Under the pieces are notes generated by a model. That model saw only the letters and a list, made by a program, of their open reading frames with translations, ran no database searches and had not been told where the DNA came from. A stretch of 64,000 bases of DNA from NCBI GenBank assembly GCA_963668625.2, contig CAXXKA010000005.1, positions 32,001 through 96,000 on the forward strand. Direction: 5' to 3'. Below are positions 1 through 64,000 of the stretch, in pieces. Positions within the stretch are counted from its first letter, which is position 1. Every line of letters begins with the position of its first letter. The stretch comes from an uncultured candidate division Zixibacteria bacterium (lineage in GTDB: Bacteria; Zixibacteria; MSB-5A5; UBA10806; 4484-95). A program made the position numbers and the translations under genes.

Positions 1-3000
1 TCATTCGGGCTGTAAGCCATATCAGGGGGAGCCGCCAATCCGGTTGCAGTAGTAATCTTAAGCGCTAAACCATCGGCTAATTGAGCGGCGCCGGGATGAT
101 ACACATTGTCGTACTGGTACTCGAGACCATCATTCTGATCGTAGTTTTCGAAACCAACCGAGGAGTAAGCCTCGGGATAATAAGGATCACTGCTGGAGTC
201 ATCATTGTTTATTACCATGTATTGGAATACTATCTCACAGTCACCGGTCGGCGTTGGACGGGAATCCGTATCGTAGAAAATCATTTGGAAAGTCTCGGTT
301 GAATTAGTACGCGCGTGCCTGCATCCGCTCCATTCGATTATGAATAGCCCATTTGTTTGATCATGATATGTATATATACCGTTCGTGCTGCCGGTATATT
401 CGAGATCATCCCAGAACGGCGATATCTGCGCCCGGGCATTGCCGTAATCGGGTATCGGCCAGTTATCCCAGTTATGCCAGTAATTACCGCCGACATCGTA
501 AGGTATTGTATCGAAAGCCACGAAACCGTTGGTTGAGATTATCATATAATCGTAAACTTCGCCATAGTATGTAATATCAAACGGGGGATCGAATTCAACC
601 GAGGCGTCATCCGTGGCAATACTCAGACGAGTACCACTGCCGCCCAGATTCGGGTTGATCTCTATCCAGTCGTAAATCGGGGCGTGAAGGTAACCCATAT
701 CGGTGTTATCGTAGATATAGTAACCATAGTTGTCCGGCCCGATCGGATCGAACGTGTTTATGGTACCGATAACGATCGAGAACGTTTTACTGAAACTGAC
801 GGCCTCGAGGCCGGGATTCGTAGTCGTAAAATTGATAGTGAAATTGACATTACGTCCGTTGTAAGCTTCATTATCAACCGAGATCGTCAGCGGGCTGCCG
901 GAGTTATCGCCGGTAGCGCCGGCGGCTATATTACCCCAGTTGCCTAAATCGTGAGATATCGATACGTATTCGTCCTCACAGCTCAATGTACCCGTGATTC
1001 CAATGCCGTCCAAACCACCGGCATTCATGAATTCGATTACCATATCAGCGGTTTGTCCGGGGTTGATAACATCACCGGAAATATCAGGAAAGCTGACCTC
1101 GAGCTGGGTCGGCTTAACCGATACGGCTTCGACCGCGATTATCGACTGCCAGCTGCCCTGGTTGGAGCTAACATCCACGTACAATAAAACCCTATCGCCA
1201 TGCGGTATATCACCGTCGAGCTCTATCACGAACTCATTGCCGGCATCGGCATCGTTGCCGTATGCTATATCGGGGTAGCTTAAACTACCGGTGATAATAT
1301 TGACTCTCTCGTCATTGGTAGTCAATGTGGCCTGCACGCCGGTTGCATTCTGAGAATTGCCGTAGTTGTGAAGTCTGACTGCCAGACCGAGTTCCTCGCC
1401 GGAATTGGTTTCACCGTCATTGTTACCCGAGGCGTCACTGTAGAGTACGGTATCGATTCCCACCGATACGGCCTGCTGGTTAACCTGGCATTCGGCCATA
1501 TGAGGAATATAATCACGAGCGGTGACGGTCACATGTATAACATCAGTGCCGGAATTATTAAAATCGAAAATAGCCTGACCGGCGGCGTCGGTGTAAGCGC
1601 CCATGTAGATAGTCTCATCGCCCATATCACCCTGTACCAGGTTAACAAAGGCGTTCTCGAGTGGCGAACCGCCTTCACCATTAACAGTAATTGTCATATG
1701 GTTCGTGCCGTATTCTATACTGGAGGGGTGGCTGACTGCCATGCTTTTCGGTATCTCGGTTCTTATCGGAAGTTCGGGGTCACCGAGAGAGTTATAGGTA
1801 TTATAATATCTGTTAACCGAATTTCCCGGCGCGGTAAGTGAGGGGTAAGCCTCATATATTCTCAATTTACCCATGAACATATTCTGGCTGAAATTGTAAA
1901 TTCCCTGTTCGAACAAACTCCAGAAAAATCCGACCATATTGGGATTGTTGTAAGCGGTATGGGTGCTATGATCCGTACAGCCATAGTAATTAGGCCCGCC
2001 CTTGGGTGAGGTGACTGAACCGTAGCGTATCCAGGCCTCGCCGAAACAAACATTCGATCCGTAATCGCCGGTACCGCAAACGATCGATACCATGATACCG
2101 ATTTTCCACCCGTTGGTCAAACTGCTGATATCGGATACCGTATATGACGGGTTATACCAGCCAGAGGAGCCGGCCCAGCCACGATACGATACATACGATA
2201 CGCCGTTATTGATAGCGCCCGGTATCGTGCTCCAGTTCGGCGCGCCGCTGCCCCAGTCGAATACCGTATCAACCTGGGTGTAACCATGTTCCATGGCGAT
2301 ATCGCGCACCCAGAGATTGGTTATACGAGGCGAGGTGGCATAGATATTACCTGCCACGCCCAGTCCGCGTTTCCAATAGCCGGGGTCATCCATGTACGGA
2401 TCCTGTTCGTATCTCAGCACTTTGTACATGGCCGTGCGAAGTTCATTCATATTGTCAACCGACATCCTGGCCAGGAATATATCGGATATATAATCGCTGC
2501 CGTCTACCGTGCTGTACTGATGGTCGGAGGTGTAACTGCTGTACGGGTAATCGGGAATGCGCTGGTCCTCGTCACCGACTAACAGCACGTAATCGGGTGG
2601 TATATCCCAGGTCTCGTAAGCGTTCTCGATATAAGCGTACACCTGGGAAGAGGTCGGTGTACCCGAGGGAGTGATCTCATCGGATTCGACCACGGTGGTG
2701 TAATAACCCTTCTTATGTTTCCAGTCGGCCAGCACCCCGATAGTATCGCCGAAACTATAATTGTTCGGCGCAATGATCAGGTAGCCGCCCTTGCGCGGTT
2801 CGTAATCGGATAAAACATCCTCGGCGTTATCGAACACGGTTCTGTATATATTCAGGAACGAATCGGAGATATAATTGTCTCGCCGCGTTTTTGCGTTAGT
2901 CATATCGGCGCCCTGGTAAACCAGTTCGTAGTTTATACTGGTGTATACGCGAAGCTCTTTGGTTACCGGGTTATACTGTACCGGCTGAATGCCCACTTGC

Positions 3001-3506
3001 ACGAAACGAAAATCGCGCATGATCGCCGGCTCGCCGATACTGACCAAGTTCTCCGGATAGAACCTGTTTTCGGAGTAGACCTCCCGGTTCATCGCGAACT
3101 CATCCGACTGCTCGCCCGATTCCGATTCCAATTTCAATGGCTGCACCGGGGCTATATCGATATCCTCGTAAACCTCGAAAGAGTAGGAGTTGATATTAAC
3201 CTGTACACCCGATTGATCGGGTATGATGATCATCGAGGAGTAAACCGGTACCTCCGGCGAGCCTACCTCGATTGTCGATCCCCAGTCCGTCATCTCATCG
3301 ATTAGCGGAAGAGTTTTGATATACTCGCGTCCGTCAAGTTCCACGGTCTCGGTAGTTAGTCCTGACATACTGAACTCGCATGAGGTTTTAAACTCATCCG
3401 AGGCTGTCACTACCGCGTCTGACTTGACATTCTCGTTGTAGATCAAATTCGTACCCGCTAAACACAGCGATGGCAGCAGAATCAGAACGGCGATTAATCT
3501 TTTCAT
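1..3506 (-). CDS. C25 family (gingipain-like) cysteine peptidase with signal peptide and propeptide; 3' end runs off the window
   Basis: Hand translation from ATG at 3506 (RBS AAGGAG upstream): MKRLIAVLILLPSLCLA..., GYLIIAP...LADWKHKKG, YVLLVGD, SDHQYSTVDGSDYISDIFLARMS, AINNGVSYVSYRGWAG, SIVCGTGDY. The frame is consistent down to base 1; it is absent from the ORF track because no stop lies in the window. Confidence 0.88.
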   Translation of the reverse strand, partial: MKRLIAVLILLPSLCLAGTNLIYNENVKSDAVVTASDEFKTSCEFSMSGLTTETVELDGREYIKTLPLIDEMTDWGSTIEVGSPEVPVYSSMIIIPDQSGVQVNINSYSFEVYEDIDIAPVQPLKLESESGEQSDEFAMNREVYSENRFYPENLVSIGEPAIMRDFRFVQVGIQPVQYNPVTKELRVYTSINYELVYQGADMTNAKTRRDNYISDSFLNIYRTVFDNAEDVLSDYEPRKGGYLIIAPNNYSFGDTIGVLADWKHKKGYYTTVVESDEITPSGTPTSSQVYAYIENAYETWDIPPDYVLLVGDEDQRIPDYPYSSYTSDHQYSTVDGSDYISDIFLARMSVDNMNELRTAMYKVLRYEQDPYMDDPGYWKRGLGVAGNIYATSPRITNLWVRDIAMEHGYTQVDTVFDWGSGAPNWSTIPGAINNGVSYVSYRGWAGSSGWYNPSYTVSDISSLTNGWKIGIMVSIVCGTGDYGSNVCFGEAWIRYGSVTSPKGGPNYYGCTDHSTHTAYNNPNMVGFFWSLFEQGIYNFSQNMFMGKLRIYEAYPSLTAPGNSVNRYYNTYNSLGDPELPIRTEIPKSMAVSHPSSIEYGTNHMTITVNGEGGSPLENAFVNLVQGDMGDETIYMGAYTDAAGQAIFDFNNSGTDVIHVTVTARDYIPHMAECQVNQQAVSVGIDTVLYSDASGNNDGETNSGEELGLAVRLHNYGNSQNATGVQATLTTNDERVNIITGSLSYPDIAYGNDADAGNEFVIELDGDIPHGDRVLLYVDVSSNQGSWQSIIAVEAVSVKPTQLEVSFPDISGDVINPGQTADMVIEFMNAGGLDGIGITGTLSCEDEYVSISHDLGNWGNIAAGATGDNSGSPLTISVDNEAYNGRNVNFTINFTTTNPGLEAVSFSKTFSIVIGTINTFDPIGPDNYGYYIYDNTDMGYLHAPIYDWIEINPNLGGSGTRLSIATDDASVEFDPPFDITYYGEVYDYMIISTNGFVAFDTIPYDVGGNYWHNWDNWPIPDYGNARAQISPFWDDLEYTGSTNGIYTYHDQTNGLFIIEWSGCRHARTNSTETFQMIFYDTDSRPTPTGDCEIVFQYMVINNDDSSSDPYYPEAYSSVGFENYDQNDGLEYQYDNVYHPGAAQLADGLALKITTATGLAAPPDMAYSPN

Positions 3507-3940
3507 GATCTTATCTCCTTAACGGCTTAAGCAATTTCCATTTAACTGGATGCCATAAATAAATTTCAATAACATGGTAGCACTTATACAGTTGTCAATA
3601 AAAAATTTCTCTTCCCTCAGCTACATTGGGATAGGGTCTTTCAGATTGAGTCGTTATGGCGGCAGGGTAGGGGCCATTGGCTTTCAAGTAAGTTACTTCT
3701 CTCCCGTTGAATAAAAATACCTGAATATTACTAACCGCAATCCACAACAACCCTGATAATCTAGTGATTCTCCGACAACATGTCAATAACATAATACCTC
3801 ATCCCACACTTATAAACAATGTCGACCAATCTGTTAATTCCCTGAGTCAAACGGGCTTATTTCCTGCTAAAATATGCTGTAATTCATCGATCCCGTATCA
3901 AAGTGAAGAGGCCGGGGAGGCAGCACACCGATGCTGTCCT

Positions 3941-4119
3941 GTGGCTGGCGGATGTCCTCGTTCGCCGGCTTTCGTTAGCAGGCAGGTCAGTCGAGGCGCC
4001 ACCGGGGCAGCCCAAACCGCGTGTCTTATGGTACATCCCCATTGTCATCCCGGACTCGATCCGGGATCCAGGGTTGGGGTGATGAATGTTGTCATCCCAA
4101 ACTCGATCCATAACCCAGG
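3941..4119. repeat. cluster of REP-like palindromes
   Basis: GTGGCTGGCGGATGTCCTCGTTCGCCGGCT (3941-3970) is nearly repeated at 44390-44419. TGTCATCCCGGACTCGATCCGGGATCCAGG (4043-4072) has a degenerate copy at 4090-4119 and another at 54280-54309. Confidence 0.7.
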
Positions 4120-4235
4120 GGAAGGGTACAGCTAGCGGTATTTCCCAAAAAACACTTGCCCAAAACATACCGCATAAGCTATTATACAAAATAACCAAAG
4201 GGCGCAGTATAACAACAATAGATTGGGGATTCCTC

Positions 4236-6518
4236 ATGAGTGATTTGGATATTATAAAAGAGCTGGAAGATGAGCTGGGGTTTGAAATACCGCAGGCGGA
4301 TGAAATAAAAATCTTCTCGCCAGGCTATACAATAACTAATAATATAGTATTAGGCCTTTCAGTATATGATGGAAATCTTAAAAATTTCCCCGAATCTATT
4401 ACGAAATTGAATAGCCTGCAGAGATTATCTTTAAGTTATAATCAGCTAAGCACACTGCCCGAATCTATTACGAAATTGAATAACCTGCAGGAATTAGATT
4501 TAGACAACAATCAGCTAAGCACACTGCCCGAATCTATTACGAAATTGAATAACCTGCAGAGATTAGATTTAGGCAACAATCAACTAAGCACTCTGCCCGA
4601 ATCTATTACGAAATTGAATAACCTGCAGGAATTAAATTTAAGCGATAATCAGCTAAGCACACTGCCCGAATCTATTACGAAATTGAATAACCTGCAGAGA
4701 TTAGATTTACACAATAATCAGCTAATTACACTGCCCGAATCTATTACGAAATTGAATAACCTGCAGGAATTATATTTACACAATAATCAGCTAAGCACAC
4801 TGCCCGAATCTATTACGAAATTGTATAACCTGCAGAGATTAGATTTAGGTGGTAATCCTCTTAAAACCCCGCCGATGGAGATTGCTGAAAAAGGCATCGG
4901 GGCTATACGTGAGTATTTCAAATCACTTGAGGGTGAGGAACAGCTACCATTAAACGAGGTTAAAGTGCTGTTCGTAGGGGATGGCGAAGCAGGAAAAACA
5001 TCATTAATTAAGCAATTGACAGGATTAGAATTCGATCCGCATGAAGAGCAGACTTACGGCGTAAATATCAATAAATGGCCGATCTCTATAAACGGCACCG
5101 ATGTCAAACTTCATCTCTGGGATTTTGGCGGCCAGGTTATCATGCACAGTACCCATCAGTTTTTTCTGTCTAAGCGGAGTTTCTATGTGCTGGTTCTTGA
5201 TGGCCGCAAAGAGGAAAACCCGGAATACTGGTTAAAGCTTATTGAAAGCTATGGCGGCGACTCACCCATAATGATAGTAATAAACAAGATCGATCAAAAT
5301 CCCGGCTATGATGTTAACAAGGAATTTCTAAAAGATAAATACAAAGGCATAAAGGGATTTTCAAAACTGTCTTGTTGGACAGGCGATGGTGTTGGGGAGT
5401 TCACGGATGAATTATATAGCGAAATAGCTAAAATGGATTCGATCAGCACCACCTGGGGTAAAAGCTGGTTTGATATAAAAACGAAATTAGAGGATATGAA
5501 GGATAACTATATCACTCTCGAGGATTTTAATGAAATTTGTGCGGATGTTAAACTGCTCGGAAAAAAGAATCAGGATACTTTAGTTGAATTCCTTCATGAC
5601 CTGGGAATAGCCTTGCACTATAAAGAACTGACACTGCTGGGAACACATATACTAAATCCCAAATGGGCAACTCAAGCGGTTTATAAAATTATCACCTATT
5701 CAAAACTTGCCAGATGTAAAGGTGTACTTGCTGTTGATAGTTTCAATGAGATACTGAAAAAGAAAAAGGAAGGGGACTATGAATACCCACCGAGCAAATT
5801 TGAGTATATCGTAAATTTGATGAAGAAATTCGAGCTTTGTTATAAAATTGATGAAAAGACTATACTAATCCCCGATCTCTTGGATATTCAAGAACCTAAG
5901 TTTGAATTCAACTATATAAACGCACTGAATTTCATTCTTGATTTTGACTATCTGCCAAAATCAATAATACCAAGATTTATCGTTAAAATGAACAAAGACA
6001 TTAAAAACAACTACCAGTGGAGAACCGGTGTTGTCCTAGAGGATGAGAACTATAAATCAACTGCTGTTATAAAGGCAGATATTGAATCGGAAAGAATTTA
6101 TATATATGTAGAAGGATCGCAAAGACGGGATTATTTTACGATTATACTTTTCACTTTTAGGGAAATTATAAACACATTTAAGAAATTGAATTACAAAGAG
6201 CAAATACCAATGCCGGATAATCCCGAAATAAAAGTGTCATATAAACACTTGGTGTATTTAGAGGAACGCGGTATTGAAATCTACATTCCTGATGGTGCCG
6301 AAAAAGAATATAACGTTAAAAAGTTGCTTGGAAACATTAAGCCAGATAGAATAAGCGAACAAGAGCTTGCAACATTATTAAAAAGCTTAAAGAAGCGTTT
6401 CGATTCCGAAGAGGATTTCACATCTACAATATTTGGTGTTCTAAAATTTAAACCAAAAATCTTTGGTATAGAGGTAGATATAATAAAATTAATTAAGAAA
6501 TTATTTAAACCGACTTAA
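4236..6518 (+). CDS. Roco protein (LRR - Roc GTPase - COR)
   Basis: Seven 23-aa LRRs, then NPLKTPP, P-loop GDGEAGKTS, WDFGGQ and NKID, followed by a COR region (ILNPKW, WRTGVVL). Likely start is ATG 4236 (MSDLDIIKEL). Confidence 0.93.
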   Translation: MSDLDIIKELEDELGFEIPQADEIKIFSPGYTITNNIVLGLSVYDGNLKNFPESITKLNSLQRLSLSYNQLSTLPESITKLNNLQELDLDNNQLSTLPESITKLNNLQRLDLGNNQLSTLPESITKLNNLQELNLSDNQLSTLPESITKLNNLQRLDLHNNQLITLPESITKLNNLQELYLHNNQLSTLPESITKLYNLQRLDLGGNPLKTPPMEIAEKGIGAIREYFKSLEGEEQLPLNEVKVLFVGDGEAGKTSLIKQLTGLEFDPHEEQTYGVNINKWPISINGTDVKLHLWDFGGQVIMHSTHQFFLSKRSFYVLVLDGRKEENPEYWLKLIESYGGDSPIMIVINKIDQNPGYDVNKEFLKDKYKGIKGFSKLSCWTGDGVGEFTDELYSEIAKMDSISTTWGKSWFDIKTKLEDMKDNYITLEDFNEICADVKLLGKKNQDTLVEFLHDLGIALHYKELTLLGTHILNPKWATQAVYKIITYSKLARCKGVLAVDSFNEILKKKKEGDYEYPPSKFEYIVNLMKKFELCYKIDEKTILIPDLLDIQEPKFEFNYINALNFILDFDYLPKSIIPRFIVKMNKDIKNNYQWRTGVVLEDENYKSTAVIKADIESERIYIYVEGSQRRDYFTIILFTFREIINTFKKLNYKEQIPMPDNPEIKVSYKHLVYLEERGIEIYIPDGAEKEYNVKKLLGNIKPDRISEQELATLLKSLKKRFDSEEDFTSTIFGVLKFKPKIFGIEVDIIKLIKKLFKPT
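4389..4860 (+). repeat. 7 x 69-bp near-identical tandem repeats encoding LRRs
   Basis: CCCGAATCTATTACGAAATTG recurs at 4389, 4458, 4527, 4596, 4665, 4734 and 4803. Confidence 0.95.
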
Positions 6519-6529
6519 ATTAAATAAAA

Positions 6530-6615
6530 TGCCGGAGGTCGGAATCGAACCGACACGGGGTTTTGGCCCCGCCGGATTTTGAGTCCGGTGCGTCTACCAA
6601 TTTCACCACTCCGGC
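6530..6615 (-). tRNA. tRNA-Leu (CAA)
   Basis: Reverse complement GCCGGAGTGGTGAAATTGGTAGACGCACCGGACTCAAAATCCGG...GGTTCGATTCCGACCTCCGGCA. Acceptor stem GCCGGAG/CTCCGGC, anticodon loop CT-CAA-AA, long variable arm, no encoded CCA. Confidence 0.96.
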
Positions 6616-6720
6616 ATACACGCAAAAACCAATAGTAAACTAATTTGTCCCCACAGTCAAGAATTTTGTAATACGAAATTTCAAATTACCATATCACACT
6701 TAAAACAGGGAAGAGGCCGC

Positions 6721-6779
6721 CATTGCGAGGGGCTGCCACATATCGACGATCGCTTCGCCCGGTTCGCTCCCTCGCAATG
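6721..6779. repeat. REP-like inverted repeat / possible terminator
   Basis: CATTGCGAGGG ... CCCTCGCAATG inverted arms just downstream of the TPR gene. Confidence 0.55.
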
Positions 6780-6790
6780 ACAGGTAATGT

Positions 6791-8230
6791 CTACATCCTC
6801 ATCATGGCGTCATCGCGTACCATCGCATATACCATATTGTTGCGATTCCAGTGCGCTACTTTCTTGAACAGCGACCGCGCCTCCTCGTTTCTATCGGCTT
6901 TCTCCAGCGCCATCGCATGGTAGTATTGCTGATACATATTCTGCGGGTTAGCCATAGCAAAATGCTCAAGCGCTTTATCGATATCGCCGCCGGCCAGGTA
7001 GGTTAACCCCGCCAGGCCGTGATAGTTAAGCATATTAACCTCATTACCCGAGGCCTCAGCCGACAGGCGGAATTTCTCCAGACGCTCCACCGCTTCATCC
7101 ATTTTACCCTGGCTGGCATAAACACGCGCCTCGACAGCATCCACGGCGCGTATTAAACCCTCGCTGGCCGCTTTTTGAAGTTTCGGATTTTTGGCCAGTT
7201 CCCGTTCGACAGCCGCCTCAGCCAGCGCTTTCTTATAATCGCCGCGCTGTATATATATCAATGCCAGTTGTTGATGAACCCCGCCGGCGTTGGCTATCTG
7301 GTCGCGCGCCATAGCGAATTCGATCTGCTCTCGCAGTGTCTTGATAGCTTTATCCAGCTTGTCCTGGTGAACATAAGCCGTGGCAGACCAGAAAAAATAT
7401 ACGTTGGTATCGGCCACGCTCCTGGCATTCGTCAGGAAAGCGCGATAATTCTCGAGAGCCTTGTCGAATTTCTTGGTGAAACAATAGTTATGCCCCAGTC
7501 CGGCATGAGAGGCGTTGAAATTGGGGTCTTTCTCGAGCGAGGTTTCGTAAGCTTTTATCGAGTTCTCGTAATTGCCGCTGTGGAGGTATATCTCGCCCAT
7601 GGAATCGTACGGATTGGGATCATCCGGGCGCAGCGAGGCGTAGGTTTTCAGGGCATCGATTGCCTCGGGATATTTCATCTGGTTGGAATAAGCATATGCC
7701 AGCATATTGTAAACCGGCGCGAATTTCGGATCGAGCTCGGTTATTTTGAAAAACTCCCTCTCGGCGTTAGCCCATTCCTGCTGCCCGAAATAAAATATGC
7801 CCATCAGGTAATGCGCACGGCGGCTTTCCGGCAGAAGCTGCACCAGTTTTTCCAGATAAATCCGGGCCTCGGCTGTGTTATCCTCGCTGTTGGCCTGCAT
7901 CTGCATGATCGCAAGCTGTTCCGGCTCGGTTGCGCCATCCTTATACTGCATTGCCAGCGCCAGATGGTTGCGGAAATCATCCCCGGTGGTTGCTGTCTGG
8001 GCGCGATAAAAATGCGCCATCGCGAATTTCGGATCTGCCTCCAGCGCCTGATCCAGTAATGTTCGGGCGTTGTTCAATTGAAGCATATCCAGTTCTGCCA
8101 ATCCCCGCGTGAAATGATCTAAAGCCTGCGCCGAATCGGTAGTATAAACGAAATCTTTCGGTTGCTGGCTGCAGGATACGATCAATAAAAACATCAATAC
8201 ACATGCAAAGCCCAGTTTAAATAGCCTCAT
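6791..8230 (-). CDS. TPR-repeat lipoprotein
   Basis: Start MRLFKL after RBS AGGAGG, lipobox LIVSC, many TPR motifs (AHYLMGIFY, VYNMLAYAY, PYDSMGEIY). Confidence 0.85.
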   Translation of the reverse strand: MRLFKLGFACVLMFLLIVSCSQQPKDFVYTTDSAQALDHFTRGLAELDMLQLNNARTLLDQALEADPKFAMAHFYRAQTATTGDDFRNHLALAMQYKDGATEPEQLAIMQMQANSEDNTAEARIYLEKLVQLLPESRRAHYLMGIFYFGQQEWANAEREFFKITELDPKFAPVYNMLAYAYSNQMKYPEAIDALKTYASLRPDDPNPYDSMGEIYLHSGNYENSIKAYETSLEKDPNFNASHAGLGHNYCFTKKFDKALENYRAFLTNARSVADTNVYFFWSATAYVHQDKLDKAIKTLREQIEFAMARDQIANAGGVHQQLALIYIQRGDYKKALAEAAVERELAKNPKLQKAASEGLIRAVDAVEARVYASQGKMDEAVERLEKFRLSAEASGNEVNMLNYHGLAGLTYLAGGDIDKALEHFAMANPQNMYQQYYHAMALEKADRNEEARSLFKKVAHWNRNNMVYAMVRDDAMMRM

Positions 8231-8537
8231 GTTTCTCCTCCTTAGTAATTTAAATTTATGTTGAACATATATTGCTAATGCACAGCCCTGAGAGTTCATA
8301 GCTTAGATTAAATATATACATATATCAAGTAAAAATATTCTCCCGCAATTGAATGGCATGTTATATGTATCATTTACTAAGTCAAATCGTTGCCCCTATC
8401 AATAGCTGAGTTTTCAGGAATACTTTCCTGACTATACCGGCCCGTGACTCGAAAATCTCCTATGCTATGGTGTAAGGAATCCTTTCTTGACACCTCATTA
8501 CATGCGATCTACGATTCTGAAAAATCCTAAATGAATC

Positions 8538-9524
8538 TTACCGGAAATCTCTCACGGCCGCGACGATATTATCTAGTTTGGCCTTGCTCTCCTCGATCGT
8601 ACGTGTCTTCAAACCGCAATCGGGATCGATCCATAACTGCTCTTTCGGAATAAACTCGAGTGCCTGCTTAATCCGATCCTTGATCACGCTTACACCCTCC
8701 AATTCATGCGTATGGACATCCACGACCCCGAAAGAGATATCCTTGGTAAAAGGGTACTGTTTGAATTTCTCCAGCATTGCCAGGTCGGAATTGGATAGCT
8801 CCAGATCGATATTATCAACCGGGATTTCCAGCATTTTCGGGTAAATTTTCTCGAATGTACCATAACAGATATGTGTGACAAAATAGGCATTCTGGCCATC
8901 GGTAACATGATGCATTGCCTCGATTGCCAGATCGAGTTCATCGGTTCTGACCGATATTGCCGGTTCATCTATCTGGATGATCTTACAGCCGACCTCGATC
9001 AGCGAGGCGACCTCCAGACGTATACATTCGGCCAGGGCCATAGCGGCGGCTTTGCGATCCTCGTAATACTCGTTAAAAGACCAATCCATGATAGTGTAAG
9101 GCCCGGTGAGCATGCCTTTAACGGGCCGGGAGATTTTCGACTGGGAGTAGCTCCACCACTCGGAGGTCATAGAATATGGCCATTTAACTTCGCCCACTAT
9201 GATCGGTTTGTAGTAGAATCGATTGCCATACGAACGCACCAGCCCGCCTTTATCGAATCCCGGCATATGCTCGGCAAAAAACGCAACCATATCACCGCGA
9301 TACATCTCGCCATCGACCAGTACATCGATACCGGCTTTATCCTGGTAATCCAGCCACTCATCCGTTGCCTGACATTCCAACCGTTTGAGTTGCTCCTTGC
9401 TGATCCGGTTTTTGGAAAACTCGAATCTGGCTTTAGTCAGGTACCTCGGTTTGGGGAATGAACCGACACTGGTAATTGGTAGGAAGGGAAGCTCTATGCC
9501 CAATTTTCTCAGCTTCTCATTCAT
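8538..9524 (-). CDS. metE: cobalamin-independent methionine synthase, catalytic C-terminal half (split MetE)
   Basis: TSVGSFPKP, DGEMYRGDMV, KGMLTGPYT, IQIDEPA; Zn ligands HIC, E and PDCGLK. Confidence 0.88.
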   Translation of the reverse strand: MNEKLRKLGIELPFLPITSVGSFPKPRYLTKARFEFSKNRISKEQLKRLECQATDEWLDYQDKAGIDVLVDGEMYRGDMVAFFAEHMPGFDKGGLVRSYGNRFYYKPIIVGEVKWPYSMTSEWWSYSQSKISRPVKGMLTGPYTIMDWSFNEYYEDRKAAAMALAECIRLEVASLIEVGCKIIQIDEPAISVRTDELDLAIEAMHHVTDGQNAYFVTHICYGTFEKIYPKMLEIPVDNIDLELSNSDLAMLEKFKQYPFTKDISFGVVDVHTHELEGVSVIKDRIKQALEFIPKEQLWIDPDCGLKTRTIEESKAKLDNIVAAVRDFR

Positions 9525-10492
9525 TATTCGCCTCCCTTAATAAATGCTACTGTCGTCGCCGCCAGTTTCAGTTTATCGTAAGCCCTGCCGCGCGGTAAGA
9601 ACTCCAGCCCACAGCTTGTACTTAAATAAGCCCTGTCGGAGTTGACTTTCTCTAATATCGATTCGGCTATGATTGCCATTCTTTCAGGTTTTTCAAGTTT
9701 CGTGTTTCGGCCATCGATTATGCCCAACCCGATATTCTTATCGAATCCCTTAAGGCTATCCGATAAACCGGGGGAGTAGGTGAAATCAAGCATCAGGCTA
9801 TCGACATTCAGCTCGGCTAGCTTTTCTATATGAGGCGTGATATTACCGAAATAAAAAGCCAACATAAGCTCGGGGATTTCGTCATGACCGGAAATCGTGT
9901 CATATAATGATTTAAACAAATCGAAATCCTCAGGCTGAGCGAGAATTGCCGGCTCATCAAGCTGGACTAAACAGGCGCCCTCGGCTTTTAGCGCCACTAG
10001 TTCGACCATGTAGATATTTATCAACTCCTCCAACCGTGTCTCGAAATCCATATCGATATTTGACAGCCTGAGCAAACTATATGGCCCGAACATCACCGCT
10101 GAAGCTTTTTCCTCAGCTAACCTGGCGCTGAACTTGTAATCCTCCACGATCAGGCTCTTATCGGCAGTAAATGCCCCCGTGACTTTCGGTTGACGGTATA
10201 AGTAATTAGTATCGAAAAACCTGAGCAAGCCGGTAATCTCGAAACCATCTATTTTGCCGGCCAGATAGGAGAGAGGATCGTAAGTTCTCACCATGCCATC
10301 GGTAATAATATCGCAACCGGAATTTACCTGCTCGGTTACTATTTTGGCCACCGTATCATCAAGTATACGAGCCACCTCCGTCGCTGTCATCCGGCCTTTA
10401 TCGAGGCTGTTATATGCTTTTCTCAGACATTGTAGCTCCGGCGTATCGCCCACCCGGGGATAAGATGAATGGTTTTTAGAAAATATCTGCAT
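9524..10492 (-). CDS. MetE N-terminal barrel-like half (split MetE partner)
   Basis: SYPRVG, RFFDTNYLYRQP, VQLDEPA, GIIDGRNTKLE, TSCGLEFLP. Its stop overlaps the start of the downstream MetE half. Confidence 0.8.
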   Translation of the reverse strand: MQIFSKNHSSYPRVGDTPELQCLRKAYNSLDKGRMTATEVARILDDTVAKIVTEQVNSGCDIITDGMVRTYDPLSYLAGKIDGFEITGLLRFFDTNYLYRQPKVTGAFTADKSLIVEDYKFSARLAEEKASAVMFGPYSLLRLSNIDMDFETRLEELINIYMVELVALKAEGACLVQLDEPAILAQPEDFDLFKSLYDTISGHDEIPELMLAFYFGNITPHIEKLAELNVDSLMLDFTYSPGLSDSLKGFDKNIGLGIIDGRNTKLEKPERMAIIAESILEKVNSDRAYLSTSCGLEFLPRGRAYDKLKLAATTVAFIKGGE

Positions 10493-10609
10493 TTAATCTC
10501 CACTACTGCTTTAAAACATATATATCATTTTAATCGATATTTATCGAAATATCACCGAGTAAATATAATTCACTCGATAATTACAAATCTATAAACAATA
10601 ATATATTAT

Positions 10610-10863
10610 CACTAGTGTCCGGTGTTTTTCGGTAAATTTAAAATTTCTCCTTGGAATTGTCAGTGAAAGATATTTTCCGATATAATCATATATTCAGCGC
10701 ATCATGCATCCTTACATTTCCTGCTGATGTTAGGCTTAGTTCCCTGGTTTCCAAGCGCTGCCTGGAAACCTTCTTGAGTCATGTAGAATGCGCATTCTGC
10801 CGTCAAACAAGCCACGTTGCCAAGCAGCGTTTCGCAGCGAGATGGAAAGGCCGGACAGTGGTG
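10610..10863. mobile_element. MITE copy A (254 bp)
   Basis: TIRs CACTAGTGTCCGG / CCGGACAGTGGTG; 9-bp TSD ATATATTAT at 10601-10609 and 10864-10872. Inverted relative to copies B and C. Confidence 0.9.
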
Positions 10864-10897
10864 ATATATTATAAAAGGTTCATCCGCAAAACGGTTT

Positions 10898-11785
10898 TTA
10901 CCATTCGGATTTTTCGATATCCGGCCAATAATCACTTTTCTTGAAATTAACCAGGAATTGAACATAGAACAAATCTTTACCCGGTATTTCATCCGGCCAG
11001 TATTGCATTAATATGGTTTCGGCCTTATCTTTTTTGTTAGCGTAAATATAGTCAAGCATCAAACCCCATAACCGAGCAGGCGGGTATTTATAGTATTCGT
11101 GATCGGGATCGTATTCCTTTTCCACGCGGCGCTTGATCGCTTTTTCCAAATCCTTGATCGCGTTTTTATCGATTTGTTTCAAGAGGTAGTCGCTGAACTT
11201 GAAATTGGCTCCCCGGTATTTGCCGTTATCCCATTTATAGATAACCGTAGGACGGGGAGACTCCGAAAACGGGGCATTCCATTTCAGATAATGAGGATCC
11301 TGAAAGATCAGTTCAGGGATGGAGTCATTGTCGATATCTTTCAACTCGAACTCATCGAATTCCTGAAGATCGAACGTGCCTAAATCCTGAATAGCGGCTT
11401 TGCCAAGCGTGTGAAAAGCTATATGATTACAGCAACCACCCAGACCTGTATGGCCCTGGATTATAATCTCCTCCAGTCCATCACCGTTGATATCTCTGGC
11501 GTAATCGGGTTTTGAGGCTTTTTCACCACCATTGAAATCGTATAGTTCGAGATTTTTACTGGCGGTGTACATCGTTGGGGCGCCATCCAGGTAAAATATC
11601 AATTGCTGGGCTTTATTGCCCCTGGCTATTCCTTTCATTCCGGTGAGTTCATACTTGCCGACAGAGTAATGGTCATCGATAACCAGTGAGTCGATTATCT
11701 CTTTCGCGATCTGGTCCTGGGCGTGAACCATACCCATAGTCAGGCTTAAAACCATCAGTATGGTAATGACTAATGCTTTTCTCAT
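10898..11785 (-). CDS. hypothetical secreted protein
   Basis: Signal peptide (VHA-Q), DINGDG / DIDNDS Ca-loop-like motifs, RBS GAGG. Confidence 0.7.
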   Translation of the reverse strand: MRKALVITILMVLSLTMGMVHAQDQIAKEIIDSLVIDDHYSVGKYELTGMKGIARGNKAQQLIFYLDGAPTMYTASKNLELYDFNGGEKASKPDYARDINGDGLEEIIIQGHTGLGGCCNHIAFHTLGKAAIQDLGTFDLQEFDEFELKDIDNDSIPELIFQDPHYLKWNAPFSESPRPTVIYKWDNGKYRGANFKFSDYLLKQIDKNAIKDLEKAIKRRVEKEYDPDHEYYKYPPARLWGLMLDYIYANKKDKAETILMQYWPDEIPGKDLFYVQFLVNFKKSDYWPDIEKSEW

Positions 11786-11812
11786 CTCTTCCTCACTCCT
11801 GTACTTTTGAAA

Positions 11813-12907
11813 TTAGAATTCACTTATCGGTATCGGTATAAAACAAAGGATGAAAATAGCTATCGTGATAAAGCCAATTATCATCCGCTTATTATCCAGT
11901 GGTATCTCGTCCATTACTGTCGGTGGATGTTTCGGTTTCACTATTATAACCGAAAGCAGCGCCCAGATAAGCCATCCAAGCCAAAAATAAGACAGGATTA
12001 GCAATCCGGCAATCATCACATATGCTATTTTCACCTGAAATTTACCAAACATCGCATACACGATATGCCCGCCATCGAGCTGGCCTATGGGTAGAAGGTT
12101 TAACATGGTGATCAGGAACCCTACCCTGGCCGCAAACGCCATAGGAGTAATTACCGCCATATAGCCATCCGGTGGGGAGGGCTGCACCAGGTGAGTTATC
12201 AAGCTGTAAAGTAGCGAATCGCCCAGGTTTATCAGGCCGGGTGTGTTTAACACCTCCGGTATATAGATGGGATTACTCAAACCCCAGATAGCCAGAGGAA
12301 TGGCCACGACCATGCCCGAGATTGGCCCGGCCGCGCCAACATCGAAAAGTTGCTTGCGGGTGACAAACGGCGATTTAATCCTGATGACCGCTCCCATAGT
12401 CCCTACGAAATTGGGGAAGGGAATAAAGTAAGGCAGGGTGACATTTGCCCCGTGAATACGCGAGGCTATATAATGCCCGAACTCATGGAATAGCAGTATA
12501 GCGATCAGCGAAAACGCGAACGAGCCGCCGGCGCTGATAATTCGTAGAGGTTCCTGCCAGATTATCTCAGGATGGCTGATAAAATCCACGCCTACCGAGC
12601 CGGCGCCAACCAGCAGAGTAGAGATAAGGGTCAGCACGAACAGAACTATATTCAACCAGGGTATCTTTATATTTGAAATCTTGCCGGGTAGCTTAAGCTT
12701 TATCACCACGTTCGGCTCCATCATAACAATTTCCGAATTACCCGGAAGATTCGATATCCGGTTTAATATATCCATCTCGGAAAGCAGCATGAGATCGTTT
12801 GGAGTGCCCCGCATCAGTATTTCCGAACGACTACCGTATACGACATCAATATTGATAACAGGCTCTAATGAGGCTATGTATTGACTTACTATCTCATTAT
12901 TGTTCAT
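11813..12907 (-). CDS. site-2 protease family (M50) membrane metalloprotease
   Basis: HEFGH, AGP and NLLPIGQLDGGH motifs; multiple TM helices. Confidence 0.9.
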   Translation of the reverse strand: MNNNEIVSQYIASLEPVINIDVVYGSRSEILMRGTPNDLMLLSEMDILNRISNLPGNSEIVMMEPNVVIKLKLPGKISNIKIPWLNIVLFVLTLISTLLVGAGSVGVDFISHPEIIWQEPLRIISAGGSFAFSLIAILLFHEFGHYIASRIHGANVTLPYFIPFPNFVGTMGAVIRIKSPFVTRKQLFDVGAAGPISGMVVAIPLAIWGLSNPIYIPEVLNTPGLINLGDSLLYSLITHLVQPSPPDGYMAVITPMAFAARVGFLITMLNLLPIGQLDGGHIVYAMFGKFQVKIAYVMIAGLLILSYFWLGWLIWALLSVIIVKPKHPPTVMDEIPLDNKRMIIGFITIAIFILCFIPIPISEF

Positions 12908-12911
12908 TATA

Positions 12912-14069
12912 TTACTTTAACCACTTCATTCTATAGTTTATATCTTCAGAGGTTGCCTCAAGGCCGAAATCAAGCATAAATATCTCATATGACTCGACGC
13001 CGTCCCGTACTATCATATATGAATAAGCGATCTTTGTTCCATCAGGTGATATCGCCAAATAATATTTTAAACCGCTATCGAATGTCAAAGTATAGTCCTG
13101 ATCATTTTTCATATAATGTATATTTGAGTTCCTATTATCACCTGAGATGAAGGCAAACTCCTTACTTTTTACAGTCGCCGGATAATACGAACCCTCGGAC
13201 ATGAAAGTTTTACGCACGTTTGTCAATATCTCCACTTTTTCGCCATCGACTGGAATACTGTACACGTTTTTCGTAAACTTGCCGTTTGAAAAACCGGCCT
13301 CGAACATTATAACGCCCGCGTTTGCAGAGATATTTTGAATAAGAGGCAGGGGTCGTTTAAAGCTTAACAGGCTTTCGTTATCGAAAATAACTGTCTCGAT
13401 ATGATTCCGCCAATCCTTGTACACCAGAACTCCCTTAGCTGTATTGTAGGTAATCACACCATCCAAAAGCGGGCAATAAGAGCCTCCGGATAATTCACAA
13501 CATTCGGTGATCGTCCCGAGTTCCATATCATATAAGTACAGCTTCTTCAAGCTGCCAGGTGATTGCCCGGCGCTCTGGTTTACAAGAAAGTAGAAACTAT
13601 TGTCACCGTTGAAGCGCGGTTTATATGGATTATCAATATCCATCTCAGGCAGGATTTCTACTTTCGTTTCCAGGTCATATATCACGATCCTCGATGATAA
13701 TTTCTCATAATCGTTAAAAAAGCCGTCATCCAGGCTGATAGCTGAGGTGTCACGCGCTAATATCAATCGGTTTCCGGAGGGCGAAAATCCGCCGACCCGA
13801 TCGGCAAACACATTATCTGTGATCCTGACCAGGCTGTAATTTCCTCCCAGCATCGTTGCCGCAGGGGCCAGAAGCGTAGAATCTTTCTCGAGCTGCCTCG
13901 ATATCTCAACTGCCGCATAGCCGAAATTACCCTCATCAATATGTTTTTGCGCGAACATCAGTTTCTCCGGCGGTGATTGCACCAGTAGTCGCTCATCGGG
14001 GATACCCTGCGCGTTAACGATAGAGAAAGCGAATAATATCAGGATAAGGGCTTTCACTGGACTTATCAT
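12912..14069 (-). CDS. secreted TolB-like/PD40 beta-propeller protein
   Basis: Signal peptide MISPVKALILILFAFSIVNA; FSPSGNR and ISPDGTKIAY motifs. Confidence 0.65.
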   Translation of the reverse strand: MISPVKALILILFAFSIVNAQGIPDERLLVQSPPEKLMFAQKHIDEGNFGYAAVEISRQLEKDSTLLAPAATMLGGNYSLVRITDNVFADRVGGFSPSGNRLILARDTSAISLDDGFFNDYEKLSSRIVIYDLETKVEILPEMDIDNPYKPRFNGDNSFYFLVNQSAGQSPGSLKKLYLYDMELGTITECCELSGGSYCPLLDGVITYNTAKGVLVYKDWRNHIETVIFDNESLLSFKRPLPLIQNISANAGVIMFEAGFSNGKFTKNVYSIPVDGEKVEILTNVRKTFMSEGSYYPATVKSKEFAFISGDNRNSNIHYMKNDQDYTLTFDSGLKYYLAISPDGTKIAYSYMIVRDGVESYEIFMLDFGLEATSEDINYRMKWLK

Positions 14070-14229
14070 ATCAGTATACCTGAACATCCAACTCAAACAT
14101 ATCTTAATATTAATAAATAACTTATCAGAATTCTACCGGAATTTTGATTTTCCTATCTCAAACACCTATTTTGTATCAACAGAGAATTGGTTTACTCCTT
14201 ATCAGCATTGAACTTATACAATACTTTCA

Positions 14230-14258
14230 TTGACAATCCGTTACTTATTGTTTATTAT
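14230..14258 (+). promoter_or_regulatory. sigma70-type promoter
   Basis: TTGACA-N17-TATTAT upstream of the 14363 gene. Confidence 0.6.
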
Positions 14259-14362
14259 ATTGTATACGCTTCAAGAGGAAAGTTGTTGAACTACGGATTT
14301 TTTAATAATGCGAGACGTCCTTACTAATCGATTAATTATTTAAATATTAAAGATAGGGTGTT

Positions 14363-16531
14363 ATGATGAAAAATGTATTGATTGCCGCCGCCTGTTTATT
14401 ATTGATTTCAACTTCGTTATTCGCTCGAACATCATTTGATGAATTCGAATATTTCCATCCCCGGAATAACGCAACATTAGTATCCAGAGCCACCAATATC
14501 GTGATCCGGCAGGGAGCGCTTTTGGAACGAAATTCGGAATTCTCCAACATCGCTAAAATAACCGGCTCCGAAAGCGGAGAACATACTTATACTGCTGTTA
14601 TCTCGGATGATGACAAATCGCTGGTAATCATGCCCGAACACGAATTTATACCCGGTGAGGTCGTTAACGTGACCTTACATTCCGGATTGAAAGCACAGGA
14701 TAAAAGCGAGCTTTCGAGCTTGAACTGGAGTTTCACAATTTCTCCCCGGACCGAGCATATATCAGCACAGAGCATCTTATATGAACTGGAAGATTTGCCG
14801 GAAACATTTGATAATGGTGATGAAGGTAATGAGGGTAATGATGGGGGGACTGATCCCGCCTCGTTTACCAGGCAGAAACCGCCTAAACAGGGGGACAAAG
14901 TCACCCGCAATGGCGTTTCGTTACCCTCCGATTTCCCCGATATAACGGTGACAACCTCTGATGACCCTGATTCGGGTTATATTTTTCTTTCTAATTTCTA
15001 CGGCTCGGATGTTCAATACAATATGATTTTGGATAACAACGGCGACCCGGTTTATTATCATCGCGTACCCGAGAACACTTTCGATTTTAAAAAACAACCA
15101 AATGGTTTACTTACCTATTATACTTATTGGACATACCAGTTCTACGCTATGGATTCGACCTACACCGTGGTCGACTCGTTCCAATGCGGCAACGGTTACG
15201 AGATGGATACCGATCCGCATGATTGCCAGATATGGGATAACGGTCATGTTATGGTTATCGCGTATGATGGCCAAACTATCGATATGCGAGAGTATGAGGG
15301 CTGCGGTATGCCTAATGCCCTGGTCTTCGGCTTGATAATTCAAGAACTCGATACCGAGAAAAACGTAGTCTGGGAATGGCGCTCATGGGATCATTTCGAG
15401 ATCACCGATGCCACCTGGGATATCAATCTCTGCAACACCCGTATCGACTATGTTCATGGCAATGCGGTTGAATTGGATTACGATGGCAACCTGCTGTTAT
15501 CGAGCCGCAACCTGGATGAGGTAACGAAGATAGATCGGACCACCGGCGATATCATCTGGCGCTGGGGGGGCGAGAACAACATGTTTACTACGATTAACGA
15601 TACCCGTCCTTTCTCTCATCAGCATGATATCCGTCGCCTGCCAAATGGACATGTAACGCTATACGATAACGGCAATCTCAATGATCCTTTCTATTCACGA
15701 GCGCTCGAATACGAACTGGATGAGGTTAACCTCACCGCCACCCTGATCTGGGAGTACCGTCAAACCCCCGATGTTGCAGCCGGCGTAATGGGCAACACTC
15801 AGCGTCTGGCCAGTGGGCACACGGTCATAGGCTGGGGCTCGGCGCATCCGAATGTGACCGAACTAAACGAACTGGGCGAGAAGGAATTCGAGATGAGTTT
15901 CAATCCCAGCGTCATTAGCTATCGTGCCTTCAGATTCCCCTGGCACGGCGTAGCGGCCCGGCCTTACCTGATAGCGGAGGAAATCGATACCGGCAGACAT
16001 TTGGTGTTTAATAAATTCGGTGATGATTCAGTCGATCGCTACTATATTTTTGCCGATAGTCTGCCCGAACCCACAACTATTTACGATTCTACCGAAAACT
16101 CCTGGTATGATATGGTCAATATGTTAAGTGGTCATTATTACGTTCGCGTGGCAGCTGTAGATTCTTTAGGTAATGTCGGCGAATATTCCAACGAGGTCGA
16201 TTTCGACCATATAGTCGCATTAATGTATCTGCCGGGAGATGCGAACATGGCGCTTGGAGAATGGCCGCCTGTGGTAACCTCCGCGGATGTTTCCTACCTG
16301 GTGAATTATTTCCGGGGACGGCCAATTAACGCCCCATGTAACATGTACGGCCTTTTCGTTTCGGCGGATGTCAACGGTGATTGTCGGACTATAGGAGCTG
16401 ATATAACCTGCATGGTAAATTATTTTCGAGGACGGTATAGCCTGATATTTTGCCCCGATTTGAACACCTTATGGCCGACAAGAGATTATCTACCGTATGG
16501 CAGGCCTCATGATTGGCCCAATTGTGAATAA
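14363..16531 (+). CDS. aryl-sulfate sulfotransferase (ASST) family protein with Ig-like, FN3 and C-terminal dockerin-like domains
   Basis: DPHD, DYVHGNA, LSSRNL, FSHQHD, YDNGN and SYRAFR motifs; C-terminal PGDAN...ADVSYLVNYF / ADVNGDC repeat. Confidence 0.85.
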   Translation: MMKNVLIAAACLLLISTSLFARTSFDEFEYFHPRNNATLVSRATNIVIRQGALLERNSEFSNIAKITGSESGEHTYTAVISDDDKSLVIMPEHEFIPGEVVNVTLHSGLKAQDKSELSSLNWSFTISPRTEHISAQSILYELEDLPETFDNGDEGNEGNDGGTDPASFTRQKPPKQGDKVTRNGVSLPSDFPDITVTTSDDPDSGYIFLSNFYGSDVQYNMILDNNGDPVYYHRVPENTFDFKKQPNGLLTYYTYWTYQFYAMDSTYTVVDSFQCGNGYEMDTDPHDCQIWDNGHVMVIAYDGQTIDMREYEGCGMPNALVFGLIIQELDTEKNVVWEWRSWDHFEITDATWDINLCNTRIDYVHGNAVELDYDGNLLLSSRNLDEVTKIDRTTGDIIWRWGGENNMFTTINDTRPFSHQHDIRRLPNGHVTLYDNGNLNDPFYSRALEYELDEVNLTATLIWEYRQTPDVAAGVMGNTQRLASGHTVIGWGSAHPNVTELNELGEKEFEMSFNPSVISYRAFRFPWHGVAARPYLIAEEIDTGRHLVFNKFGDDSVDRYYIFADSLPEPTTIYDSTENSWYDMVNMLSGHYYVRVAAVDSLGNVGEYSNEVDFDHIVALMYLPGDANMALGEWPPVVTSADVSYLVNYFRGRPINAPCNMYGLFVSADVNGDCRTIGADITCMVNYFRGRYSLIFCPDLNTLWPTRDYLPYGRPHDWPNCE

Positions 16532-16562
16532 ATGAGTGGTTGTCATCGTTAAGCTTCAATAA

Positions 16563-16817
16563 CACTACTGTCCGGCTTTTCCATCTCGTTGCGAAGCGCT
16601 GCTTCTCAACGTGGCTTGTTTGCCGGCAGAATGCGCATTCTACATGACTCAAGAAGGTTTCCAAGCAGCGCTTGGAAACCAGGAAACTAAGCCTAACATC
16701 AGCAGGACATGTCAGGGTGCATGATAAGCTGAATATAATAATTATATCGGAAAATATTTTTCACTAACAATTCCAAGGAGAAATATAAAAATTAGCGAAA
16801 AACACCGGACACTAGTG
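16563..16817. mobile_element. MITE copy B (255 bp)
   Basis: TIRs CACTACTGTCCGG / CCGGACACTAGTG; 9-bp TSD CTTCAATAA at 16554-16562 and 16818-16826. Confidence 0.92.
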
Positions 16818-16932
16818 CTTCAATAATTAATCTATAATATTGTTGACAAAGTTTTTCAATTAGATAAATTACTTTTACAAAACTGTTGAATCTACAGTAT
16901 AAAATCAATACAATAGTGCCAAAAAACGAGAG

Positions 16933-19900
16933 GTGTTCATGCGGAAATACATCATTTTGATATTACTTGTTATAATCTCAACTACGGTTTCTGCTGCTGA
17001 TATCTACAAACAGGTGCGAGTAACGGATTTCGATAGACAGGCTATTGAGAAACTCGCTGTTTATGATATTGTCTTCGTAAAACCCGGCGAGTATATCGAT
17101 ATCGTATTGAATGAGATGGAATTCGAGGAGTTTGATCGCCTGGCCGTTAACTATGAGATAATCCATGATGATCTTACCTCTTTCTATATGAACCGTATTC
17201 CTATGGGTACCACTATGGGCGGATTTCATACATACACCGAAACAATGGCGGCTTTAGATTCGCTATCTACCGCATATCCAGCCCTGGTTACAGTTAAATC
17301 TTCCATTGGCAGTACCCATGACGGCAATCAGCTCTGGGTGGTCAAGGTATCTGATAATCCCTACGTAGATGAGGACGAACCCGAGATATTCATAAACGGG
17401 CTGCATCATGCCCGCGAGCCTATCACCGTCGAGGTCTGTATCGAGTATATAAGAACATTGGCGAAAAACTACGGTACCGATAGCGAGATAACCGATCTGG
17501 TCAATAACAACGAGTTTTTTATCATGCCGATAGCCAATCCTGATGGCTACGAGTATAACCGTCAAACCAACCCCTCTGGCGGGGGAATGTGGCGGAAGAA
17601 CCGCAAAAATAATGGTGATGGCTACTATGGAGTCGATCTCAATCGCAATTATCCTTATCACTGGGGGTACGATAACTCCGGCTCATCCGGATCGACTTAC
17701 AGTGATACCTATCGCGGCGACAGCCCCGGTTCGGAACCGGAAACTCAGGCTTTGATGGATTTCATTATCGATCACGATTTCGCCTGGATAATGAATTTCC
17801 ATTCATATGCCAGCATTACCATCTGGTCGTGGAATTACTATTACGGCTTATGCGAGGATGATGATATGTATTGGGAGTTGTTCGGGAATTATGCCGAGGA
17901 TACGCTTGGCTATGATGCCGGTACCGCCTGGCAGCTTTTATATACAACCAACGGTGATGCCAACGATTGGGCATATGGCGAACGCATAGAAAAGCCGAAA
18001 ACTTTCGCTATAACCACAGAGATCGGCAACAGCGCGGATGGTTTCTGGCCCGAGCAGGCTCGCATCCCGGTACTTGTCGCGGAAAACATCGAGGCTCTCA
18101 AAAATTTCTCGCATAAAGCATACGAAATATATAAGCTGCGTCAACCATCGATACCCGAAATAATCTCACCTGATTACGCCCCAACGGGTCAGCAGTTCTA
18201 TATTCACTGGCATACCGATGAAATCGATACGTTTAACACAGCGATAGATTACCAGGTGATAGAACGCACGGGTTACAGGCGAAACACCAACGACTGCGAG
18301 TCCATTGGCGATTTCACGCTGGATAATTTCATGCTTAACTCATCACGACAATACAGCGGCAGCTACTCGTTATTCTCCGGCTCGGGGGATGAGTATCGTG
18401 CGACAGGGACGATGCTCAACAGGATTCTGGTCGAACCGGGTGATACGCTGACTTTCCGCACCTGGTACGATATCGAAACCGATTGGGACTATGCCTACGT
18501 AGAGGCCTCGAATGACGGCGGCGCCACATGGTACCCGCTCGATGGTAACCTGTCGACCTCGACAAACCCAAACAACCATAATGAGGGACACGGCATAACC
18601 GGCAGTTCCTCGGGCTGGGTTTTGGCTAAGTACTATATTGATGATTATATCGGGCAAGAGATCACTATCAGGTTCCGTTACTGGACCGACCATAATACTA
18701 CGAATGAGGGATTTTATGTCGATGAGATTTATCCTAATGATGAATACGAAAACACGAATATCCTCACCACCAGCGTAACCGCCGAAAGCCTGCTGGTTGG
18801 GCCATACTCGGAGGATACGCGTTATTTTCAGGTTGCCGGCAGGGATGACAGGGGAGACCTGTCTTATTTGTCGAATAGATTCGTTGTCGTAATCGAAAGT
18901 GGCACGATTTATCTTTCCGGTAGTGTTAGTCTTTCGGATAGCCCGGCCGATCTATCCGGTTCGATCGTATCAATAGCGCCAGCCGGCAAAGCCGACACGG
19001 CCGATGTTGGAGGGAATTATATCATTTACGATATTCCCGAGGGTACTTATGATATCACAGCCTCGCATCCCGGTTACTATGATTCGACCGTAACCGGTTT
19101 GTATATCGATGCCGCAACCACGCTAAATTTCGAACTGGAGAGGGAACCTCTGGCTGCCCCCGAGTTGATAGCGCCCGTAAATGATGATAAGCTGACAAAC
19201 TCAAGCGTATATTTCAACTGGTCTGATATCACATACGCCACCGGTTATATTATCGAAATAGCCGAGGACCCGGATTTCGTAAGTGTTATAGAATTCGATT
19301 CCAGCTTATCGGTCTCGGAATACACCGCCGCTTATTTGCCTAACAATCGGTATTACTGGAGAGTTTCGGCATTCGATCTATCTCAGTTTTCACTTAATTC
19401 GAGTATTCAAACATTTTCCGTACAGGTTGCCTGGTCTGCCTCACCGCCTCTGTTGGATCAACCGGAAAACGGCTATACTACTACGGCTACGACAATGAAT
19501 TTTATCTGGTATGAGGTTACCTCAGCAGTAAATTATCTTATAGAGATCGCTGCTGATGATATATTTAACTCAATCGTTAATTACGATTCGACTATAACCG
19601 GTGGAATATATAGCGCAGATTTCAGCGTCGGTAATACCTACTGGTGGCGGGTAAAAGCCTCCAATTCAGGCAATGCCTGGACTGATTACTCCGAAATCAG
19701 GAGTTTCACTATTGATGGTGATCCTCAATTTTTGCCGGGTGATGCCAACGGTGATGGCAGAGTAATTGGTGCGGATGTCACCTATCTGGTTGGCTATTTC
19801 CGTGCGATTAATCCCGCTCCGGAACCGTTTCTTGCCGGTGATGCCAATGGCGATTGCGCTGTAATAGGCTCTGACATTACATATCTGGTAAATTATTTCC

Positions 19901-19992
19901 GTGGTATCGGTTCGGCTCCTTTTAGAGGTGATTGCGAGCCTTTGATTAATTTTATAGGTAGTCCTGCCGAAGATTTAATTAATGGTAAATAG
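16933..19992 (+). CDS. M14 zinc carboxypeptidase (carboxypeptidase T-like) with InhA-like, CarboxypepD_reg, FN3-like and dockerin-like domains
   Basis: HHARE, WRKNR, GVDLNRNY, SEPETQA, FHSY and TTEIG motifs; WYDIETDWDYAYVE; C-terminal duplicated GDANGD. ATG 16939 is an alternative start. Confidence 0.9.
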   Translation: MFMRKYIILILLVIISTTVSAADIYKQVRVTDFDRQAIEKLAVYDIVFVKPGEYIDIVLNEMEFEEFDRLAVNYEIIHDDLTSFYMNRIPMGTTMGGFHTYTETMAALDSLSTAYPALVTVKSSIGSTHDGNQLWVVKVSDNPYVDEDEPEIFINGLHHAREPITVEVCIEYIRTLAKNYGTDSEITDLVNNNEFFIMPIANPDGYEYNRQTNPSGGGMWRKNRKNNGDGYYGVDLNRNYPYHWGYDNSGSSGSTYSDTYRGDSPGSEPETQALMDFIIDHDFAWIMNFHSYASITIWSWNYYYGLCEDDDMYWELFGNYAEDTLGYDAGTAWQLLYTTNGDANDWAYGERIEKPKTFAITTEIGNSADGFWPEQARIPVLVAENIEALKNFSHKAYEIYKLRQPSIPEIISPDYAPTGQQFYIHWHTDEIDTFNTAIDYQVIERTGYRRNTNDCESIGDFTLDNFMLNSSRQYSGSYSLFSGSGDEYRATGTMLNRILVEPGDTLTFRTWYDIETDWDYAYVEASNDGGATWYPLDGNLSTSTNPNNHNEGHGITGSSSGWVLAKYYIDDYIGQEITIRFRYWTDHNTTNEGFYVDEIYPNDEYENTNILTTSVTAESLLVGPYSEDTRYFQVAGRDDRGDLSYLSNRFVVVIESGTIYLSGSVSLSDSPADLSGSIVSIAPAGKADTADVGGNYIIYDIPEGTYDITASHPGYYDSTVTGLYIDAATTLNFELEREPLAAPELIAPVNDDKLTNSSVYFNWSDITYATGYIIEIAEDPDFVSVIEFDSSLSVSEYTAAYLPNNRYYWRVSAFDLSQFSLNSSIQTFSVQVAWSASPPLLDQPENGYTTTATTMNFIWYEVTSAVNYLIEIAADDIFNSIVNYDSTITGGIYSADFSVGNTYWWRVKASNSGNAWTDYSEIRSFTIDGDPQFLPGDANGDGRVIGADVTYLVGYFRAINPAPEPFLAGDANGDCAVIGSDITYLVNYFRGIGSAPFRGDCEPLINFIGSPAEDLINGK

Positions 19993-21349
19993 CGATTTAT
20001 TGACACCCTTCCCGGGAGATGACGACGATCGAATCGTAGGCGAAAGCGACCTGGCGAGCGAATTAAGCCGTTTAAGTGATGCTAACAAACGCCTCAGGAG
20101 AAAAATATTCGATCACTATACCGTTTTTGAGATATCCCGCCATCTATCCTCGATGCTCGATACCGAATCGCTTATCGATGCTATTCTGCTAACCTGTTTG
20201 GGGCAGATGGGCGTGGAAAGCGCTGTGATTTTCCTTACCGACAACGATATGCAATACCTGAAAAATCCCCATATGAAAGGAATTGAAAACGATAATCTGA
20301 ATCGTATTAGAATCAATTATAGCAGCTCTCTGATAAAGCATCTACAGCAGTCCGGCAAACCAATGACAACGATCGAACTGACAGGGCATTTCAAGGATGA
20401 TATCGGTTTGATGGAGCTGATCAAGTATCTCGATATCAAATTAGCAGCGCCGCTTTTGATGAAGGACAGGCTTTTAGGTATCCTGTTTTTACCCCGCAAG
20501 ATGTCGAATGCCAACTATTACGAGAATGATCTCGAGTTTCTATCACTTCTAATGAATCAACTCTCGGTCGCCCTGGAAAACGCCCAGCTTTACGAGCGCG
20601 AACGCGATATAAACGAACAACTTCAGCAAACACAAAAACTCCTGGTTGAAACCGAGAAGATGGCCGCTCTGGGTAAACTCTCGGCCTCGATTGCGCACGA
20701 GGTTAATAATCCGTTGGGGATTATCAGTAACTATCTCCAAATACTCTCCATGCGCAAAGTCCCCGAGGATTTATACGATAACTACATCAAAATCCTCAAA
20801 GAGGAGGTAAACCGCATTGCCGGTATCGTTCGCCAATTGCTGGCGTTCTACAGACCTCATCAACAGCAAATGGCAATAATTGATATAAACAAGGTAATCG
20901 CCGAATCCCTGACATTGCTGTCGAACCAGCTTTCTAACGCCAATATCAATGTCATGCTCGATACCAAACAAGATTTGCCTAAAATACTGGGCTCATCCGA
21001 AAAATTAAAACAGGTATTACTGAATTTAATAATGAACGCTAAAGATTTTATGCAAAAAGGCGGCGATATCTCTATCGTTGCCAGGAAAACAGCCGAGGAT
21101 ATAGTTATAGATGTTAAAGACACCGGAACGGGTATCGCCGAAAGTAATTTTAGCGTGCTTTTCGAGCCGTTTTTTACCACTAAACAAAAAGAGGGTACAG
21201 GCCTGGGGCTGGCCGTGTGTTATGGCATAATCAAATCGCACAAGGGAACAATTACCGCCTCAAATAACGAAAAAGGCGGTGCGACATTCACCATTAAACT
21301 ACCAATAGTAAATGAAGATGATGCAACCAACGAAAATTTTATTAATTGA
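19982..21349 (+). CDS. GAF-domain sensor histidine kinase
   Basis: GAF domain, then AHEVNNPL, NLIMNA, DTGTGI, FFTTK and GTGLGL. Confidence 0.92.
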   Translation: MVNSDLLTPFPGDDDDRIVGESDLASELSRLSDANKRLRRKIFDHYTVFEISRHLSSMLDTESLIDAILLTCLGQMGVESAVIFLTDNDMQYLKNPHMKGIENDNLNRIRINYSSSLIKHLQQSGKPMTTIELTGHFKDDIGLMELIKYLDIKLAAPLLMKDRLLGILFLPRKMSNANYYENDLEFLSLLMNQLSVALENAQLYERERDINEQLQQTQKLLVETEKMAALGKLSASIAHEVNNPLGIISNYLQILSMRKVPEDLYDNYIKILKEEVNRIAGIVRQLLAFYRPHQQQMAIIDINKVIAESLTLLSNQLSNANINVMLDTKQDLPKILGSSEKLKQVLLNLIMNAKDFMQKGGDISIVARKTAEDIVIDVKDTGTGIAESNFSVLFEPFFTTKQKEGTGLGLAVCYGIIKSHKGTITASNNEKGGATFTIKLPIVNEDDATNENFIN

Positions 21350-23402
21350 TGACGAAGAACGCATGTGCGAAAGCCTCAAAACCCTTCTGGAGATGGAGGG
21401 CTACGAGGTTCAATCGTTTACCGATTCGGTAGAAGCGATTAAATCTTTTCCCGGCAGTAAGTTCGATCTGGTTATAAGCGATATAAAAATGCCCGGCGTG
21501 GATGGCCTGGAGATACTGAAAAAAGCCCATGAGCATGATCCTTATCTGGAGGTCATTCTTATGACCGGCTACGCCTCGCTTCAATCGGCAAAAGACGCTG
21601 TCGATAAAGGCGCTTTTAGCTATCTCACCAAACCGCTGGAGTTCGAGGAACTCAAAATTTCGGTAACCCGCTCTTTGGAAAAACGCCAGATAGCGCTCGA
21701 AAAAGACCGCCTGCTTTCGGAACTGAAAAAAGCTAATATTCTCTTAGAGCAAAAATTAGCCGAAATCGATGCTCTTTACAGCGCCGGTACGATTTTAGCC
21801 AGCACTATCGATCTAACCGAGACATTAAGCCAGATATTATCACTGGCAATCGATGTCATAGGTGCGAAAATCGGTTCGGTGATGATTCTCGATCACGAGA
21901 AAAACGAGCTTTATATCGGCGCCGCCTGTGGTCTCTCCGAGGAGATAGTCCTCAATACGAGAATGAAACTCGGCAGTTCGATTGCCGGACATGTCGCTAA
22001 ATCCGGTGAACCTCTGGTAGTGGAGAATATAGAAAAGGATTCTCGATTCTCCCGCATAAACCGTCAACATTATGAATCTAAATCCTTGATCTCAGTGCCA
22101 TTGAAATATAAGGGACAGATTCACGGCGTGATAAATCTCAACAATAAATTGTCAGGCACGAATTTCACCGAGCATGATTTGAAAGTACTGACAACTTTCG
22201 CCTCGCAAGCCGCAATTGCGGTGGATCGAGCCACGGTGTTTCACGACCGCGGTGAAAAAATAAACGAGTTAACAATCTTACTTGACATAGCACGGGATAT
22301 ATCTTTGGTGGATAAACCCTCAAAAATAGGGGATATCATCCTTAAACAATTGCGCAAACTCATTCACATTGAGGCGATTACATGGTATTCCTACTCCGAT
22401 AGAGCAAAACTTTTCAGATTGGAATTTGCTAATAGCACTCCAGGTAACGAATATAATTATGGTTCACTGGGCGAACTGGAAATAAATAAAGAGGTTATAG
22501 GTTCGCTTAAGTCGGACGATATAGATTTTATAAGAGATAAAATAATGAAAGCGTTTGCAGAGAATCACCCCGAACGCAAGGTTGCAATTGAAGTAATACC
22601 AGTACAAATGCATGGGGCGATTAGCAATCTTATGGTCATTATTTCTGAACAGGAAATTGACTCGGCCGCTAAAAACCTGGCAACTCTGGTAGCCAATCAG
22701 GCTGCCGCTGTTTATGAACGCCAGAAAGCGGTAAGCAGCGGAATGAAACTGGTAACAATGGGTAAGATGATCTCGGAAATTTGCCACGACTTGAAAAAGC
22801 CCCTGACTAATTTAAAGGGCAATGTTCAGGTATATCGCAATAAAATAAAAGGCAAAGAGGCTGATGAGTTCTTCGATAGCTCGAATAAAGAGATCAATCG
22901 ATTGAACGATCTGGTTATGGAGATGGTCGATTTCGCTAATCCCAACAAGTACAGCACTCAGAAAGAGGATATCGAACTGTTGGTTGAGAAAGCGGTTAAA
23001 CTTCTCGAACGAGATATCGATCGGAAAAATATCAAACTGAGCATCTCGAAAGAAAAAGATACCCCAAAAGTCATAATAAACAATAAAGAGATATTCGAGG
23101 TATTGATCAATATCATGCTTAACGGTATCGAGGCGATGGATCCCGGAGGCAGCCTGGGTATTTCTATCGGCAGGCATCCCGAATCGGAGCCTTATGTCAG
23201 GCTCGCGATCTCGGATACCGGTTGTGGTATTCCCGAGGAGGATTGGGCTCGCGTATTCGATAGATACTATACCACTAAAGAAACAGGTACCGGTCTGGGC
23301 CTGGCGATTGTCGAAAGAGTAGTGGATGCCCATAGTGGTAAGATGTCGGTAAACAGTGAAATGGGAAAAGGTACAACATTCAATATAGATTTACCCGTGT
23401 AA
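21312..23402 (+). CDS. hybrid REC-GAF-histidine kinase
   Basis: N-terminal REC (IDD, DIKMP, TKP), GAF, HDLKKPL, DTGCGI, GTGLGL. Confidence 0.9.
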   Translation: MKMMQPTKILLIDDEERMCESLKTLLEMEGYEVQSFTDSVEAIKSFPGSKFDLVISDIKMPGVDGLEILKKAHEHDPYLEVILMTGYASLQSAKDAVDKGAFSYLTKPLEFEELKISVTRSLEKRQIALEKDRLLSELKKANILLEQKLAEIDALYSAGTILASTIDLTETLSQILSLAIDVIGAKIGSVMILDHEKNELYIGAACGLSEEIVLNTRMKLGSSIAGHVAKSGEPLVVENIEKDSRFSRINRQHYESKSLISVPLKYKGQIHGVINLNNKLSGTNFTEHDLKVLTTFASQAAIAVDRATVFHDRGEKINELTILLDIARDISLVDKPSKIGDIILKQLRKLIHIEAITWYSYSDRAKLFRLEFANSTPGNEYNYGSLGELEINKEVIGSLKSDDIDFIRDKIMKAFAENHPERKVAIEVIPVQMHGAISNLMVIISEQEIDSAAKNLATLVANQAAAVYERQKAVSSGMKLVTMGKMISEICHDLKKPLTNLKGNVQVYRNKIKGKEADEFFDSSNKEINRLNDLVMEMVDFANPNKYSTQKEDIELLVEKAVKLLERDIDRKNIKLSISKEKDTPKVIINNKEIFEVLINIMLNGIEAMDPGGSLGISIGRHPESEPYVRLAISDTGCGIPEEDWARVFDRYYTTKETGTGLGLAIVERVVDAHSGKMSVNSEMGKGTTFNIDLPV

Positions 23403-23406
23403 TATT

Positions 23407-24804
23407 ATGAGTGATAAAAATGTAAAAATACTGATCATCGATGATGATCCAAAGGTGCCCTGGATTATAACCGAGGGACTGGGTGATGAATACGAGATAA
23501 ACTCCGCCCGTGATGGACAGGAAGCTTTGTCGATTCTATCCCAGAAAGATAATGCGAATAAGCCCGATTTGATCCTCCTGGATATCAAGATGCCGGGACA
23601 ATCGGGGCTGGAAGTGCTGGAAAAAATCAAGAAGGTCGACTCGAATCTGGATGTCATGATGCTTTCGGGCCATGGTGATACCCAGAATATCGTCGACTCG
23701 ATTAAAAAAGGCGCCGCAGAATTTATACCCAAGCCTTTCGATGTGAAAGAGCTGGAAATTCATATTCGTACCGTGCTGGAAAAAAAGAGGCTCAAACTAG
23801 AGATCACCGATCTCAAAAAGAAAATCCGTGAAAGCCAGCATGAGATGTTAGTCGGCGATACCGAACCGATGCTTAAAGTTAAAAGCATCGTCGAGCAAAT
23901 CTCACCGAGTGATTTGACCGTGCTGATTCGAGGTGAGTCGGGTACCGGTAAGGAAATTATCGCCCGCATGATTCACAATATGTCGCCGCGAAAGAATGAA
24001 CCGTTCGTTAAGGTCAATTGCGCCGCTATTCCCCGCGAACTTCTAGAGGCCGAGCTTTTCGGTTATGAGAGAGGTGCGTTTACCGGCGCTAACAAAACCA
24101 AACCGGGACGGTTCGAGGTTGCCAACAAAGGCACAATGTTCCTGGATGAGATAGGCGACATGCAAATCGAACTGCAAACAAAACTGCTGCAGGTTCTTGA
24201 ACAGCACGAATTCGTCCGGGTCGGTGGTATTAGCAATATCCATGTAGATGTTAGAATCGTCTGCGCTACCAACAAAAATCTCGAGGAGGCCATGGAAACC
24301 AAAGAGATGCGCAACGATCTCTATTACCGTCTGAACGAAATTACGGTAAATCTGCCGCCTCTGCGCGACCGCCGCGATGATATACCGTTGCTGGCCGAGC
24401 ATTTCCTCCAGAAATACTCTCTTCTGTATGATAAAGAACAAAAAAGCGTGCGCTCGGAAACCATGAAACATATGGTGAATTTCCAGTGGCCCGGCAATGT
24501 CCGCCAATTGGAGAACCTGATTAAGCAAATCGTGGTCAGGGGGGATGAGAATATCATCTATGAGACGCTAAAAGGGCCTATCCCGACTCCTGACAAGCAG
24601 GAAAACGCCTTCCCTATAAGCTATGAGGATGGCGATTATACGTTGAAAGATAAAGTCAGCAAAGTGGTTACCGAGGTGGAGAAAAACCTGATAAGTCGCG
24701 TTCTGGTGAAAACCAATTGGAATAGGCGCAAGGCCGCCAAGCTCTTAGATATAAGTTACAGATCGCTGTTGTACAAAATAAAAGACTATAAGATCATTGA
24801 TTAA
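23407..24804 (+). CDS. sigma54-dependent response regulator (NtrC/AtoC family)
   Basis: REC, GESGTGKE, GAFTGA, FLDEIG, WPGNVRQL and a Fis-type HTH. Confidence 0.95.
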   Translation: MSDKNVKILIIDDDPKVPWIITEGLGDEYEINSARDGQEALSILSQKDNANKPDLILLDIKMPGQSGLEVLEKIKKVDSNLDVMMLSGHGDTQNIVDSIKKGAAEFIPKPFDVKELEIHIRTVLEKKRLKLEITDLKKKIRESQHEMLVGDTEPMLKVKSIVEQISPSDLTVLIRGESGTGKEIIARMIHNMSPRKNEPFVKVNCAAIPRELLEAELFGYERGAFTGANKTKPGRFEVANKGTMFLDEIGDMQIELQTKLLQVLEQHEFVRVGGISNIHVDVRIVCATNKNLEEAMETKEMRNDLYYRLNEITVNLPPLRDRRDDIPLLAEHFLQKYSLLYDKEQKSVRSETMKHMVNFQWPGNVRQLENLIKQIVVRGDENIIYETLKGPIPTPDKQENAFPISYEDGDYTLKDKVSKVVTEVEKNLISRVLVKTNWNRRKAAKLLDISYRSLLYKIKDYKIID

Positions 24805-24964
24805 TAGTGTGCAATATTTGTGCAATAGCCTGCAATGAATGTCGATGATACTTTGGTAGAAATGATTTTAAGGACAATCTGAAGGGATAAGGTAAGTCTT
24901 TAGTAACTAACAAGTAATGCCTAAGTTGATAATCCTGTAGAAATTCTTATTACGGGAACATAAG

Positions 24965-24980
24965 TGGCATTATATTTGCA
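24965..24980 (+). promoter_or_regulatory. sigma54 (-24/-12) promoter
   Basis: TGGCAT-TATAT-TTGCA matches TGGCAC-N5-TTGCW; it lies directly after an NtrC-family gene and 30 bp before the 25010 ORF. Confidence 0.75.
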
Positions 24981-25009
24981 ATTAAAAAAGGCAATAAGTT
25001 AATTAAAAG

Positions 25010-25498
25010 ATGTTAAACGAAGTGGTTCCCATCATGGATAAAGAAACAAGACTGATTGATCGTATTTACAGCGCACCGGAAAATTTCTTGAGCAGAGTTA
25101 GCCAGGAACTAAAACGAGCCCAACGTTACCTGAGCTTTGTCTCATACCTGAATATCGACACCAAACATCTGGGGGTAAACGAAGATTCATCGAACGGTGG
25201 CATATCGCTGGAGGTTTACGATAAAATCCGGCAACACATAAGAAACTCGATCAGGCAAACCGATATAGTCTCGGGTTTCCAGGATGGCAGAGTCAGCGTT
25301 CTTCTGGTTGAAACAAACAAGCCGGGTGCTGAAATCGTTCGCAACAGGCTGCAGCAAAGTATCAAATATTACCTTCACGAAATAGTCGAATCCCCGATGA
25401 ATTGGAAAGTCAATATAAAAACCGGCAGTTTCCCGGATGACGAGCACACTCCCAATTCATTTTATCAAAAAATTAACTCGACTCTCTCAGAAGAATAG
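25010..25498 (+). CDS. stand-alone degenerate GGDEF-fold protein
   Basis: ELKRAQRY...IRQTDIVSGFQDGRVSVLL...GAEIVRNRL...TGSFP. The RxxD I-site is kept and GGDEF is replaced by QDGRV. Confidence 0.7.
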   Translation: MLNEVVPIMDKETRLIDRIYSAPENFLSRVSQELKRAQRYLSFVSYLNIDTKHLGVNEDSSNGGISLEVYDKIRQHIRNSIRQTDIVSGFQDGRVSVLLVETNKPGAEIVRNRLQQSIKYYLHEIVESPMNWKVNIKTGSFPDDEHTPNSFYQKINSTLSEE

Positions 25499-25574
25499 TT
25501 TACTATTACTTAATCAAGTATATAGGATTTATTCAGGCTGTTTAAGCCTGATTTTTGTAATTTTATGGGTGATT

Positions 25575-27410
25575 ATGACACAAACTTTCAATGACAGACT
25601 TAAAGCCGGTATCATCATTTGTGATGGCGGCATGGGCACCTATTTAAATCAGATGGGAATTTCATACGACCATTGTTTCGATGAGTTAAACCTGTCGCGC
25701 CCGGAGTTAATCGGTGATGTTCATGGCCGGTATATCAATGCCGGCGCAGAGATAATCGAGACCAATACTTTCGGGGGCAATGCCATCAGGTTGGCCTCCC
25801 ACGCATTGGAAAAGAAAGTACGCGAGATCAATATCAAGGCCGCAAAAATCGCTCGCGAATCACGCGATATTTCCGGTCAGGATATCCTGATTGCCGGCTC
25901 GATCGGACCGCTGGGAAAACATCTGGAGCCATTCGGTAAGATAAGCCATCAAGAGGCAGCCGAAATTTACACCGAGCAAATAGAGGCATTACTCGAGGGC
26001 GGAGTAGACCTGTTTATTGTCGAAACCCTATCGAATCTCGAGGAGATGGAGATAGTCATAAAGGCGATAAAAAATATCAGCGAACTGCCTATCATTGCCC
26101 AGATGACATACACTGCCGAGGGTAAAACCTTATTAGGAAATACTCCAGAGGAATCAGTCGCTCGCCTGGCGCCGCTGGGGGTGGATGTTATCGGTGCGAA
26201 CTGCTCCGTAGGGCCGCAGAAAATGCTGGAGGTTATCCAGCAACTGGCAGAGCTCGGCACGGCTTATATATCCGCTCAACCCAACGCCGGATTACCGAGA
26301 TTGTATAGCGGGCGGTTCGTATATTTCTCATCCCCCGACTATTTCGGCGAGTATGCCCTGAGATTCGTCGAGGCGGGCGCTACCGTATTAGGCGGATGCT
26401 GTGGCACCACGCCTGAGCATATCAAGGCGGTATCGGAGGCCTTGAAGGATGTTCACCCGATACGCAAGGAGCAAACATCCGCTGTTACCTCGATTAAAGT
26501 AAAGACTGTTCAGCCTGCCAAACCCATCGAGAAAGTCTCGCCGTTTCTTGAGAAATTCAAACGTAAGTTCGTTATCTCGGTGGAGATCGATCCGCCTAAA
26601 GGTACGACACCCGATAAACTCATACGCGTGGCCGGTGAACTGAAAGAGGCCGGTTCGGATGCCGTCAACATAGCCGATTCGCCTATGGCGCGTGTGCGCA
26701 TGTCCTGCCTGGCATTAGCTTACCTCATAAAACAACATGTTGATATCGATATAGTTCTGCATTTCACCACCCGCGATCGCAACCTGATGGGACTGCAATC
26801 GGATCTTCTGGGGGCGAACGCCATCGGTATACGCGATATCCTGGCCCTTACCGGAGACCCGCCGCATGTCGGTGACTACCCGCACGCCACGGCTGTCTAT
26901 GATGTCGACTCTATCGGTCTGGTGAGTATCATCACCAAGTTAAACTCGGGGTTCGATTTCGCCGGTAACTCTATAGGCAAACCCACCCAGCTATCCATAG
27001 GCGTGGCCGCGAATCCGACCTCGCCCGATATCGAGCTGGAAATGGCCCGCTTAGAACGCAAGATCGCCGCCGGAGCGCAATATATATTCACTCAACCGAT
27101 GTATGATATCGATACGATTAACGGCTTCCTCGAAAAGATATCGCAGTTCTCATTGCCGATAATGCTGGGAATACTCCCGCTTGTCAGCTACAAGCATGCC
27201 GAGTTCATGCATCACGAGGTGCCAGGTATACTAATCCCCGATAATATTCGCCAGAGAATGAATAAAGCCGGGGAGAGATCAGCCGAGGAAGGCGCGGTTA
27301 TCTCATTGGAGATTATCGAAAAGATTAAACAGTCGGTGGCCGGATTATACCTGATGCCCTCATTCGGAAAATACGACACCTGCCGGGATATTATTAAAGA
27401 GATAGTTTAG
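25575..27410 (+). CDS. yitJ: bifunctional homocysteine S-methyltransferase / methylenetetrahydrofolate reductase
   Basis: DGGMGT, ETNTFG, GANCSVGP, QPNAGLP and GGCCGTTP, followed by an MTHFR domain (VEIDPPKG, ADSPMA, RDRN, TGDPP, TQP). Start ATG 25575. Confidence 0.92.
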   Translation: MTQTFNDRLKAGIIICDGGMGTYLNQMGISYDHCFDELNLSRPELIGDVHGRYINAGAEIIETNTFGGNAIRLASHALEKKVREINIKAAKIARESRDISGQDILIAGSIGPLGKHLEPFGKISHQEAAEIYTEQIEALLEGGVDLFIVETLSNLEEMEIVIKAIKNISELPIIAQMTYTAEGKTLLGNTPEESVARLAPLGVDVIGANCSVGPQKMLEVIQQLAELGTAYISAQPNAGLPRLYSGRFVYFSSPDYFGEYALRFVEAGATVLGGCCGTTPEHIKAVSEALKDVHPIRKEQTSAVTSIKVKTVQPAKPIEKVSPFLEKFKRKFVISVEIDPPKGTTPDKLIRVAGELKEAGSDAVNIADSPMARVRMSCLALAYLIKQHVDIDIVLHFTTRDRNLMGLQSDLLGANAIGIRDILALTGDPPHVGDYPHATAVYDVDSIGLVSIITKLNSGFDFAGNSIGKPTQLSIGVAANPTSPDIELEMARLERKIAAGAQYIFTQPMYDIDTINGFLEKISQFSLPIMLGILPLVSYKHAEFMHHEVPGILIPDNIRQRMNKAGERSAEEGAVISLEIIEKIKQSVAGLYLMPSFGKYDTCRDIIKEIV

Positions 27411-28045
27411 TTATTTATTCTAACCATATTGCCCCAGAGTCATTATCAATAGTTGTATAAATTTTTCTCGTTACGAAGCGCTGCTTCGTAACGCTGCTGA
27501 ATACCAGTAGTAAAATTATCAGTTGTAGACCGCTAATCAAATGAGGTTCTAAAGCATTGGAAAGTGTAACGGATGTCATGAGACAATGTTTAACATATCT
27601 ATTACCAAAGAGCGGGCAAGCTTTACCCCTACAAAATAGCATACAATTGCTGAAAGCATGCAGGGCTAAAGTTCACTTTTGCCTTTAAAGAACAGCTTTC
27701 TAACTGCGCAATTACCCCTTAAATCATTCCCCAAAGCGCCATGCCAAAATTATTGCCTTATAAAAATATATACTTCTTAAAAATAATTTTCCAACATCAA
27801 TATACTATTAGCATATATATCTCTTAGTTTGTATTAATCTTATAAAAAGACCCTCGATTTAGCAATCATTCTCGCTTGTGCCACTTTTCACAAGCCTTTA
27901 TTTTTTAAGCATTTAGCTTGACTTATATAAGGCAATATTTTAGCTTAGTAAGTCTTTTGAAAATATAATAAGAACAACGCGTAATCAGATCAGTAAAACA
28001 GTTTGTGTTTAAATCAATCAATAAAGACAAAGGGTATCGAGCCAA

Positions 28046-29029
28046 TTGAAACATAAGGAAAGGCTTGCCGGATTACTGAGGGGCGATAAGATAGACCGCA
28101 CCCCGGTATCCGCCTGGAATCATTTCTACGATCAGGAAACCAACGCCGAGAATCTCGCTAAAGCGATGCTTTCATTTCAGCAGAGATATGATTGGGATTT
28201 CATGAAAATAAATCCCCGCGCCACGTATTATGTGGAGGACTGGGGCGTTAAAATGAAATTCCTCGGCCGTGAAAACGGGAAACATCTCAGACTGGAAAGC
28301 CCGGTTAAAAGTTCGGATGATTGGCTAAATATCAAGACGCTCGATATCAAAGCGGGGGCATACGGTGAACAACTTAAAGCTGTCAACCTCATTAAAGATG
28401 GCCTGAGGGGGAATCTTCACTTTTTCCAGACCGTCTTCTCACCACTATCGGTAGCCGCCGACTTATGCGAATCAGATGAGGCTTTCATCACCCTGATGAA
28501 CGACAGCACAAACCTTGAATCCGCGCTTGAACAGATTACTATATCGCTTGAAAATTATGTCGAGAAACTGATGAATATCGGCGTGACCGGAATATATTTC
28601 GCCACCACCGAATGGGCCAGCCGTAACAATATCAGCGAGGAACAATACGCGCTATACGGCGAACCCTTCGATCTTCGCGTGCTGGCCAGGGCTAAATCGG
28701 CCGAGATAAATATCCTTCACGTGTGCATGGAATATAACATGCTGCCATTATTCAAAAACTATCCGTTCGATATACTAAGTTGGAATAAATTCGAGCCGGG
28801 CAATATGGATTTTAGCCAGGCCGATAAGATTTTCACCCAACCGTTTCTAGGCGGATTGGATCACCTCGGTACGCTTCTTACCGGTACGCCGAATGATGTC
28901 ATTACCCAGGCGCGCGAGTCTATCGCGGAGGCAGGGCGACATCCGTTTATGCTGGCGCCGGGATGTACCATGAAATTGGGCACCTCACCGGAGAACGTCG
29001 AGGCGATAGGTCAAGCTGTTAGAGGATAA
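28046..29029 (+). CDS. uroporphyrinogen decarboxylase (URO-D/methyltransferase) family protein
   Basis: DRTPVSAWNHF, QTVFSPLS, ILHVC, GGLD and LAPGC motifs. Confidence 0.8.
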   Translation: MKHKERLAGLLRGDKIDRTPVSAWNHFYDQETNAENLAKAMLSFQQRYDWDFMKINPRATYYVEDWGVKMKFLGRENGKHLRLESPVKSSDDWLNIKTLDIKAGAYGEQLKAVNLIKDGLRGNLHFFQTVFSPLSVAADLCESDEAFITLMNDSTNLESALEQITISLENYVEKLMNIGVTGIYFATTEWASRNNISEEQYALYGEPFDLRVLARAKSAEINILHVCMEYNMLPLFKNYPFDILSWNKFEPGNMDFSQADKIFTQPFLGGLDHLGTLLTGTPNDVITQARESIAEAGRHPFMLAPGCTMKLGTSPENVEAIGQAVRG

Positions 29030-29042
29030 AAGGAGATACCAT

Positions 29043-29510
29043 ATGGATACATTCATGCCAGTCGTTAACGAACATCGCTTGTTATGCATGGTTAGCGATT
29101 TTATTCAAACCGCCCGTTCCCAGTATTCGGCGCTGGAGGCGGTTGTCAGGTTATTGGCCTCCAACTACAAACATTTCAACTGGACCGGTATATACCTGCT
29201 TCAGGATGGCTTACTCAGGCTCGGGCCGTACCAGGGCGATCCGTCTCCTCACGATGTTATCCCCATCGAGCGCGGTATATGCGGCGCGGCGGTACGCGAG
29301 GGCAAGACTATCGTCGTCCCCGATGTCAACTCCGATGATCGCTACCTGGCCTGCTCGGTCAACACCCGCTCCGAGATCGTGGTACCGATCTGCAAGAACG
29401 GCCAGATTATCGGCGAGATCGATATCGACTCGGACAATCCCGATGCTTTCGGTGAGTACGACCGCAAGGTATTGGAGCAGGTAGCCGAGAGGCTCGCCGA
29501 GCTATTCTAA
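29043..29510 (+). CDS. msrC: GAF-domain free methionine-(R)-sulfoxide reductase
   Basis: NWTGIY, LGPYQG, GICG, YLACS, SEIVVP and GEIDIDS motifs. Confidence 0.82.
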   Translation: MDTFMPVVNEHRLLCMVSDFIQTARSQYSALEAVVRLLASNYKHFNWTGIYLLQDGLLRLGPYQGDPSPHDVIPIERGICGAAVREGKTIVVPDVNSDDRYLACSVNTRSEIVVPICKNGQIIGEIDIDSDNPDAFGEYDRKVLEQVAERLAELF

Positions 29511-29707
29511 AAGACTCATTCGGAACTTTCCGGCCTACCCACAATACTAATAAGTAAGGCAGTTCCGGTTTTATGCTTTCGTTTTGGATTTGCGGTTTTC
29601 AGGCATCCCCGCCTCTATCTTGGTGGTCTTGAATTTGAGATGTATAGGGTAGAATAAGATTTATAAGATTTATGGTCGGCTAAATACTTTACTTAATAAA
29701 ATATGAA

Positions 29708-31345
29708 TTGGATGATAGTGTTATGGACTATAAGAATGGCAGAAGGGCATTAATTGCAGATAATGAGATTAGAAAGTTAGGTAAAAAGGCTGAAGGAACT
29801 GTTACCGAAACAGAATTGAAAGAAGTATTGCGAAAGTATAACCTTCGTGATGGATTAATTTGTTTGGGGCAAATGTCAGTACAAGTTTTTAATGACCAAA
29901 GTATAAACAGAATTGGAAATGGAGCACTAAGTGATCCAGCAACAGGTATTATTATAACACAGTTTGCACTCGCTTACTTAGCAAATATTATGATTATTTC
30001 CGGTGCTAATGATTTTAAGGCAAAACTTATTAGCAATAAAGATAATTTGTTGGCATTGTTAAATATCTATAGTAATGGTTTAGAATTTCTTGAAACAAAT
30101 AATTATAATAAAACACCAACTGCAGAAAAAGAAATTATTTCTATTTTTGTGAGAATGAGTGGCGAACAATTAGAATATCAGTTTAATTATGTGCACCTAA
30201 TTTCAAGAACACTTATAGTATTTAATGAAATCGTTAAAGAGGTTGTTCCAGATAAATTTGATAAGCTGGAAAATATTTTTAAAACTGAAACTGGCTTAGC
30301 ATTAAATGAATATTTTACTTTAGCAATGGCTGTTTCGGCTGTATCACAAAAGACAGCTACTTTTCGCAAGGAATATTTAACAGAGGCAAATATCCCATCA
30401 ATACAGGAAATATTAAATAATTCAAAAGTAGATAGCTTTTTAAATATGCTGGCAATAGATTATAAAGGTTTTAGGGAGGACGATAAGAATAATAACGTTA
30501 ATCTTCATCCTATTTTTACAAAAACTAGATTTAATCCGCTCGTATTTTATCCAATAGTAAAAACAGATAAAAAAATGGAAGAACCATATGTGATACCAAG
30601 TACTATTACCTATTTAAAGAGGGCATATGGTGGATTGTACTGGTGGTTTCATCGTTATTTCGAGGCAAAAGGCATGCAACTAGATTTTCGAAACTACTAT
30701 GGTAAAGTATTTGAAAACTACGTAGGGCGTATTTTAAAAGGAATATATGGAAAAGAGAATGTCCATCCAGAAATAATATATCCAAAAGGTAAATTCATTG
30801 ATTGGTGGGTTGAGAATAATTCTACTATTTATCTTTTTGAGGCTAAGGCTTATCAATTTGCTCTTCCCACAAAGCAGACTGGTGATATTATGCTTATTGA
30901 AAATGAAGTAAAAACTAAGATGATTAAAGCTGTAAAGCAAGTTTATAAAAGAGTCTTGGATATTGAAAAGTACAAAGAATTGGCAGTTTTTAGAAATAAA
31001 AAGATAATACCTATAGTAGTGTTTTTTGAGATACCTTTAGTATCAGCTCATCTATATAAGGAGTTATTAGATGAAGAGTTGCAGAAACTTGAAGACGAGG
31101 GATTAGTAAATATTAAAAATCAAGAAATCTATTTTATTAATATAGAAGAATTAGAATTATATGCTGGAGCAGTTCATAAAGTATCAATTGAAGATGTATT
31201 TGCAAAATACGATAATAATATTAAGGAAGATTTTTTATCTATAATTAGTAAGGAATTAGGTAGGCTTCCTATAAATGAATACCTTGATAAAGTTTACAAT
31301 GATTTTCAGACAGAGATTACTGGAAAAACGCAGCAAGAATATTAA
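29708..31345 (+). CDS. AT-rich hypothetical protein with C-terminal PD-(D/E)xK (NERD-like) nuclease domain
   Basis: YGKVFENYVGRIL...FIDWWV...IYLFEAK pattern; much more AT-rich than the upstream genes. Confidence 0.65.
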   Translation: MDDSVMDYKNGRRALIADNEIRKLGKKAEGTVTETELKEVLRKYNLRDGLICLGQMSVQVFNDQSINRIGNGALSDPATGIIITQFALAYLANIMIISGANDFKAKLISNKDNLLALLNIYSNGLEFLETNNYNKTPTAEKEIISIFVRMSGEQLEYQFNYVHLISRTLIVFNEIVKEVVPDKFDKLENIFKTETGLALNEYFTLAMAVSAVSQKTATFRKEYLTEANIPSIQEILNNSKVDSFLNMLAIDYKGFREDDKNNNVNLHPIFTKTRFNPLVFYPIVKTDKKMEEPYVIPSTITYLKRAYGGLYWWFHRYFEAKGMQLDFRNYYGKVFENYVGRILKGIYGKENVHPEIIYPKGKFIDWWVENNSTIYLFEAKAYQFALPTKQTGDIMLIENEVKTKMIKAVKQVYKRVLDIEKYKELAVFRNKKIIPIVVFFEIPLVSAHLYKELLDEELQKLEDEGLVNIKNQEIYFINIEELELYAGAVHKVSIEDVFAKYDNNIKEDFLSIISKELGRLPINEYLDKVYNDFQTEITGKTQQEY

Positions 31346-31385
31346 CTCATAAAGCGAATGACAGATGAGAACATCCGCCGCTTAT

Positions 31386-31428
31386 ATAAAAAAAGGCGTT
31401 CACCAGAACGCCTTCAAATCATCGTGGC
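31386..31428. repeat. left copy of the 43-bp direct repeat bounding the cassette array
   Basis: ATAAAAAAAGGCGTTCACCAGAACGCCTTCAAATCATCGTGGC, identical to 43283-43325. Confidence 0.93.
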
Positions 31429-32154
31429 TGGCAGAAGTTTCCGCCTGCTGCTTAGAGACAGCGAGGTTAAATGGCGTAGTAAAGGGGCAGATGAGGTTAT
31501 TTACCATCTTAGAACAATAATTTTAATAATATTACATAATTGCTTGACAAAATAGAATACCCTAGCGCATATTACAGCATATTGGAGCAGGCAGTTTAGG
31601 AGCAGGTTACTTTTACTTCCCCGGAGAACAAATACTTGTATGTGAAGAACAGCCGGTACTCTCGGAAAATTGCTGGCTTGAGGATGTATTATCTTGGCCG
31701 CCAAGGATTTTAATAACGAATGTCGATGTAGTATGGCCTGATGGTCGAGAGTATGAACATACAAGTTTATACGGTTGCGGGTGTATAATAGGGGAAGACT
31801 ACCAGGATACTGTACGTAAAATAAACGGACTTGGTTATATAAGGTTTATAAATAGTGGCTTTCCATATTTCTGGCCTGTTTGTGAAGGTTATATTATTTA
31901 TGATACTTATGCATTTACCTGTATGAGAACCCCATGCCAGGGCGGTGGAGGTGCATTTGAGCCAAAACAATCGATAGCTTTTACTGATTCATTATATAAT
32001 GATTTCCCTGATACACTGGACGTTATTATCTCCGGCGATTCACCTTTATATTTCAAGGCCCGCTCTCATTACTGGTCGTATAGTGATTCAATATCCGCTA
32101 CGCTTTACATAAAAGATGTACTTGAGTCAACGCATACCGTATACCTTTATAACA
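31422..32154. repeat. 733-bp duplicated segment (junction + promoter + 5' effector fragment), copy 1
   Basis: Matches 36943-37675 (offset 5521); one SNP noticed. Confidence 0.9.
31544..31573 (+). promoter_or_regulatory. putative sigma70 promoter of the cassette array (second copy at 37065-37094)
   Basis: TTGACA-N18-CATATT. Confidence 0.5.
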
Positions 32155-32186
32155 AAGGATGAAAAGCCATGGGAAGATTAACTAAT
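31566..32186 (+). pseudogene. internally deleted effector fragment
   Basis: Matches the 5' part of the 37087-38862 frame up to 32154, then jumps straight to AAGGATGAAAAGCCATGGGAAGATTAA, the 3' end of the effector genes. The whole catalytic region is removed. Confidence 0.8.
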
Positions 32187-33215
32187 TTAGGATACGTTTT
32201 TACTTTTTTATTATCGATGGTTTCAATCAATAGCACTGCCGCTGCCCAATATTACTATGTTAATGGATATTCTATGGCAGAGGATGGATTGACAAACAAT
32301 GTTATCTACAAAATAAGTTTGGAAACAGTCGAGGTAATTGACAGCATAGTTTTTGATAGGCAGGGGGAATTTACTTCATCAACTCCCATATCTTTACAAA
32401 GGCCGGGCAGTGACTTAAAATTATTAGTTTGGGTAGGATATGGATTGCCTGGTAAAAATTCAATTCCAGACAATCCGGTTTTATCATACTATTGGATTAT
32501 TAATGAACGAAATTTTAAAATAGCTGGATCTGATAGTCTGCTGAATAATATTGTTTTAGGAATTAAACCTATCGGTATAGATTCAGTAGAATTTGACTGC
32601 ATCGGTTTTTCACAGGATAAAGATGTTTTAAAAAAGTACACCTTCGATAGGGATAACAATAGTTTTAGGATGATTGAACAAACCCCATATAATGAAAGGG
32701 AGATCAATGATGTAAGAATTGGAGACTACACTAATCCTTATTATTTGGCGTTAAATAACCAACGAAATTACTACTATGATTTTTCTAATGATCCTGATGA
32801 GCTTATAGATATCTTTAGTACCCAAAATAATATTGATGTTTCAAAGCAAATAAATGCCGGCGATCTTTCGCAGGAGAGCGTGATTTTGGGATATTCTCCG
32901 GAGTATGACAATATTTACTGTTTCAATTTTCGATTCAAGATACTGGCTATGTATCCGCATCCTGAATCACCGGATTCGATTTCAAATACTCTGAGGATTA
33001 TAAACGGCGAAACATTTGATGTAATCAATACTATTAACTTTGAACTTGGTGATATTTACTTGCCGCAAGAATTAGAAAACGCCGTCTACCAGGATGGATA
33101 TCTAATTCACTATTTCGCCAAAAGCGATGGCTATGGCCGTTATGACCCCGCTTATTTGTTAATTTTCGACACCCGCACCAACGAGGCCTCGTGGCTGCGT
33201 GTGGGATGGAGGTAA
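32169..33215 (+). CDS. cassette partner protein 1 (signal peptide; putative immunity protein)
   Basis: Signal peptide ending AAA-Q; C-terminus FDTRTNEASWLRVGWR. Confidence 0.8.
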   Translation: MGRLTNLGYVFTFLLSMVSINSTAAAQYYYVNGYSMAEDGLTNNVIYKISLETVEVIDSIVFDRQGEFTSSTPISLQRPGSDLKLLVWVGYGLPGKNSIPDNPVLSYYWIINERNFKIAGSDSLLNNIVLGIKPIGIDSVEFDCIGFSQDKDVLKKYTFDRDNNSFRMIEQTPYNEREINDVRIGDYTNPYYLALNNQRNYYYDFSNDPDELIDIFSTQNNIDVSKQINAGDLSQESVILGYSPEYDNIYCFNFRFKILAMYPHPESPDSISNTLRIINGETFDVINTINFELGDIYLPQELENAVYQDGYLIHYFAKSDGYGRYDPAYLLIFDTRTNEASWLRVGWR

Positions 33216-33270
33216 AATTTGTTCGTGGCTGGCAAAAGTTTCCGCCTGCTGCTTAGAGACAGCAATGTTA
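33169..33270. repeat. cassette junction repeat (~102 bp), also at 35028-35129, 36889-36990 and 39832-39933; half copies at 31422-31469 and 41754-41803
   Basis: ACACCCGCACCAACGAGGCCTCGTGGCTGCGTGTGGGATGGAGGTAAAATTTGTTCGTGGCTGGCA(G/A)AAGTTTCCGCCTGCTGCTTAGAGACAGCnnnGTTA. Confidence 0.93.
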
Positions 33271-34046
33271 CATTCTGGAGAGATTCATTATATGCCGTTG
33301 GTGGATCTTTAACAGTTGCTTGCGAAGGGTATTTGACTCCTGTTGAAAACATCAATAATTGCTTTAATATTGATACTGATAGTACAATTAATGATACTAC
33401 TACTATTCCTACAAGATTGATATTGATAGATAGTGATCCTTCAAATCAGATGTTTCTTGACTCATTACAATATGACATCGTAAAAACAATTGCATATTAT
33501 GAATGGGCTGGAAGTAGTGATAGTAGGCATTGCGATGATCCATATAATTCTCAATATAACAACTATTGGGATAATGTTATAGATGAGGGAGATACTTGTA
33601 TAGAAACCAGATTTCCTTGCGAAAATCGCTATTCTACAGCAACTGGCACAATGCAAATGTTACGTGGTACCAGGGAAAAGCTTTTTAACGGCTCGTTTGT
33701 AGGAGGTGGAGACACAACGGGATTTATTGGTTGCTCCTGGGATTGCCTCGCATGGAATTGGAAAATTAATGTATTCAATGGAAAATGGGTATATATAACT
33801 GATATGTTCCACTATATTAATAAAGATACCAATCCCCAACGAAATTGGGACTCACTTTATACTCCAGCTAGTGATTATTCGCCTGACTCAACAAATAAAG
33901 AAGATATTGCTGTTTACGGTTACCATCTAGGCTCAACAAAGATGAAAGCAATTAGAACACAAAGCGATTGGAACGATAAAGTCGTAGAAGATGAATATGT
34001 CAATAACGTAAGAAGATATAAGGATGAAAAGCCATGGGAAGATTAA
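33219..34046 (+). CDS. orphan lytic transglycosylase-like effector C-terminal fragment 1
   Basis: TIAYYE, STATGTMQM, INVFNGKW, IAVYGYHLG and YVNNVR are SLT-type motifs in the right order; TTG start after GGAGG. Confidence 0.65.
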   Translation: MFVAGKSFRLLLRDSNVTFWRDSLYAVGGSLTVACEGYLTPVENINNCFNIDTDSTINDTTTIPTRLILIDSDPSNQMFLDSLQYDIVKTIAYYEWAGSSDSRHCDDPYNSQYNNYWDNVIDEGDTCIETRFPCENRYSTATGTMQMLRGTREKLFNGSFVGGGDTTGFIGCSWDCLAWNWKINVFNGKWVYITDMFHYINKDTNPQRNWDSLYTPASDYSPDSTNKEDIAVYGYHLGSTKMKAIRTQSDWNDKVVEDEYVNNVRRYKDEKPWED

Positions 34047-35074
34047 CTAATTTAGGATACGTTTTTACTTTTTTATTATCGATGGTTTCAATCAATAGCA
34101 CTGCCGCTGCCCAATATTATTACGTTAATGGATATTCTATGGCAGAGGATGGATTGACAAACAATGTTATCTACAAAATAAGTTTGGAAACAGTCGAGGT
34201 AATTGACAGCATAGTTTTTGATAGGCAGGGGGAATTTACTTCATCAACTCCCATATCTTTACAAAGGCCGGGCAGTGACTTAAAATTATTAGTTTGGGTA
34301 GGATATGGATTGCCTGGTAAAAATTCAATTCCAGACAATCCGGTTTTATCATACTATTGGATTATTAATGAACGAAATTTTAAAATAGCTGGATCTGATA
34401 GTCTGCTGAATAATATTGTTTTAGGAATTAAACCTATCGGTATAGATTCAGTAGAATTTGACTGCATCGGTTTTTCACAGGATAAAGATGTTTTAAAAAA
34501 GTACACCTTCGATAGGGATAACAATAGTTTTAGGATGATTGAACAAACCCCATATAATGAAATTGAGATAAATAATGAAAGAATTGGAGACTACATTTTT
34601 CCTCACTACCTGGCGGAAAATAATCAGCGTAACTACTATTATGATTTTTTGCGTCATCCAAACATATATATATTTAGTACCCAAAATAATATTGATGTTT
34701 CAAAGCAAATAAATGCTGGCGATCTTTCACAGGAGAGTGTGATTTTGGGATATTCTCCGGAGTATGATAATATCTACTGTTTTAATTTTCGATACAAGAT
34801 ACTGGCAATGTATCCGCATCCCGAATCACCGGATTCGATTTCAAATACTCTGAGGATTATAAACGGCGAAACATTTGATGTAATCAATACTATTAATTTT
34901 GAACTGGGTGATATTTACTTGCCTAAAGAATACAATAAAGCTGATTATCAGGATGGATATCTAATTCACTATTTTGCCAAAAGCGATGGCTATGGCCGTT
35001 ATGACCCCGCTTATTTGTTAATTTTTAACACCCGCACCAACGAGGCCTCGTGGCTGCGTGTGGGATGGAGGTAA
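34034..35074 (+). CDS. cassette partner protein 2 (mosaic paralogue of partner 1)
   Basis: Protein is identical to partner 1 over the first ~175 aa, then has two divergent patches; same C-terminal motif. Confidence 0.8.
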   Translation: MGRLTNLGYVFTFLLSMVSINSTAAAQYYYVNGYSMAEDGLTNNVIYKISLETVEVIDSIVFDRQGEFTSSTPISLQRPGSDLKLLVWVGYGLPGKNSIPDNPVLSYYWIINERNFKIAGSDSLLNNIVLGIKPIGIDSVEFDCIGFSQDKDVLKKYTFDRDNNSFRMIEQTPYNEIEINNERIGDYIFPHYLAENNQRNYYYDFLRHPNIYIFSTQNNIDVSKQINAGDLSQESVILGYSPEYDNIYCFNFRYKILAMYPHPESPDSISNTLRIINGETFDVINTINFELGDIYLPKEYNKADYQDGYLIHYFAKSDGYGRYDPAYLLIFNTRTNEASWLRVGWR

Positions 35075-35077
35075 AAT

Positions 35078-35923
35078 TTGTTCGTGGCTGGCAGAAGTTT
35101 CCGCCTGCTGCTTAGAGACAGCGAGGTTACATTCTGGAGAGATTCATTGTATGCTGTAGGTGGTTCGTTAACTGTTGCGTGCCAGGGGTATTTATCCCCG
35201 GTTGAAAATATCAATAATTGCTTTCAAATAGATACTGACAGTACATTAAATGATTCTACTAAAATCCCAGATTTATTGATACTTATTGATCGAGATCCAC
35301 CAAACGCTTTATTCTCTGATAGTCTTGGTACAGATAGAAATAGGGCTATTGCATGGGCTGAAGCCGCAGGCACTTTGGATATAACTCATTGTCATAATCC
35401 ATATAATCCCTTATGGAATCATTACTGGGATACCAGAATAAGCGGGGCGGATACATGCTACGATACGCGTACTCCTTGTGAAAATGCTGGTGGCACCGAT
35501 ACTGGGATAATGCAGATATATAGAACTGTATGGGATACAGTATTTACCACACCAAGTAGCTTCCCACAATATCCCGCTGGCTTTACAATATGCAAACGGG
35601 ATAGTCTGGAATGGAATTGGATGATTTGTATACATAATGGACGGTGGATACTGGAAGATTGTATGCCTGCACGTATGAAAGCTTCTCAACAAGCTTGGCC
35701 TGAATCTTGTTCATATGCAGATTGTGATTCTGTTCCTGATATGCCTAACCAAGAAGACTTAGCTAATTATGGTTATCATGCAGGTGAAGGCAGAATGAGG
35801 ATTATTGATACTGAAAAACTATGGAAACAAAAGATATTTAAACCTAATAATCTTTTTGAAATCGATTGGGCAAATTATATTAAGAATGTAAGGAGGATAA
35901 AGTATAATGGAAATTTATGGTAA
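35078..35923 (+). CDS. orphan lytic transglycosylase-like effector C-terminal fragment 2
   Basis: AIAWAE, TDTGIMQI, ICIHNGRW, LANYGYHAG and NYIKNVR. Confidence 0.65.
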   Translation: MFVAGRSFRLLLRDSEVTFWRDSLYAVGGSLTVACQGYLSPVENINNCFQIDTDSTLNDSTKIPDLLILIDRDPPNALFSDSLGTDRNRAIAWAEAAGTLDITHCHNPYNPLWNHYWDTRISGADTCYDTRTPCENAGGTDTGIMQIYRTVWDTVFTTPSSFPQYPAGFTICKRDSLEWNWMICIHNGRWILEDCMPARMKASQQAWPESCSYADCDSVPDMPNQEDLANYGYHAGEGRMRIIDTEKLWKQKIFKPNNLFEIDWANYIKNVRRIKYNGNLW

Positions 35924-36935
35924 AAACGCGATAGGCATTCTGTTAGCTGTGTCTATTTGCGCGAGCATTTGCTTTGCACAGCAATATGCAGTCAATACCT
36001 ACGATGAAGACTCTCCCGGTTTTCCCAAAAGGATTAAAACAGTTTTTATAGACCTTGAAAATAAAAATATAATTGAAAGTGTTGTAATTGGTGAACAAGG
36101 TCAAATAATTAATAAAACACCATTAGTCATAAAAAAGCAATCTGATTCGTTGTTAATTACTGTAGTCATGGAAAGATGTTATTGCGATAATGCAACATTA
36201 GGGCAAACCAGAGCAAGAATTACCTTATTTGATTTTGAGTCCATAAGAATTTTAGATTCTTATGATGATACTAGCCTATTTATTACTTCTCTAGAACAAC
36301 TTGAAGGCGAGAGAATTTATATGTCCGGTTCGTTAATTTACGATCATAATAGAACAATTAAAGGCATATATACTCTTAACAATGTTTTTCATTTAAATTT
36401 GGAGGAATCGAGATCTCGGGATTATTCTTACAATCTATTAGATGGCATAAATAACTTTGATTTACTTGAGCTGGTTGATACGCGATTAAATTTATATAAG
36501 ACATCAAATGGTTCACAACGTTTTATTTTACGGATAAATAACTCCAGAGACCAGTTGTTAGATTCATTAGTTTTAGATAATGAACCTTACAGAAGCCAAG
36601 TTTTTGCCATAAAGGATACACTTATTTATGTATTCAATCAAAATTATGAAATTCATATGGAATTTACGACAAAAAATCGCGAAGATAATTGGATTGATAG
36701 TCATGTTAAGTTGTATGATTTAAGCGATTTCTCTTTAATTGATTCAATACCATTACCTGATTATCCTGAAAACGACTATATAGGCGGTGATTTTAATAAA
36801 GCTGATGTAGTCGGTGACTTTATCGTATATTACTTTTTTGGTAGAGAGGGCTTAACCCGTTATGCTCCAGCCATGCTATTCATTTTCGACACCCGCACCA
36901 ACGAGGCCTCGTGGCTGCGTGTGGGATGGAGGTAA
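35907..36935 (+). CDS. cassette partner protein 3
   Basis: Signal peptide (CFA-Q), divergent body, invariant C-terminus. Confidence 0.8.
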   Translation: MEIYGKNAIGILLAVSICASICFAQQYAVNTYDEDSPGFPKRIKTVFIDLENKNIIESVVIGEQGQIINKTPLVIKKQSDSLLITVVMERCYCDNATLGQTRARITLFDFESIRILDSYDDTSLFITSLEQLEGERIYMSGSLIYDHNRTIKGIYTLNNVFHLNLEESRSRDYSYNLLDGINNFDLLELVDTRLNLYKTSNGSQRFILRINNSRDQLLDSLVLDNEPYRSQVFAIKDTLIYVFNQNYEIHMEFTTKNREDNWIDSHVKLYDLSDFSLIDSIPLPDYPENDYIGGDFNKADVVGDFIVYYFFGREGLTRYAPAMLFIFDTRTNEASWLRVGWR

Positions 36936-37086
36936 AATTTGTTCGTGGCTGGCAGAAGTTTCCGCCTGCTGCTTAGAGACAGCGAGGTTAAATGGCGTAG
37001 TAAAGGGGCAGATGAGGTTATTTACCATCTTAGAACAATAATTTTAATAATATTACATAATTGCTTGACAAAATAGAATACCCTAG

Positions 37087-38862
37087 CGCATATTACAGCA
37101 TATTGGAGCAGGCAGTTTAGGAGCAGGTTACTTTTACTTCCCCGGAGAACAAATACTTGTATGTGAAGAACAGCCGGTACTCTCGGAAAATTGCTGGCTT
37201 GAGGATGTATTATCTTGGCCGCCAAGGATTTTAATAACGAATGTCGATGTAGTATGGCCTGATGGTCGAGAGTATGAACATACAAGTTTATACGGTTGCG
37301 GGTGTATAATAGGGGAAGACTACCAGGATACTGTACGTAAAATAAACGGACTTGGTTATATAAGGTTTATAAATAGTGGCTTTCCATATTTCTGGCCTGT
37401 TTGTGAAGGTTATATTATTTATGATACTTATGCATTTACCTGTATGAGAACCCCATGCCAGGGCGGTGGAGGTGCATTTGAGCCAAAACAATCGATAGCT
37501 TTTACTGATTCATTATATAATGATTTCCCTGATACACTGGACGTTATTATCTCCGGCGATTCACCTTTATATTTCAAGGCCCGCTCTCATTACTGGTCGT
37601 ATAGTGATTCAATATCCGCTACGCTTTACATAAAAGATGTACTTGAGTCAACGCATACCGTGTACCTTTATAACAGCGGTGATTCATGTTTTTATGGCAG
37701 CTTTGAAAACAGTAAAGAGCTTGGATTGAAATCATTCGGTATGGCACATATCGACATCGATTCGGTACGATTAGAATTAGATCCTTTTGCCGTTACTTTC
37801 GATGAAGTTGGTGTTTGTCTGCCGAAGCTAATAACCTCAACCGATACCGTTATTATCAATCATTCTGATATGAAAGTAAGCGCGGATTTTATAGCCGGCC
37901 TGGAGATAATACATGATGTAACCGGGGATAGAGTAGAGCCTGCCGAGATTGTTGATAGTGTTGGGTACAGGTACAAAAGCAAATGGGTATCTAATACAAG
38001 TTATTCTAAAACAACTAAACATAAAATATTCTATCGCTCCTTTCCAGATGATACTACGAAGTCATTGTGGTGGGACGGTAACAGAGATAGTTGTAGTGTA
38101 ACTTTTTGTAGAGATTCATTGTATGCGGTTGGGGGTTCTCTATCAGTTGCTTGCGAAGGGTATTTGACTCCTGTTGAAAACATCAATAATTGCTTTAATA
38201 TTGATACTGATAGTACAATTAATGATACTACTACTATTCCTACAAGATTGATATTGATTGATAGTGATCCTTCGAATCAGATGTTTCTTGACTCATTACA
38301 ATATGACATTATTAAAGCTATTGCATGGCAGGAATATGCTGGCAGTAATGATGGAACTCATTGTACGCCTTATCATAATCGATATAATAATTATTGGGAT
38401 AGTAGAATTACTGAAAGTGATACATGTCTCGATACGAGATTCCCTTGCGAAAATCGCTTATCTACAGCCACAGGTATAATGCAAATGTTACGTAGTACTT
38501 GGGAGAACTTATTTAATTTAAGCGGCGTTTATACTGAGCCCGATAGTTTTTATGCATGTAAATGGGATAGTTTAGCTTGGAGTTGGAAGATAAATATATT
38601 TAATGGTAAATATATCCATCAAAAAAGCTGCTTTTATCATATGACCAGTGCACAAAAGGCATGGGATTCTTTATATACTCCAGCTTCTGATTATACACCT
38701 GATTCTACTAATAGAGAAGATTTAGCTACTTATGGTTATAAAGAAGGTAGCACGTTTATGAGAAAAATTAGAACTTTAAAAGACTGGAATACTAAAATTA
38801 AATCGTTTTTTTACGTAAATAACGTAAGAATGTATAAGGATGAAAAGCCATGGGAAGATTAG
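37087..38862 (+). CDS. longest effector frame (Cys-rich N-region + lytic transglycosylase-like CT), probably 5'-truncated
   Basis: Frame is open from 37087, 119 codons before the first ATG at 37444. CT motifs: AIAWQE, STATGIMQM, INIFNGKY, LATYGYKEG, YVNNVR, PWED. Confidence 0.65.
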   Translation, partial: RILQHIGAGSLGAGYFYFPGEQILVCEEQPVLSENCWLEDVLSWPPRILITNVDVVWPDGREYEHTSLYGCGCIIGEDYQDTVRKINGLGYIRFINSGFPYFWPVCEGYIIYDTYAFTCMRTPCQGGGGAFEPKQSIAFTDSLYNDFPDTLDVIISGDSPLYFKARSHYWSYSDSISATLYIKDVLESTHTVYLYNSGDSCFYGSFENSKELGLKSFGMAHIDIDSVRLELDPFAVTFDEVGVCLPKLITSTDTVIINHSDMKVSADFIAGLEIIHDVTGDRVEPAEIVDSVGYRYKSKWVSNTSYSKTTKHKIFYRSFPDDTTKSLWWDGNRDSCSVTFCRDSLYAVGGSLSVACEGYLTPVENINNCFNIDTDSTINDTTTIPTRLILIDSDPSNQMFLDSLQYDIIKAIAWQEYAGSNDGTHCTPYHNRYNNYWDSRITESDTCLDTRFPCENRLSTATGIMQMLRSTWENLFNLSGVYTEPDSFYACKWDSLAWSWKINIFNGKYIHQKSCFYHMTSAQKAWDSLYTPASDYTPDSTNREDLATYGYKEGSTFMRKIRTLKDWNTKIKSFFYVNNVRMYKDEKPWED

Positions 38863-39878
38863 TTCAATTAACCTCATTAATTATGACTATAGCGGTCATT
38901 ACATCATTAGTGAATGCTCAAACGATATATCTTAACTCATATGCATTAGATGAGAGATCAATAAGCAATTTTATTTATAAAGTTAATATAGAAAGCCAAT
39001 CTATTGAGGATTCACTATTTTTACCAACCAATGGATCTTTCTGTATGAAAAAGCCAATTATAGTTGATTATAGTAACAGTAGTTATATTCTCTCATTTTG
39101 GGTAAATGGATTGTATGCTAAAAACTCGCAACTTGGAATACATACTACATCTCATTATTGCGCCGTTGATATGGAGACATTCGATATGGTTAATTGTGAT
39201 AGTCTTCTTGATGTAATGGTAGGTGATAAATACTCGTATGATAATGACACTTTGATTGTTGAATTATATGAAGAAAATACCGGTGTATGGGAAGAAAGTA
39301 AATTATTATTTGATAGGGATAACAGACTAATTGAGCAAAGTAGCCGAAATTTAACAAGACAAGATTTAGAATCTATTATGGTTGGTAATTATGTTGAACC
39401 TGATATAATTTTCTCACAGGATACTATTAGCTATTATTGGGGGTATGAGGATGTTGGTGAAAATTCATATGTTAATTTACTTGCGGTTATTGATAGTGAT
39501 ATTATTTTTGAAAAGAGAATTGCCGATAGAGTATCTGCAAATATCATTGTGGGATTTAATTCAGAAACAAATATGATATATGCATTTATTTTACCTTTTA
39601 AGCTTCTATCATATAATCCAATCGAACAATCGCCTGAAAATATAACACCTGAAATACTAGTAATTAGTCCGGATAATTTTGAAATAGTGCAAACTCTTAA
39701 TATTGATATGGGAGATATATATCTGGGTCGTGAAACTGGAAACTGTAGTTCATTCGATTCCTATTTATACTATTACTTCTTCCTCCAAGATGGTGTTGGC
39801 CGTTATGACCCCGCTTATTTGTTAATTTTTAACACCCGCACCAACGAGGCCTCGTGGCTGCGTGTGGGATGGAGGTAA
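38850..39878 (+). CDS. cassette partner protein 4
   Basis: Signal peptide (VNA-Q), overlaps the effector stop, invariant C-terminus. Confidence 0.8.
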   Translation: MGRLVQLTSLIMTIAVITSLVNAQTIYLNSYALDERSISNFIYKVNIESQSIEDSLFLPTNGSFCMKKPIIVDYSNSSYILSFWVNGLYAKNSQLGIHTTSHYCAVDMETFDMVNCDSLLDVMVGDKYSYDNDTLIVELYEENTGVWEESKLLFDRDNRLIEQSSRNLTRQDLESIMVGNYVEPDIIFSQDTISYYWGYEDVGENSYVNLLAVIDSDIIFEKRIADRVSANIIVGFNSETNMIYAFILPFKLLSYNPIEQSPENITPEILVISPDNFEIVQTLNIDMGDIYLGRETGNCSSFDSYLYYYFFLQDGVGRYDPAYLLIFNTRTNEASWLRVGWR

Positions 39879-39881
39879 AAT

Positions 39882-40742
39882 TTGTTCGTGGCTGGCAGAA
39901 GTTTCCGCCTGCTGCTTAGAGACAGCGAGGTTACATTCTGGAGAGATTCATTGTATGCTGTAGGTGGTTCGTTAACTGTTGCGTGCCAGGGGTATTTATC
40001 CCCGGTTGAAAATATCAATAATTGCTTTCAAATAGATACTGACAGTACATTAAATGATTCTACTAAAATCCCAGATTTATTGATACTTATTGATCGAGAT
40101 CCACCAAACGCTTTATTCTCTGATAGTCTTGGTACAGATAGAAATAGGGCTATTGCATGGGCTGAAGCCGCAGGCACTTTGGATATAACTCATTGTCATA
40201 ATCCATATAATCCCTTATGGAATCATTACTGGGATACCAGAATAAGCGGGGCGGATACATGTTCTGATACTCATATGCCATGTGAAAATGCGATTGGTGT
40301 TGATACTGGTGTTATGCAAATATATAGACAATGGAAACCACAGAGTTCTACAGATACAAGTGGTTGGGCATTACATTTTGCTAGATCAAATAGTAAACCT
40401 AGTGGGTATATACAAGTAATGTGGGATAGCCTTGCTTGGAATTGGGCTATATGCATTTATAATGGCAAATACATTCACGATGTATATATGCCATCAAGAT
40501 TTACTTCTGCGCAAAAACTTTTTCCAGATTCATGCTCTTACGCTAACTGCGACACTTTTCCGTTAAATGCTAATAAAGAAGACTTAAAAAGCTATGGATA
40601 TCATAGAGGTGACCCTGAGATGAAATCAATCACAACTATTAATTGGAATGAAATGGTTGCTGATACTACTGATCCTATTAGCGATGGAGCACAATATGTA
40701 CAAAGAGTTAGATTGTTCAAATATACAAAACCATGGGAGTAA
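39882..40742 (+). CDS. orphan lytic transglycosylase-like effector C-terminal fragment 3
   Basis: First ~127 aa identical to fragment 2, then divergent: DTGVMQI, ICIYNGKY, SYGYHRG, QYVQRVR, KPWE. Confidence 0.65.
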   Translation: MFVAGRSFRLLLRDSEVTFWRDSLYAVGGSLTVACQGYLSPVENINNCFQIDTDSTLNDSTKIPDLLILIDRDPPNALFSDSLGTDRNRAIAWAEAAGTLDITHCHNPYNPLWNHYWDTRISGADTCSDTHMPCENAIGVDTGVMQIYRQWKPQSSTDTSGWALHFARSNSKPSGYIQVMWDSLAWNWAICIYNGKYIHDVYMPSRFTSAQKLFPDSCSYANCDTFPLNANKEDLKSYGYHRGDPEMKSITTINWNEMVADTTDPISDGAQYVQRVRLFKYTKPWE

Positions 40743-41800
40743 AAATGAATTGTAGATTAAGATTCATTGGATTAGTTTGTTGGATAATATTATTACACTC
40801 ATTAGCTTTGTCGGAAGCATATGTTGTGCATTCATATACAAGCAACAATCCTACTTCTTACAATGTATCAGTAAGCCTAATTAATCTTAATACACTGGAA
40901 ATAATCGACAATATTGAATTACCTATGACTGGCACAATAATGAACAAAAAGCCAATAGTGGTACTTGTGGATGACCAGGAATTGTTTTTATGTTTTACCC
41001 TTAATGGATGTATGGGGAAAAACGCAGATTTATCAGGTAACGGAGAAGTGTTGTATTATTCCGTGTATACAATTCGTGATAATTCTATACAGCTATTGCA
41101 TACCGATAGCTTGAGTGCCGTTATCGTTGATTACGTAGAGCAACTTCAGGGAGAGTCAGGTTTCAGATTGTCAATAAGGGATGCCCTGCGTGATAATTAT
41201 CTATTTGATCCGGGTTTATACTCAATCGATAATAATTTTGATTTTAGTCCAATCAGTCCAATTGAAAATGACAATGAAATGCCAGGTTACATTGAGCAGA
41301 TTGATGAATTCGAAAACTTGAATATTATTCGAAATGCAGAAGCAGATCATCTTTATTATTCATTTCATAATTCTCAATACTGGCTTTTAAAACTTGATAC
41401 TCGGGATAATTCAATAGTTGATTCTCTTCAACTAAGATATTCTGGCGGTCAAGCGACTATTTTTGGTTATCATCCATTGAGAGATAAGTTTTATTGTTTT
41501 CACACTAACTATGAGATCCATGGGAAATTCGTGGAGAAAAGCAGAGAGAACTATTATATCACGCCTGATGTCCAAATATATAATCCTTTAACATTGGAGT
41601 TGATGGAAAGCTTTGGAATACCGGACTATCCCGAGGGCAATTACCCCGGAAAAGAAAACGGCGCTTTCGATACGGTCGGTGATTATATAATTTATTATTT
41701 TTTTGAGGATGACTGGTTTCCAGTATATGCTCCAGCTATGCTATTCATTTTTAACACCCGCACCAACGAGGCCTCGTGGCTGCGTGTGGGATGGAGGTAA
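40733..41800 (+). CDS. cassette partner protein 5
   Basis: Signal peptide, most similar to partner 3 (NYEIH, PDYPE, YAPAMLFIF), invariant C-terminus. Confidence 0.8.
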   Translation: MGVKMNCRLRFIGLVCWIILLHSLALSEAYVVHSYTSNNPTSYNVSVSLINLNTLEIIDNIELPMTGTIMNKKPIVVLVDDQELFLCFTLNGCMGKNADLSGNGEVLYYSVYTIRDNSIQLLHTDSLSAVIVDYVEQLQGESGFRLSIRDALRDNYLFDPGLYSIDNNFDFSPISPIENDNEMPGYIEQIDEFENLNIIRNAEADHLYYSFHNSQYWLLKLDTRDNSIVDSLQLRYSGGQATIFGYHPLRDKFYCFHTNYEIHGKFVEKSRENYYITPDVQIYNPLTLELMESFGIPDYPEGNYPGKENGAFDTVGDYIIYYFFEDDWFPVYAPAMLFIFNTRTNEASWLRVGWR

Positions 41801-41804
41801 AATC

Positions 41805-43286
41805 ATGTATAAGTATATAGCTTTACTACTCATTACATTAACTTTCAGATTTGCCTTTGGCGAACCGCAAGTTAGTACAACAACTTTTTTGAATTCCACT
41901 GAACCAACTAAGATGTGTCAGGATTACATTGATAAAGAATATGGCGCCTTGTCAAGAGCTATGCTTAAGCCTACTGGCGGCGCGCTTATCAGAGTTAATA
42001 TGTTGACCAGCACATATTGCAAGTTTATTTTTTGTGATGAACCGGCAAACCGTTTATATATTTTCCATCTTCTGGATACATCACCTGTAAGAACGCCCGT
42101 CAGAATGTCTACGTATGGCTTACAGAAAGATCCCGTATGGTTCAGTATAACTCACGAGGACTCATTAATACCTGATACGATAACAGCTCCATCCATGGAT
42201 AGGGATAGTATTGGCTATTTCTGGAGTCCCGTTGATATCGCAGTTTCCTCATGCGGAAATACCTATTACACGAATCATGATTATATATATGTTGTTGATA
42301 GCGGAAACCGCAGAATTGTCAAACTTCGCTACGATATAATGACTGATTCAATCCTCTGGATCGGTAGTTTTGGAGATGATATTCTAATTGATCCAACCGC
42401 GATCGACTATGCCGATTACAATGATGCTGATACGACTAATGATGATGTTTACGTAACGGATGGTTATCACGCTAAAATATTTCGGTTCTCCGCTACCGGT
42501 GAATACGAAACCTCATACGGCGGGCGAGGCACGAGCCTGGCGGAAATAGGTTATCCGACGGGAATTGCGGTTTCCACAGATACCCAATTGCCTGATAGAA
42601 TTTATATTACCGATTCGAAATACCATCGAGTCATCCGCTATTATTCCGGTACGAGCGGCCCGATAGTAGCTCAAAAACAATATAAATTCCCTCATTATCT
42701 ACCCGGTGATAATAAAGTGCCATATCTAAGCGCTATTGATACGGATGGCGCTGGTAATGTATATGTTTTAGATAGATTTGCGCACAAAATGTATATCCTA
42801 TCAGGCGACATAGAATCAAGAATTAAGGAATATGGAGAATATGGTTTCGGACTGATGCAGTTTAATCACCCATCGGATATTTATATTGATCATACACCGG
42901 TAAACGAGGAGATGGTCGTCTGCGAGATGTGGGATACCACTTCAGGTATTCAATCGTTCGATATTTCCTACAGTATATTTAAAGAAACGGACGAAATCCC
43001 GCTACCCAAAAAGTACAGTCTGTATCAAAATTACCCGAACCCATTCAACTCAGTCACACAAATAAAGTTTGATCTTCCTCGTCCAAGTAATGTTAAGCTG
43101 GAGATTTTTAATATTCTTGGTCAAAAAGTTAAAACTATAAAAAATGATGTAATGCCTGCGGGAAGTCATGCTATTGTTTGGAAAGGCGAAAATGACGCTG
43201 GTGATGAGATATCATCCGGTATGTATTTTTATAAGCTAAGCACATCTGATTATACCGAATCCCGAAAAATGTTATTGCTAAAATAA
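41805..43286 (+). CDS. secreted NHL-repeat protein with T9SS-type C-terminal (FlgD/Por_Secre_tail-like) domain
   Basis: Start ATG 41805 after GGAGG; signal peptide; IYVVDSGNRRI, PTGIAV, IYITDSKYHRV; LYQNYPNPFN...GMYFYKL...KMLLLK. Confidence 0.85.
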   Translation: MYKYIALLLITLTFRFAFGEPQVSTTTFLNSTEPTKMCQDYIDKEYGALSRAMLKPTGGALIRVNMLTSTYCKFIFCDEPANRLYIFHLLDTSPVRTPVRMSTYGLQKDPVWFSITHEDSLIPDTITAPSMDRDSIGYFWSPVDIAVSSCGNTYYTNHDYIYVVDSGNRRIVKLRYDIMTDSILWIGSFGDDILIDPTAIDYADYNDADTTNDDVYVTDGYHAKIFRFSATGEYETSYGGRGTSLAEIGYPTGIAVSTDTQLPDRIYITDSKYHRVIRYYSGTSGPIVAQKQYKFPHYLPGDNKVPYLSAIDTDGAGNVYVLDRFAHKMYILSGDIESRIKEYGEYGFGLMQFNHPSDIYIDHTPVNEEMVVCEMWDTTSGIQSFDISYSIFKETDEIPLPKKYSLYQNYPNPFNSVTQIKFDLPRPSNVKLEIFNILGQKVKTIKNDVMPAGSHAIVWKGENDAGDEISSGMYFYKLSTSDYTESRKMLLLK

Positions 43287-43351
43287 AAAAAGGCGTTCAC
43301 CAGAACGCCTTCAAATCATCGTGGCCGGCAGACATCCCCGTCTGCGGCCGC
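43283..43351. terminator. terminator hairpin (= right copy of the 43-bp direct repeat) followed by an intact REP-like hairpin
   Basis: AAAAAAAGGCGTTC-ACCA-GAACGCCTT between convergent genes (U-tract on the minus strand), then GTGGCCGGCAGACATCCCCGTCTGCGGCCGC. Confidence 0.75.
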
Positions 43352-43361
43352 AGCAAAAATC

Positions 43362-44210
43362 CTAATCTTTAAACATATGCTTGGCTATAAATATGACATT
43401 CTCACGTCGTTCCCGGAGCCGTCTGAGGAAATACGGCAGCCAGTGAGTGCCGAACGGGGTGTAGATACGCATGTTGTAGTCCTGGTCGGCAAGCTCGCGC
43501 TGGGCCGAGCGGTTCACGCCGTAGAGCATCTGGAATTCATATTCGGATTTGTCCTTGCCGTACTTCTCGGCTGTATCGAGCGCGGCCCGTATCATAGCGC
43601 CGTCATGAGTGGCGATAGCCGGGTAGTCGCCGTCTTTTAATAGCATGTCCGTTAGCTTGACATAGTTATTGTTGACATCATCCTTAGCCTGAAAAGCCAC
43701 GGTGGCAGGTTCGCGGTAAGCGCCTTTACACAGGCGGACACGTACGCCATGCTCGTTAAGCTTCTTGATGTCCTCCTCGGAACGATACAGGCTGGCCTGA
43801 ATGACAGTGCCCATCTTCTTGTATTTCTCATGCCATCTGTAGACGAGGTTTAGCGTCCTTTCGGTGTAGTCGGAGCCTTCCATATCGACGCGCACGAAAA
43901 TGCCCAGTTCGTTGGCTTTATCGAGAATGCGGCTGACATTGTCATAGCAAAAATCATCCGATATATCCATCCCCATCTGGGTGAGCTTGACCGAGACATG
44001 CGAATTAAGCGCATGGTCATGGATTACCTGAAGTAAATTTATATAAGCATCGGCAGTTCGTATCGCCATCTCCTGGTTTTTTACATTCTCGCCCAGAATA
44101 TCCAGTGATGTGCTCATGCCCATACCGTTAAGCTCCTTAACATACCTGATGGCTTCTTCGGGAGTCTCACCGGCAACGAATCTTTTAGCTAAAAACGTTA
44201 ATATTTTCAA
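43362..44210 (-). CDS. monofunctional proline dehydrogenase
   Basis: RFVAGET, LDILGEN, SVKLTQMG, VDMEGS, RLCKGAY, ATHD, EFQMLYG and RRLRER motifs. TTG start at 44210 after GGAGG. Confidence 0.93.
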   Translation of the reverse strand: MKILTFLAKRFVAGETPEEAIRYVKELNGMGMSTSLDILGENVKNQEMAIRTADAYINLLQVIHDHALNSHVSVKLTQMGMDISDDFCYDNVSRILDKANELGIFVRVDMEGSDYTERTLNLVYRWHEKYKKMGTVIQASLYRSEEDIKKLNEHGVRVRLCKGAYREPATVAFQAKDDVNNNYVKLTDMLLKDGDYPAIATHDGAMIRAALDTAEKYGKDKSEYEFQMLYGVNRSAQRELADQDYNMRIYTPFGTHWLPYFLRRLRERRENVIFIAKHMFKD

Positions 44211-44557
44211 CGTTGACCTCCTAAAAACAGTTGTATGAAATCTAAAAAGGTAAGGCCTAATTAGCAAGTGAAATATTTATCAATCTTCCATAAGACGTTA
44301 AAATATAAGTAAATATCGCGATTATGCGGGATTATTAGTGTCGTGATAAACGGCGGATGGGGAAGGGCTGTCTTAAAAGCGTAGTTCTTGTGGCCGCCGG
44401 ATGTCCTCGTCCGCCGGCTTTCCTTTGCAGGTATACAAGTTGGGATAATCCATTTGGGCAAGCGATGACATACCCCAACCACAAACATCTTTAGTAGATA
44501 ATGACGCTTCGCTTAAAACGGATACACCGGGTAAACCGGTGTTTTTTTAGGATCAAT

Positions 44558-44586
44558 AAAAAAGCCCCGCTAAAAAGCGAGGCTTC
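44558..44586 (-). terminator. rho-independent terminator
   Basis: AAAAAAGCCCCGCT-AAAA-AGCGAGGCTT downstream of the 44609 gene. Confidence 0.6.
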
Positions 44587-44608
44587 GAATTAACAACTTC
44601 GGAAAAAC

Positions 44609-46234
44609 CTATTTTAAAAGCATCATAGACTTTTGCTCGACCTCATCACCGGCATGAATCCTGTAAAAATACATACCCGAGGCGGATGAACCGGCTTTCC
44701 ATACCACTCTATGCGCACCGGCGTTCTGATCCTCATCTACGAGTGTGACAACCTTGCGGCCGAGGATATCATAAATATCCAGAGTTACCCGGCTGTCCTG
44801 TTTGATATTATACTCGATAGTAGTCGTGGCGTTAAACGGGTTGGGATAATTTTGTTTGAGCGCGAAAGAACCGGGAAGGTTATCGTTATCATCAATACCC
44901 GTCCAGAAATCAAGGGCTAAATCAATATCGGTATATATATCATAGCCGACAGTTACATTAGTGACAGTGTCCTCATCATAAACAAGCATGGGATCCTCGA
45001 AATAGATATCGTAACTACCGGGATTGATTATCTCGAGACTATAGAATCCCAGGCTGTCGGTTATAGTCATTATCGAGGGCTGACCCAGTATTGAAACCTG
45101 GATACCGCCGACAGGATCGTCATTACCGGCGAACGTGACAGTACCCGATATACCACCGGGCATGTGAAGAGTCATATCGAGTGTCGAAACAGAATCGTAA
45201 GCAGCGGTAACGGCGTAAGAGACCGTGTCGAAATAATCCGAGTGGCTGAATGTTACATCATAATCATCCGGTTCGAGCCCCCTGAATTCATAAACACCGT
45301 TCAAGCCGGTATATACCGATTGTTCGCCAATGATAACTTCGATATCGGAAATAGGATCACCGAGGTAATCGGTAACCGTACCGGATATGATACCCAGCAT
45401 ATTCAGTACGAAATCCTGGTATGTGTGCTCGTTCTCATATACCGTAATCGTAACCGAGTGTGACGCGTAATCGGGATGGTCAACAATCAGTGTGAAGTCG
45501 GTAAAAGGGTAATGACCCATATGATAGTCGCCTTCGCTATCGGTAGAAGTCTGCTTTCCTGTCTCCTCGACCGTGACATTGATTCCCTCGATCGGGTTAT
45601 CTGCTATATCAATGATAGTACCCTCGAGATAACCACCACCATTGAAATGGAACATCGGGAAAGTCTCGACCATGATATATACGTCCTCGGCGAGCGTATC
45701 ACCGGCATTTGATGGCCCCTGGTAGGGGTTCAACCCCGGGCATAATGCCAATACATCATCTCCGATATTAAGAGAATCGTTAGCGGTTTTAATTACGAAT
45801 TTGGCTGCCATATAATCACCAAGCGAGATAAACCAGGGCGATTCACTGGTGGGGTAGAACCGGGCCCAACCCATCAAAGAATGAGCCGACCAACCCTCGG
45901 GGTTCGGCGGTGAGCCGTAAGCCTCGGTAAAATACGCGCCATCCCATTCGGTCAGAGGATAATACAATTCACCCTCGGTTTCGCTTAGCAGGCTGTCCAC
46001 GTATTTATCCATAGTGCCAAGAGGCAAATGTAAATCAGCAACATGATTATTAGCGCCGGTAAAGATATAAACAGGTATATTTAAACGTTGATTGATCTCA
46101 ACGTTCATAGTCTGACCGGTTGCATTACCATATGATATATATAAACTGTCAGTTTGGCTGTACACTTTGGTTGGCGCGGCAATTAATACAATAAAAGATG
46201 CGCAAACAATAAAATATTCAAGCAATCGTTTCAC
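44609..46234 (-). CDS. secreted protein with three carboxypeptidase-regulatory-like domains and T9SS-type CTD
   Basis: Signal peptide; repeated G.ISGTVT...PI..I.V...T...G.Y units; QNYPNPFN...GMYFYRI...SMMLLK. Confidence 0.82.
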   Translation of the reverse strand: MKRLLEYFIVCASFIVLIAAPTKVYSQTDSLYISYGNATGQTMNVEINQRLNIPVYIFTGANNHVADLHLPLGTMDKYVDSLLSETEGELYYPLTEWDGAYFTEAYGSPPNPEGWSAHSLMGWARFYPTSESPWFISLGDYMAAKFVIKTANDSLNIGDDVLALCPGLNPYQGPSNAGDTLAEDVYIMVETFPMFHFNGGGYLEGTIIDIADNPIEGINVTVEETGKQTSTDSEGDYHMGHYPFTDFTLIVDHPDYASHSVTITVYENEHTYQDFVLNMLGIISGTVTDYLGDPISDIEVIIGEQSVYTGLNGVYEFRGLEPDDYDVTFSHSDYFDTVSYAVTAAYDSVSTLDMTLHMPGGISGTVTFAGNDDPVGGIQVSILGQPSIMTITDSLGFYSLEIINPGSYDIYFEDPMLVYDEDTVTNVTVGYDIYTDIDLALDFWTGIDDNDNLPGSFALKQNYPNPFNATTTIEYNIKQDSRVTLDIYDILGRKVVTLVDEDQNAGAHRVVWKAGSSASGMYFYRIHAGDEVEQKSMMLLK

Positions 46235-46448
46235 TAATTATTTCCTCCACGCTTGGTCAAAATAGTTATTCTTCATCATTTCAAATTGATTAATCCTTTG
46301 CCGTAAGATACCAATTATTAAGGATTTGTCAATACTATTTATGTAAAGTAAGGATTAATCGGAGCTAATTAATAGTAGCCTTTTTAGTATAAATATAACA
46401 GTGCAAAAGTAACATTAAATGTGCCGGTAACGGCTCGAGATGATTGGT

Positions 46449-47618
46449 TTAATCATCTTTCGGGGGAGAGGCGCTTTTCTCTATATCCAGCATATCTAAG
46501 TTGTTGGTATAGTTAGTCGTAATCGGTTCTACGATTTTCATTAGTTTCTGGGTAACCTCGCGAATCCTGATTGCGCTTTTCTCGATTGTGTTAATTTTCG
46601 CAACAACCGCCTCGGGGAGAGTATCTTTTTGTAGAAGAAGCAACTGGGTGTTACCCAAAACCGCCGTAAGGGGATTATTAATTTCATGATTCAAGGCAAC
46701 AGCGGTTTCCAATATTGCCGCTATTCGTTCGCCTTTAACAATCAGCTTATGATCCTTTTTAAGCTTGCTGAAAGCATCAACGATCTCATCATAACTGGAG
46801 GGCTTGACAATGTCGTTAAGCCTGCTTCTGAATTTCGATATGATCACATCATCGTTTTCGAAATTCCCCGAAAGTAAAAACTTGAAAGACTGCCTGCCTA
46901 AATTGAAACCATTAGTTATAATCCTGTTGTATTTTTCGATACCGGGTAGTTCATCCAAAACGTCCTCGGTAATTTTATTTTCAACCCGGCCATCAGGCAA
47001 ATCCACTATCGATTTCAAGTTATTATTCAAATCGAGATTTTTAAAACCTTCCCGGTCACGCCAATACGCTTCATCACTTTGTGATTCATCCAGGGCTAAC
47101 AGCCAGTTAACTCCCAGCATCTCCAGTTCAGGATAAAGCTGATCTAAAATAGCCGGTAACTCCACCGCCTGGTTCACCGGCGTGATAGCCAGTGCCAGAA
47201 GAATATTCGATTGATACAGCTCCAGCACCTGACGGATGATGTGGCGCAGGGGATGATTACGAGCGGTCATCACCATAAGCACGCCGAATGTCCCGCGTGG
47301 TTGGCGAAGAGCCGCGCAGGATATAACCGGCCTGTCGCCGCTACTCAGAGCGTACTCGGCAGAATCTATTTCCATGGAGCGCAACTGCTCTTTATATTTC
47401 ATAAAGACATCTTTATGTGTCAAATCGCCCACGTATTTTTCCTTAACATCCATTTGAGGCGTATCCAGGTAGAAATACGCAGCCTCCGGGCTGAGAAAAC
47501 CTTTAACGCCCTCTATGATGTTATCCTCAAGCCCCTCAACGGATCCGTTGAAAGCCCCTGACAGTGAGTCGATTAAATTGTATACTTTAAACTTATCCAT
47601 ATTCATAACTATCTGCAA
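46449..47618 (-). CDS. HisKA (phospho-acceptor) domain protein lacking HATPase
   Basis: C-terminal HEINNPLTAVLG helix pair; no N/G boxes follow. Confidence 0.7.
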   Translation of the reverse strand: MQIVMNMDKFKVYNLIDSLSGAFNGSVEGLEDNIIEGVKGFLSPEAAYFYLDTPQMDVKEKYVGDLTHKDVFMKYKEQLRSMEIDSAEYALSSGDRPVISCAALRQPRGTFGVLMVMTARNHPLRHIIRQVLELYQSNILLALAITPVNQAVELPAILDQLYPELEMLGVNWLLALDESQSDEAYWRDREGFKNLDLNNNLKSIVDLPDGRVENKITEDVLDELPGIEKYNRIITNGFNLGRQSFKFLLSGNFENDDVIISKFRSRLNDIVKPSSYDEIVDAFSKLKKDHKLIVKGERIAAILETAVALNHEINNPLTAVLGNTQLLLLQKDTLPEAVVAKINTIEKSAIRIREVTQKLMKIVEPITTNYTNNLDMLDIEKSASPPKDD

Positions 47619-47734
47619 AAACCAGGCCGAAATACACGAGGTTTATTTGCCCCGTAATATACTTGACTTTTATGACCCCAGTCAATATTATTTCAACCTC
47701 ATGTTTGGTATCGGTTAAAATATAAGGTAGATAA

Positions 47735-49099
47735 ATGATTAATGACAAATGCGGCGTGTTTGGTATCACCGGCACCCGAAATGCTGCAATTCTAACCTAT
47801 TTCGGCCTTTATGCCCTTCAACACAGAGGGCAGGAATCCTGCGGAATAGTCACTAATGATGGCAAAAAGTTCAATTGGAAACGTGGAATGGGCAAAGTTG
47901 ATGAGGTTTTCTCCTCTCTGGATGATCTAAAAGGCTTAAAAGGCCGTATGGCTATCGGCCATAATCGCTATTCCACCACCGGGGAATCATCGACGGTGAA
48001 TATTCAGCCTCTGGTTTTTAGCTATAAAAACGGTCCGCTGGCTATCGGCCACAATGGTAACTTAACTAATTACCACAAGTTACGCGCTTATATGGAAAAG
48101 CAGGGGTCGATATTTTCCTCAACCTCGGATACAGAATTAATCATGCATTTAATCGCTAAATCAAAAAAAGACCGTATCGAGGAAGCCCTGGCAGAGGCAT
48201 TAAGTAAAATAACCGGCGCATACTCGCTGGTGCTATTATCCGGCGATAATATAGTGGCCGTGCGAGACCCTGTTGGTGTCAGGCCCTTAGCACTTGGCAA
48301 ATTGCGAAAGTCATGGGTGGTTGCCTCGGAAACTTGCGCATTCGATATAATCGGCGCTAAATATATCCGGGATGTCGAACCGGGTGAGATTCTTGTCTTA
48401 AACGGTAAAGGCTTGCAGTCATACCATCTACTTAAAAAGCAAAAAAACGCATTCTGTATATTCGAGTATATCTATTTCAGCCGTCCCGATTCGATGATAT
48501 TCGGCAGCAATGTAGATAAAGTCAGGCGAAGGTTAGGCCGTCAACTGGCAAAGGAGCACCCGGTTGATGCCGATATAGTGATCTCAATACCCGATAGCTC
48601 TAACACGATAGCTCTTGGTTACTCGGAGGAGTCCGGTATTCCATTCGATATAGGGTTAATCCGCAATCACTATGTAGGTCGCTCGTTTATTCGGCCAGAG
48701 CAAAAAATACGAGACCTTGATGTTAAGATCAAGTTCAATCCTATTCAAGGAGTACTGAAAAATAAAAAGGTTATAGTCGTTGATGACTCGATCGTGCGGG
48801 GAACTACCTCCGGCAAACTGTGTAAGATTATACGCGAGGCCGGCGCAAAGGAGGTGCATCTGAGGATATCTGCGCCGCCTATCAAATGGCCATGTTTTTA
48901 CGGTATCAATATGCCCACCAGGCGGGAGCTGATTGCCTCCAATCGCTCGGTTGAATCGATCAGGAAAGTGCTCGGAGTGGATTCGCTGGGATACCTGTCG
49001 CTTAAGGGCTTAATCAGCCTTCCGGCCTTACCGGATGCAGGTTTTTGCCATGCCTGTTTTTCGGGGAAATATACCATAAAAACTAATGAAAAATTCTAA
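47735..49099 (+). CDS. purF: amidophosphoribosyltransferase
   Basis: CGVFG, LQHRGQE, GHNRYST, HNGNL, FEYIYFSRPDS, VDDSIVRGTT and CHACF. Confidence 0.97.
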   Translation: MINDKCGVFGITGTRNAAILTYFGLYALQHRGQESCGIVTNDGKKFNWKRGMGKVDEVFSSLDDLKGLKGRMAIGHNRYSTTGESSTVNIQPLVFSYKNGPLAIGHNGNLTNYHKLRAYMEKQGSIFSSTSDTELIMHLIAKSKKDRIEEALAEALSKITGAYSLVLLSGDNIVAVRDPVGVRPLALGKLRKSWVVASETCAFDIIGAKYIRDVEPGEILVLNGKGLQSYHLLKKQKNAFCIFEYIYFSRPDSMIFGSNVDKVRRRLGRQLAKEHPVDADIVISIPDSSNTIALGYSEESGIPFDIGLIRNHYVGRSFIRPEQKIRDLDVKIKFNPIQGVLKNKKVIVVDDSIVRGTTSGKLCKIIREAGAKEVHLRISAPPIKWPCFYGINMPTRRELIASNRSVESIRKVLGVDSLGYLSLKGLISLPALPDAGFCHACFSGKYTIKTNEKF

Positions 49100-49219
49100 A
49101 ACTGTTTCTATTTGACATTGCACTAATTATAAAGTAAAGGTGTATACTAATAATCCGATATATGTAACAACTGAATAGTGTATCGCCTTGTCGCGTAAGA
49201 TATTAGGCTTATTAGAGCT

Positions 49220-49256
49220 AGGCACAATTGATAATTTTATCGGTTGTGCCTTTTTT
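49220..49256 (+). terminator. rho-independent terminator
   Basis: AGGCACAATTGATAA-TT-TTATCGGTTGTGCCT followed by a T-tract. Confidence 0.65.
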
Positions 49257-49522
49257 GTTGAAAGGAATTATAAGTGGACATCGCTTACTATGCATATGTC
49301 TATCATATTGATAATAAAAGAATAGCAATTGATTTCCCTAAAACAGGTAATAATATGCCTGTAGTATCATTATTACTATACTATATTATTAGAACTATTA
49401 TTCTTGCCTACGCAAAGCTATCTATATATATTGTTTTATATATTGACAGTATGTCAATCACATGGGGTTTAACAATTACTATTACAGAATATATATCCAT
49501 TAATATAGTTTGGGAGGGGTAA

Positions 49523-50293
49523 ATGTGTGTTAGTGGCAATATTATGGTTGCCAGCGTAGATTATAATTTTATTACTCGCACATTGCAAATCGTCTCTCAT
49601 CAGGGGTATGAATGTGAAGCCGTATATGATAACGATTCTGCATTTATAAAACTGATCAATGGTAAATACAATCTGGTAATTATCGATATGAGCATGCCCG
49701 GAGGAAAAGACCTTGAATTGGCTTATAAAATCAGGAATGATTTCGAGTATCTGCCAATAATCATCGTTACTGATACATACAATCAGGATATAGCTATAGA
49801 GCTGATTGAGCTAAATATCGTTGCATTCATAAATAAATATTATAAAGAAAACCAACTAATCAGAATCATCGATAATGCTTTGAACTCCAGAAAACAACAT
49901 TTGATGCTTAAAGAAAATATACAGGTATTGAATGAATGGAGTTCGGATTTAAATAAGCTCTTAAAATTTAATTTTAATAGAATAAATGTCTCCATGACAG
50001 ATAAGAATTACTCGGCTATTACCATGAATAATATGATCAAATGCTTAAATAGCATTAACAATATGATGAATATAACTCAATCTGATGAATCGAAACCAAA
50101 CATTGGCGCAGAGAACGATCGCACGAGGTTGAATATATTAACGAAGACGTTGATCGAGGCGGTAAAGGTGATAGACAGTACTAAAAGTTCATTCAAATCA
50201 AAGGAATTGGGCAATTTAAAGAAAAAAATACTTGATGTCTTAGCTGAAACAGTTGGCTGGGAATCCAAATCGAAAAATACGACGAAATACTGA
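49523..50293 (+). CDS. response regulator receiver protein
   Basis: N-terminal REC (LVIIDMSMPG, PIIIVT) with an uncharacterised helical C-terminus. Confidence 0.75.
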   Translation: MCVSGNIMVASVDYNFITRTLQIVSHQGYECEAVYDNDSAFIKLINGKYNLVIIDMSMPGGKDLELAYKIRNDFEYLPIIIVTDTYNQDIAIELIELNIVAFINKYYKENQLIRIIDNALNSRKQHLMLKENIQVLNEWSSDLNKLLKFNFNRINVSMTDKNYSAITMNNMIKCLNSINNMMNITQSDESKPNIGAENDRTRLNILTKTLIEAVKVIDSTKSSFKSKELGNLKKKILDVLAETVGWESKSKNTTKY

Positions 50294-50407
50294 ATTCGGG
50301 ATGTCAATATTCAGGGGCCTTGAATTGACATAAGTATACCAGATTGATCCGGCCAATCGTTTATAATTTAGCAAACCGTATCACATGCTAGAACGAGGTT
50401 GGAGATA

Positions 50408-51124
50408 ATGAAAGTACTACTTTTTGATAAGGATAGTAAAAATCTTACCTTTTGTCAGTCGGTCTTGCACTTGAACGATTTCGATTGTATACTGGCTACA
50501 TCTTACGATGAGGCTGTCAACTATCTGCATTCCGATTCTACGATTAATATAATTATCTGTGCCGTACCTTTATCTAACGAGGAAGGATTCGCGTTTTTAA
50601 AATATGCAAGGACTAATCTTCGGTTCAATCATATCCCGGTAATGGTCATTGCGGAGTGCAGTGAAAAAGAGCACATATTAAGATGCAAACAATTGGGAAT
50701 TAAAGATATTCTGGCCAAGCCCATAAATAAAGAGATATTGCTCGAGCGACTTCAACGCTCTCTCGATAGGAATTGCGGTACTGTTCTACTCGTTTCCCAG
50801 GATCAAACGGTACTTGACATTTTAAGCAAAACGATTGAACGAGAAAAATATAAGACTCTTGCTGTATATTCCTTGCCCGATGCCATACGGATCATTAATG
50901 AGGATAAAATCGATCTGATTATAACCGACCTGAATATTCATCCCGATAACGGGCTGGAATTGCTGGTGCAGGCTAAAGAGTTCTCACCCTCTTTGCCGGT
51001 AGTATTGATTACTGGATATGCCGGACTCAATCGGGAGGATGCTATTCAAGCCGGCGCCGACAACTCGATTGAAAAGCCATTCCATAATATCCAGATAAAA
51101 AGGATACTCAAGAGCCTTATCTAG
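50408..51124 (+). CDS. tandem receiver-domain protein
   Basis: Two REC folds (IPVMVI..AKP; DLIITDL..LITG..EKPF); the first lacks the phospho-Asp. Confidence 0.75.
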   Translation: MKVLLFDKDSKNLTFCQSVLHLNDFDCILATSYDEAVNYLHSDSTINIIICAVPLSNEEGFAFLKYARTNLRFNHIPVMVIAECSEKEHILRCKQLGIKDILAKPINKEILLERLQRSLDRNCGTVLLVSQDQTVLDILSKTIEREKYKTLAVYSLPDAIRIINEDKIDLIITDLNIHPDNGLELLVQAKEFSPSLPVVLITGYAGLNREDAIQAGADNSIEKPFHNIQIKRILKSLI

Positions 51125-51332
51125 CCCATGAGCAGCTAGGAAATATATCGATTTTGAGGTATTAGTAGCAACGCCGCACCATGATACTGAGATGGTTGAT
51201 TAATTAGCTGCATAAAATATTGTATCATAATGTCTAATGCAAATTAAAGACACCATTATAAAACGCCGAGATTCTATATAATGAGCGAAATATTAATGAA
51301 TTAAGAGATTTTCGGTTTTGGTCAATTCATAA

Positions 51333-52748
51333 ATGAGGAAAACGATGCCCACACGGATAATGGTTGTTGATGATGAATCCAGTATGTGCGAGTTCATGCG
51401 TATCATGCTCACTAAAGAAGGTTACGAGGTAAAATCGGATACTTCCGCCGAGAATGCCCTTCGAATGCTGGAACGAACTCAACGCTCCGACCACAAAATC
51501 GATCTTGTAATATCGGATTTAATGATGCCTGAGATGTCAGGCATTGACCTATTATCCAAAGCCAAAGCAATTGATCCCAATCTCGATTTCATCGTTATGA
51601 CCGCTTTTGCCTCGGTTGAAACTGCTATCGAGGCTTTAAAGAAAGGCGCGTTCGATTACGTAACCAAACCATTCAAGGTGGATGAGGTTAAGCTGGCGGT
51701 CAGGAAAATCGAGGAGAATAAGAATATCAAGGCCGAAAACCGGATATTGAAAAAACGTCTATCCGGTGGTTTCGATAGCTTCCTTACCGATGATCCCCAA
51801 ACCAAAAAGATAATCGAGCTTGCCCGTAAGGTGGCAAACTCCGATACCACCATACTCATACTCGGCGAATCCGGCGCGGGCAAGGAGGTGCTGTCCAACG
51901 CCATACATACCTCTTCTAATCGCAAGGACGCCCCGTTTATCTCGGTAAATTGCGGTGCGCTACCCGAGCCCCTGCTTGAATCGGAGTTGTTCGGGCATGT
52001 GAAAGGCTCGTTTACCGGCGCTATCAAAAATAAAGATGGATTGTTTAAAGCGGCCGATGGCGGCACGATCCTGCTGGATGAGATAGGGGAGACCTCCTCG
52101 ACAATACAGGTGAAACTCCTGCGCGTGCTCGAGGAGAAAACGATTACCCCGGTTGGCGACACCAAATCATTTCCCGTGGATGTTCGCATAATCGCGGCCA
52201 CCAATGCCAACCTGGAAAGCATGGTCAAAGTCGGCTCGTTCCGTCCCGACCTGTTCTATCGTCTCAATGTTTTCCCGATCACCATCCCGCCGTTGAAAAA
52301 TAGGCCCAACGATATCACTCTGCTGGCAACTTTTTTCGTAAAACGCCACTGCGCCAAAATGGATTTGCCGGAGAAAGAAATTGCCGGTGATACGATGAAA
52401 CTTCTGCACAATTACAAATGGCCGGGCAATGTCCGCCAGTTGGAAAATATGCTGGAACGTGCAGTACTTCTTGCCAAAGGCAAAGCCATCCTGCCTTCCG
52501 ATCTACCCGAGTTGGCCGAGAAAAGTCTGCAGCTTAGTGAGACCGGCAACATAACAACTCAGGAATCGGCATCCGAGACATTACTTTCCGAACCGAGCCT
52601 GGAGATTATCGAGCGGGCTTATATATTCTACGTTCTCACTCAGCACAACTGGCAAAAAGCTAGAGCCGCCAAAGTGCTCGGTATCGATACATCGACACTA
52701 TATCGCAAGATAGAACGTTACGGCCTTAAAGCGCCGGGGGATGAATAA
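51333..52748 (+). CDS. sigma54-dependent response regulator (NtrC/AtoC family)
   Basis: REC, GESGAGKE, GSFTGA, LLDEIG, WPGNVRQLEN and a Fis HTH. Confidence 0.95.
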   Translation: MRKTMPTRIMVVDDESSMCEFMRIMLTKEGYEVKSDTSAENALRMLERTQRSDHKIDLVISDLMMPEMSGIDLLSKAKAIDPNLDFIVMTAFASVETAIEALKKGAFDYVTKPFKVDEVKLAVRKIEENKNIKAENRILKKRLSGGFDSFLTDDPQTKKIIELARKVANSDTTILILGESGAGKEVLSNAIHTSSNRKDAPFISVNCGALPEPLLESELFGHVKGSFTGAIKNKDGLFKAADGGTILLDEIGETSSTIQVKLLRVLEEKTITPVGDTKSFPVDVRIIAATNANLESMVKVGSFRPDLFYRLNVFPITIPPLKNRPNDITLLATFFVKRHCAKMDLPEKEIAGDTMKLLHNYKWPGNVRQLENMLERAVLLAKGKAILPSDLPELAEKSLQLSETGNITTQESASETLLSEPSLEIIERAYIFYVLTQHNWQKARAAKVLGIDTSTLYRKIERYGLKAPGDE

Positions 52749-53145
52749 AAAGATAGCTATTCTTAATTGGTAGTAACGGTTTTACCCGATCCGTTTTCTA
52801 TACCATTTCAATAGTAATCCCCTGCCATCGCATGATTGCCGCCAACGGCAACTTTCAGGGATATGGCGGGAAGCTATAGCGCAAACAACGCCTTTTACAG
52901 CATGAGGGAGCGTTGATTTCATAAAGATTAATTTGTCTTGGGAATCAGCAGTGTACTTAAACTCAATTCATTGCAGCCCTAATCCCCGGCTTTTGGTTTT
53001 TGATTAATTTAGCCCTAGTAGCAGTCATCCTATTTTACCTGTTTTAACGCTATATAAGACATGTATATCCACTGTCTTTTTCGCTTGCAATATCCGGTCT
53101 TGATTCATTATAATACCTTATCAGTCCATAAAAGGAGGCATAAAC

Positions 53146-54204
53146 ATGATCGATCCCGCATATGATAAATTAGCATCAATTCTAGATTCACTACCGAATG
53201 CTTTCCCGCGCACCGAATCGAATATCGAGCTTCAACTTTTGCAAAAAGTTTTCTCGCTCAAAGAGGCGGAGATTGCCTCGAATTTGACCGGCGAGTACGA
53301 ACCAATTGATGTTATAGCCGAACGAACCGGCTTGCCCGGCCGGAGTCTTCAAAAAGAGTTATTCCTCATGGCTAAAAAGTGGATGGTGTTGATGGAAAAA
53401 GAAAACGGTGAGATGTATTTTCGCATTGCGCCGTTTATAGTTGGCATATACGAGGGTCATCTGGAACGCATGGACCATGAGTTTTCGCATTTGTTCGAAC
53501 ACTACATGCTCGAGGCCGGCAAAGATATCATGAAATACGATCCGGGAGTTCATCGCGCGATACCCTCTGTAAGCCTGGCTAAAAACGAATGGATATTACC
53601 CTATGATGATGTTCTGGCGATTATAGATAAAGCAAAAATTTACCGGGTTCGGGATTGTATTTGCCGTGTTCAGCAGGGTCTTATCGGCAAGGGTTGTGAT
53701 GCTCCCCGTCATAATTGCCTGATGCTTTCGCCATATGATCGTCCCCCGAAACCAGGCGATTTGACTCGGGATGAGGTTATTGGCATATTAAACGAGGCCG
53801 AGGAAATCGGATTGGTTCACAGTGTCGGCAACCATCAAGCCGATTTGACATATATATGCAATTGCTGTGGTTGCTGCTGCGGCGTATTACGGGGTATCAC
53901 CGAGTATGGTCTGGAACACTCGGTGGCTCATGCTAATTATTTCGCGGTTATCGATCCCGATGAGTGCAACGGATGTGGTACTTGCGTGGATAGATGCCAG
54001 GTGAATGCTATCACCCTCCCGGATAATATTGCCGAAATCATAATCGAAAAATGTATTGGCTGTGGTTTATGTGTAAGTGGCTGCCCGGATAATGTCGCCA
54101 AACTGGTTCGTAAACCGGAGGATGAGATAGTTCACCCGCCGATAGATTTCACCGACTGGGAGGATCAGCGACGGGAAAACCGTGGCATGAGTGAGATAGA
54201 GTAA
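53146..54204 (+). CDS. 4Fe-4S dicluster domain protein
   Basis: CICR, CNCCGCCC and two CxxCxxCxxxC ferredoxin motifs. Confidence 0.85.
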   Translation: MIDPAYDKLASILDSLPNAFPRTESNIELQLLQKVFSLKEAEIASNLTGEYEPIDVIAERTGLPGRSLQKELFLMAKKWMVLMEKENGEMYFRIAPFIVGIYEGHLERMDHEFSHLFEHYMLEAGKDIMKYDPGVHRAIPSVSLAKNEWILPYDDVLAIIDKAKIYRVRDCICRVQQGLIGKGCDAPRHNCLMLSPYDRPPKPGDLTRDEVIGILNEAEEIGLVHSVGNHQADLTYICNCCGCCCGVLRGITEYGLEHSVAHANYFAVIDPDECNGCGTCVDRCQVNAITLPDNIAEIIIEKCIGCGLCVSGCPDNVAKLVRKPEDEIVHPPIDFTDWEDQRRENRGMSEIE

Positions 54205-54452
54205 TTCAGCTATTCGATAGACTTACCTCTTGATTACACTGGAGCCGACTTGAATAATTAAGAGTTGAACAAGCATATCTGTCATCCCGGGCTTGATCCG
54301 GGATCCAGGGGGAAGGCGAGCAGGATTATAGTTTAAAGCCGGTACGAACGCGGCAATATGGAAGTTTAGCCGAAACGAATACAGCAAACATTCCAAACAC
54401 GTAGGCGTGATCTACACTGAATAGGCGATGAGAATGTCCGCCGGTCACGATC

Positions 54453-55472
54453 TCATTTCGCAACCCCTTTCAGGTATTCACCGCCGTAATCGATTTTCAA
54501 CTCCACCCACATCGGATAATGATCGGACATCTGATGAGTACGCCATGATTTGTAATGGCTGCTCTTATTTGTGCGAGGCTTACCCTTGCTCGTCTTGTGA
54601 TAAGCGTCGCCCATCTCTCCGACATACACCTGCTCATCCTCATCCCGATAGATATGCTCGAAGATCTTGAATACGCCTGCTTTGGCATTTTTCAAATCCA
54701 TCTTTCTTTTCGTTAAAAATGCCATCTGGTCGTAATGTTTATTTTGAGGAACATTTGCCGGCAGTTTTTGTATTTTATCGGGAATGATAAATCCCTGTTT
54801 GGTAATCGCTTTGAACGTGTCATCCGAGGTCGAGAAGATATTGAAATCACCGACTAAAATCATATTGTTGCTCCAGGCCGTATTCTCGGTTGCCCGTTTT
54901 TTCAAGAATTTAGCGAGTTCCTCTATCTCTCTTAATCGGCGGGGATTATTAGCCTCGGCTTTGCCATAGAGAATATGCACGGTAGTTAACATAAACCTGA
55001 ACCAGCCCGCCTTGAATCCGCACAGATAAGGCGTTCGCTGCAATTGAAGGACTGGAGTTCCTTTCTTATCCGGTAATACGATCTCGGCCGCCAGACCGCC
55101 AAAGCGGATTTTGCGCATATCATAAAGGAACACCATGCGCTCGCTGTTACCGCTGACATCGGTTACAAGAAATTTCCACCAGCCGCCGAGTTTGCTTGCC
55201 AGTTTTTTCAATGCCGATAGATCCCGCCTGACCTCCTGTACGGCCACCAGGTCGAACCGGGAAACAATTTCGGCGATATAGTTCATCGACTCCTCGGTGC
55301 GAAAGCCGTACTTGGTGGAATCGAACTCGCGAATATTCCAGGTAGCCAGCAGTATTGTTTCGCCTATGGTCCTTTTCGGAATTTCTTTATCGAGTTGTTC
55401 TCTTAGTAAAAGAAGGTTTCGGGCGGTACGTTTACCCATCTTAGATTTATCGATTTCATAAAAGAAAGACAT
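54453..55472 (-). CDS. endonuclease/exonuclease/phosphatase (DNase I-like) family protein
   Basis: ATWNIREF, DLVAVQEV, VHI, GDFN, YDQ and SDHYP motifs. Confidence 0.88.
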   Translation of the reverse strand: MSFFYEIDKSKMGKRTARNLLLLREQLDKEIPKRTIGETILLATWNIREFDSTKYGFRTEESMNYIAEIVSRFDLVAVQEVRRDLSALKKLASKLGGWWKFLVTDVSGNSERMVFLYDMRKIRFGGLAAEIVLPDKKGTPVLQLQRTPYLCGFKAGWFRFMLTTVHILYGKAEANNPRRLREIEELAKFLKKRATENTAWSNNMILVGDFNIFSTSDDTFKAITKQGFIIPDKIQKLPANVPQNKHYDQMAFLTKRKMDLKNAKAGVFKIFEHIYRDEDEQVYVGEMGDAYHKTSKGKPRTNKSSHYKSWRTHQMSDHYPMWVELKIDYGGEYLKGVAK

Positions 55473-55634
55473 TTTCTCTTCCTCCTTAAGCTAATATTTT
55501 TCTCCGGTGATTTTTCAACGTTGGACGACATAAGCTATCAGATATCTTGTGATTTTATATTTGAGTTGGTGGAAAGTGTCAAGGTATATTTAGGAAATAA
55601 CCTGTTCCAATTTATCTAATAAAATATCTAATTT

Positions 55635-55889
55635 CACTACTGTCCGGTCTTTTCATCTCGTTGCGAAGCGCTGCTTCGCAACGTGGCTTGTTTGCCTGCA
55701 GAATGCGCATTCTACATGATTCAAGAAGGTTTCCAAGCAGCGCTTGGAAACCAGAAAACCAAGCCTAACATCGGCAGGATATGTCAGGATGAATGATACG
55801 CTGAATAAAATAATTATATCGGAAAATATTTTTCATTAACAATTCCAAGGAGAAATTTAAAATTTAACGAAAAACACCGGACACTAGTG
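55635..55889. mobile_element. MITE copy C (255 bp)
   Basis: TIRs CACTACTGTCCGG / CCGGACACTAGTG; 9-bp TSD ATCTAATTT at 55626-55634 and 55890-55898. Confidence 0.92.
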
Positions 55890-55935
55890 ATCTAATTTTA
55901 TTGCCTATAACCACCTTTTCAATTATTTTACACTC

Positions 55936-56838
55936 ATGGAAAAAGCAAAATATATCAAACCAATCAAACAGCACATCCTGGTGTACGGCCTCGAGCTGGA
56001 ATGCCCCTCGATAGTCGTTAACGACTCGGTCAGGCTCAATAAGCTATTACAGCCTCTGACTGTCTCCGATCTCGCCGGCGCAGGTCAGGCCGGTTTCCGA
56101 GGCTGGACAGCTATCGCCCCGTTTGCATCCGGCTGCAAATGCGAGATCGAATCGCTGGAGGCCGCCGAGGTCAATCCTATCTCGGATGGTATCAGCAACG
56201 CGTTTCTTCTTTCCTGCGCGCTTAACCTGATGGATTACTCCTCGCATGTACCGCTGGCATCCTCGAACTATAGCTGGAACACTATTGCCGGGCATCGAAA
56301 GGAAGGGGATGATAATCCACCGAAATTACCGGATTTTACCGGACAACTGGTTGATTACTATATTAATGTAATGGTACCTAAAGGTTCGCTCAATAAAATA
56401 TCAGAAAACGATATAAGCTGGCTGCAAACCCATTTCGATAGCCTGAGCGCTATAGTCCGCCAGAGCGATCCCTTCCGATTCGCGCTGGAGGCCTCGATCG
56501 ACTGGCGTTATGCCAAGAATATACGTTCGGCGATAGCTCGTCTCTGGAGTGGTATCGAGGCGCTATATGGGCTTCATACCGAACTTGTTTACCGGATATC
56601 TTTCTATTCTGCCTCTTTGCTCGCGCAGAGAGGAGAGGCGCGCATAGAGAAATTCAAGCAGGTTAAAAATCTCTACGGTAAAAGATCGAAAGCGGTACAT
56701 GGGGGGAAGCTCTCCGATGAGGCTCTGGTACAGGCCGCCAACGACTCGTTCAGACTGCTACGCGATCTGCTCAAGCGCTCGATCGAGATCGGCCATGCAC
56801 TCACTGAGGATGATTTAAACGAGGCCATGTTCGGTTAA
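55936..56838 (+). CDS. HEPN domain protein (ApeA-like)
   Basis: LWSGIEAL...LYGKRSKAVHG (RxxxxH). Confidence 0.78.
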   Translation: MEKAKYIKPIKQHILVYGLELECPSIVVNDSVRLNKLLQPLTVSDLAGAGQAGFRGWTAIAPFASGCKCEIESLEAAEVNPISDGISNAFLLSCALNLMDYSSHVPLASSNYSWNTIAGHRKEGDDNPPKLPDFTGQLVDYYINVMVPKGSLNKISENDISWLQTHFDSLSAIVRQSDPFRFALEASIDWRYAKNIRSAIARLWSGIEALYGLHTELVYRISFYSASLLAQRGEARIEKFKQVKNLYGKRSKAVHGGKLSDEALVQAANDSFRLLRDLLKRSIEIGHALTEDDLNEAMFG

Positions 56839-57047
56839 ACACTCGACCTGCATCATGAATTGACGGATGTAGAATAGTTAAATTCGTTTGACTGATATCC
56901 CGACGATAAGTTCGTTTACAAAACCGATCGGATAATGTAATATATTTAATCGCAGGCTGGTACTTCGGAGCGAAAGGATGCAAAAGCAATAATAACGGCT
57001 AATAGCAGAATTTTGAAAACTAAACTCCATCAATAAAGGAGAGCGAG

Positions 57048-58037
57048 ATGCTACTACGTTTATCACTTATTATAATGATTATCTCGTTATTAATCATATG
57101 TTGCGGGCCAAAAGAGGAACCAGTACCGCTGATCACCGGCGATTATTACGGCCAGATCCCGCCTGATATCACAGCTCGAGTATTCGCGCCCGGCGCTATC
57201 TGTGATGGCCTCGGCAACCGCGATATGGCCATTCATCCCAACGGCGATAAATTCTTCTATTCGATCTGGCTGCCGACTCGTTCGGGAGTTTTGATGCAGG
57301 TGGATAAAATCGATAGCGTCTGGCAAGAGCCGATAGTCGCTCCGTTCTCTGGCAAGTACAGCGATCTCGAACCGTTTTTCACCCATGATGGCCGCCGGTT
57401 ATATTTCGCCTCGAACCGTCCCATGAAGGATGGCGACCCGCCAAAAGATTATGATATCTGGTATGTCGAGCTCTGTGATGCCGGCTGGAAAGAGCCTGTC
57501 AATGTCGGAAAGCCGATCAATACTCCGGGTAACGAGTTTTATCCCACGCTCACCACCGATAACGTCATGTATTTCACCGCGCCACATAAAAAATCAGAGG
57601 CAATATACAAATCAAAAATGGTCGGCGGTAAATTCAACAAGCCCAAACGTCTCAGCTACGCAATCAACTCCGCCCATGGCGAGTTCAACTCGATGATATC
57701 GCCTGATGGCAGTTTCCTGATTTTTTCCTCGTTCGGCAGGGAGGACGACCATGGAGGCGGCGATTTATATATCAGTTTCAAAGATGACGATGGCGATTGG
57801 CAAAAAGCGGTGAACATGGGCGATACGTTCAACTCCACACGCCTGGACTACTGCCCGGCATTATCCCCGGATGGCAAGTACCTGTTTTTCGCCAGTTCCA
57901 GGATGTCACCCGAGTTAGCTGATGGCGTGCTGAAAAGCTATAGCGATGTGGTCAACGTGTTAAACAGTCCCGGCAACGGTGGTGATGATATCTACTGGAT
58001 AAGCACGAGCACGCTGGAGAGATTTAAGCAGAAATAA
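57048..58037 (+). CDS. PD40/TolB-like beta-propeller lipoprotein
   Basis: Lipobox; EPFFTHDGRRLYFASNR, ISPDGSFLIFSS, LSPDGKYLFFAS. Confidence 0.85.
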   Translation: MLLRLSLIIMIISLLIICCGPKEEPVPLITGDYYGQIPPDITARVFAPGAICDGLGNRDMAIHPNGDKFFYSIWLPTRSGVLMQVDKIDSVWQEPIVAPFSGKYSDLEPFFTHDGRRLYFASNRPMKDGDPPKDYDIWYVELCDAGWKEPVNVGKPINTPGNEFYPTLTTDNVMYFTAPHKKSEAIYKSKMVGGKFNKPKRLSYAINSAHGEFNSMISPDGSFLIFSSFGREDDHGGGDLYISFKDDDGDWQKAVNMGDTFNSTRLDYCPALSPDGKYLFFASSRMSPELADGVLKSYSDVVNVLNSPGNGGDDIYWISTSTLERFKQK

Positions 58038-58038
58038 T

Positions 58039-58566
58039 ATGTCCGAGAAGCGATACATACAGGTATATACCGGCAACGGTAAAGGCAAAACCACCGCTGC
58101 GATCGGCCAGGCTATACGCGCGGCAGGAGATGGGCTTAAAACACTTTTCGTAATGCTGATGAAGAACTATCCCTATAATGAGATATCCGCCTTAAAGCGT
58201 TACGAGGATTTGATAACCCTGAAACAGTACGGTGATGATGATTTCGTATTAAAAAAACAACCACCGTCAGAAAAAGATAAAGCTACGATAAAGCAGGCTT
58301 TAGCCTTTGCCCATGAGGCCATGCTTAGCAAAAGCTACGATATTATCATTCTGGATGAAGTCTGCGTAGCCTCGTATTTCAAGCTATTAACACCGGGGGA
58401 TTTATTGCCGCTTCTGAATAAAAAGCCGGACAATGTCGAGCTAATCCTAACCGGCCGATATTGCCCTCGGGAGTGGCTTGATAAAGCCGACCTCGTTACG
58501 GAGATGACGGAAGTGAAACATTACTACACTCAAGGTGTAATGGCTCGAAAGGGATTTGAATCATAA
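58039..58566 (+). CDS. cobO: cob(I)yrinic acid a,c-diamide adenosyltransferase
   Basis: YTGNGKGKTTAA, ILDEV, ELILTGR, ADLVTEM and KHYY..G..ARKG. Confidence 0.93.
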   Translation: MSEKRYIQVYTGNGKGKTTAAIGQAIRAAGDGLKTLFVMLMKNYPYNEISALKRYEDLITLKQYGDDDFVLKKQPPSEKDKATIKQALAFAHEAMLSKSYDIIILDEVCVASYFKLLTPGDLLPLLNKKPDNVELILTGRYCPREWLDKADLVTEMTEVKHYYTQGVMARKGFES

Positions 58567-58569
58567 ACT

Positions 58570-58640
58570 ACCACCGGCTACAGGGCCGGTGGTTTTTAAG
58601 ATCAATAAAAAAAACCGGAACGAAAATTCCGAACCGGTTT
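58570..58640. terminator. paired terminators between convergent genes
   Basis: ACCACCGGC...GCCGGTGGTTTTT and AAAAAAAACCGG...CCGGTTT. Confidence 0.6.
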
Positions 58641-58665
58641 CATTCAGTAAATAGGCTTAAAAATA

Positions 58666-59712
58666 CTACAGAGTAATCTGGAATAATAAAGTCATCAGGT
58701 TATCGGCGTCGGTTACGTCGTCATCGATTATATCGTAATTTAACCTGATTAACTGATTTTTGCCGAGGTAGTACGTAGCCCCCAGTGTAGTTTTGGTGCG
58801 CTCGACCGTCGTTGCGGCATCGCTGTTAGGCTCGAAAAAGGCGTACCTGACTCCCAGCTCTACCATCTCCGGCAGTACGTAGTAGGTGCCGTAAACATAA
58901 TACCCGGCAGGTTTAATATCCGCGCCTGAAGTTTTATAAGTAGCCATAATGTACTCGCCCTGCACGCGAAGCATTCTCATGGCAAGCTCGTACTCCATCA
59001 TGAACTCCAAACCGATTGCGCTTTCATCGTAATCGGTCGAATCGGTGTTATTGAAAAACTGTCCCATGTAGTAAGCCAGCCCTAAATGAGTGCCATACGG
59101 AGCCTCGAGAATACCGCGTAAAGCGAAATCTTTGGCGCTGTTGTTATCGGTATTCCAAATACCGTTACCGTTAAACACCATCGCCTCATAGCCTGCCGTG
59201 AAATCCTCGTTGATTTTATGCTTGCCGGATACCATCGCCCCTATATCACGGAATAAACCGTTTGAATCACCGGTGTTGATCCGGCCCAGGTTATTGACTA
59301 TTCCGCCGGTTACGAAACTGGGATCGATAAATTTCCAGAATACGAATCCCGGTTTAGCCTCCAGGCCGAACGGATACTTGAATTGACCGATACGAACATT
59401 GGCAAGCGGGTGAAGGTAATAGTCGATCCAGGCCTGGTATAGCCGGGGCTCCAGACCGTTATGAATGCCCTCTATCATCAAGTGGTAACCGACATTATCC
59501 AATACTTTGCCTTTAATACCAACACGCGCGCGTTTGAACTGAAAAGTCGGATCGCTGCCATCGGTCTCATCATTGAGATAGCCTGATTGAAGCCAATAAA
59601 AAGTCGTTACGGATGGCTCGAACTTTTTTGCGGAAGTTTGTGCCGATGCGAAATTCATTGTGATTGCCAGAATTGCGATTGCGATTAATGAAACTCTTAA
59701 CGTAACCCTCAT
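58666..59712 (-). CDS. outer-membrane porin (OprO/P-like)
   Basis: Signal peptide; FKRARVGIKG, VRIGQFKYPFGLE, RDIG, NGNG...DNN.AKD; alternating beta-strand pattern. Confidence 0.82.
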   Translation of the reverse strand: MRVTLRVSLIAIAILAITMNFASAQTSAKKFEPSVTTFYWLQSGYLNDETDGSDPTFQFKRARVGIKGKVLDNVGYHLMIEGIHNGLEPRLYQAWIDYYLHPLANVRIGQFKYPFGLEAKPGFVFWKFIDPSFVTGGIVNNLGRINTGDSNGLFRDIGAMVSGKHKINEDFTAGYEAMVFNGNGIWNTDNNSAKDFALRGILEAPYGTHLGLAYYMGQFFNNTDSTDYDESAIGLEFMMEYELAMRMLRVQGEYIMATYKTSGADIKPAGYYVYGTYYVLPEMVELGVRYAFFEPNSDAATTVERTKTTLGATYYLGKNQLIRLNYDIIDDDVTDADNLMTLLFQITL

Positions 59713-59991
59713 GAATCCTCCTCGTTTTATTTACATCATGAAAAAGCAACAAGATCGGGGTATTATTGGTTCCCATGATTATATTAAGATTGTGCAATTA
59801 GCAAATAATATTAGATATTCTTTCGCGTAATGACTGATGGTCAAGCCGACTCGAGGAACAACACTATGCTATACGATAACCCGATTGATCGTGCTAATAT
59901 TTCTATTACTCCGAGGAATTAAATAACAAATCAGAAAGTCGGCGATAAAGATTGGGGGGGGTGGGGATCGCCGACTTTCTAAACGAGAAAT

Positions 59992-60945
59992 TTATTTTAG
60001 CAGTATAAGCTTTTCACACTCTGTGAATTTATCGCTTTCAAGGCGAATGAAATATATACCGGTCGTATAATCGGAGCCGTTCCAGCCCAAATCGAATTCT
60101 CCCGCCTGGCTGTAACCATCGTACAAAGTTTCCACCGGTTGGCCTAATACGTTGTAAATCACGAGTTTGATATCGGAGGCTAAGCTTAAGCTATATCTTA
60201 TCTGTGTTTGGGCGTTGAATGGATTGGGATAAGAGGCGACAGTAGCCAATTTCTCCGGTATCGGCATCTCGGTCTCCTCGATGTTTGCCTGCGTAGTTAG
60301 CCAGCTCATTACCTGAGCCACGAACTCATCTTTTGTGTTGGCGCCCGCATCCGTAATACTCGAGATCGGGAAAGTAGTCAGTATGGCTTTAAATGGTTCC
60401 TCGCGAAATATCCCTTTGCACCAGCATGAATCCTCACTCTCGAACGCCGGGCCGGTTCCACCACCGATCATTTCCGCGTATATTACCTCCGTCGATACCT
60501 CGATATCGAACGGGCTATTCGAGCAACTCCAGAGCTGCTCGGAGGGGTTGGTGGCACAGGTGGCAATATCGAATTGGAATATCTCATCCCGGTAGGTATC
60601 ATTAAAGTAAGCCGTGTTCTCTCCCTGCCAGTATATCGCGCCGCCATTATTCAAGTATACGAGAATATCATCAGCAACCTGGGCCGCCAATTCGGAATCG
60701 AATCCCTCGCACCAGTTATCAGCGAATATAAAAAGTACATTGTAATTGTCTAGCTGTTCGATATATGATTGTATGTCGTCCGTGATTTCTCCGGAATAAT
60801 CCTGTTCCTCGAGAAGCAATGATAGGTCATCGGCCGATTGCGATCCGCATGGATCATAAATCAAGTAATCATTGGCAAACACCATCGAGAATAATAATAA
60901 TGAAAATACCAGGGTAAGCGCCGTTAAGTTACTCCTATTTAACAT
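59992..60945 (-). CDS. secreted protein with T9SS-type CTD
   Basis: Signal peptide; SYPNPFN...GIYFIRL...KLILLK. Confidence 0.8.
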   Translation of the reverse strand: MLNRSNLTALTLVFSLLLFSMVFANDYLIYDPCGSQSADDLSLLLEEQDYSGEITDDIQSYIEQLDNYNVLFIFADNWCEGFDSELAAQVADDILVYLNNGGAIYWQGENTAYFNDTYRDEIFQFDIATCATNPSEQLWSCSNSPFDIEVSTEVIYAEMIGGGTGPAFESEDSCWCKGIFREEPFKAILTTFPISSITDAGANTKDEFVAQVMSWLTTQANIEETEMPIPEKLATVASYPNPFNAQTQIRYSLSLASDIKLVIYNVLGQPVETLYDGYSQAGEFDLGWNGSDYTTGIYFIRLESDKFTECEKLILLK

Positions 60946-61068
60946 AGCTCCACCTCCTGCTATTGAATAGTCTCTTATTATATTGTGTTATACGTAATTA
61001 ACTTATTTACGACATCGGGAGCTGTCAAGAGTTTTTTTATTCTGGGGATTATCAATTTATACATTTTT

Positions 61069-61260
61069 TACTGTTTTCCGGCCTTTAGCTAAACAGCGCC
61101 TCAGGATGTCGTACCTTCTATCCCGAGGCATCGGGCCGGAAGATTCACCAGGATATGTCAGGATGAAAGCGGAGCGATATCCTGACAAGCTGACAAATAA
61201 TCTTTGTCAACGATTCCTGCTTGAATCGAGCAATTGACTGAAAAACACCGGACACTAATG
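61069..61260. mobile_element. degenerate MITE relative
   Basis: Right end GAAAAACACCGGACACTAATG and internal GGATATGTCAGGATGAA are shared with copy C. Eroded left end TACTGTTTTCCGG; flanked by ACATTTTT on both sides. Confidence 0.65.
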
Positions 61261-61305
61261 ACATTTTTATTGAAATTACGATCAATCATTGCTAAAATAC
61301 TCCTC

Positions 61306-61626
61306 ATGAATGATAAATTGTTTGTAGTTCTCGTAACCTGCCCTATCGATAATGCCGAGGAGTTAGCCGAGACTCTCGTAAAAGAAAGGTTGGCCGCGTG
61401 TATCAATATAATACCGGTTAAGTCAATCTATTCATGGCAGGGGAAACTTGATCGGGACGACGAATCATTGTTGATATTGAAATCTAAGCAATCGGCCTAC
61501 GAAAAACTCGAATCCAGGATTAAAGAAATCCATCCGTATGATATCCCTGAGATAGTAGCTCTGGAATCCGAAAAGGTGGAGACAGCTTATTTAAACTGGG
61601 TTATAGATTCGGTCCAATCGGGTTAA
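61306..61626 (+). CDS. cutA: divalent-cation tolerance protein CutA
   Basis: LAACINI, SIYSWQG, E.LLILK and HPYDIPEI. Start ATG 61306. Confidence 0.93.
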   Translation: MNDKLFVVLVTCPIDNAEELAETLVKERLAACINIIPVKSIYSWQGKLDRDDESLLILKSKQSAYEKLESRIKEIHPYDIPEIVALESEKVETAYLNWVIDSVQSG

Positions 61627-61742
61627 TAATTTGTAATATACTCTAATTCCGGCGCATTTCATTTAGATTGATTCAAAACCTGATCCTTTAATTACTTTTC
61701 TCCCTAATGCATGAATGTCCCGGATAAATTCAGGAGATTAAA

Positions 61743-62750
61743 ATGAGTAAAATATCGAAGATTCTTATAATTATCATATTTCTCGCAATAAGCTGTTCTG
61801 TCAAAGACACCCGTTTCAGTATTGGCCTGGAGGATTTCTACGGTGTATGGGCAAACGAGCATTGTCAGATGGTCAAGACCGGTAAATATGAGATTTTATT
61901 CGAACGAGATAACTATATAATAGATTGCTCCATCAGAAAAGTAAACAGCGATGATAAGCAGATATATCTCGAAACAGTCGCCACCGCCAGATATGACACA
62001 TATAACGCACAGATGTTTATAGTGGCAAAAGATCTCATGAATGGCGGCGAAATTATTTATGATAATGACCGATCCAATACTATTATCTTGAGCGAGCATT
62101 CATGTGAGTTAAAGGAATATCCTGAGAAGATAATTATCACCAGCAAAGGCGAAACCGTAGGCGAATTGGCGAAATTGCATAAACAGCTCAGGCTTCAATT
62201 TCCCTCGGGCAACTGGCAAACTCTGGAGCTGATCGAGCCACTAAATTTAAGCATACCTTATATGCCGATAAAGGCCGATAGCCAACATATTGGCACAGCG
62301 CTGCATCAATGGCGTCTCGGTACCACTTTCAGGCAAAACGATGAAGGCGTTGTCAACTCAATCGCTATTTACACCAACGAACACTCATTCGAGTTCACTA
62401 TCAACACAAACGATAATGAAATTTACGCCGACTGCCGGGCGGGCAGGGTAAAAACCAACGATCGCGGTACTTTGTACGATGAGACCATCCGGCTTGGATA
62501 CGACAACATGGATTTCGCTGCGCGAATGGTTTCCGATAATTTCGAGACGCTACGCAAAGAACTCGACATTGACAATGCCAGGTTCAATCTTGTCTCGGAG
62601 TTTGGCCCGGATAATACCGTATACCAACCGGTTAAATCTTTTGATGATACATTGATAGTGGTAGAGGGGCCGGACGGCGATTATCCTATAGTAAGGCCCT
62701 CGAAAGACTCGCCGGATATCCTGGAGTGGTTCGAATACGAAGATTATTGA
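61743..62750 (+). CDS. hypothetical lipoprotein
   Basis: RBS AGGAG and lipobox LAISC. Confidence 0.65.
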   Translation: MSKISKILIIIIFLAISCSVKDTRFSIGLEDFYGVWANEHCQMVKTGKYEILFERDNYIIDCSIRKVNSDDKQIYLETVATARYDTYNAQMFIVAKDLMNGGEIIYDNDRSNTIILSEHSCELKEYPEKIIITSKGETVGELAKLHKQLRLQFPSGNWQTLELIEPLNLSIPYMPIKADSQHIGTALHQWRLGTTFRQNDEGVVNSIAIYTNEHSFEFTINTNDNEIYADCRAGRVKTNDRGTLYDETIRLGYDNMDFAARMVSDNFETLRKELDIDNARFNLVSEFGPDNTVYQPVKSFDDTLIVVEGPDGDYPIVRPSKDSPDILEWFEYEDY

Positions 62751-62810
62751 TCAATCGTAATATGCCGAAACATTATACTGTATCCGTAAGTTGTGATTAG
62801 AAATTAATGA

Positions 62811-62839
62811 TTGACAATGCATTTTCTAACCGATACTAT
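62811..62839 (+). promoter_or_regulatory. sigma70-type promoter
   Basis: TTGACA-N17-TACTAT upstream of the PPIase gene. Confidence 0.55.
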
Positions 62840-63007
62840 GTTAGGAAATAAGCAATCGGGTACTCAAAAGGTACCCATTATTTTTTGCTCAATAATGGCT
62901 GAGGCAATCAGCACCACCTTCGTTTGGTATGAAATCCCAGACTCATTCCATGCGGACATCATAAGAATTGGCTTGGCGTGGAGCAATGAAATTTTCAGGA
63001 GGACAGG

Positions 63008-63436
63008 ATGAGTCAGGCGAAACAGAACGATAAAGTAAAAGTACATTATACAGGCACCCTTGATGACGGCACGGTTTTTGACAGCTCCCGCGATCGCGAT
63101 CCGTTCGAGTTTACCATTGGCGCCGGTCAGGTTATACCCGGATTCGAGACCGGTCTGGTCGGTATGGCTATCGGCGATACCAAGACAGTGAAAATCGAGC
63201 CTGAGGATGCCTATGGCAAAGTTCGCGAGGACCTGATTCTTGAAATCAATAAAAGCGAAATCCCCGCCGATATCGAACCGCAAGTCGGCCAACAGCTTCA
63301 AATCAATCAGTCGGATGGTAAAGTCATCCCGGTAACGATTTCGAATGTAACTGATGATAAAATTACTCTGGATGCCAATCATCCGTTAGCCGGAAAAGCC
63401 TTATCTTTCGAGATTGAGCTTTTGGAGATTAACTAA
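63008..63436 (+). CDS. slyD: FKBP-type peptidyl-prolyl isomerase (SlyD/SlpA type, no His tail)
   Basis: VHYTGTLDDGTVFDSS, PEDAYG and DANHPLAGK. Confidence 0.9.
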   Translation: MSQAKQNDKVKVHYTGTLDDGTVFDSSRDRDPFEFTIGAGQVIPGFETGLVGMAIGDTKTVKIEPEDAYGKVREDLILEINKSEIPADIEPQVGQQLQINQSDGKVIPVTISNVTDDKITLDANHPLAGKALSFEIELLEIN

Positions 63437-63566
63437 GGCAAATAATCTCTTTCACATTTCTCTATATTTTAACAGGCATGGAAGTCCGTATATATTTCCG
63501 CTTGATGATTTCGACGATTCCCTGCTTGTCCATAATATTCAAATGTAGTAATTTTGGATAAATAAA

Positions 63567-63605
63567 CGCTACTGTCCGGCCCTTCCATCTCGTTGCGAAG
63601 CTGCT
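63567..63605. mobile_element. truncated MITE end
   Basis: CGCTACTGTCCGGCCCTTCCATCTCGTTGCGAAGC matches the left end of copies B and C. Confidence 0.7.
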
Positions 63606-63758
63606 GGAATGGTTGTATAGCCAGTCCATATATTCATAGAAATAGAGTAATATCCCATATCCATTCATTTATTATACCTTTCGTAGATATTTCGCTTGAT
63701 TTATATATTCCAGATAAATAAAATAATTGGAATAGTAAAAATATTGAGACGTATTATT

Positions 63759-64000
63759 TTGGAAGAAAACGACTTAAATACGAAAGCCCCGGAAGGGGTA
63801 TCGGACGAAAAGAAATTAATTGCGGATTATGTAACCGGAAACCGGAGGGCATTTTCGGAATTAATGAAAAAATATCGCAACAAAGCGCTGAATTTTGCTT
63901 ATCGTTATCTAGGGGATATCGAGGAGGCGGAGGATGCTGCTCAGGATTGTTTCGTTAAAATCTATCTCAACCGTCAACGATTCGATCTGAGTAAGGAATT
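63759..64000 (+). CDS. ECF RNA polymerase sigma factor (5' part, runs off the window)
   Basis: Hand translation LEENDL...GNRRAFSELMKKYRNKALNFAYRYLGDIEEAEDAAQDCFVKIY, matching sigma region 2. Confidence 0.85.
   Translation, partial: MEENDLNTKAPEGVSDEKKLIADYVTGNRRAFSELMKKYRNKALNFAYRYLGDIEEAEDAAQDCFVKIYLNRQRFDLSKE

What the first reader, a model, noticed from the sequence alone, without database searches (positions are those of the whole stretch)
31386..43325. Polymorphic lytic-transglycosylase effector / partner cassette array (candidate new toxin-immunity system)
Seen: five tandem units of [effector fragment -> overlapping signal-peptide ~345-aa partner], joined by a ~100-bp repeat and ending in an NHL + T9SS-CTD gene. 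The four intact effector C-termini are divergent but keep motifs in SLT order: (A/T)IA(W/Y)xE, (A/D)TG.MQ, .I.NG, YGY..G, Y(V/I)..VR. Effector stops overlap partner starts. Established: this order matches the lytic transglycosylase/lysozyme fold with its catalytic Glu, and orphan CT-immunity pairs behind shared homology are the layout of Rhs, CDI and MafB loci. Inference: a peptidoglycan-attacking polymorphic toxin with periplasmic immunity proteins, diversified by recombination. I do not recognise a described family for it.
Basis: partly seen in the sequence, partly recalled or inferred. Interest (0 to 1): 0.88.

Follow-up and report, generated by a model that had tools for sequence, protein, structure and literature searches.

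The report
Peptidoglycan-cutting toxin and inhibitor cassette array
An uncultured Zixibacteria genome carries a foreign island with five intact genes for propeller-shaped inhibitor proteins, interleaved with beheaded copies of a lysozyme-like cell-wall enzyme, which looks like a new toxin-immunity family kept here mainly as a shield.

Summary
Five [effector piece -> overlapping ~345-aa signal-peptide partner] units are joined by a near-identical ~110-nt repeat and closed by an NHL + T9SS-CTD gene.

- **Effector C-terminus:** it has no Pfam, NCBIfam or PDB sequence match. Its model matches lytic transglycosylases (MltC Z 10.8, Slt 10.5, MltE 9.9).
- **Partner:** a confidently modelled beta-propeller (pLDDT 96).
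- **Pairing:** CT divergence tracks the downstream partner, not the upstream one (rho 0.61 vs -0.15).
- **Predicted complex:** the partner sits over residues flanking the invariant Glu416, Glu455 and the YGY motif (score 0.92, best control 0.33).
- **Distribution:** the system is found only in one order of Candidatus Zixiibacteriota.
- **Signal peptide:** all 19 full-length homologues have one, but no effector copy in this genome does.
- **Island:** a congener lacks the ~13.8-kb low-GC island.

Best reading: a new polymorphic peptidoglycan-glycosidase/immunity family, present here as an immunity array plus silent CT cassettes. Toxicity, neutralisation and the export route are untested.

The parts
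29708..31345 (+). GapS1-like gene. It forms the left part of the same low-GC insertion and is context, not part of the cassette system.
   Evidence: NCBIfam NF047931 E 5.8e-23, 81.5 bits, below the cut-off of 320. GC 0.30-0.32. The region is absent from congener G002.
31380..31451 (+). Left copy of the 72-nt direct repeat: a minus-strand terminator-like hairpin plus the R element.
   Evidence: family D10 (88% identity to 43277-43348). In the own genome the repeat occurs only in this array.
31566..32162 (+). Effector N-fragment (family profile positions 62-242) with no start codon or signal peptide. An internal deletion joins it to the last codons of a CT.
   Evidence: The first 300 nt compared (31422-31721) are 100% identical to 36943-37242 (D4). 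The junction is visible family D8.
32169..33215 (+). Partner A1: a signal-peptide beta-propeller (candidate immunity protein).
33219..34046 (+). Orphan CT1, preceded by R (33216-33266). It carries the lysozyme-like domain.
   Evidence: profile positions 379-640.
34034..35074 (+). Partner A2, 95% identical to A1 apart from one divergent patch.
35078..35923 (+). Orphan CT2.
35907..36935 (+). Partner B.
36936..37086 (+). R element plus an AT-rich non-coding stretch in front of the long effector frame.
37087..38862 (+). 5'-truncated effector, 591 codons open and the first Met at 37444. It has tandem Ig-like domains and a GH23/lysozyme-like CT (residues ~392-591).
38850..39878 (+). Partner C, the copy that was modelled: a beta-propeller predicted to cap the CT cleft.
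39882..40742 (+). Orphan CT4. Its first ~360 nt are 100% identical to CT2; identity then falls to 33-62%.
40733..41800 (+). Partner D.
41805..43286 (+). NHL-repeat protein with a signal peptide and a type-A T9SS C-terminal domain. It is the conserved last gene of the operon in relatives.
   Evidence: 44-46% identity across loci; follows the last partner by 2-7 nt.
43277..43348 (+). Right copy of the 72-nt direct repeat (hairpin plus a diverged R), lying between the NHL stop and the proline dehydrogenase stop.
33166..33215 (+). GC-rich conserved 3' end of the partner gene (FDTRTNEASWLRVGWR). It recurs at 35025-35074, 36886-36935, 39829-39878 and 41751-41800.
   Evidence: GC3 is 0.81-0.88 here against 0.22-0.32 in the gene bodies. 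It is conserved in 13 sequences from 8 genomes.

Best explanation
The array belongs to an unnamed three-gene system found in one order of Candidatus Zixiibacteriota.

1. **Effector.** A Sec-exported protein of about 650 aa: signal peptide, N-domain, tandem Ig-like domains, and a C-terminal lysozyme-like (GH23/lytic-transglycosylase-like) glycosidase that attacks peptidoglycan.
2. **Partner.** A Sec-exported beta-propeller, translationally coupled to the effector gene upstream of it. It binds over that enzyme's catalytic cleft and so acts as its cognate periplasmic inhibitor (immunity).
3. **NHL propeller with a T9SS sorting domain.** A conserved gene that closes the operon.

CT-plus-partner cassettes are exchanged by homologous recombination between two conserved arms. 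One is the VTFxRDSLYAVGG region of the effector. The other is the GC-rich last ~50 nt of the partner gene.

In this genome the system lies in a horizontally acquired low-GC island. All five partner genes are intact, while every effector copy lacks a start codon and signal peptide. Here it therefore most likely works as a multi-immunity array with silent CT cassettes, not as an armed weapon.

Shown: the anatomy, folds, co-variation, mosaicism, distribution and the insertion. Inferred: enzymatic activity, toxicity, neutralisation, the interbacterial role and the export route.
For: **Fold.** The CT residues ~392-591 match MltC 4c5f (Z 10.8, rmsd 3.3, 138 aligned), Slt 5o2n (Z 10.5), MltE 4hjy (9.9), MltF 5aa1 (9.7), phiKZ gp144 (8.9), g-type lysozyme (8.3) and Tse3 4luq (6.6). 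Helix 407-416 ends at the invariant E416. The ESM Atlas places SLT clusters among the nearest neighbours (0.93, a lead only).

**Partner.** pLDDT 96, pTM 0.90. It matches propellers such as 2ece (Z 15.6) and the YVTN propeller 1l0q (Z 14.6).

**Export.** 19 of 19 homologues of 600 aa or more, and 60 of 61 partner representatives of 330-380 aa, have a hydrophobic N-terminus.

**Pairing.** Every CT is directly followed by a partner (16 of 16 pairs). Among the 16 CT-downstream pairs, identity of the CT domain correlates with identity of the downstream partner: Spearman 0.61, reached by 0 of 2000 permutations. For the 10 CT-upstream pairs the figure is -0.15. For the same 10 CTs the comparison is 0.55 vs -0.15.

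**Predicted complex.** Score 0.92 against a best control of 0.33; that mark was reached by 58 of 80 solved complexes and 2 of 110 mismatched pairs. The runs agree in at least 90% of contacts and the partner pLDDT is 91. The interface includes effector residues 417, 419-420, 456, 458-461 and 550-557, which flank E416, E455 and the YGY motif.

**Recombination.** Cassette 2 vs cassette 4 is 100% identical for ~360 nt, then 33-62%, then 93% at the partner's 3' end. Orphan CTs begin at profile positions 363-382 in 4 genomes.

**Immunity-like retention.**
- This genome has 5 of 5 partners intact and no effector copy with profile positions 1-60.
- L028, a complete chromosome, has 3 partners and one truncated CT.
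- L035 has 2 partners and one CT fragment.
- L050 has a solitary partner.

**Acquisition.** In congener G002 the GAF and proline dehydrogenase genes lie 97 nt apart.
Against: - No activity, toxicity or protection has been measured, and all carriers are uncultured MAGs.
- No sequence-level homology to SLT is demonstrable. There is no Pfam hit at E <= 0.1 and 0 PDB sequence hits at E <= 10. hhalign against five own-genome SLT domains aligns only 11 columns around GLMQ (probability 2%).
- I could not see residue-level structural alignments, so which invariant Glu (416 or 455) is catalytic is an inference. Whether the enzyme is a lytic transglycosylase or a hydrolase is also open.
- The effector has no T9SS CTD or other known outer-membrane export signal, so delivery to other cells is unexplained.
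- Co-variation can arise from linkage of CT and partner as one recombining block, without any binding.
- The complex score is a model's own confidence. It was obtained with my own alignments, only the cognate pair was run, and the CT chain's pLDDT in the complex was 66-71.
- All CTs share one fold, unlike classic polymorphic toxins that swap toxin types.
- Cassette order rests on one assembly.
Confidence: 0.6

Rival explanations
1. A self-directed cell-wall remodelling enzyme with a dedicated periplasmic regulator. This would resemble a specialised lytic transglycosylase that opens peptidoglycan for an envelope machine or for the T9SS-anchored NHL protein. The extra copies would be decaying duplicates, with no interbacterial role.
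For: The effector is Sec-exported with no known route beyond the periplasm. It is always co-operonic with a conserved surface protein. Specialised LTs such as EtgA are among the fold matches (Z 7.3).
Against: - Housekeeping enzyme-regulator pairs are not expected to form arrays of divergent cassettes with sharp mosaic breakpoints.
- They are not expected to keep intact regulators where the enzyme is beheaded or absent.
- The system is patchy: 10 of 23 other genomes in the one order that has it (f1 3/9, f2 7/14) and 0 of 261 in the rest of the phylum. Here it lies on an acquired island.
- The genome already has five ordinary SLT proteins.
Confidence: 0.15
2. An anti-phage or abortive-infection module. 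The propeller holds a lytic enzyme in check until infection releases it and the cell lyses. Diversity would then reflect an arms race with phage proteins.
For: The island's other gene is GapS1-like (sub-threshold). The predicted inhibitor-enzyme complex fits a held-in-check design.
Against: No PADLOC family matches the effector, partner or NHL protein. An abortive module needs an exportable enzyme, yet several genomes keep only partners. In two other genera the array lies next to tsaD/trk genes rather than among defence genes.
Confidence: 0.08
3. An integron-like array, in which the ~110-nt repeats are attC-type sites used by a site-specific recombinase to capture cassettes.
For: The repeat sits between cassettes and its homology ends at GTTA (GTTAAAT/GTTACAT). 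The array is flanked by a direct repeat.
Against: - Neither strand of the repeat folds as an attC-like hairpin. The z-scores are -0.38 and -1.84, and no terminal inverse cores pair.
- No integrase domain appears among the 28 ORFs scanned between 14.3 and 54.2 kb.
- The R half of the repeat is absent from the other genomes examined, whose orphan CTs abut the partner stop directly.
- 0 of 13 predicted pairs covary.
Confidence: 0.03
4. An assembly artefact, in which strain variants of a single effector-partner pair were collapsed into a false tandem array.
For: No short-read contig bridges a repeat, and loose ends at 34814 and 36134 show alternative neighbours in the sample.
Against: - Depth is about 2x exactly over the segments that the assembly duplicates.
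- The genome is in 10 contigs.
- Independent MAGs show the same tandem layout, with up to 4 CT-partner units (L032). One of them is a complete chromosome (L028).
Confidence: 0.04

Closest known systems
Family-1 lytic transglycosylases / GH23 (Slt70, MltC, MltE; Pfam SLT PF01464)
   Same: The lysozyme-like fold (Z 10.8-7.8). An invariant Glu at the end of a helix, followed by TG(I/T/V)MQ and later YGYxxG. These resemble, in the same order, the ES, GLMQ and AYNxG motifs seen in this genome's own SLT proteins.
   Different: No Pfam, PDB-sequence or hhalign-level similarity. A Cys-rich insertion makes the Glu-to-GxMQ distance 47 residues, against about 17 in the own-genome SLT domains. There is a second invariant Glu (E455). 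The domain is fused to Ig-like domains.
Polymorphic toxin loci with orphan CT-immunity modules (Rhs, CDI, MafB; recalled), and T6SS orphan immunity arrays (papers seen only as the search listing and abstract starts)
   Same: A variable C-terminal domain with the gene directly downstream co-varying. There are 5'-truncated orphan copies that begin in a conserved pre-CT region, mosaic recombination tracts, and immunity-like genes retained without a toxin.
   Different: No RHS, TPS, PAAR, LXG or MafB-type trafficking domain. All CTs have one fold. The downstream recombination arm is the conserved GC-rich 3' end of the partner gene. A conserved third gene (NHL-CTD) closes the operon.
TANFOR-domain polymorphic toxins of Bacteroidetes (PMC7073777; passages read)
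   Same: The toxins carry a signal peptide and lack a T9SS CTD. They are encoded next to T9SS-CTD substrates in T9SS-bearing bacteria. A T9SS link is hypothesised there and is possible here; SprA is present in this genome.
   Different: No TANFOR domain. The characterised TANFOR toxin domain is a DNase, whereas here the CT is a glycosidase fold. The lineage is Zixibacteria.
Periplasmic immunity proteins against peptidoglycan-degrading effectors, e.g. Tse1/Tsi1 (PMC3391265, passages read) and Tse3/Tsi3 (PDB 4luq, listed)
   Same: A periplasmic all-beta inhibitor predicted to occlude the active site of a wall-degrading enzyme. Tsi1 is described as a partial beta-propeller.
   Different: Here the partner is a complete ~320-residue propeller of a family with no Pfam model. 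The enzyme is Sec-exported rather than T6SS-injected. Binding is only predicted.

Membership tests
SLT / GH23 lytic transglycosylase (PF01464) | Match to the family's sequence model | tested here: not met
   No Pfam hit at E <= 0.1 for any of the 4 CT-bearing ORFs. hhalign against 5 own-genome SLT domains aligned 11 columns, probability 2%.
SLT / GH23 lytic transglycosylase (PF01464) | Lysozyme-like alpha-helical fold | tested here: met
   VIA-align against 48,161 chains: MltC Z 10.8 (138 aligned, rmsd 3.3), Slt 10.5, MltE 9.9, MltF 9.7. CT block pLDDT is mostly 80-95, with two dips.
SLT / GH23 lytic transglycosylase (PF01464) | Catalytic Glu at the C-terminal end of a helix, followed by GLMQ and AYNxG-type motifs | tested here: inconclusive
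   E416 is invariant in 34 of 34 sequences and ends helix 407-416. G463, M465, Q466 and Y551 are also invariant. No residue-level structural alignment was available, and a second invariant Glu (E455) exists.
SLT / GH23 lytic transglycosylase (PF01464) | Cleavage of the MurNAc-GlcNAc bond with a 1,6-anhydro product | not testable with these tools
   Needs an enzyme assay.
Polymorphic toxin-immunity system | Variable toxin domain with a cognate gene immediately downstream that co-varies with it | tested here: met
   16 of 16 CTs are followed by a partner. Spearman 0.61 for the downstream partner against -0.15 for the upstream one.
Polymorphic toxin-immunity system | Orphan CT-immunity modules sharing a conserved region with the full-length gene | tested here: met
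   (orphans start at profile positions 363-382).
Polymorphic toxin-immunity system | Recognised N-terminal trafficking or secretion domain | tested here: not met
   Only a Sec signal peptide in homologues. No Pfam, NCBIfam or PADLOC domain in the effector.
Polymorphic toxin-immunity system | Toxicity of the CT and specific neutralisation by the partner | not testable with these tools
   There is only a predicted complex: score 0.92 against a best control of 0.33; that mark was reached by 58 of 80 solved complexes and 2 of 110 mismatched pairs.
T9SS cargo | C-terminal sorting domain (Por_Secre_tail / TIGR04183) | tested here: not met
   Absent from the effectors and partners. Present in the NHL protein (PF18962 E 5.7e-07; TIGR04183 E 1.4e-10). 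SprA is present in the genome.
Integron gene cassettes | attC hairpin between cassettes and an adjacent intI | tested here: not met
   Folds unremarkable. No integrase domain among the 28 ORFs scanned.
YVTN / lactonase-type beta-propeller | Propeller fold; sequence-model match | tested here: inconclusive
   Fold met (2ece Z 15.6; 1l0q Z 14.6). No Pfam or NCBIfam propeller family matches.

The most novel reading that the evidence does not exclude
The system is a T9SS-coupled interbacterial weapon. The conserved NHL-propeller protein, itself a T9SS substrate, would bind the CTD-less effector in the periplasm, perhaps through its Ig-like domains. It would then carry or display it at the cell surface. 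That would make this the first peptidoglycan-degrading polymorphic toxin delivered through type IX secretion. In the same reading, the GC-rich 50-nt end of the immunity gene has been fixed as a pan-lineage handle for cassette capture.
Probability: 0.18. Interest if true: 0.78.

Novelty: new member of a known kind. Interest (0 to 1): 0.55.

Why it matters
- It would add an unnamed toxin-immunity family from an uncultured phylum, with three new protein families that lack any Pfam or NCBIfam model.
- It would show a complete beta-propeller serving as an immunity protein against a cell-wall glycosidase.
- It would offer a concrete candidate for the open question of whether type IX secretion takes part in bacterial warfare.
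- It gives a clean natural example of immunity genes outliving their toxins on an acquired island.
- The predicted interface and the cassette set provide ready cognate and non-cognate pairs for testing specificity.

Tried and rejected
- **Stop-codon read-through.** At three junctions the partner and the following CT are in one frame, separated by a single TAA. That continuity belongs to one repeated sequence. It is not conserved in other genomes: in L032 two of three junctions differ in frame, as do L028 and L035. The whole-library profile search found no fused partner-CT form. All 91 hits were 371 aa or shorter, except one 834-aa repeat protein.
- **Integron attC.** Rejected.
- **Conserved RNA or DNA structure in the partner's 3' end.** 0 of 13 pairs covary; the region is too conserved to test.
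- **Rfam.** Only a sub-threshold STnc430 hit (32 bits against a gathering score of 47).
- **R/hairpin as a dispersed repeat.** It occurs only in this array in the own genome. It is not in the GAF-proDH intergenic region of G001 or G002.
- **Foldseek on the whole effector model.** The Ig-like domains filled the hit list. The CT fold came from the VIA-align wide search.
- **Sequence searches.** The PDB sequence search gave 0 hits and PADLOC gave none.
- **Literature.** The search 'Zixibacteria' + 'lytic transglycosylase' returned 2 papers. Neither is about this system, judged from the listing and abstract starts only.
- **Expression.** No RNA holder was listed for the array.
- **Tools unavailable.** Non-cognate complex predictions were not possible because the cap is one job. 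Supplementary files of the papers were not consulted.


Full report
**1. Anatomy**

The region 29.5-43.4 kb has 0.30-0.42 GC, against 0.45-0.52 in the flanks. On the plus strand it holds the following ORFs:

| Feature | Coordinates | Note |
|---|---|---|
| 545-aa ORF | 29708-31345 | GapS1-like |
| Effector N-fragment | 31566-32162 | no start codon or signal peptide |
| Partner A1 | 32169-33215 | |
| CT1 | 33219-34046 | |
| Partner A2 | 34034-35074 | |
| CT2 | 35078-35923 | |
| Partner B | 35907-36935 | |
| Long effector frame | 37087-38862 | 591 codons |
| Partner C | 38850-39878 | |
| CT4 | 39882-40742 | |
| Partner D | 40733-41800 | |
| NHL / T9SS-CTD gene | ~41805-43286 | |

- Each CT stop overlaps the next partner start by 10-17 nt.
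- The junction repeat has five copies. It consists of the partner's last ~50 nt (…FDTRTNEASWLRVGWR), a TAA stop, and a 51-nt element I call R, which ends in GTTA.
- R with a minus-strand terminator-like hairpin also flanks the whole array as a 72-nt direct repeat (31380-31451 and 43277-43348, 88% identity).
- These sequences occur nowhere else in the genome.

**2. The effector copies here are beheaded**

- The 591-codon frame has no ATG, GTG or TTG before Met 37444.
- It aligns over 99-100% of its length with homologues of 622-683 aa. Those carry about 60 extra N-terminal residues.
- All 19 homologues of 600 aa or more have a hydrophobic signal-like N-terminus.
- A profile search of the whole genome (95.9% complete, 10 contigs) finds five pieces. 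None covers profile positions 1-60.
- The first unit is a second copy of this truncated gene with an internal deletion. The first 300 nt compared (31422-31721) are 100% identical to 36943-37242.
- The five partner genes are all intact and have signal peptides.

**3. Folds**

Sequence libraries give nothing for the effector or partner.
- Pfam, NCBIfam and PADLOC have no match.
- A family profile finds 0 PDB sequences at E <= 10.

*Effector model.* An AlphaFold model built on a 34-sequence alignment has mean pLDDT 77.6; block means across the CT are mostly 80-95, with two dips.
- Residues ~130-395 form tandem Ig-like sandwiches. Foldseek returns macroglobulin, C3 and S-layer domains.
- Residues ~392-591 match lytic transglycosylases and goose-type lysozyme in a search of 48,161 chains:

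| Structure | Z |
|---|---|
| MltC 4c5f | 10.8 (rmsd 3.3, 138 aligned) |
| Slt 5o2n | 10.5 |
| MltE | 9.9 |
| MltF | 9.7 |
| phiKZ gp144 | 8.9 |
| g-type lysozyme | 8.3 |
| Slt70 | 7.9 |
| MltD | 7.8 |

- E416 (IAWxE) is invariant and ends helix 407-416. G463, M465, Q466 and Y551 are also invariant.
- The spacing between the Glu and GxMQ is 47 residues, against about 17 in this genome's own SLT proteins. This probably explains why hhalign aligns only the GLMQ motif (11 columns, probability 2%).
- A second invariant Glu, E455, lies in the inserted loop. Whether the enzyme is a lytic transglycosylase or a hydrolase is therefore open.
- The ESM Atlas lists SLT clusters among the nearest neighbours of the CT (0.93, a lead only).

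*Partner model.* pLDDT is 96 and pTM 0.90. It is a beta-propeller (2ece Z 15.6; YVTN propeller 1l0q Z 14.6). The conserved C-terminal WLRVGWR is its last strand.

**4. Pairing**

- In ten loci every CT is directly followed by a partner (16 of 16).
- For the 16 CT-downstream pairs, identity between glycosidase domains correlates with identity between their downstream partners (Spearman 0.61, 120 comparisons). None of 2000 permutations reached that value.
- There is no correlation with the upstream partners (-0.15 over 10 pairs).
- For the same ten CTs the values are 0.55 and -0.15.
- Linkage alone could produce this pattern. It still defines the cassette as CT plus downstream partner.

A predicted complex of the CT (residues 338-591) with partner C scored 0.92.
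- The best control scored 0.33.
- That mark was reached by 58 of 80 solved complexes and 2 of 110 mismatched pairs.
- The runs agree in at least 90% of contacts, and the partner pLDDT is 91.
- The calibration holds only roughly, because my own alignments were used.
- The interface includes effector residues 417, 419-420, 456, 458-461, 468-475 and 550-557. The propeller therefore sits on the residues flanking both invariant Glu and the YGY motif, as an active-site inhibitor would.

**5. Recombination**

- Cassette 2 vs cassette 4 is 100% identical over the first ~360 nt. Identity then drops to 33-62% and returns to 93% at the partner's 3' end.
- Cassette 1 vs cassette 3 shows a 92-100% tract over 33293-33470.
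- A1 and A2 are identical except for one patch.
- Orphan CTs start at profile positions 363-382 in four genomes.
- Many database fragments instead begin near the 'DTVFIRSDSMK' segment. The orphan CT of L028 begins at profile position 300.
- The partner's last 16 codons have GC3 of 0.81-0.88, against 0.22-0.32 for the gene bodies, in all 5 window partners.
- The same ~50 nt are conserved across 13 sequences from 8 genomes.
- Between genomes, codon identity at identical residues is 0.60 in that stretch and 0.37-0.50 elsewhere.
- I read this stretch as the downstream homology arm. A structural role could not be tested, since 0 of 13 pairs covary.

**6. Distribution and context**

- The effector has 32 relatives among 5.8 billion proteins. 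None carries a Pfam domain, and the only source-given name is 'hypothetical protein'.
- The partner has 91 representatives at 50% identity among 1.84 billion proteins.
- Among 285 genomes of the phylum the partner occurs in 11. All are in one order (f1: 3 of 9 plus the own genome; f2: 7 of 14).
- The effector occurs in 9 of 60 relatives, and those genomes all have the partner too.
- Named records are Candidatus Zixiibacteriota MAGs, some labelled Ignavibacteria.
- The layout [CT-partner]n followed by NHL-CTD recurs in these genomes. The NHL protein is 44-46% identical across loci.
- Intact effectors with a signal peptide were seen in G020 and G003 only.
- A complete chromosome (L028) has three partners and one truncated CT. 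L035 has two partners and one CT fragment. L050 has a solitary partner.
- In congener G002 the GAF and proline dehydrogenase genes lie 97 nt apart, so the ~13.8-kb region is an insertion. G001 has a different T9SS-CTD gene at that site.
- The genome encodes SprA.

**7. Interpretation**

- The data fit a Sec-exported peptidoglycan glycosidase with a cognate periplasmic propeller inhibitor, diversified by cassette exchange.
- Intact inhibitors persisting beside beheaded enzymes is what selection for immunity predicts. It argues against a housekeeping enzyme-regulator pair.
- In this window the array most likely acts as a stack of immunity genes with silent CT cassettes.
- How an intact effector would reach another cell is unknown, because it lacks a T9SS CTD.
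- There is a parallel in the TANFOR toxins of Bacteroidetes. They have signal peptides and no CTD, and they are encoded next to T9SS substrates (PMC7073777, passages read).
- Tsi1, a partial beta-propeller, is a precedent for an all-beta periplasmic immunity protein against a wall-degrading effector (PMC3391265, passages read).

**8. Limits**

- Nothing here measures activity, toxicity or protection.
- Cassette order rests on one assembly. Short-read contigs from one sample agree base for base and in relative depth, but they stop at the repeats.
- Only the cognate complex could be predicted.
- Paper supplements were not seen.

Noticed in passing
window 29708-31345: A 545-aa low-GC ORF beside the array matches the GapS1 antiphage family below its cut-off (E 5.8e-23, 81.5 bits against 320). 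It has no PADLOC or Pfam hit. It is part of the same insertion.
   Followed up: partly
window 31380-31451 and 43277-43348: A 72-nt direct repeat (88% identity) carrying a minus-strand terminator-like hairpin brackets the array plus the NHL gene. Its origin (att-like duplication or recombination scar) is unexplained. It is absent from the empty site of the congeners.
   Followed up: partly
window 33213-33221, 35072-35080, 39876-39884: The partner stop (TAA) is followed in the same frame by AAT TTG. The GGAGG formed by the Gly-Trp-Arg codons lies 6 nt upstream of that TTG. Orphan CTs could therefore be translated without a signal peptide. Whether they are is unknown.
   Followed up: partly
window 34814 and 36134: Single contigs in two or three runs of the same sample match the array up to these points and then continue into unlike sequence. 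This hints at alternative cassette neighbours in the population.
   Followed up: no
L047 (G001:C313), the site between the GAF and proline dehydrogenase genes: In a congener the same intergenic site holds a different 466-aa T9SS-CTD gene that shares only the CTD with the NHL protein. The site may be an insertion hot spot.
   Followed up: partly
P0113: An 834-aa protein matches partner profile positions 43-88 in ten separate stretches, that is, a tandem repeat of one blade segment.
   Followed up: no
L048 (G003:C105) 4583-5707: A divergent partner ends in …TRTNTARWLNVGWR. It is followed by a 389-aa ORF that does not match the NHL profile, so this may be a variant locus.
   Followed up: no
window 44609-46234 (minus strand): A second T9SS-CTD protein with CarboxypepD_reg repeats lies just beyond the proline dehydrogenase gene.
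   Followed up: no
L015 and L017 (G010, G020): In two genera of the sister family the array lies next to tsaD and trkH/trkA genes. This suggests a stable chromosomal site there, unlike the insertion seen in this window.
   Followed up: no
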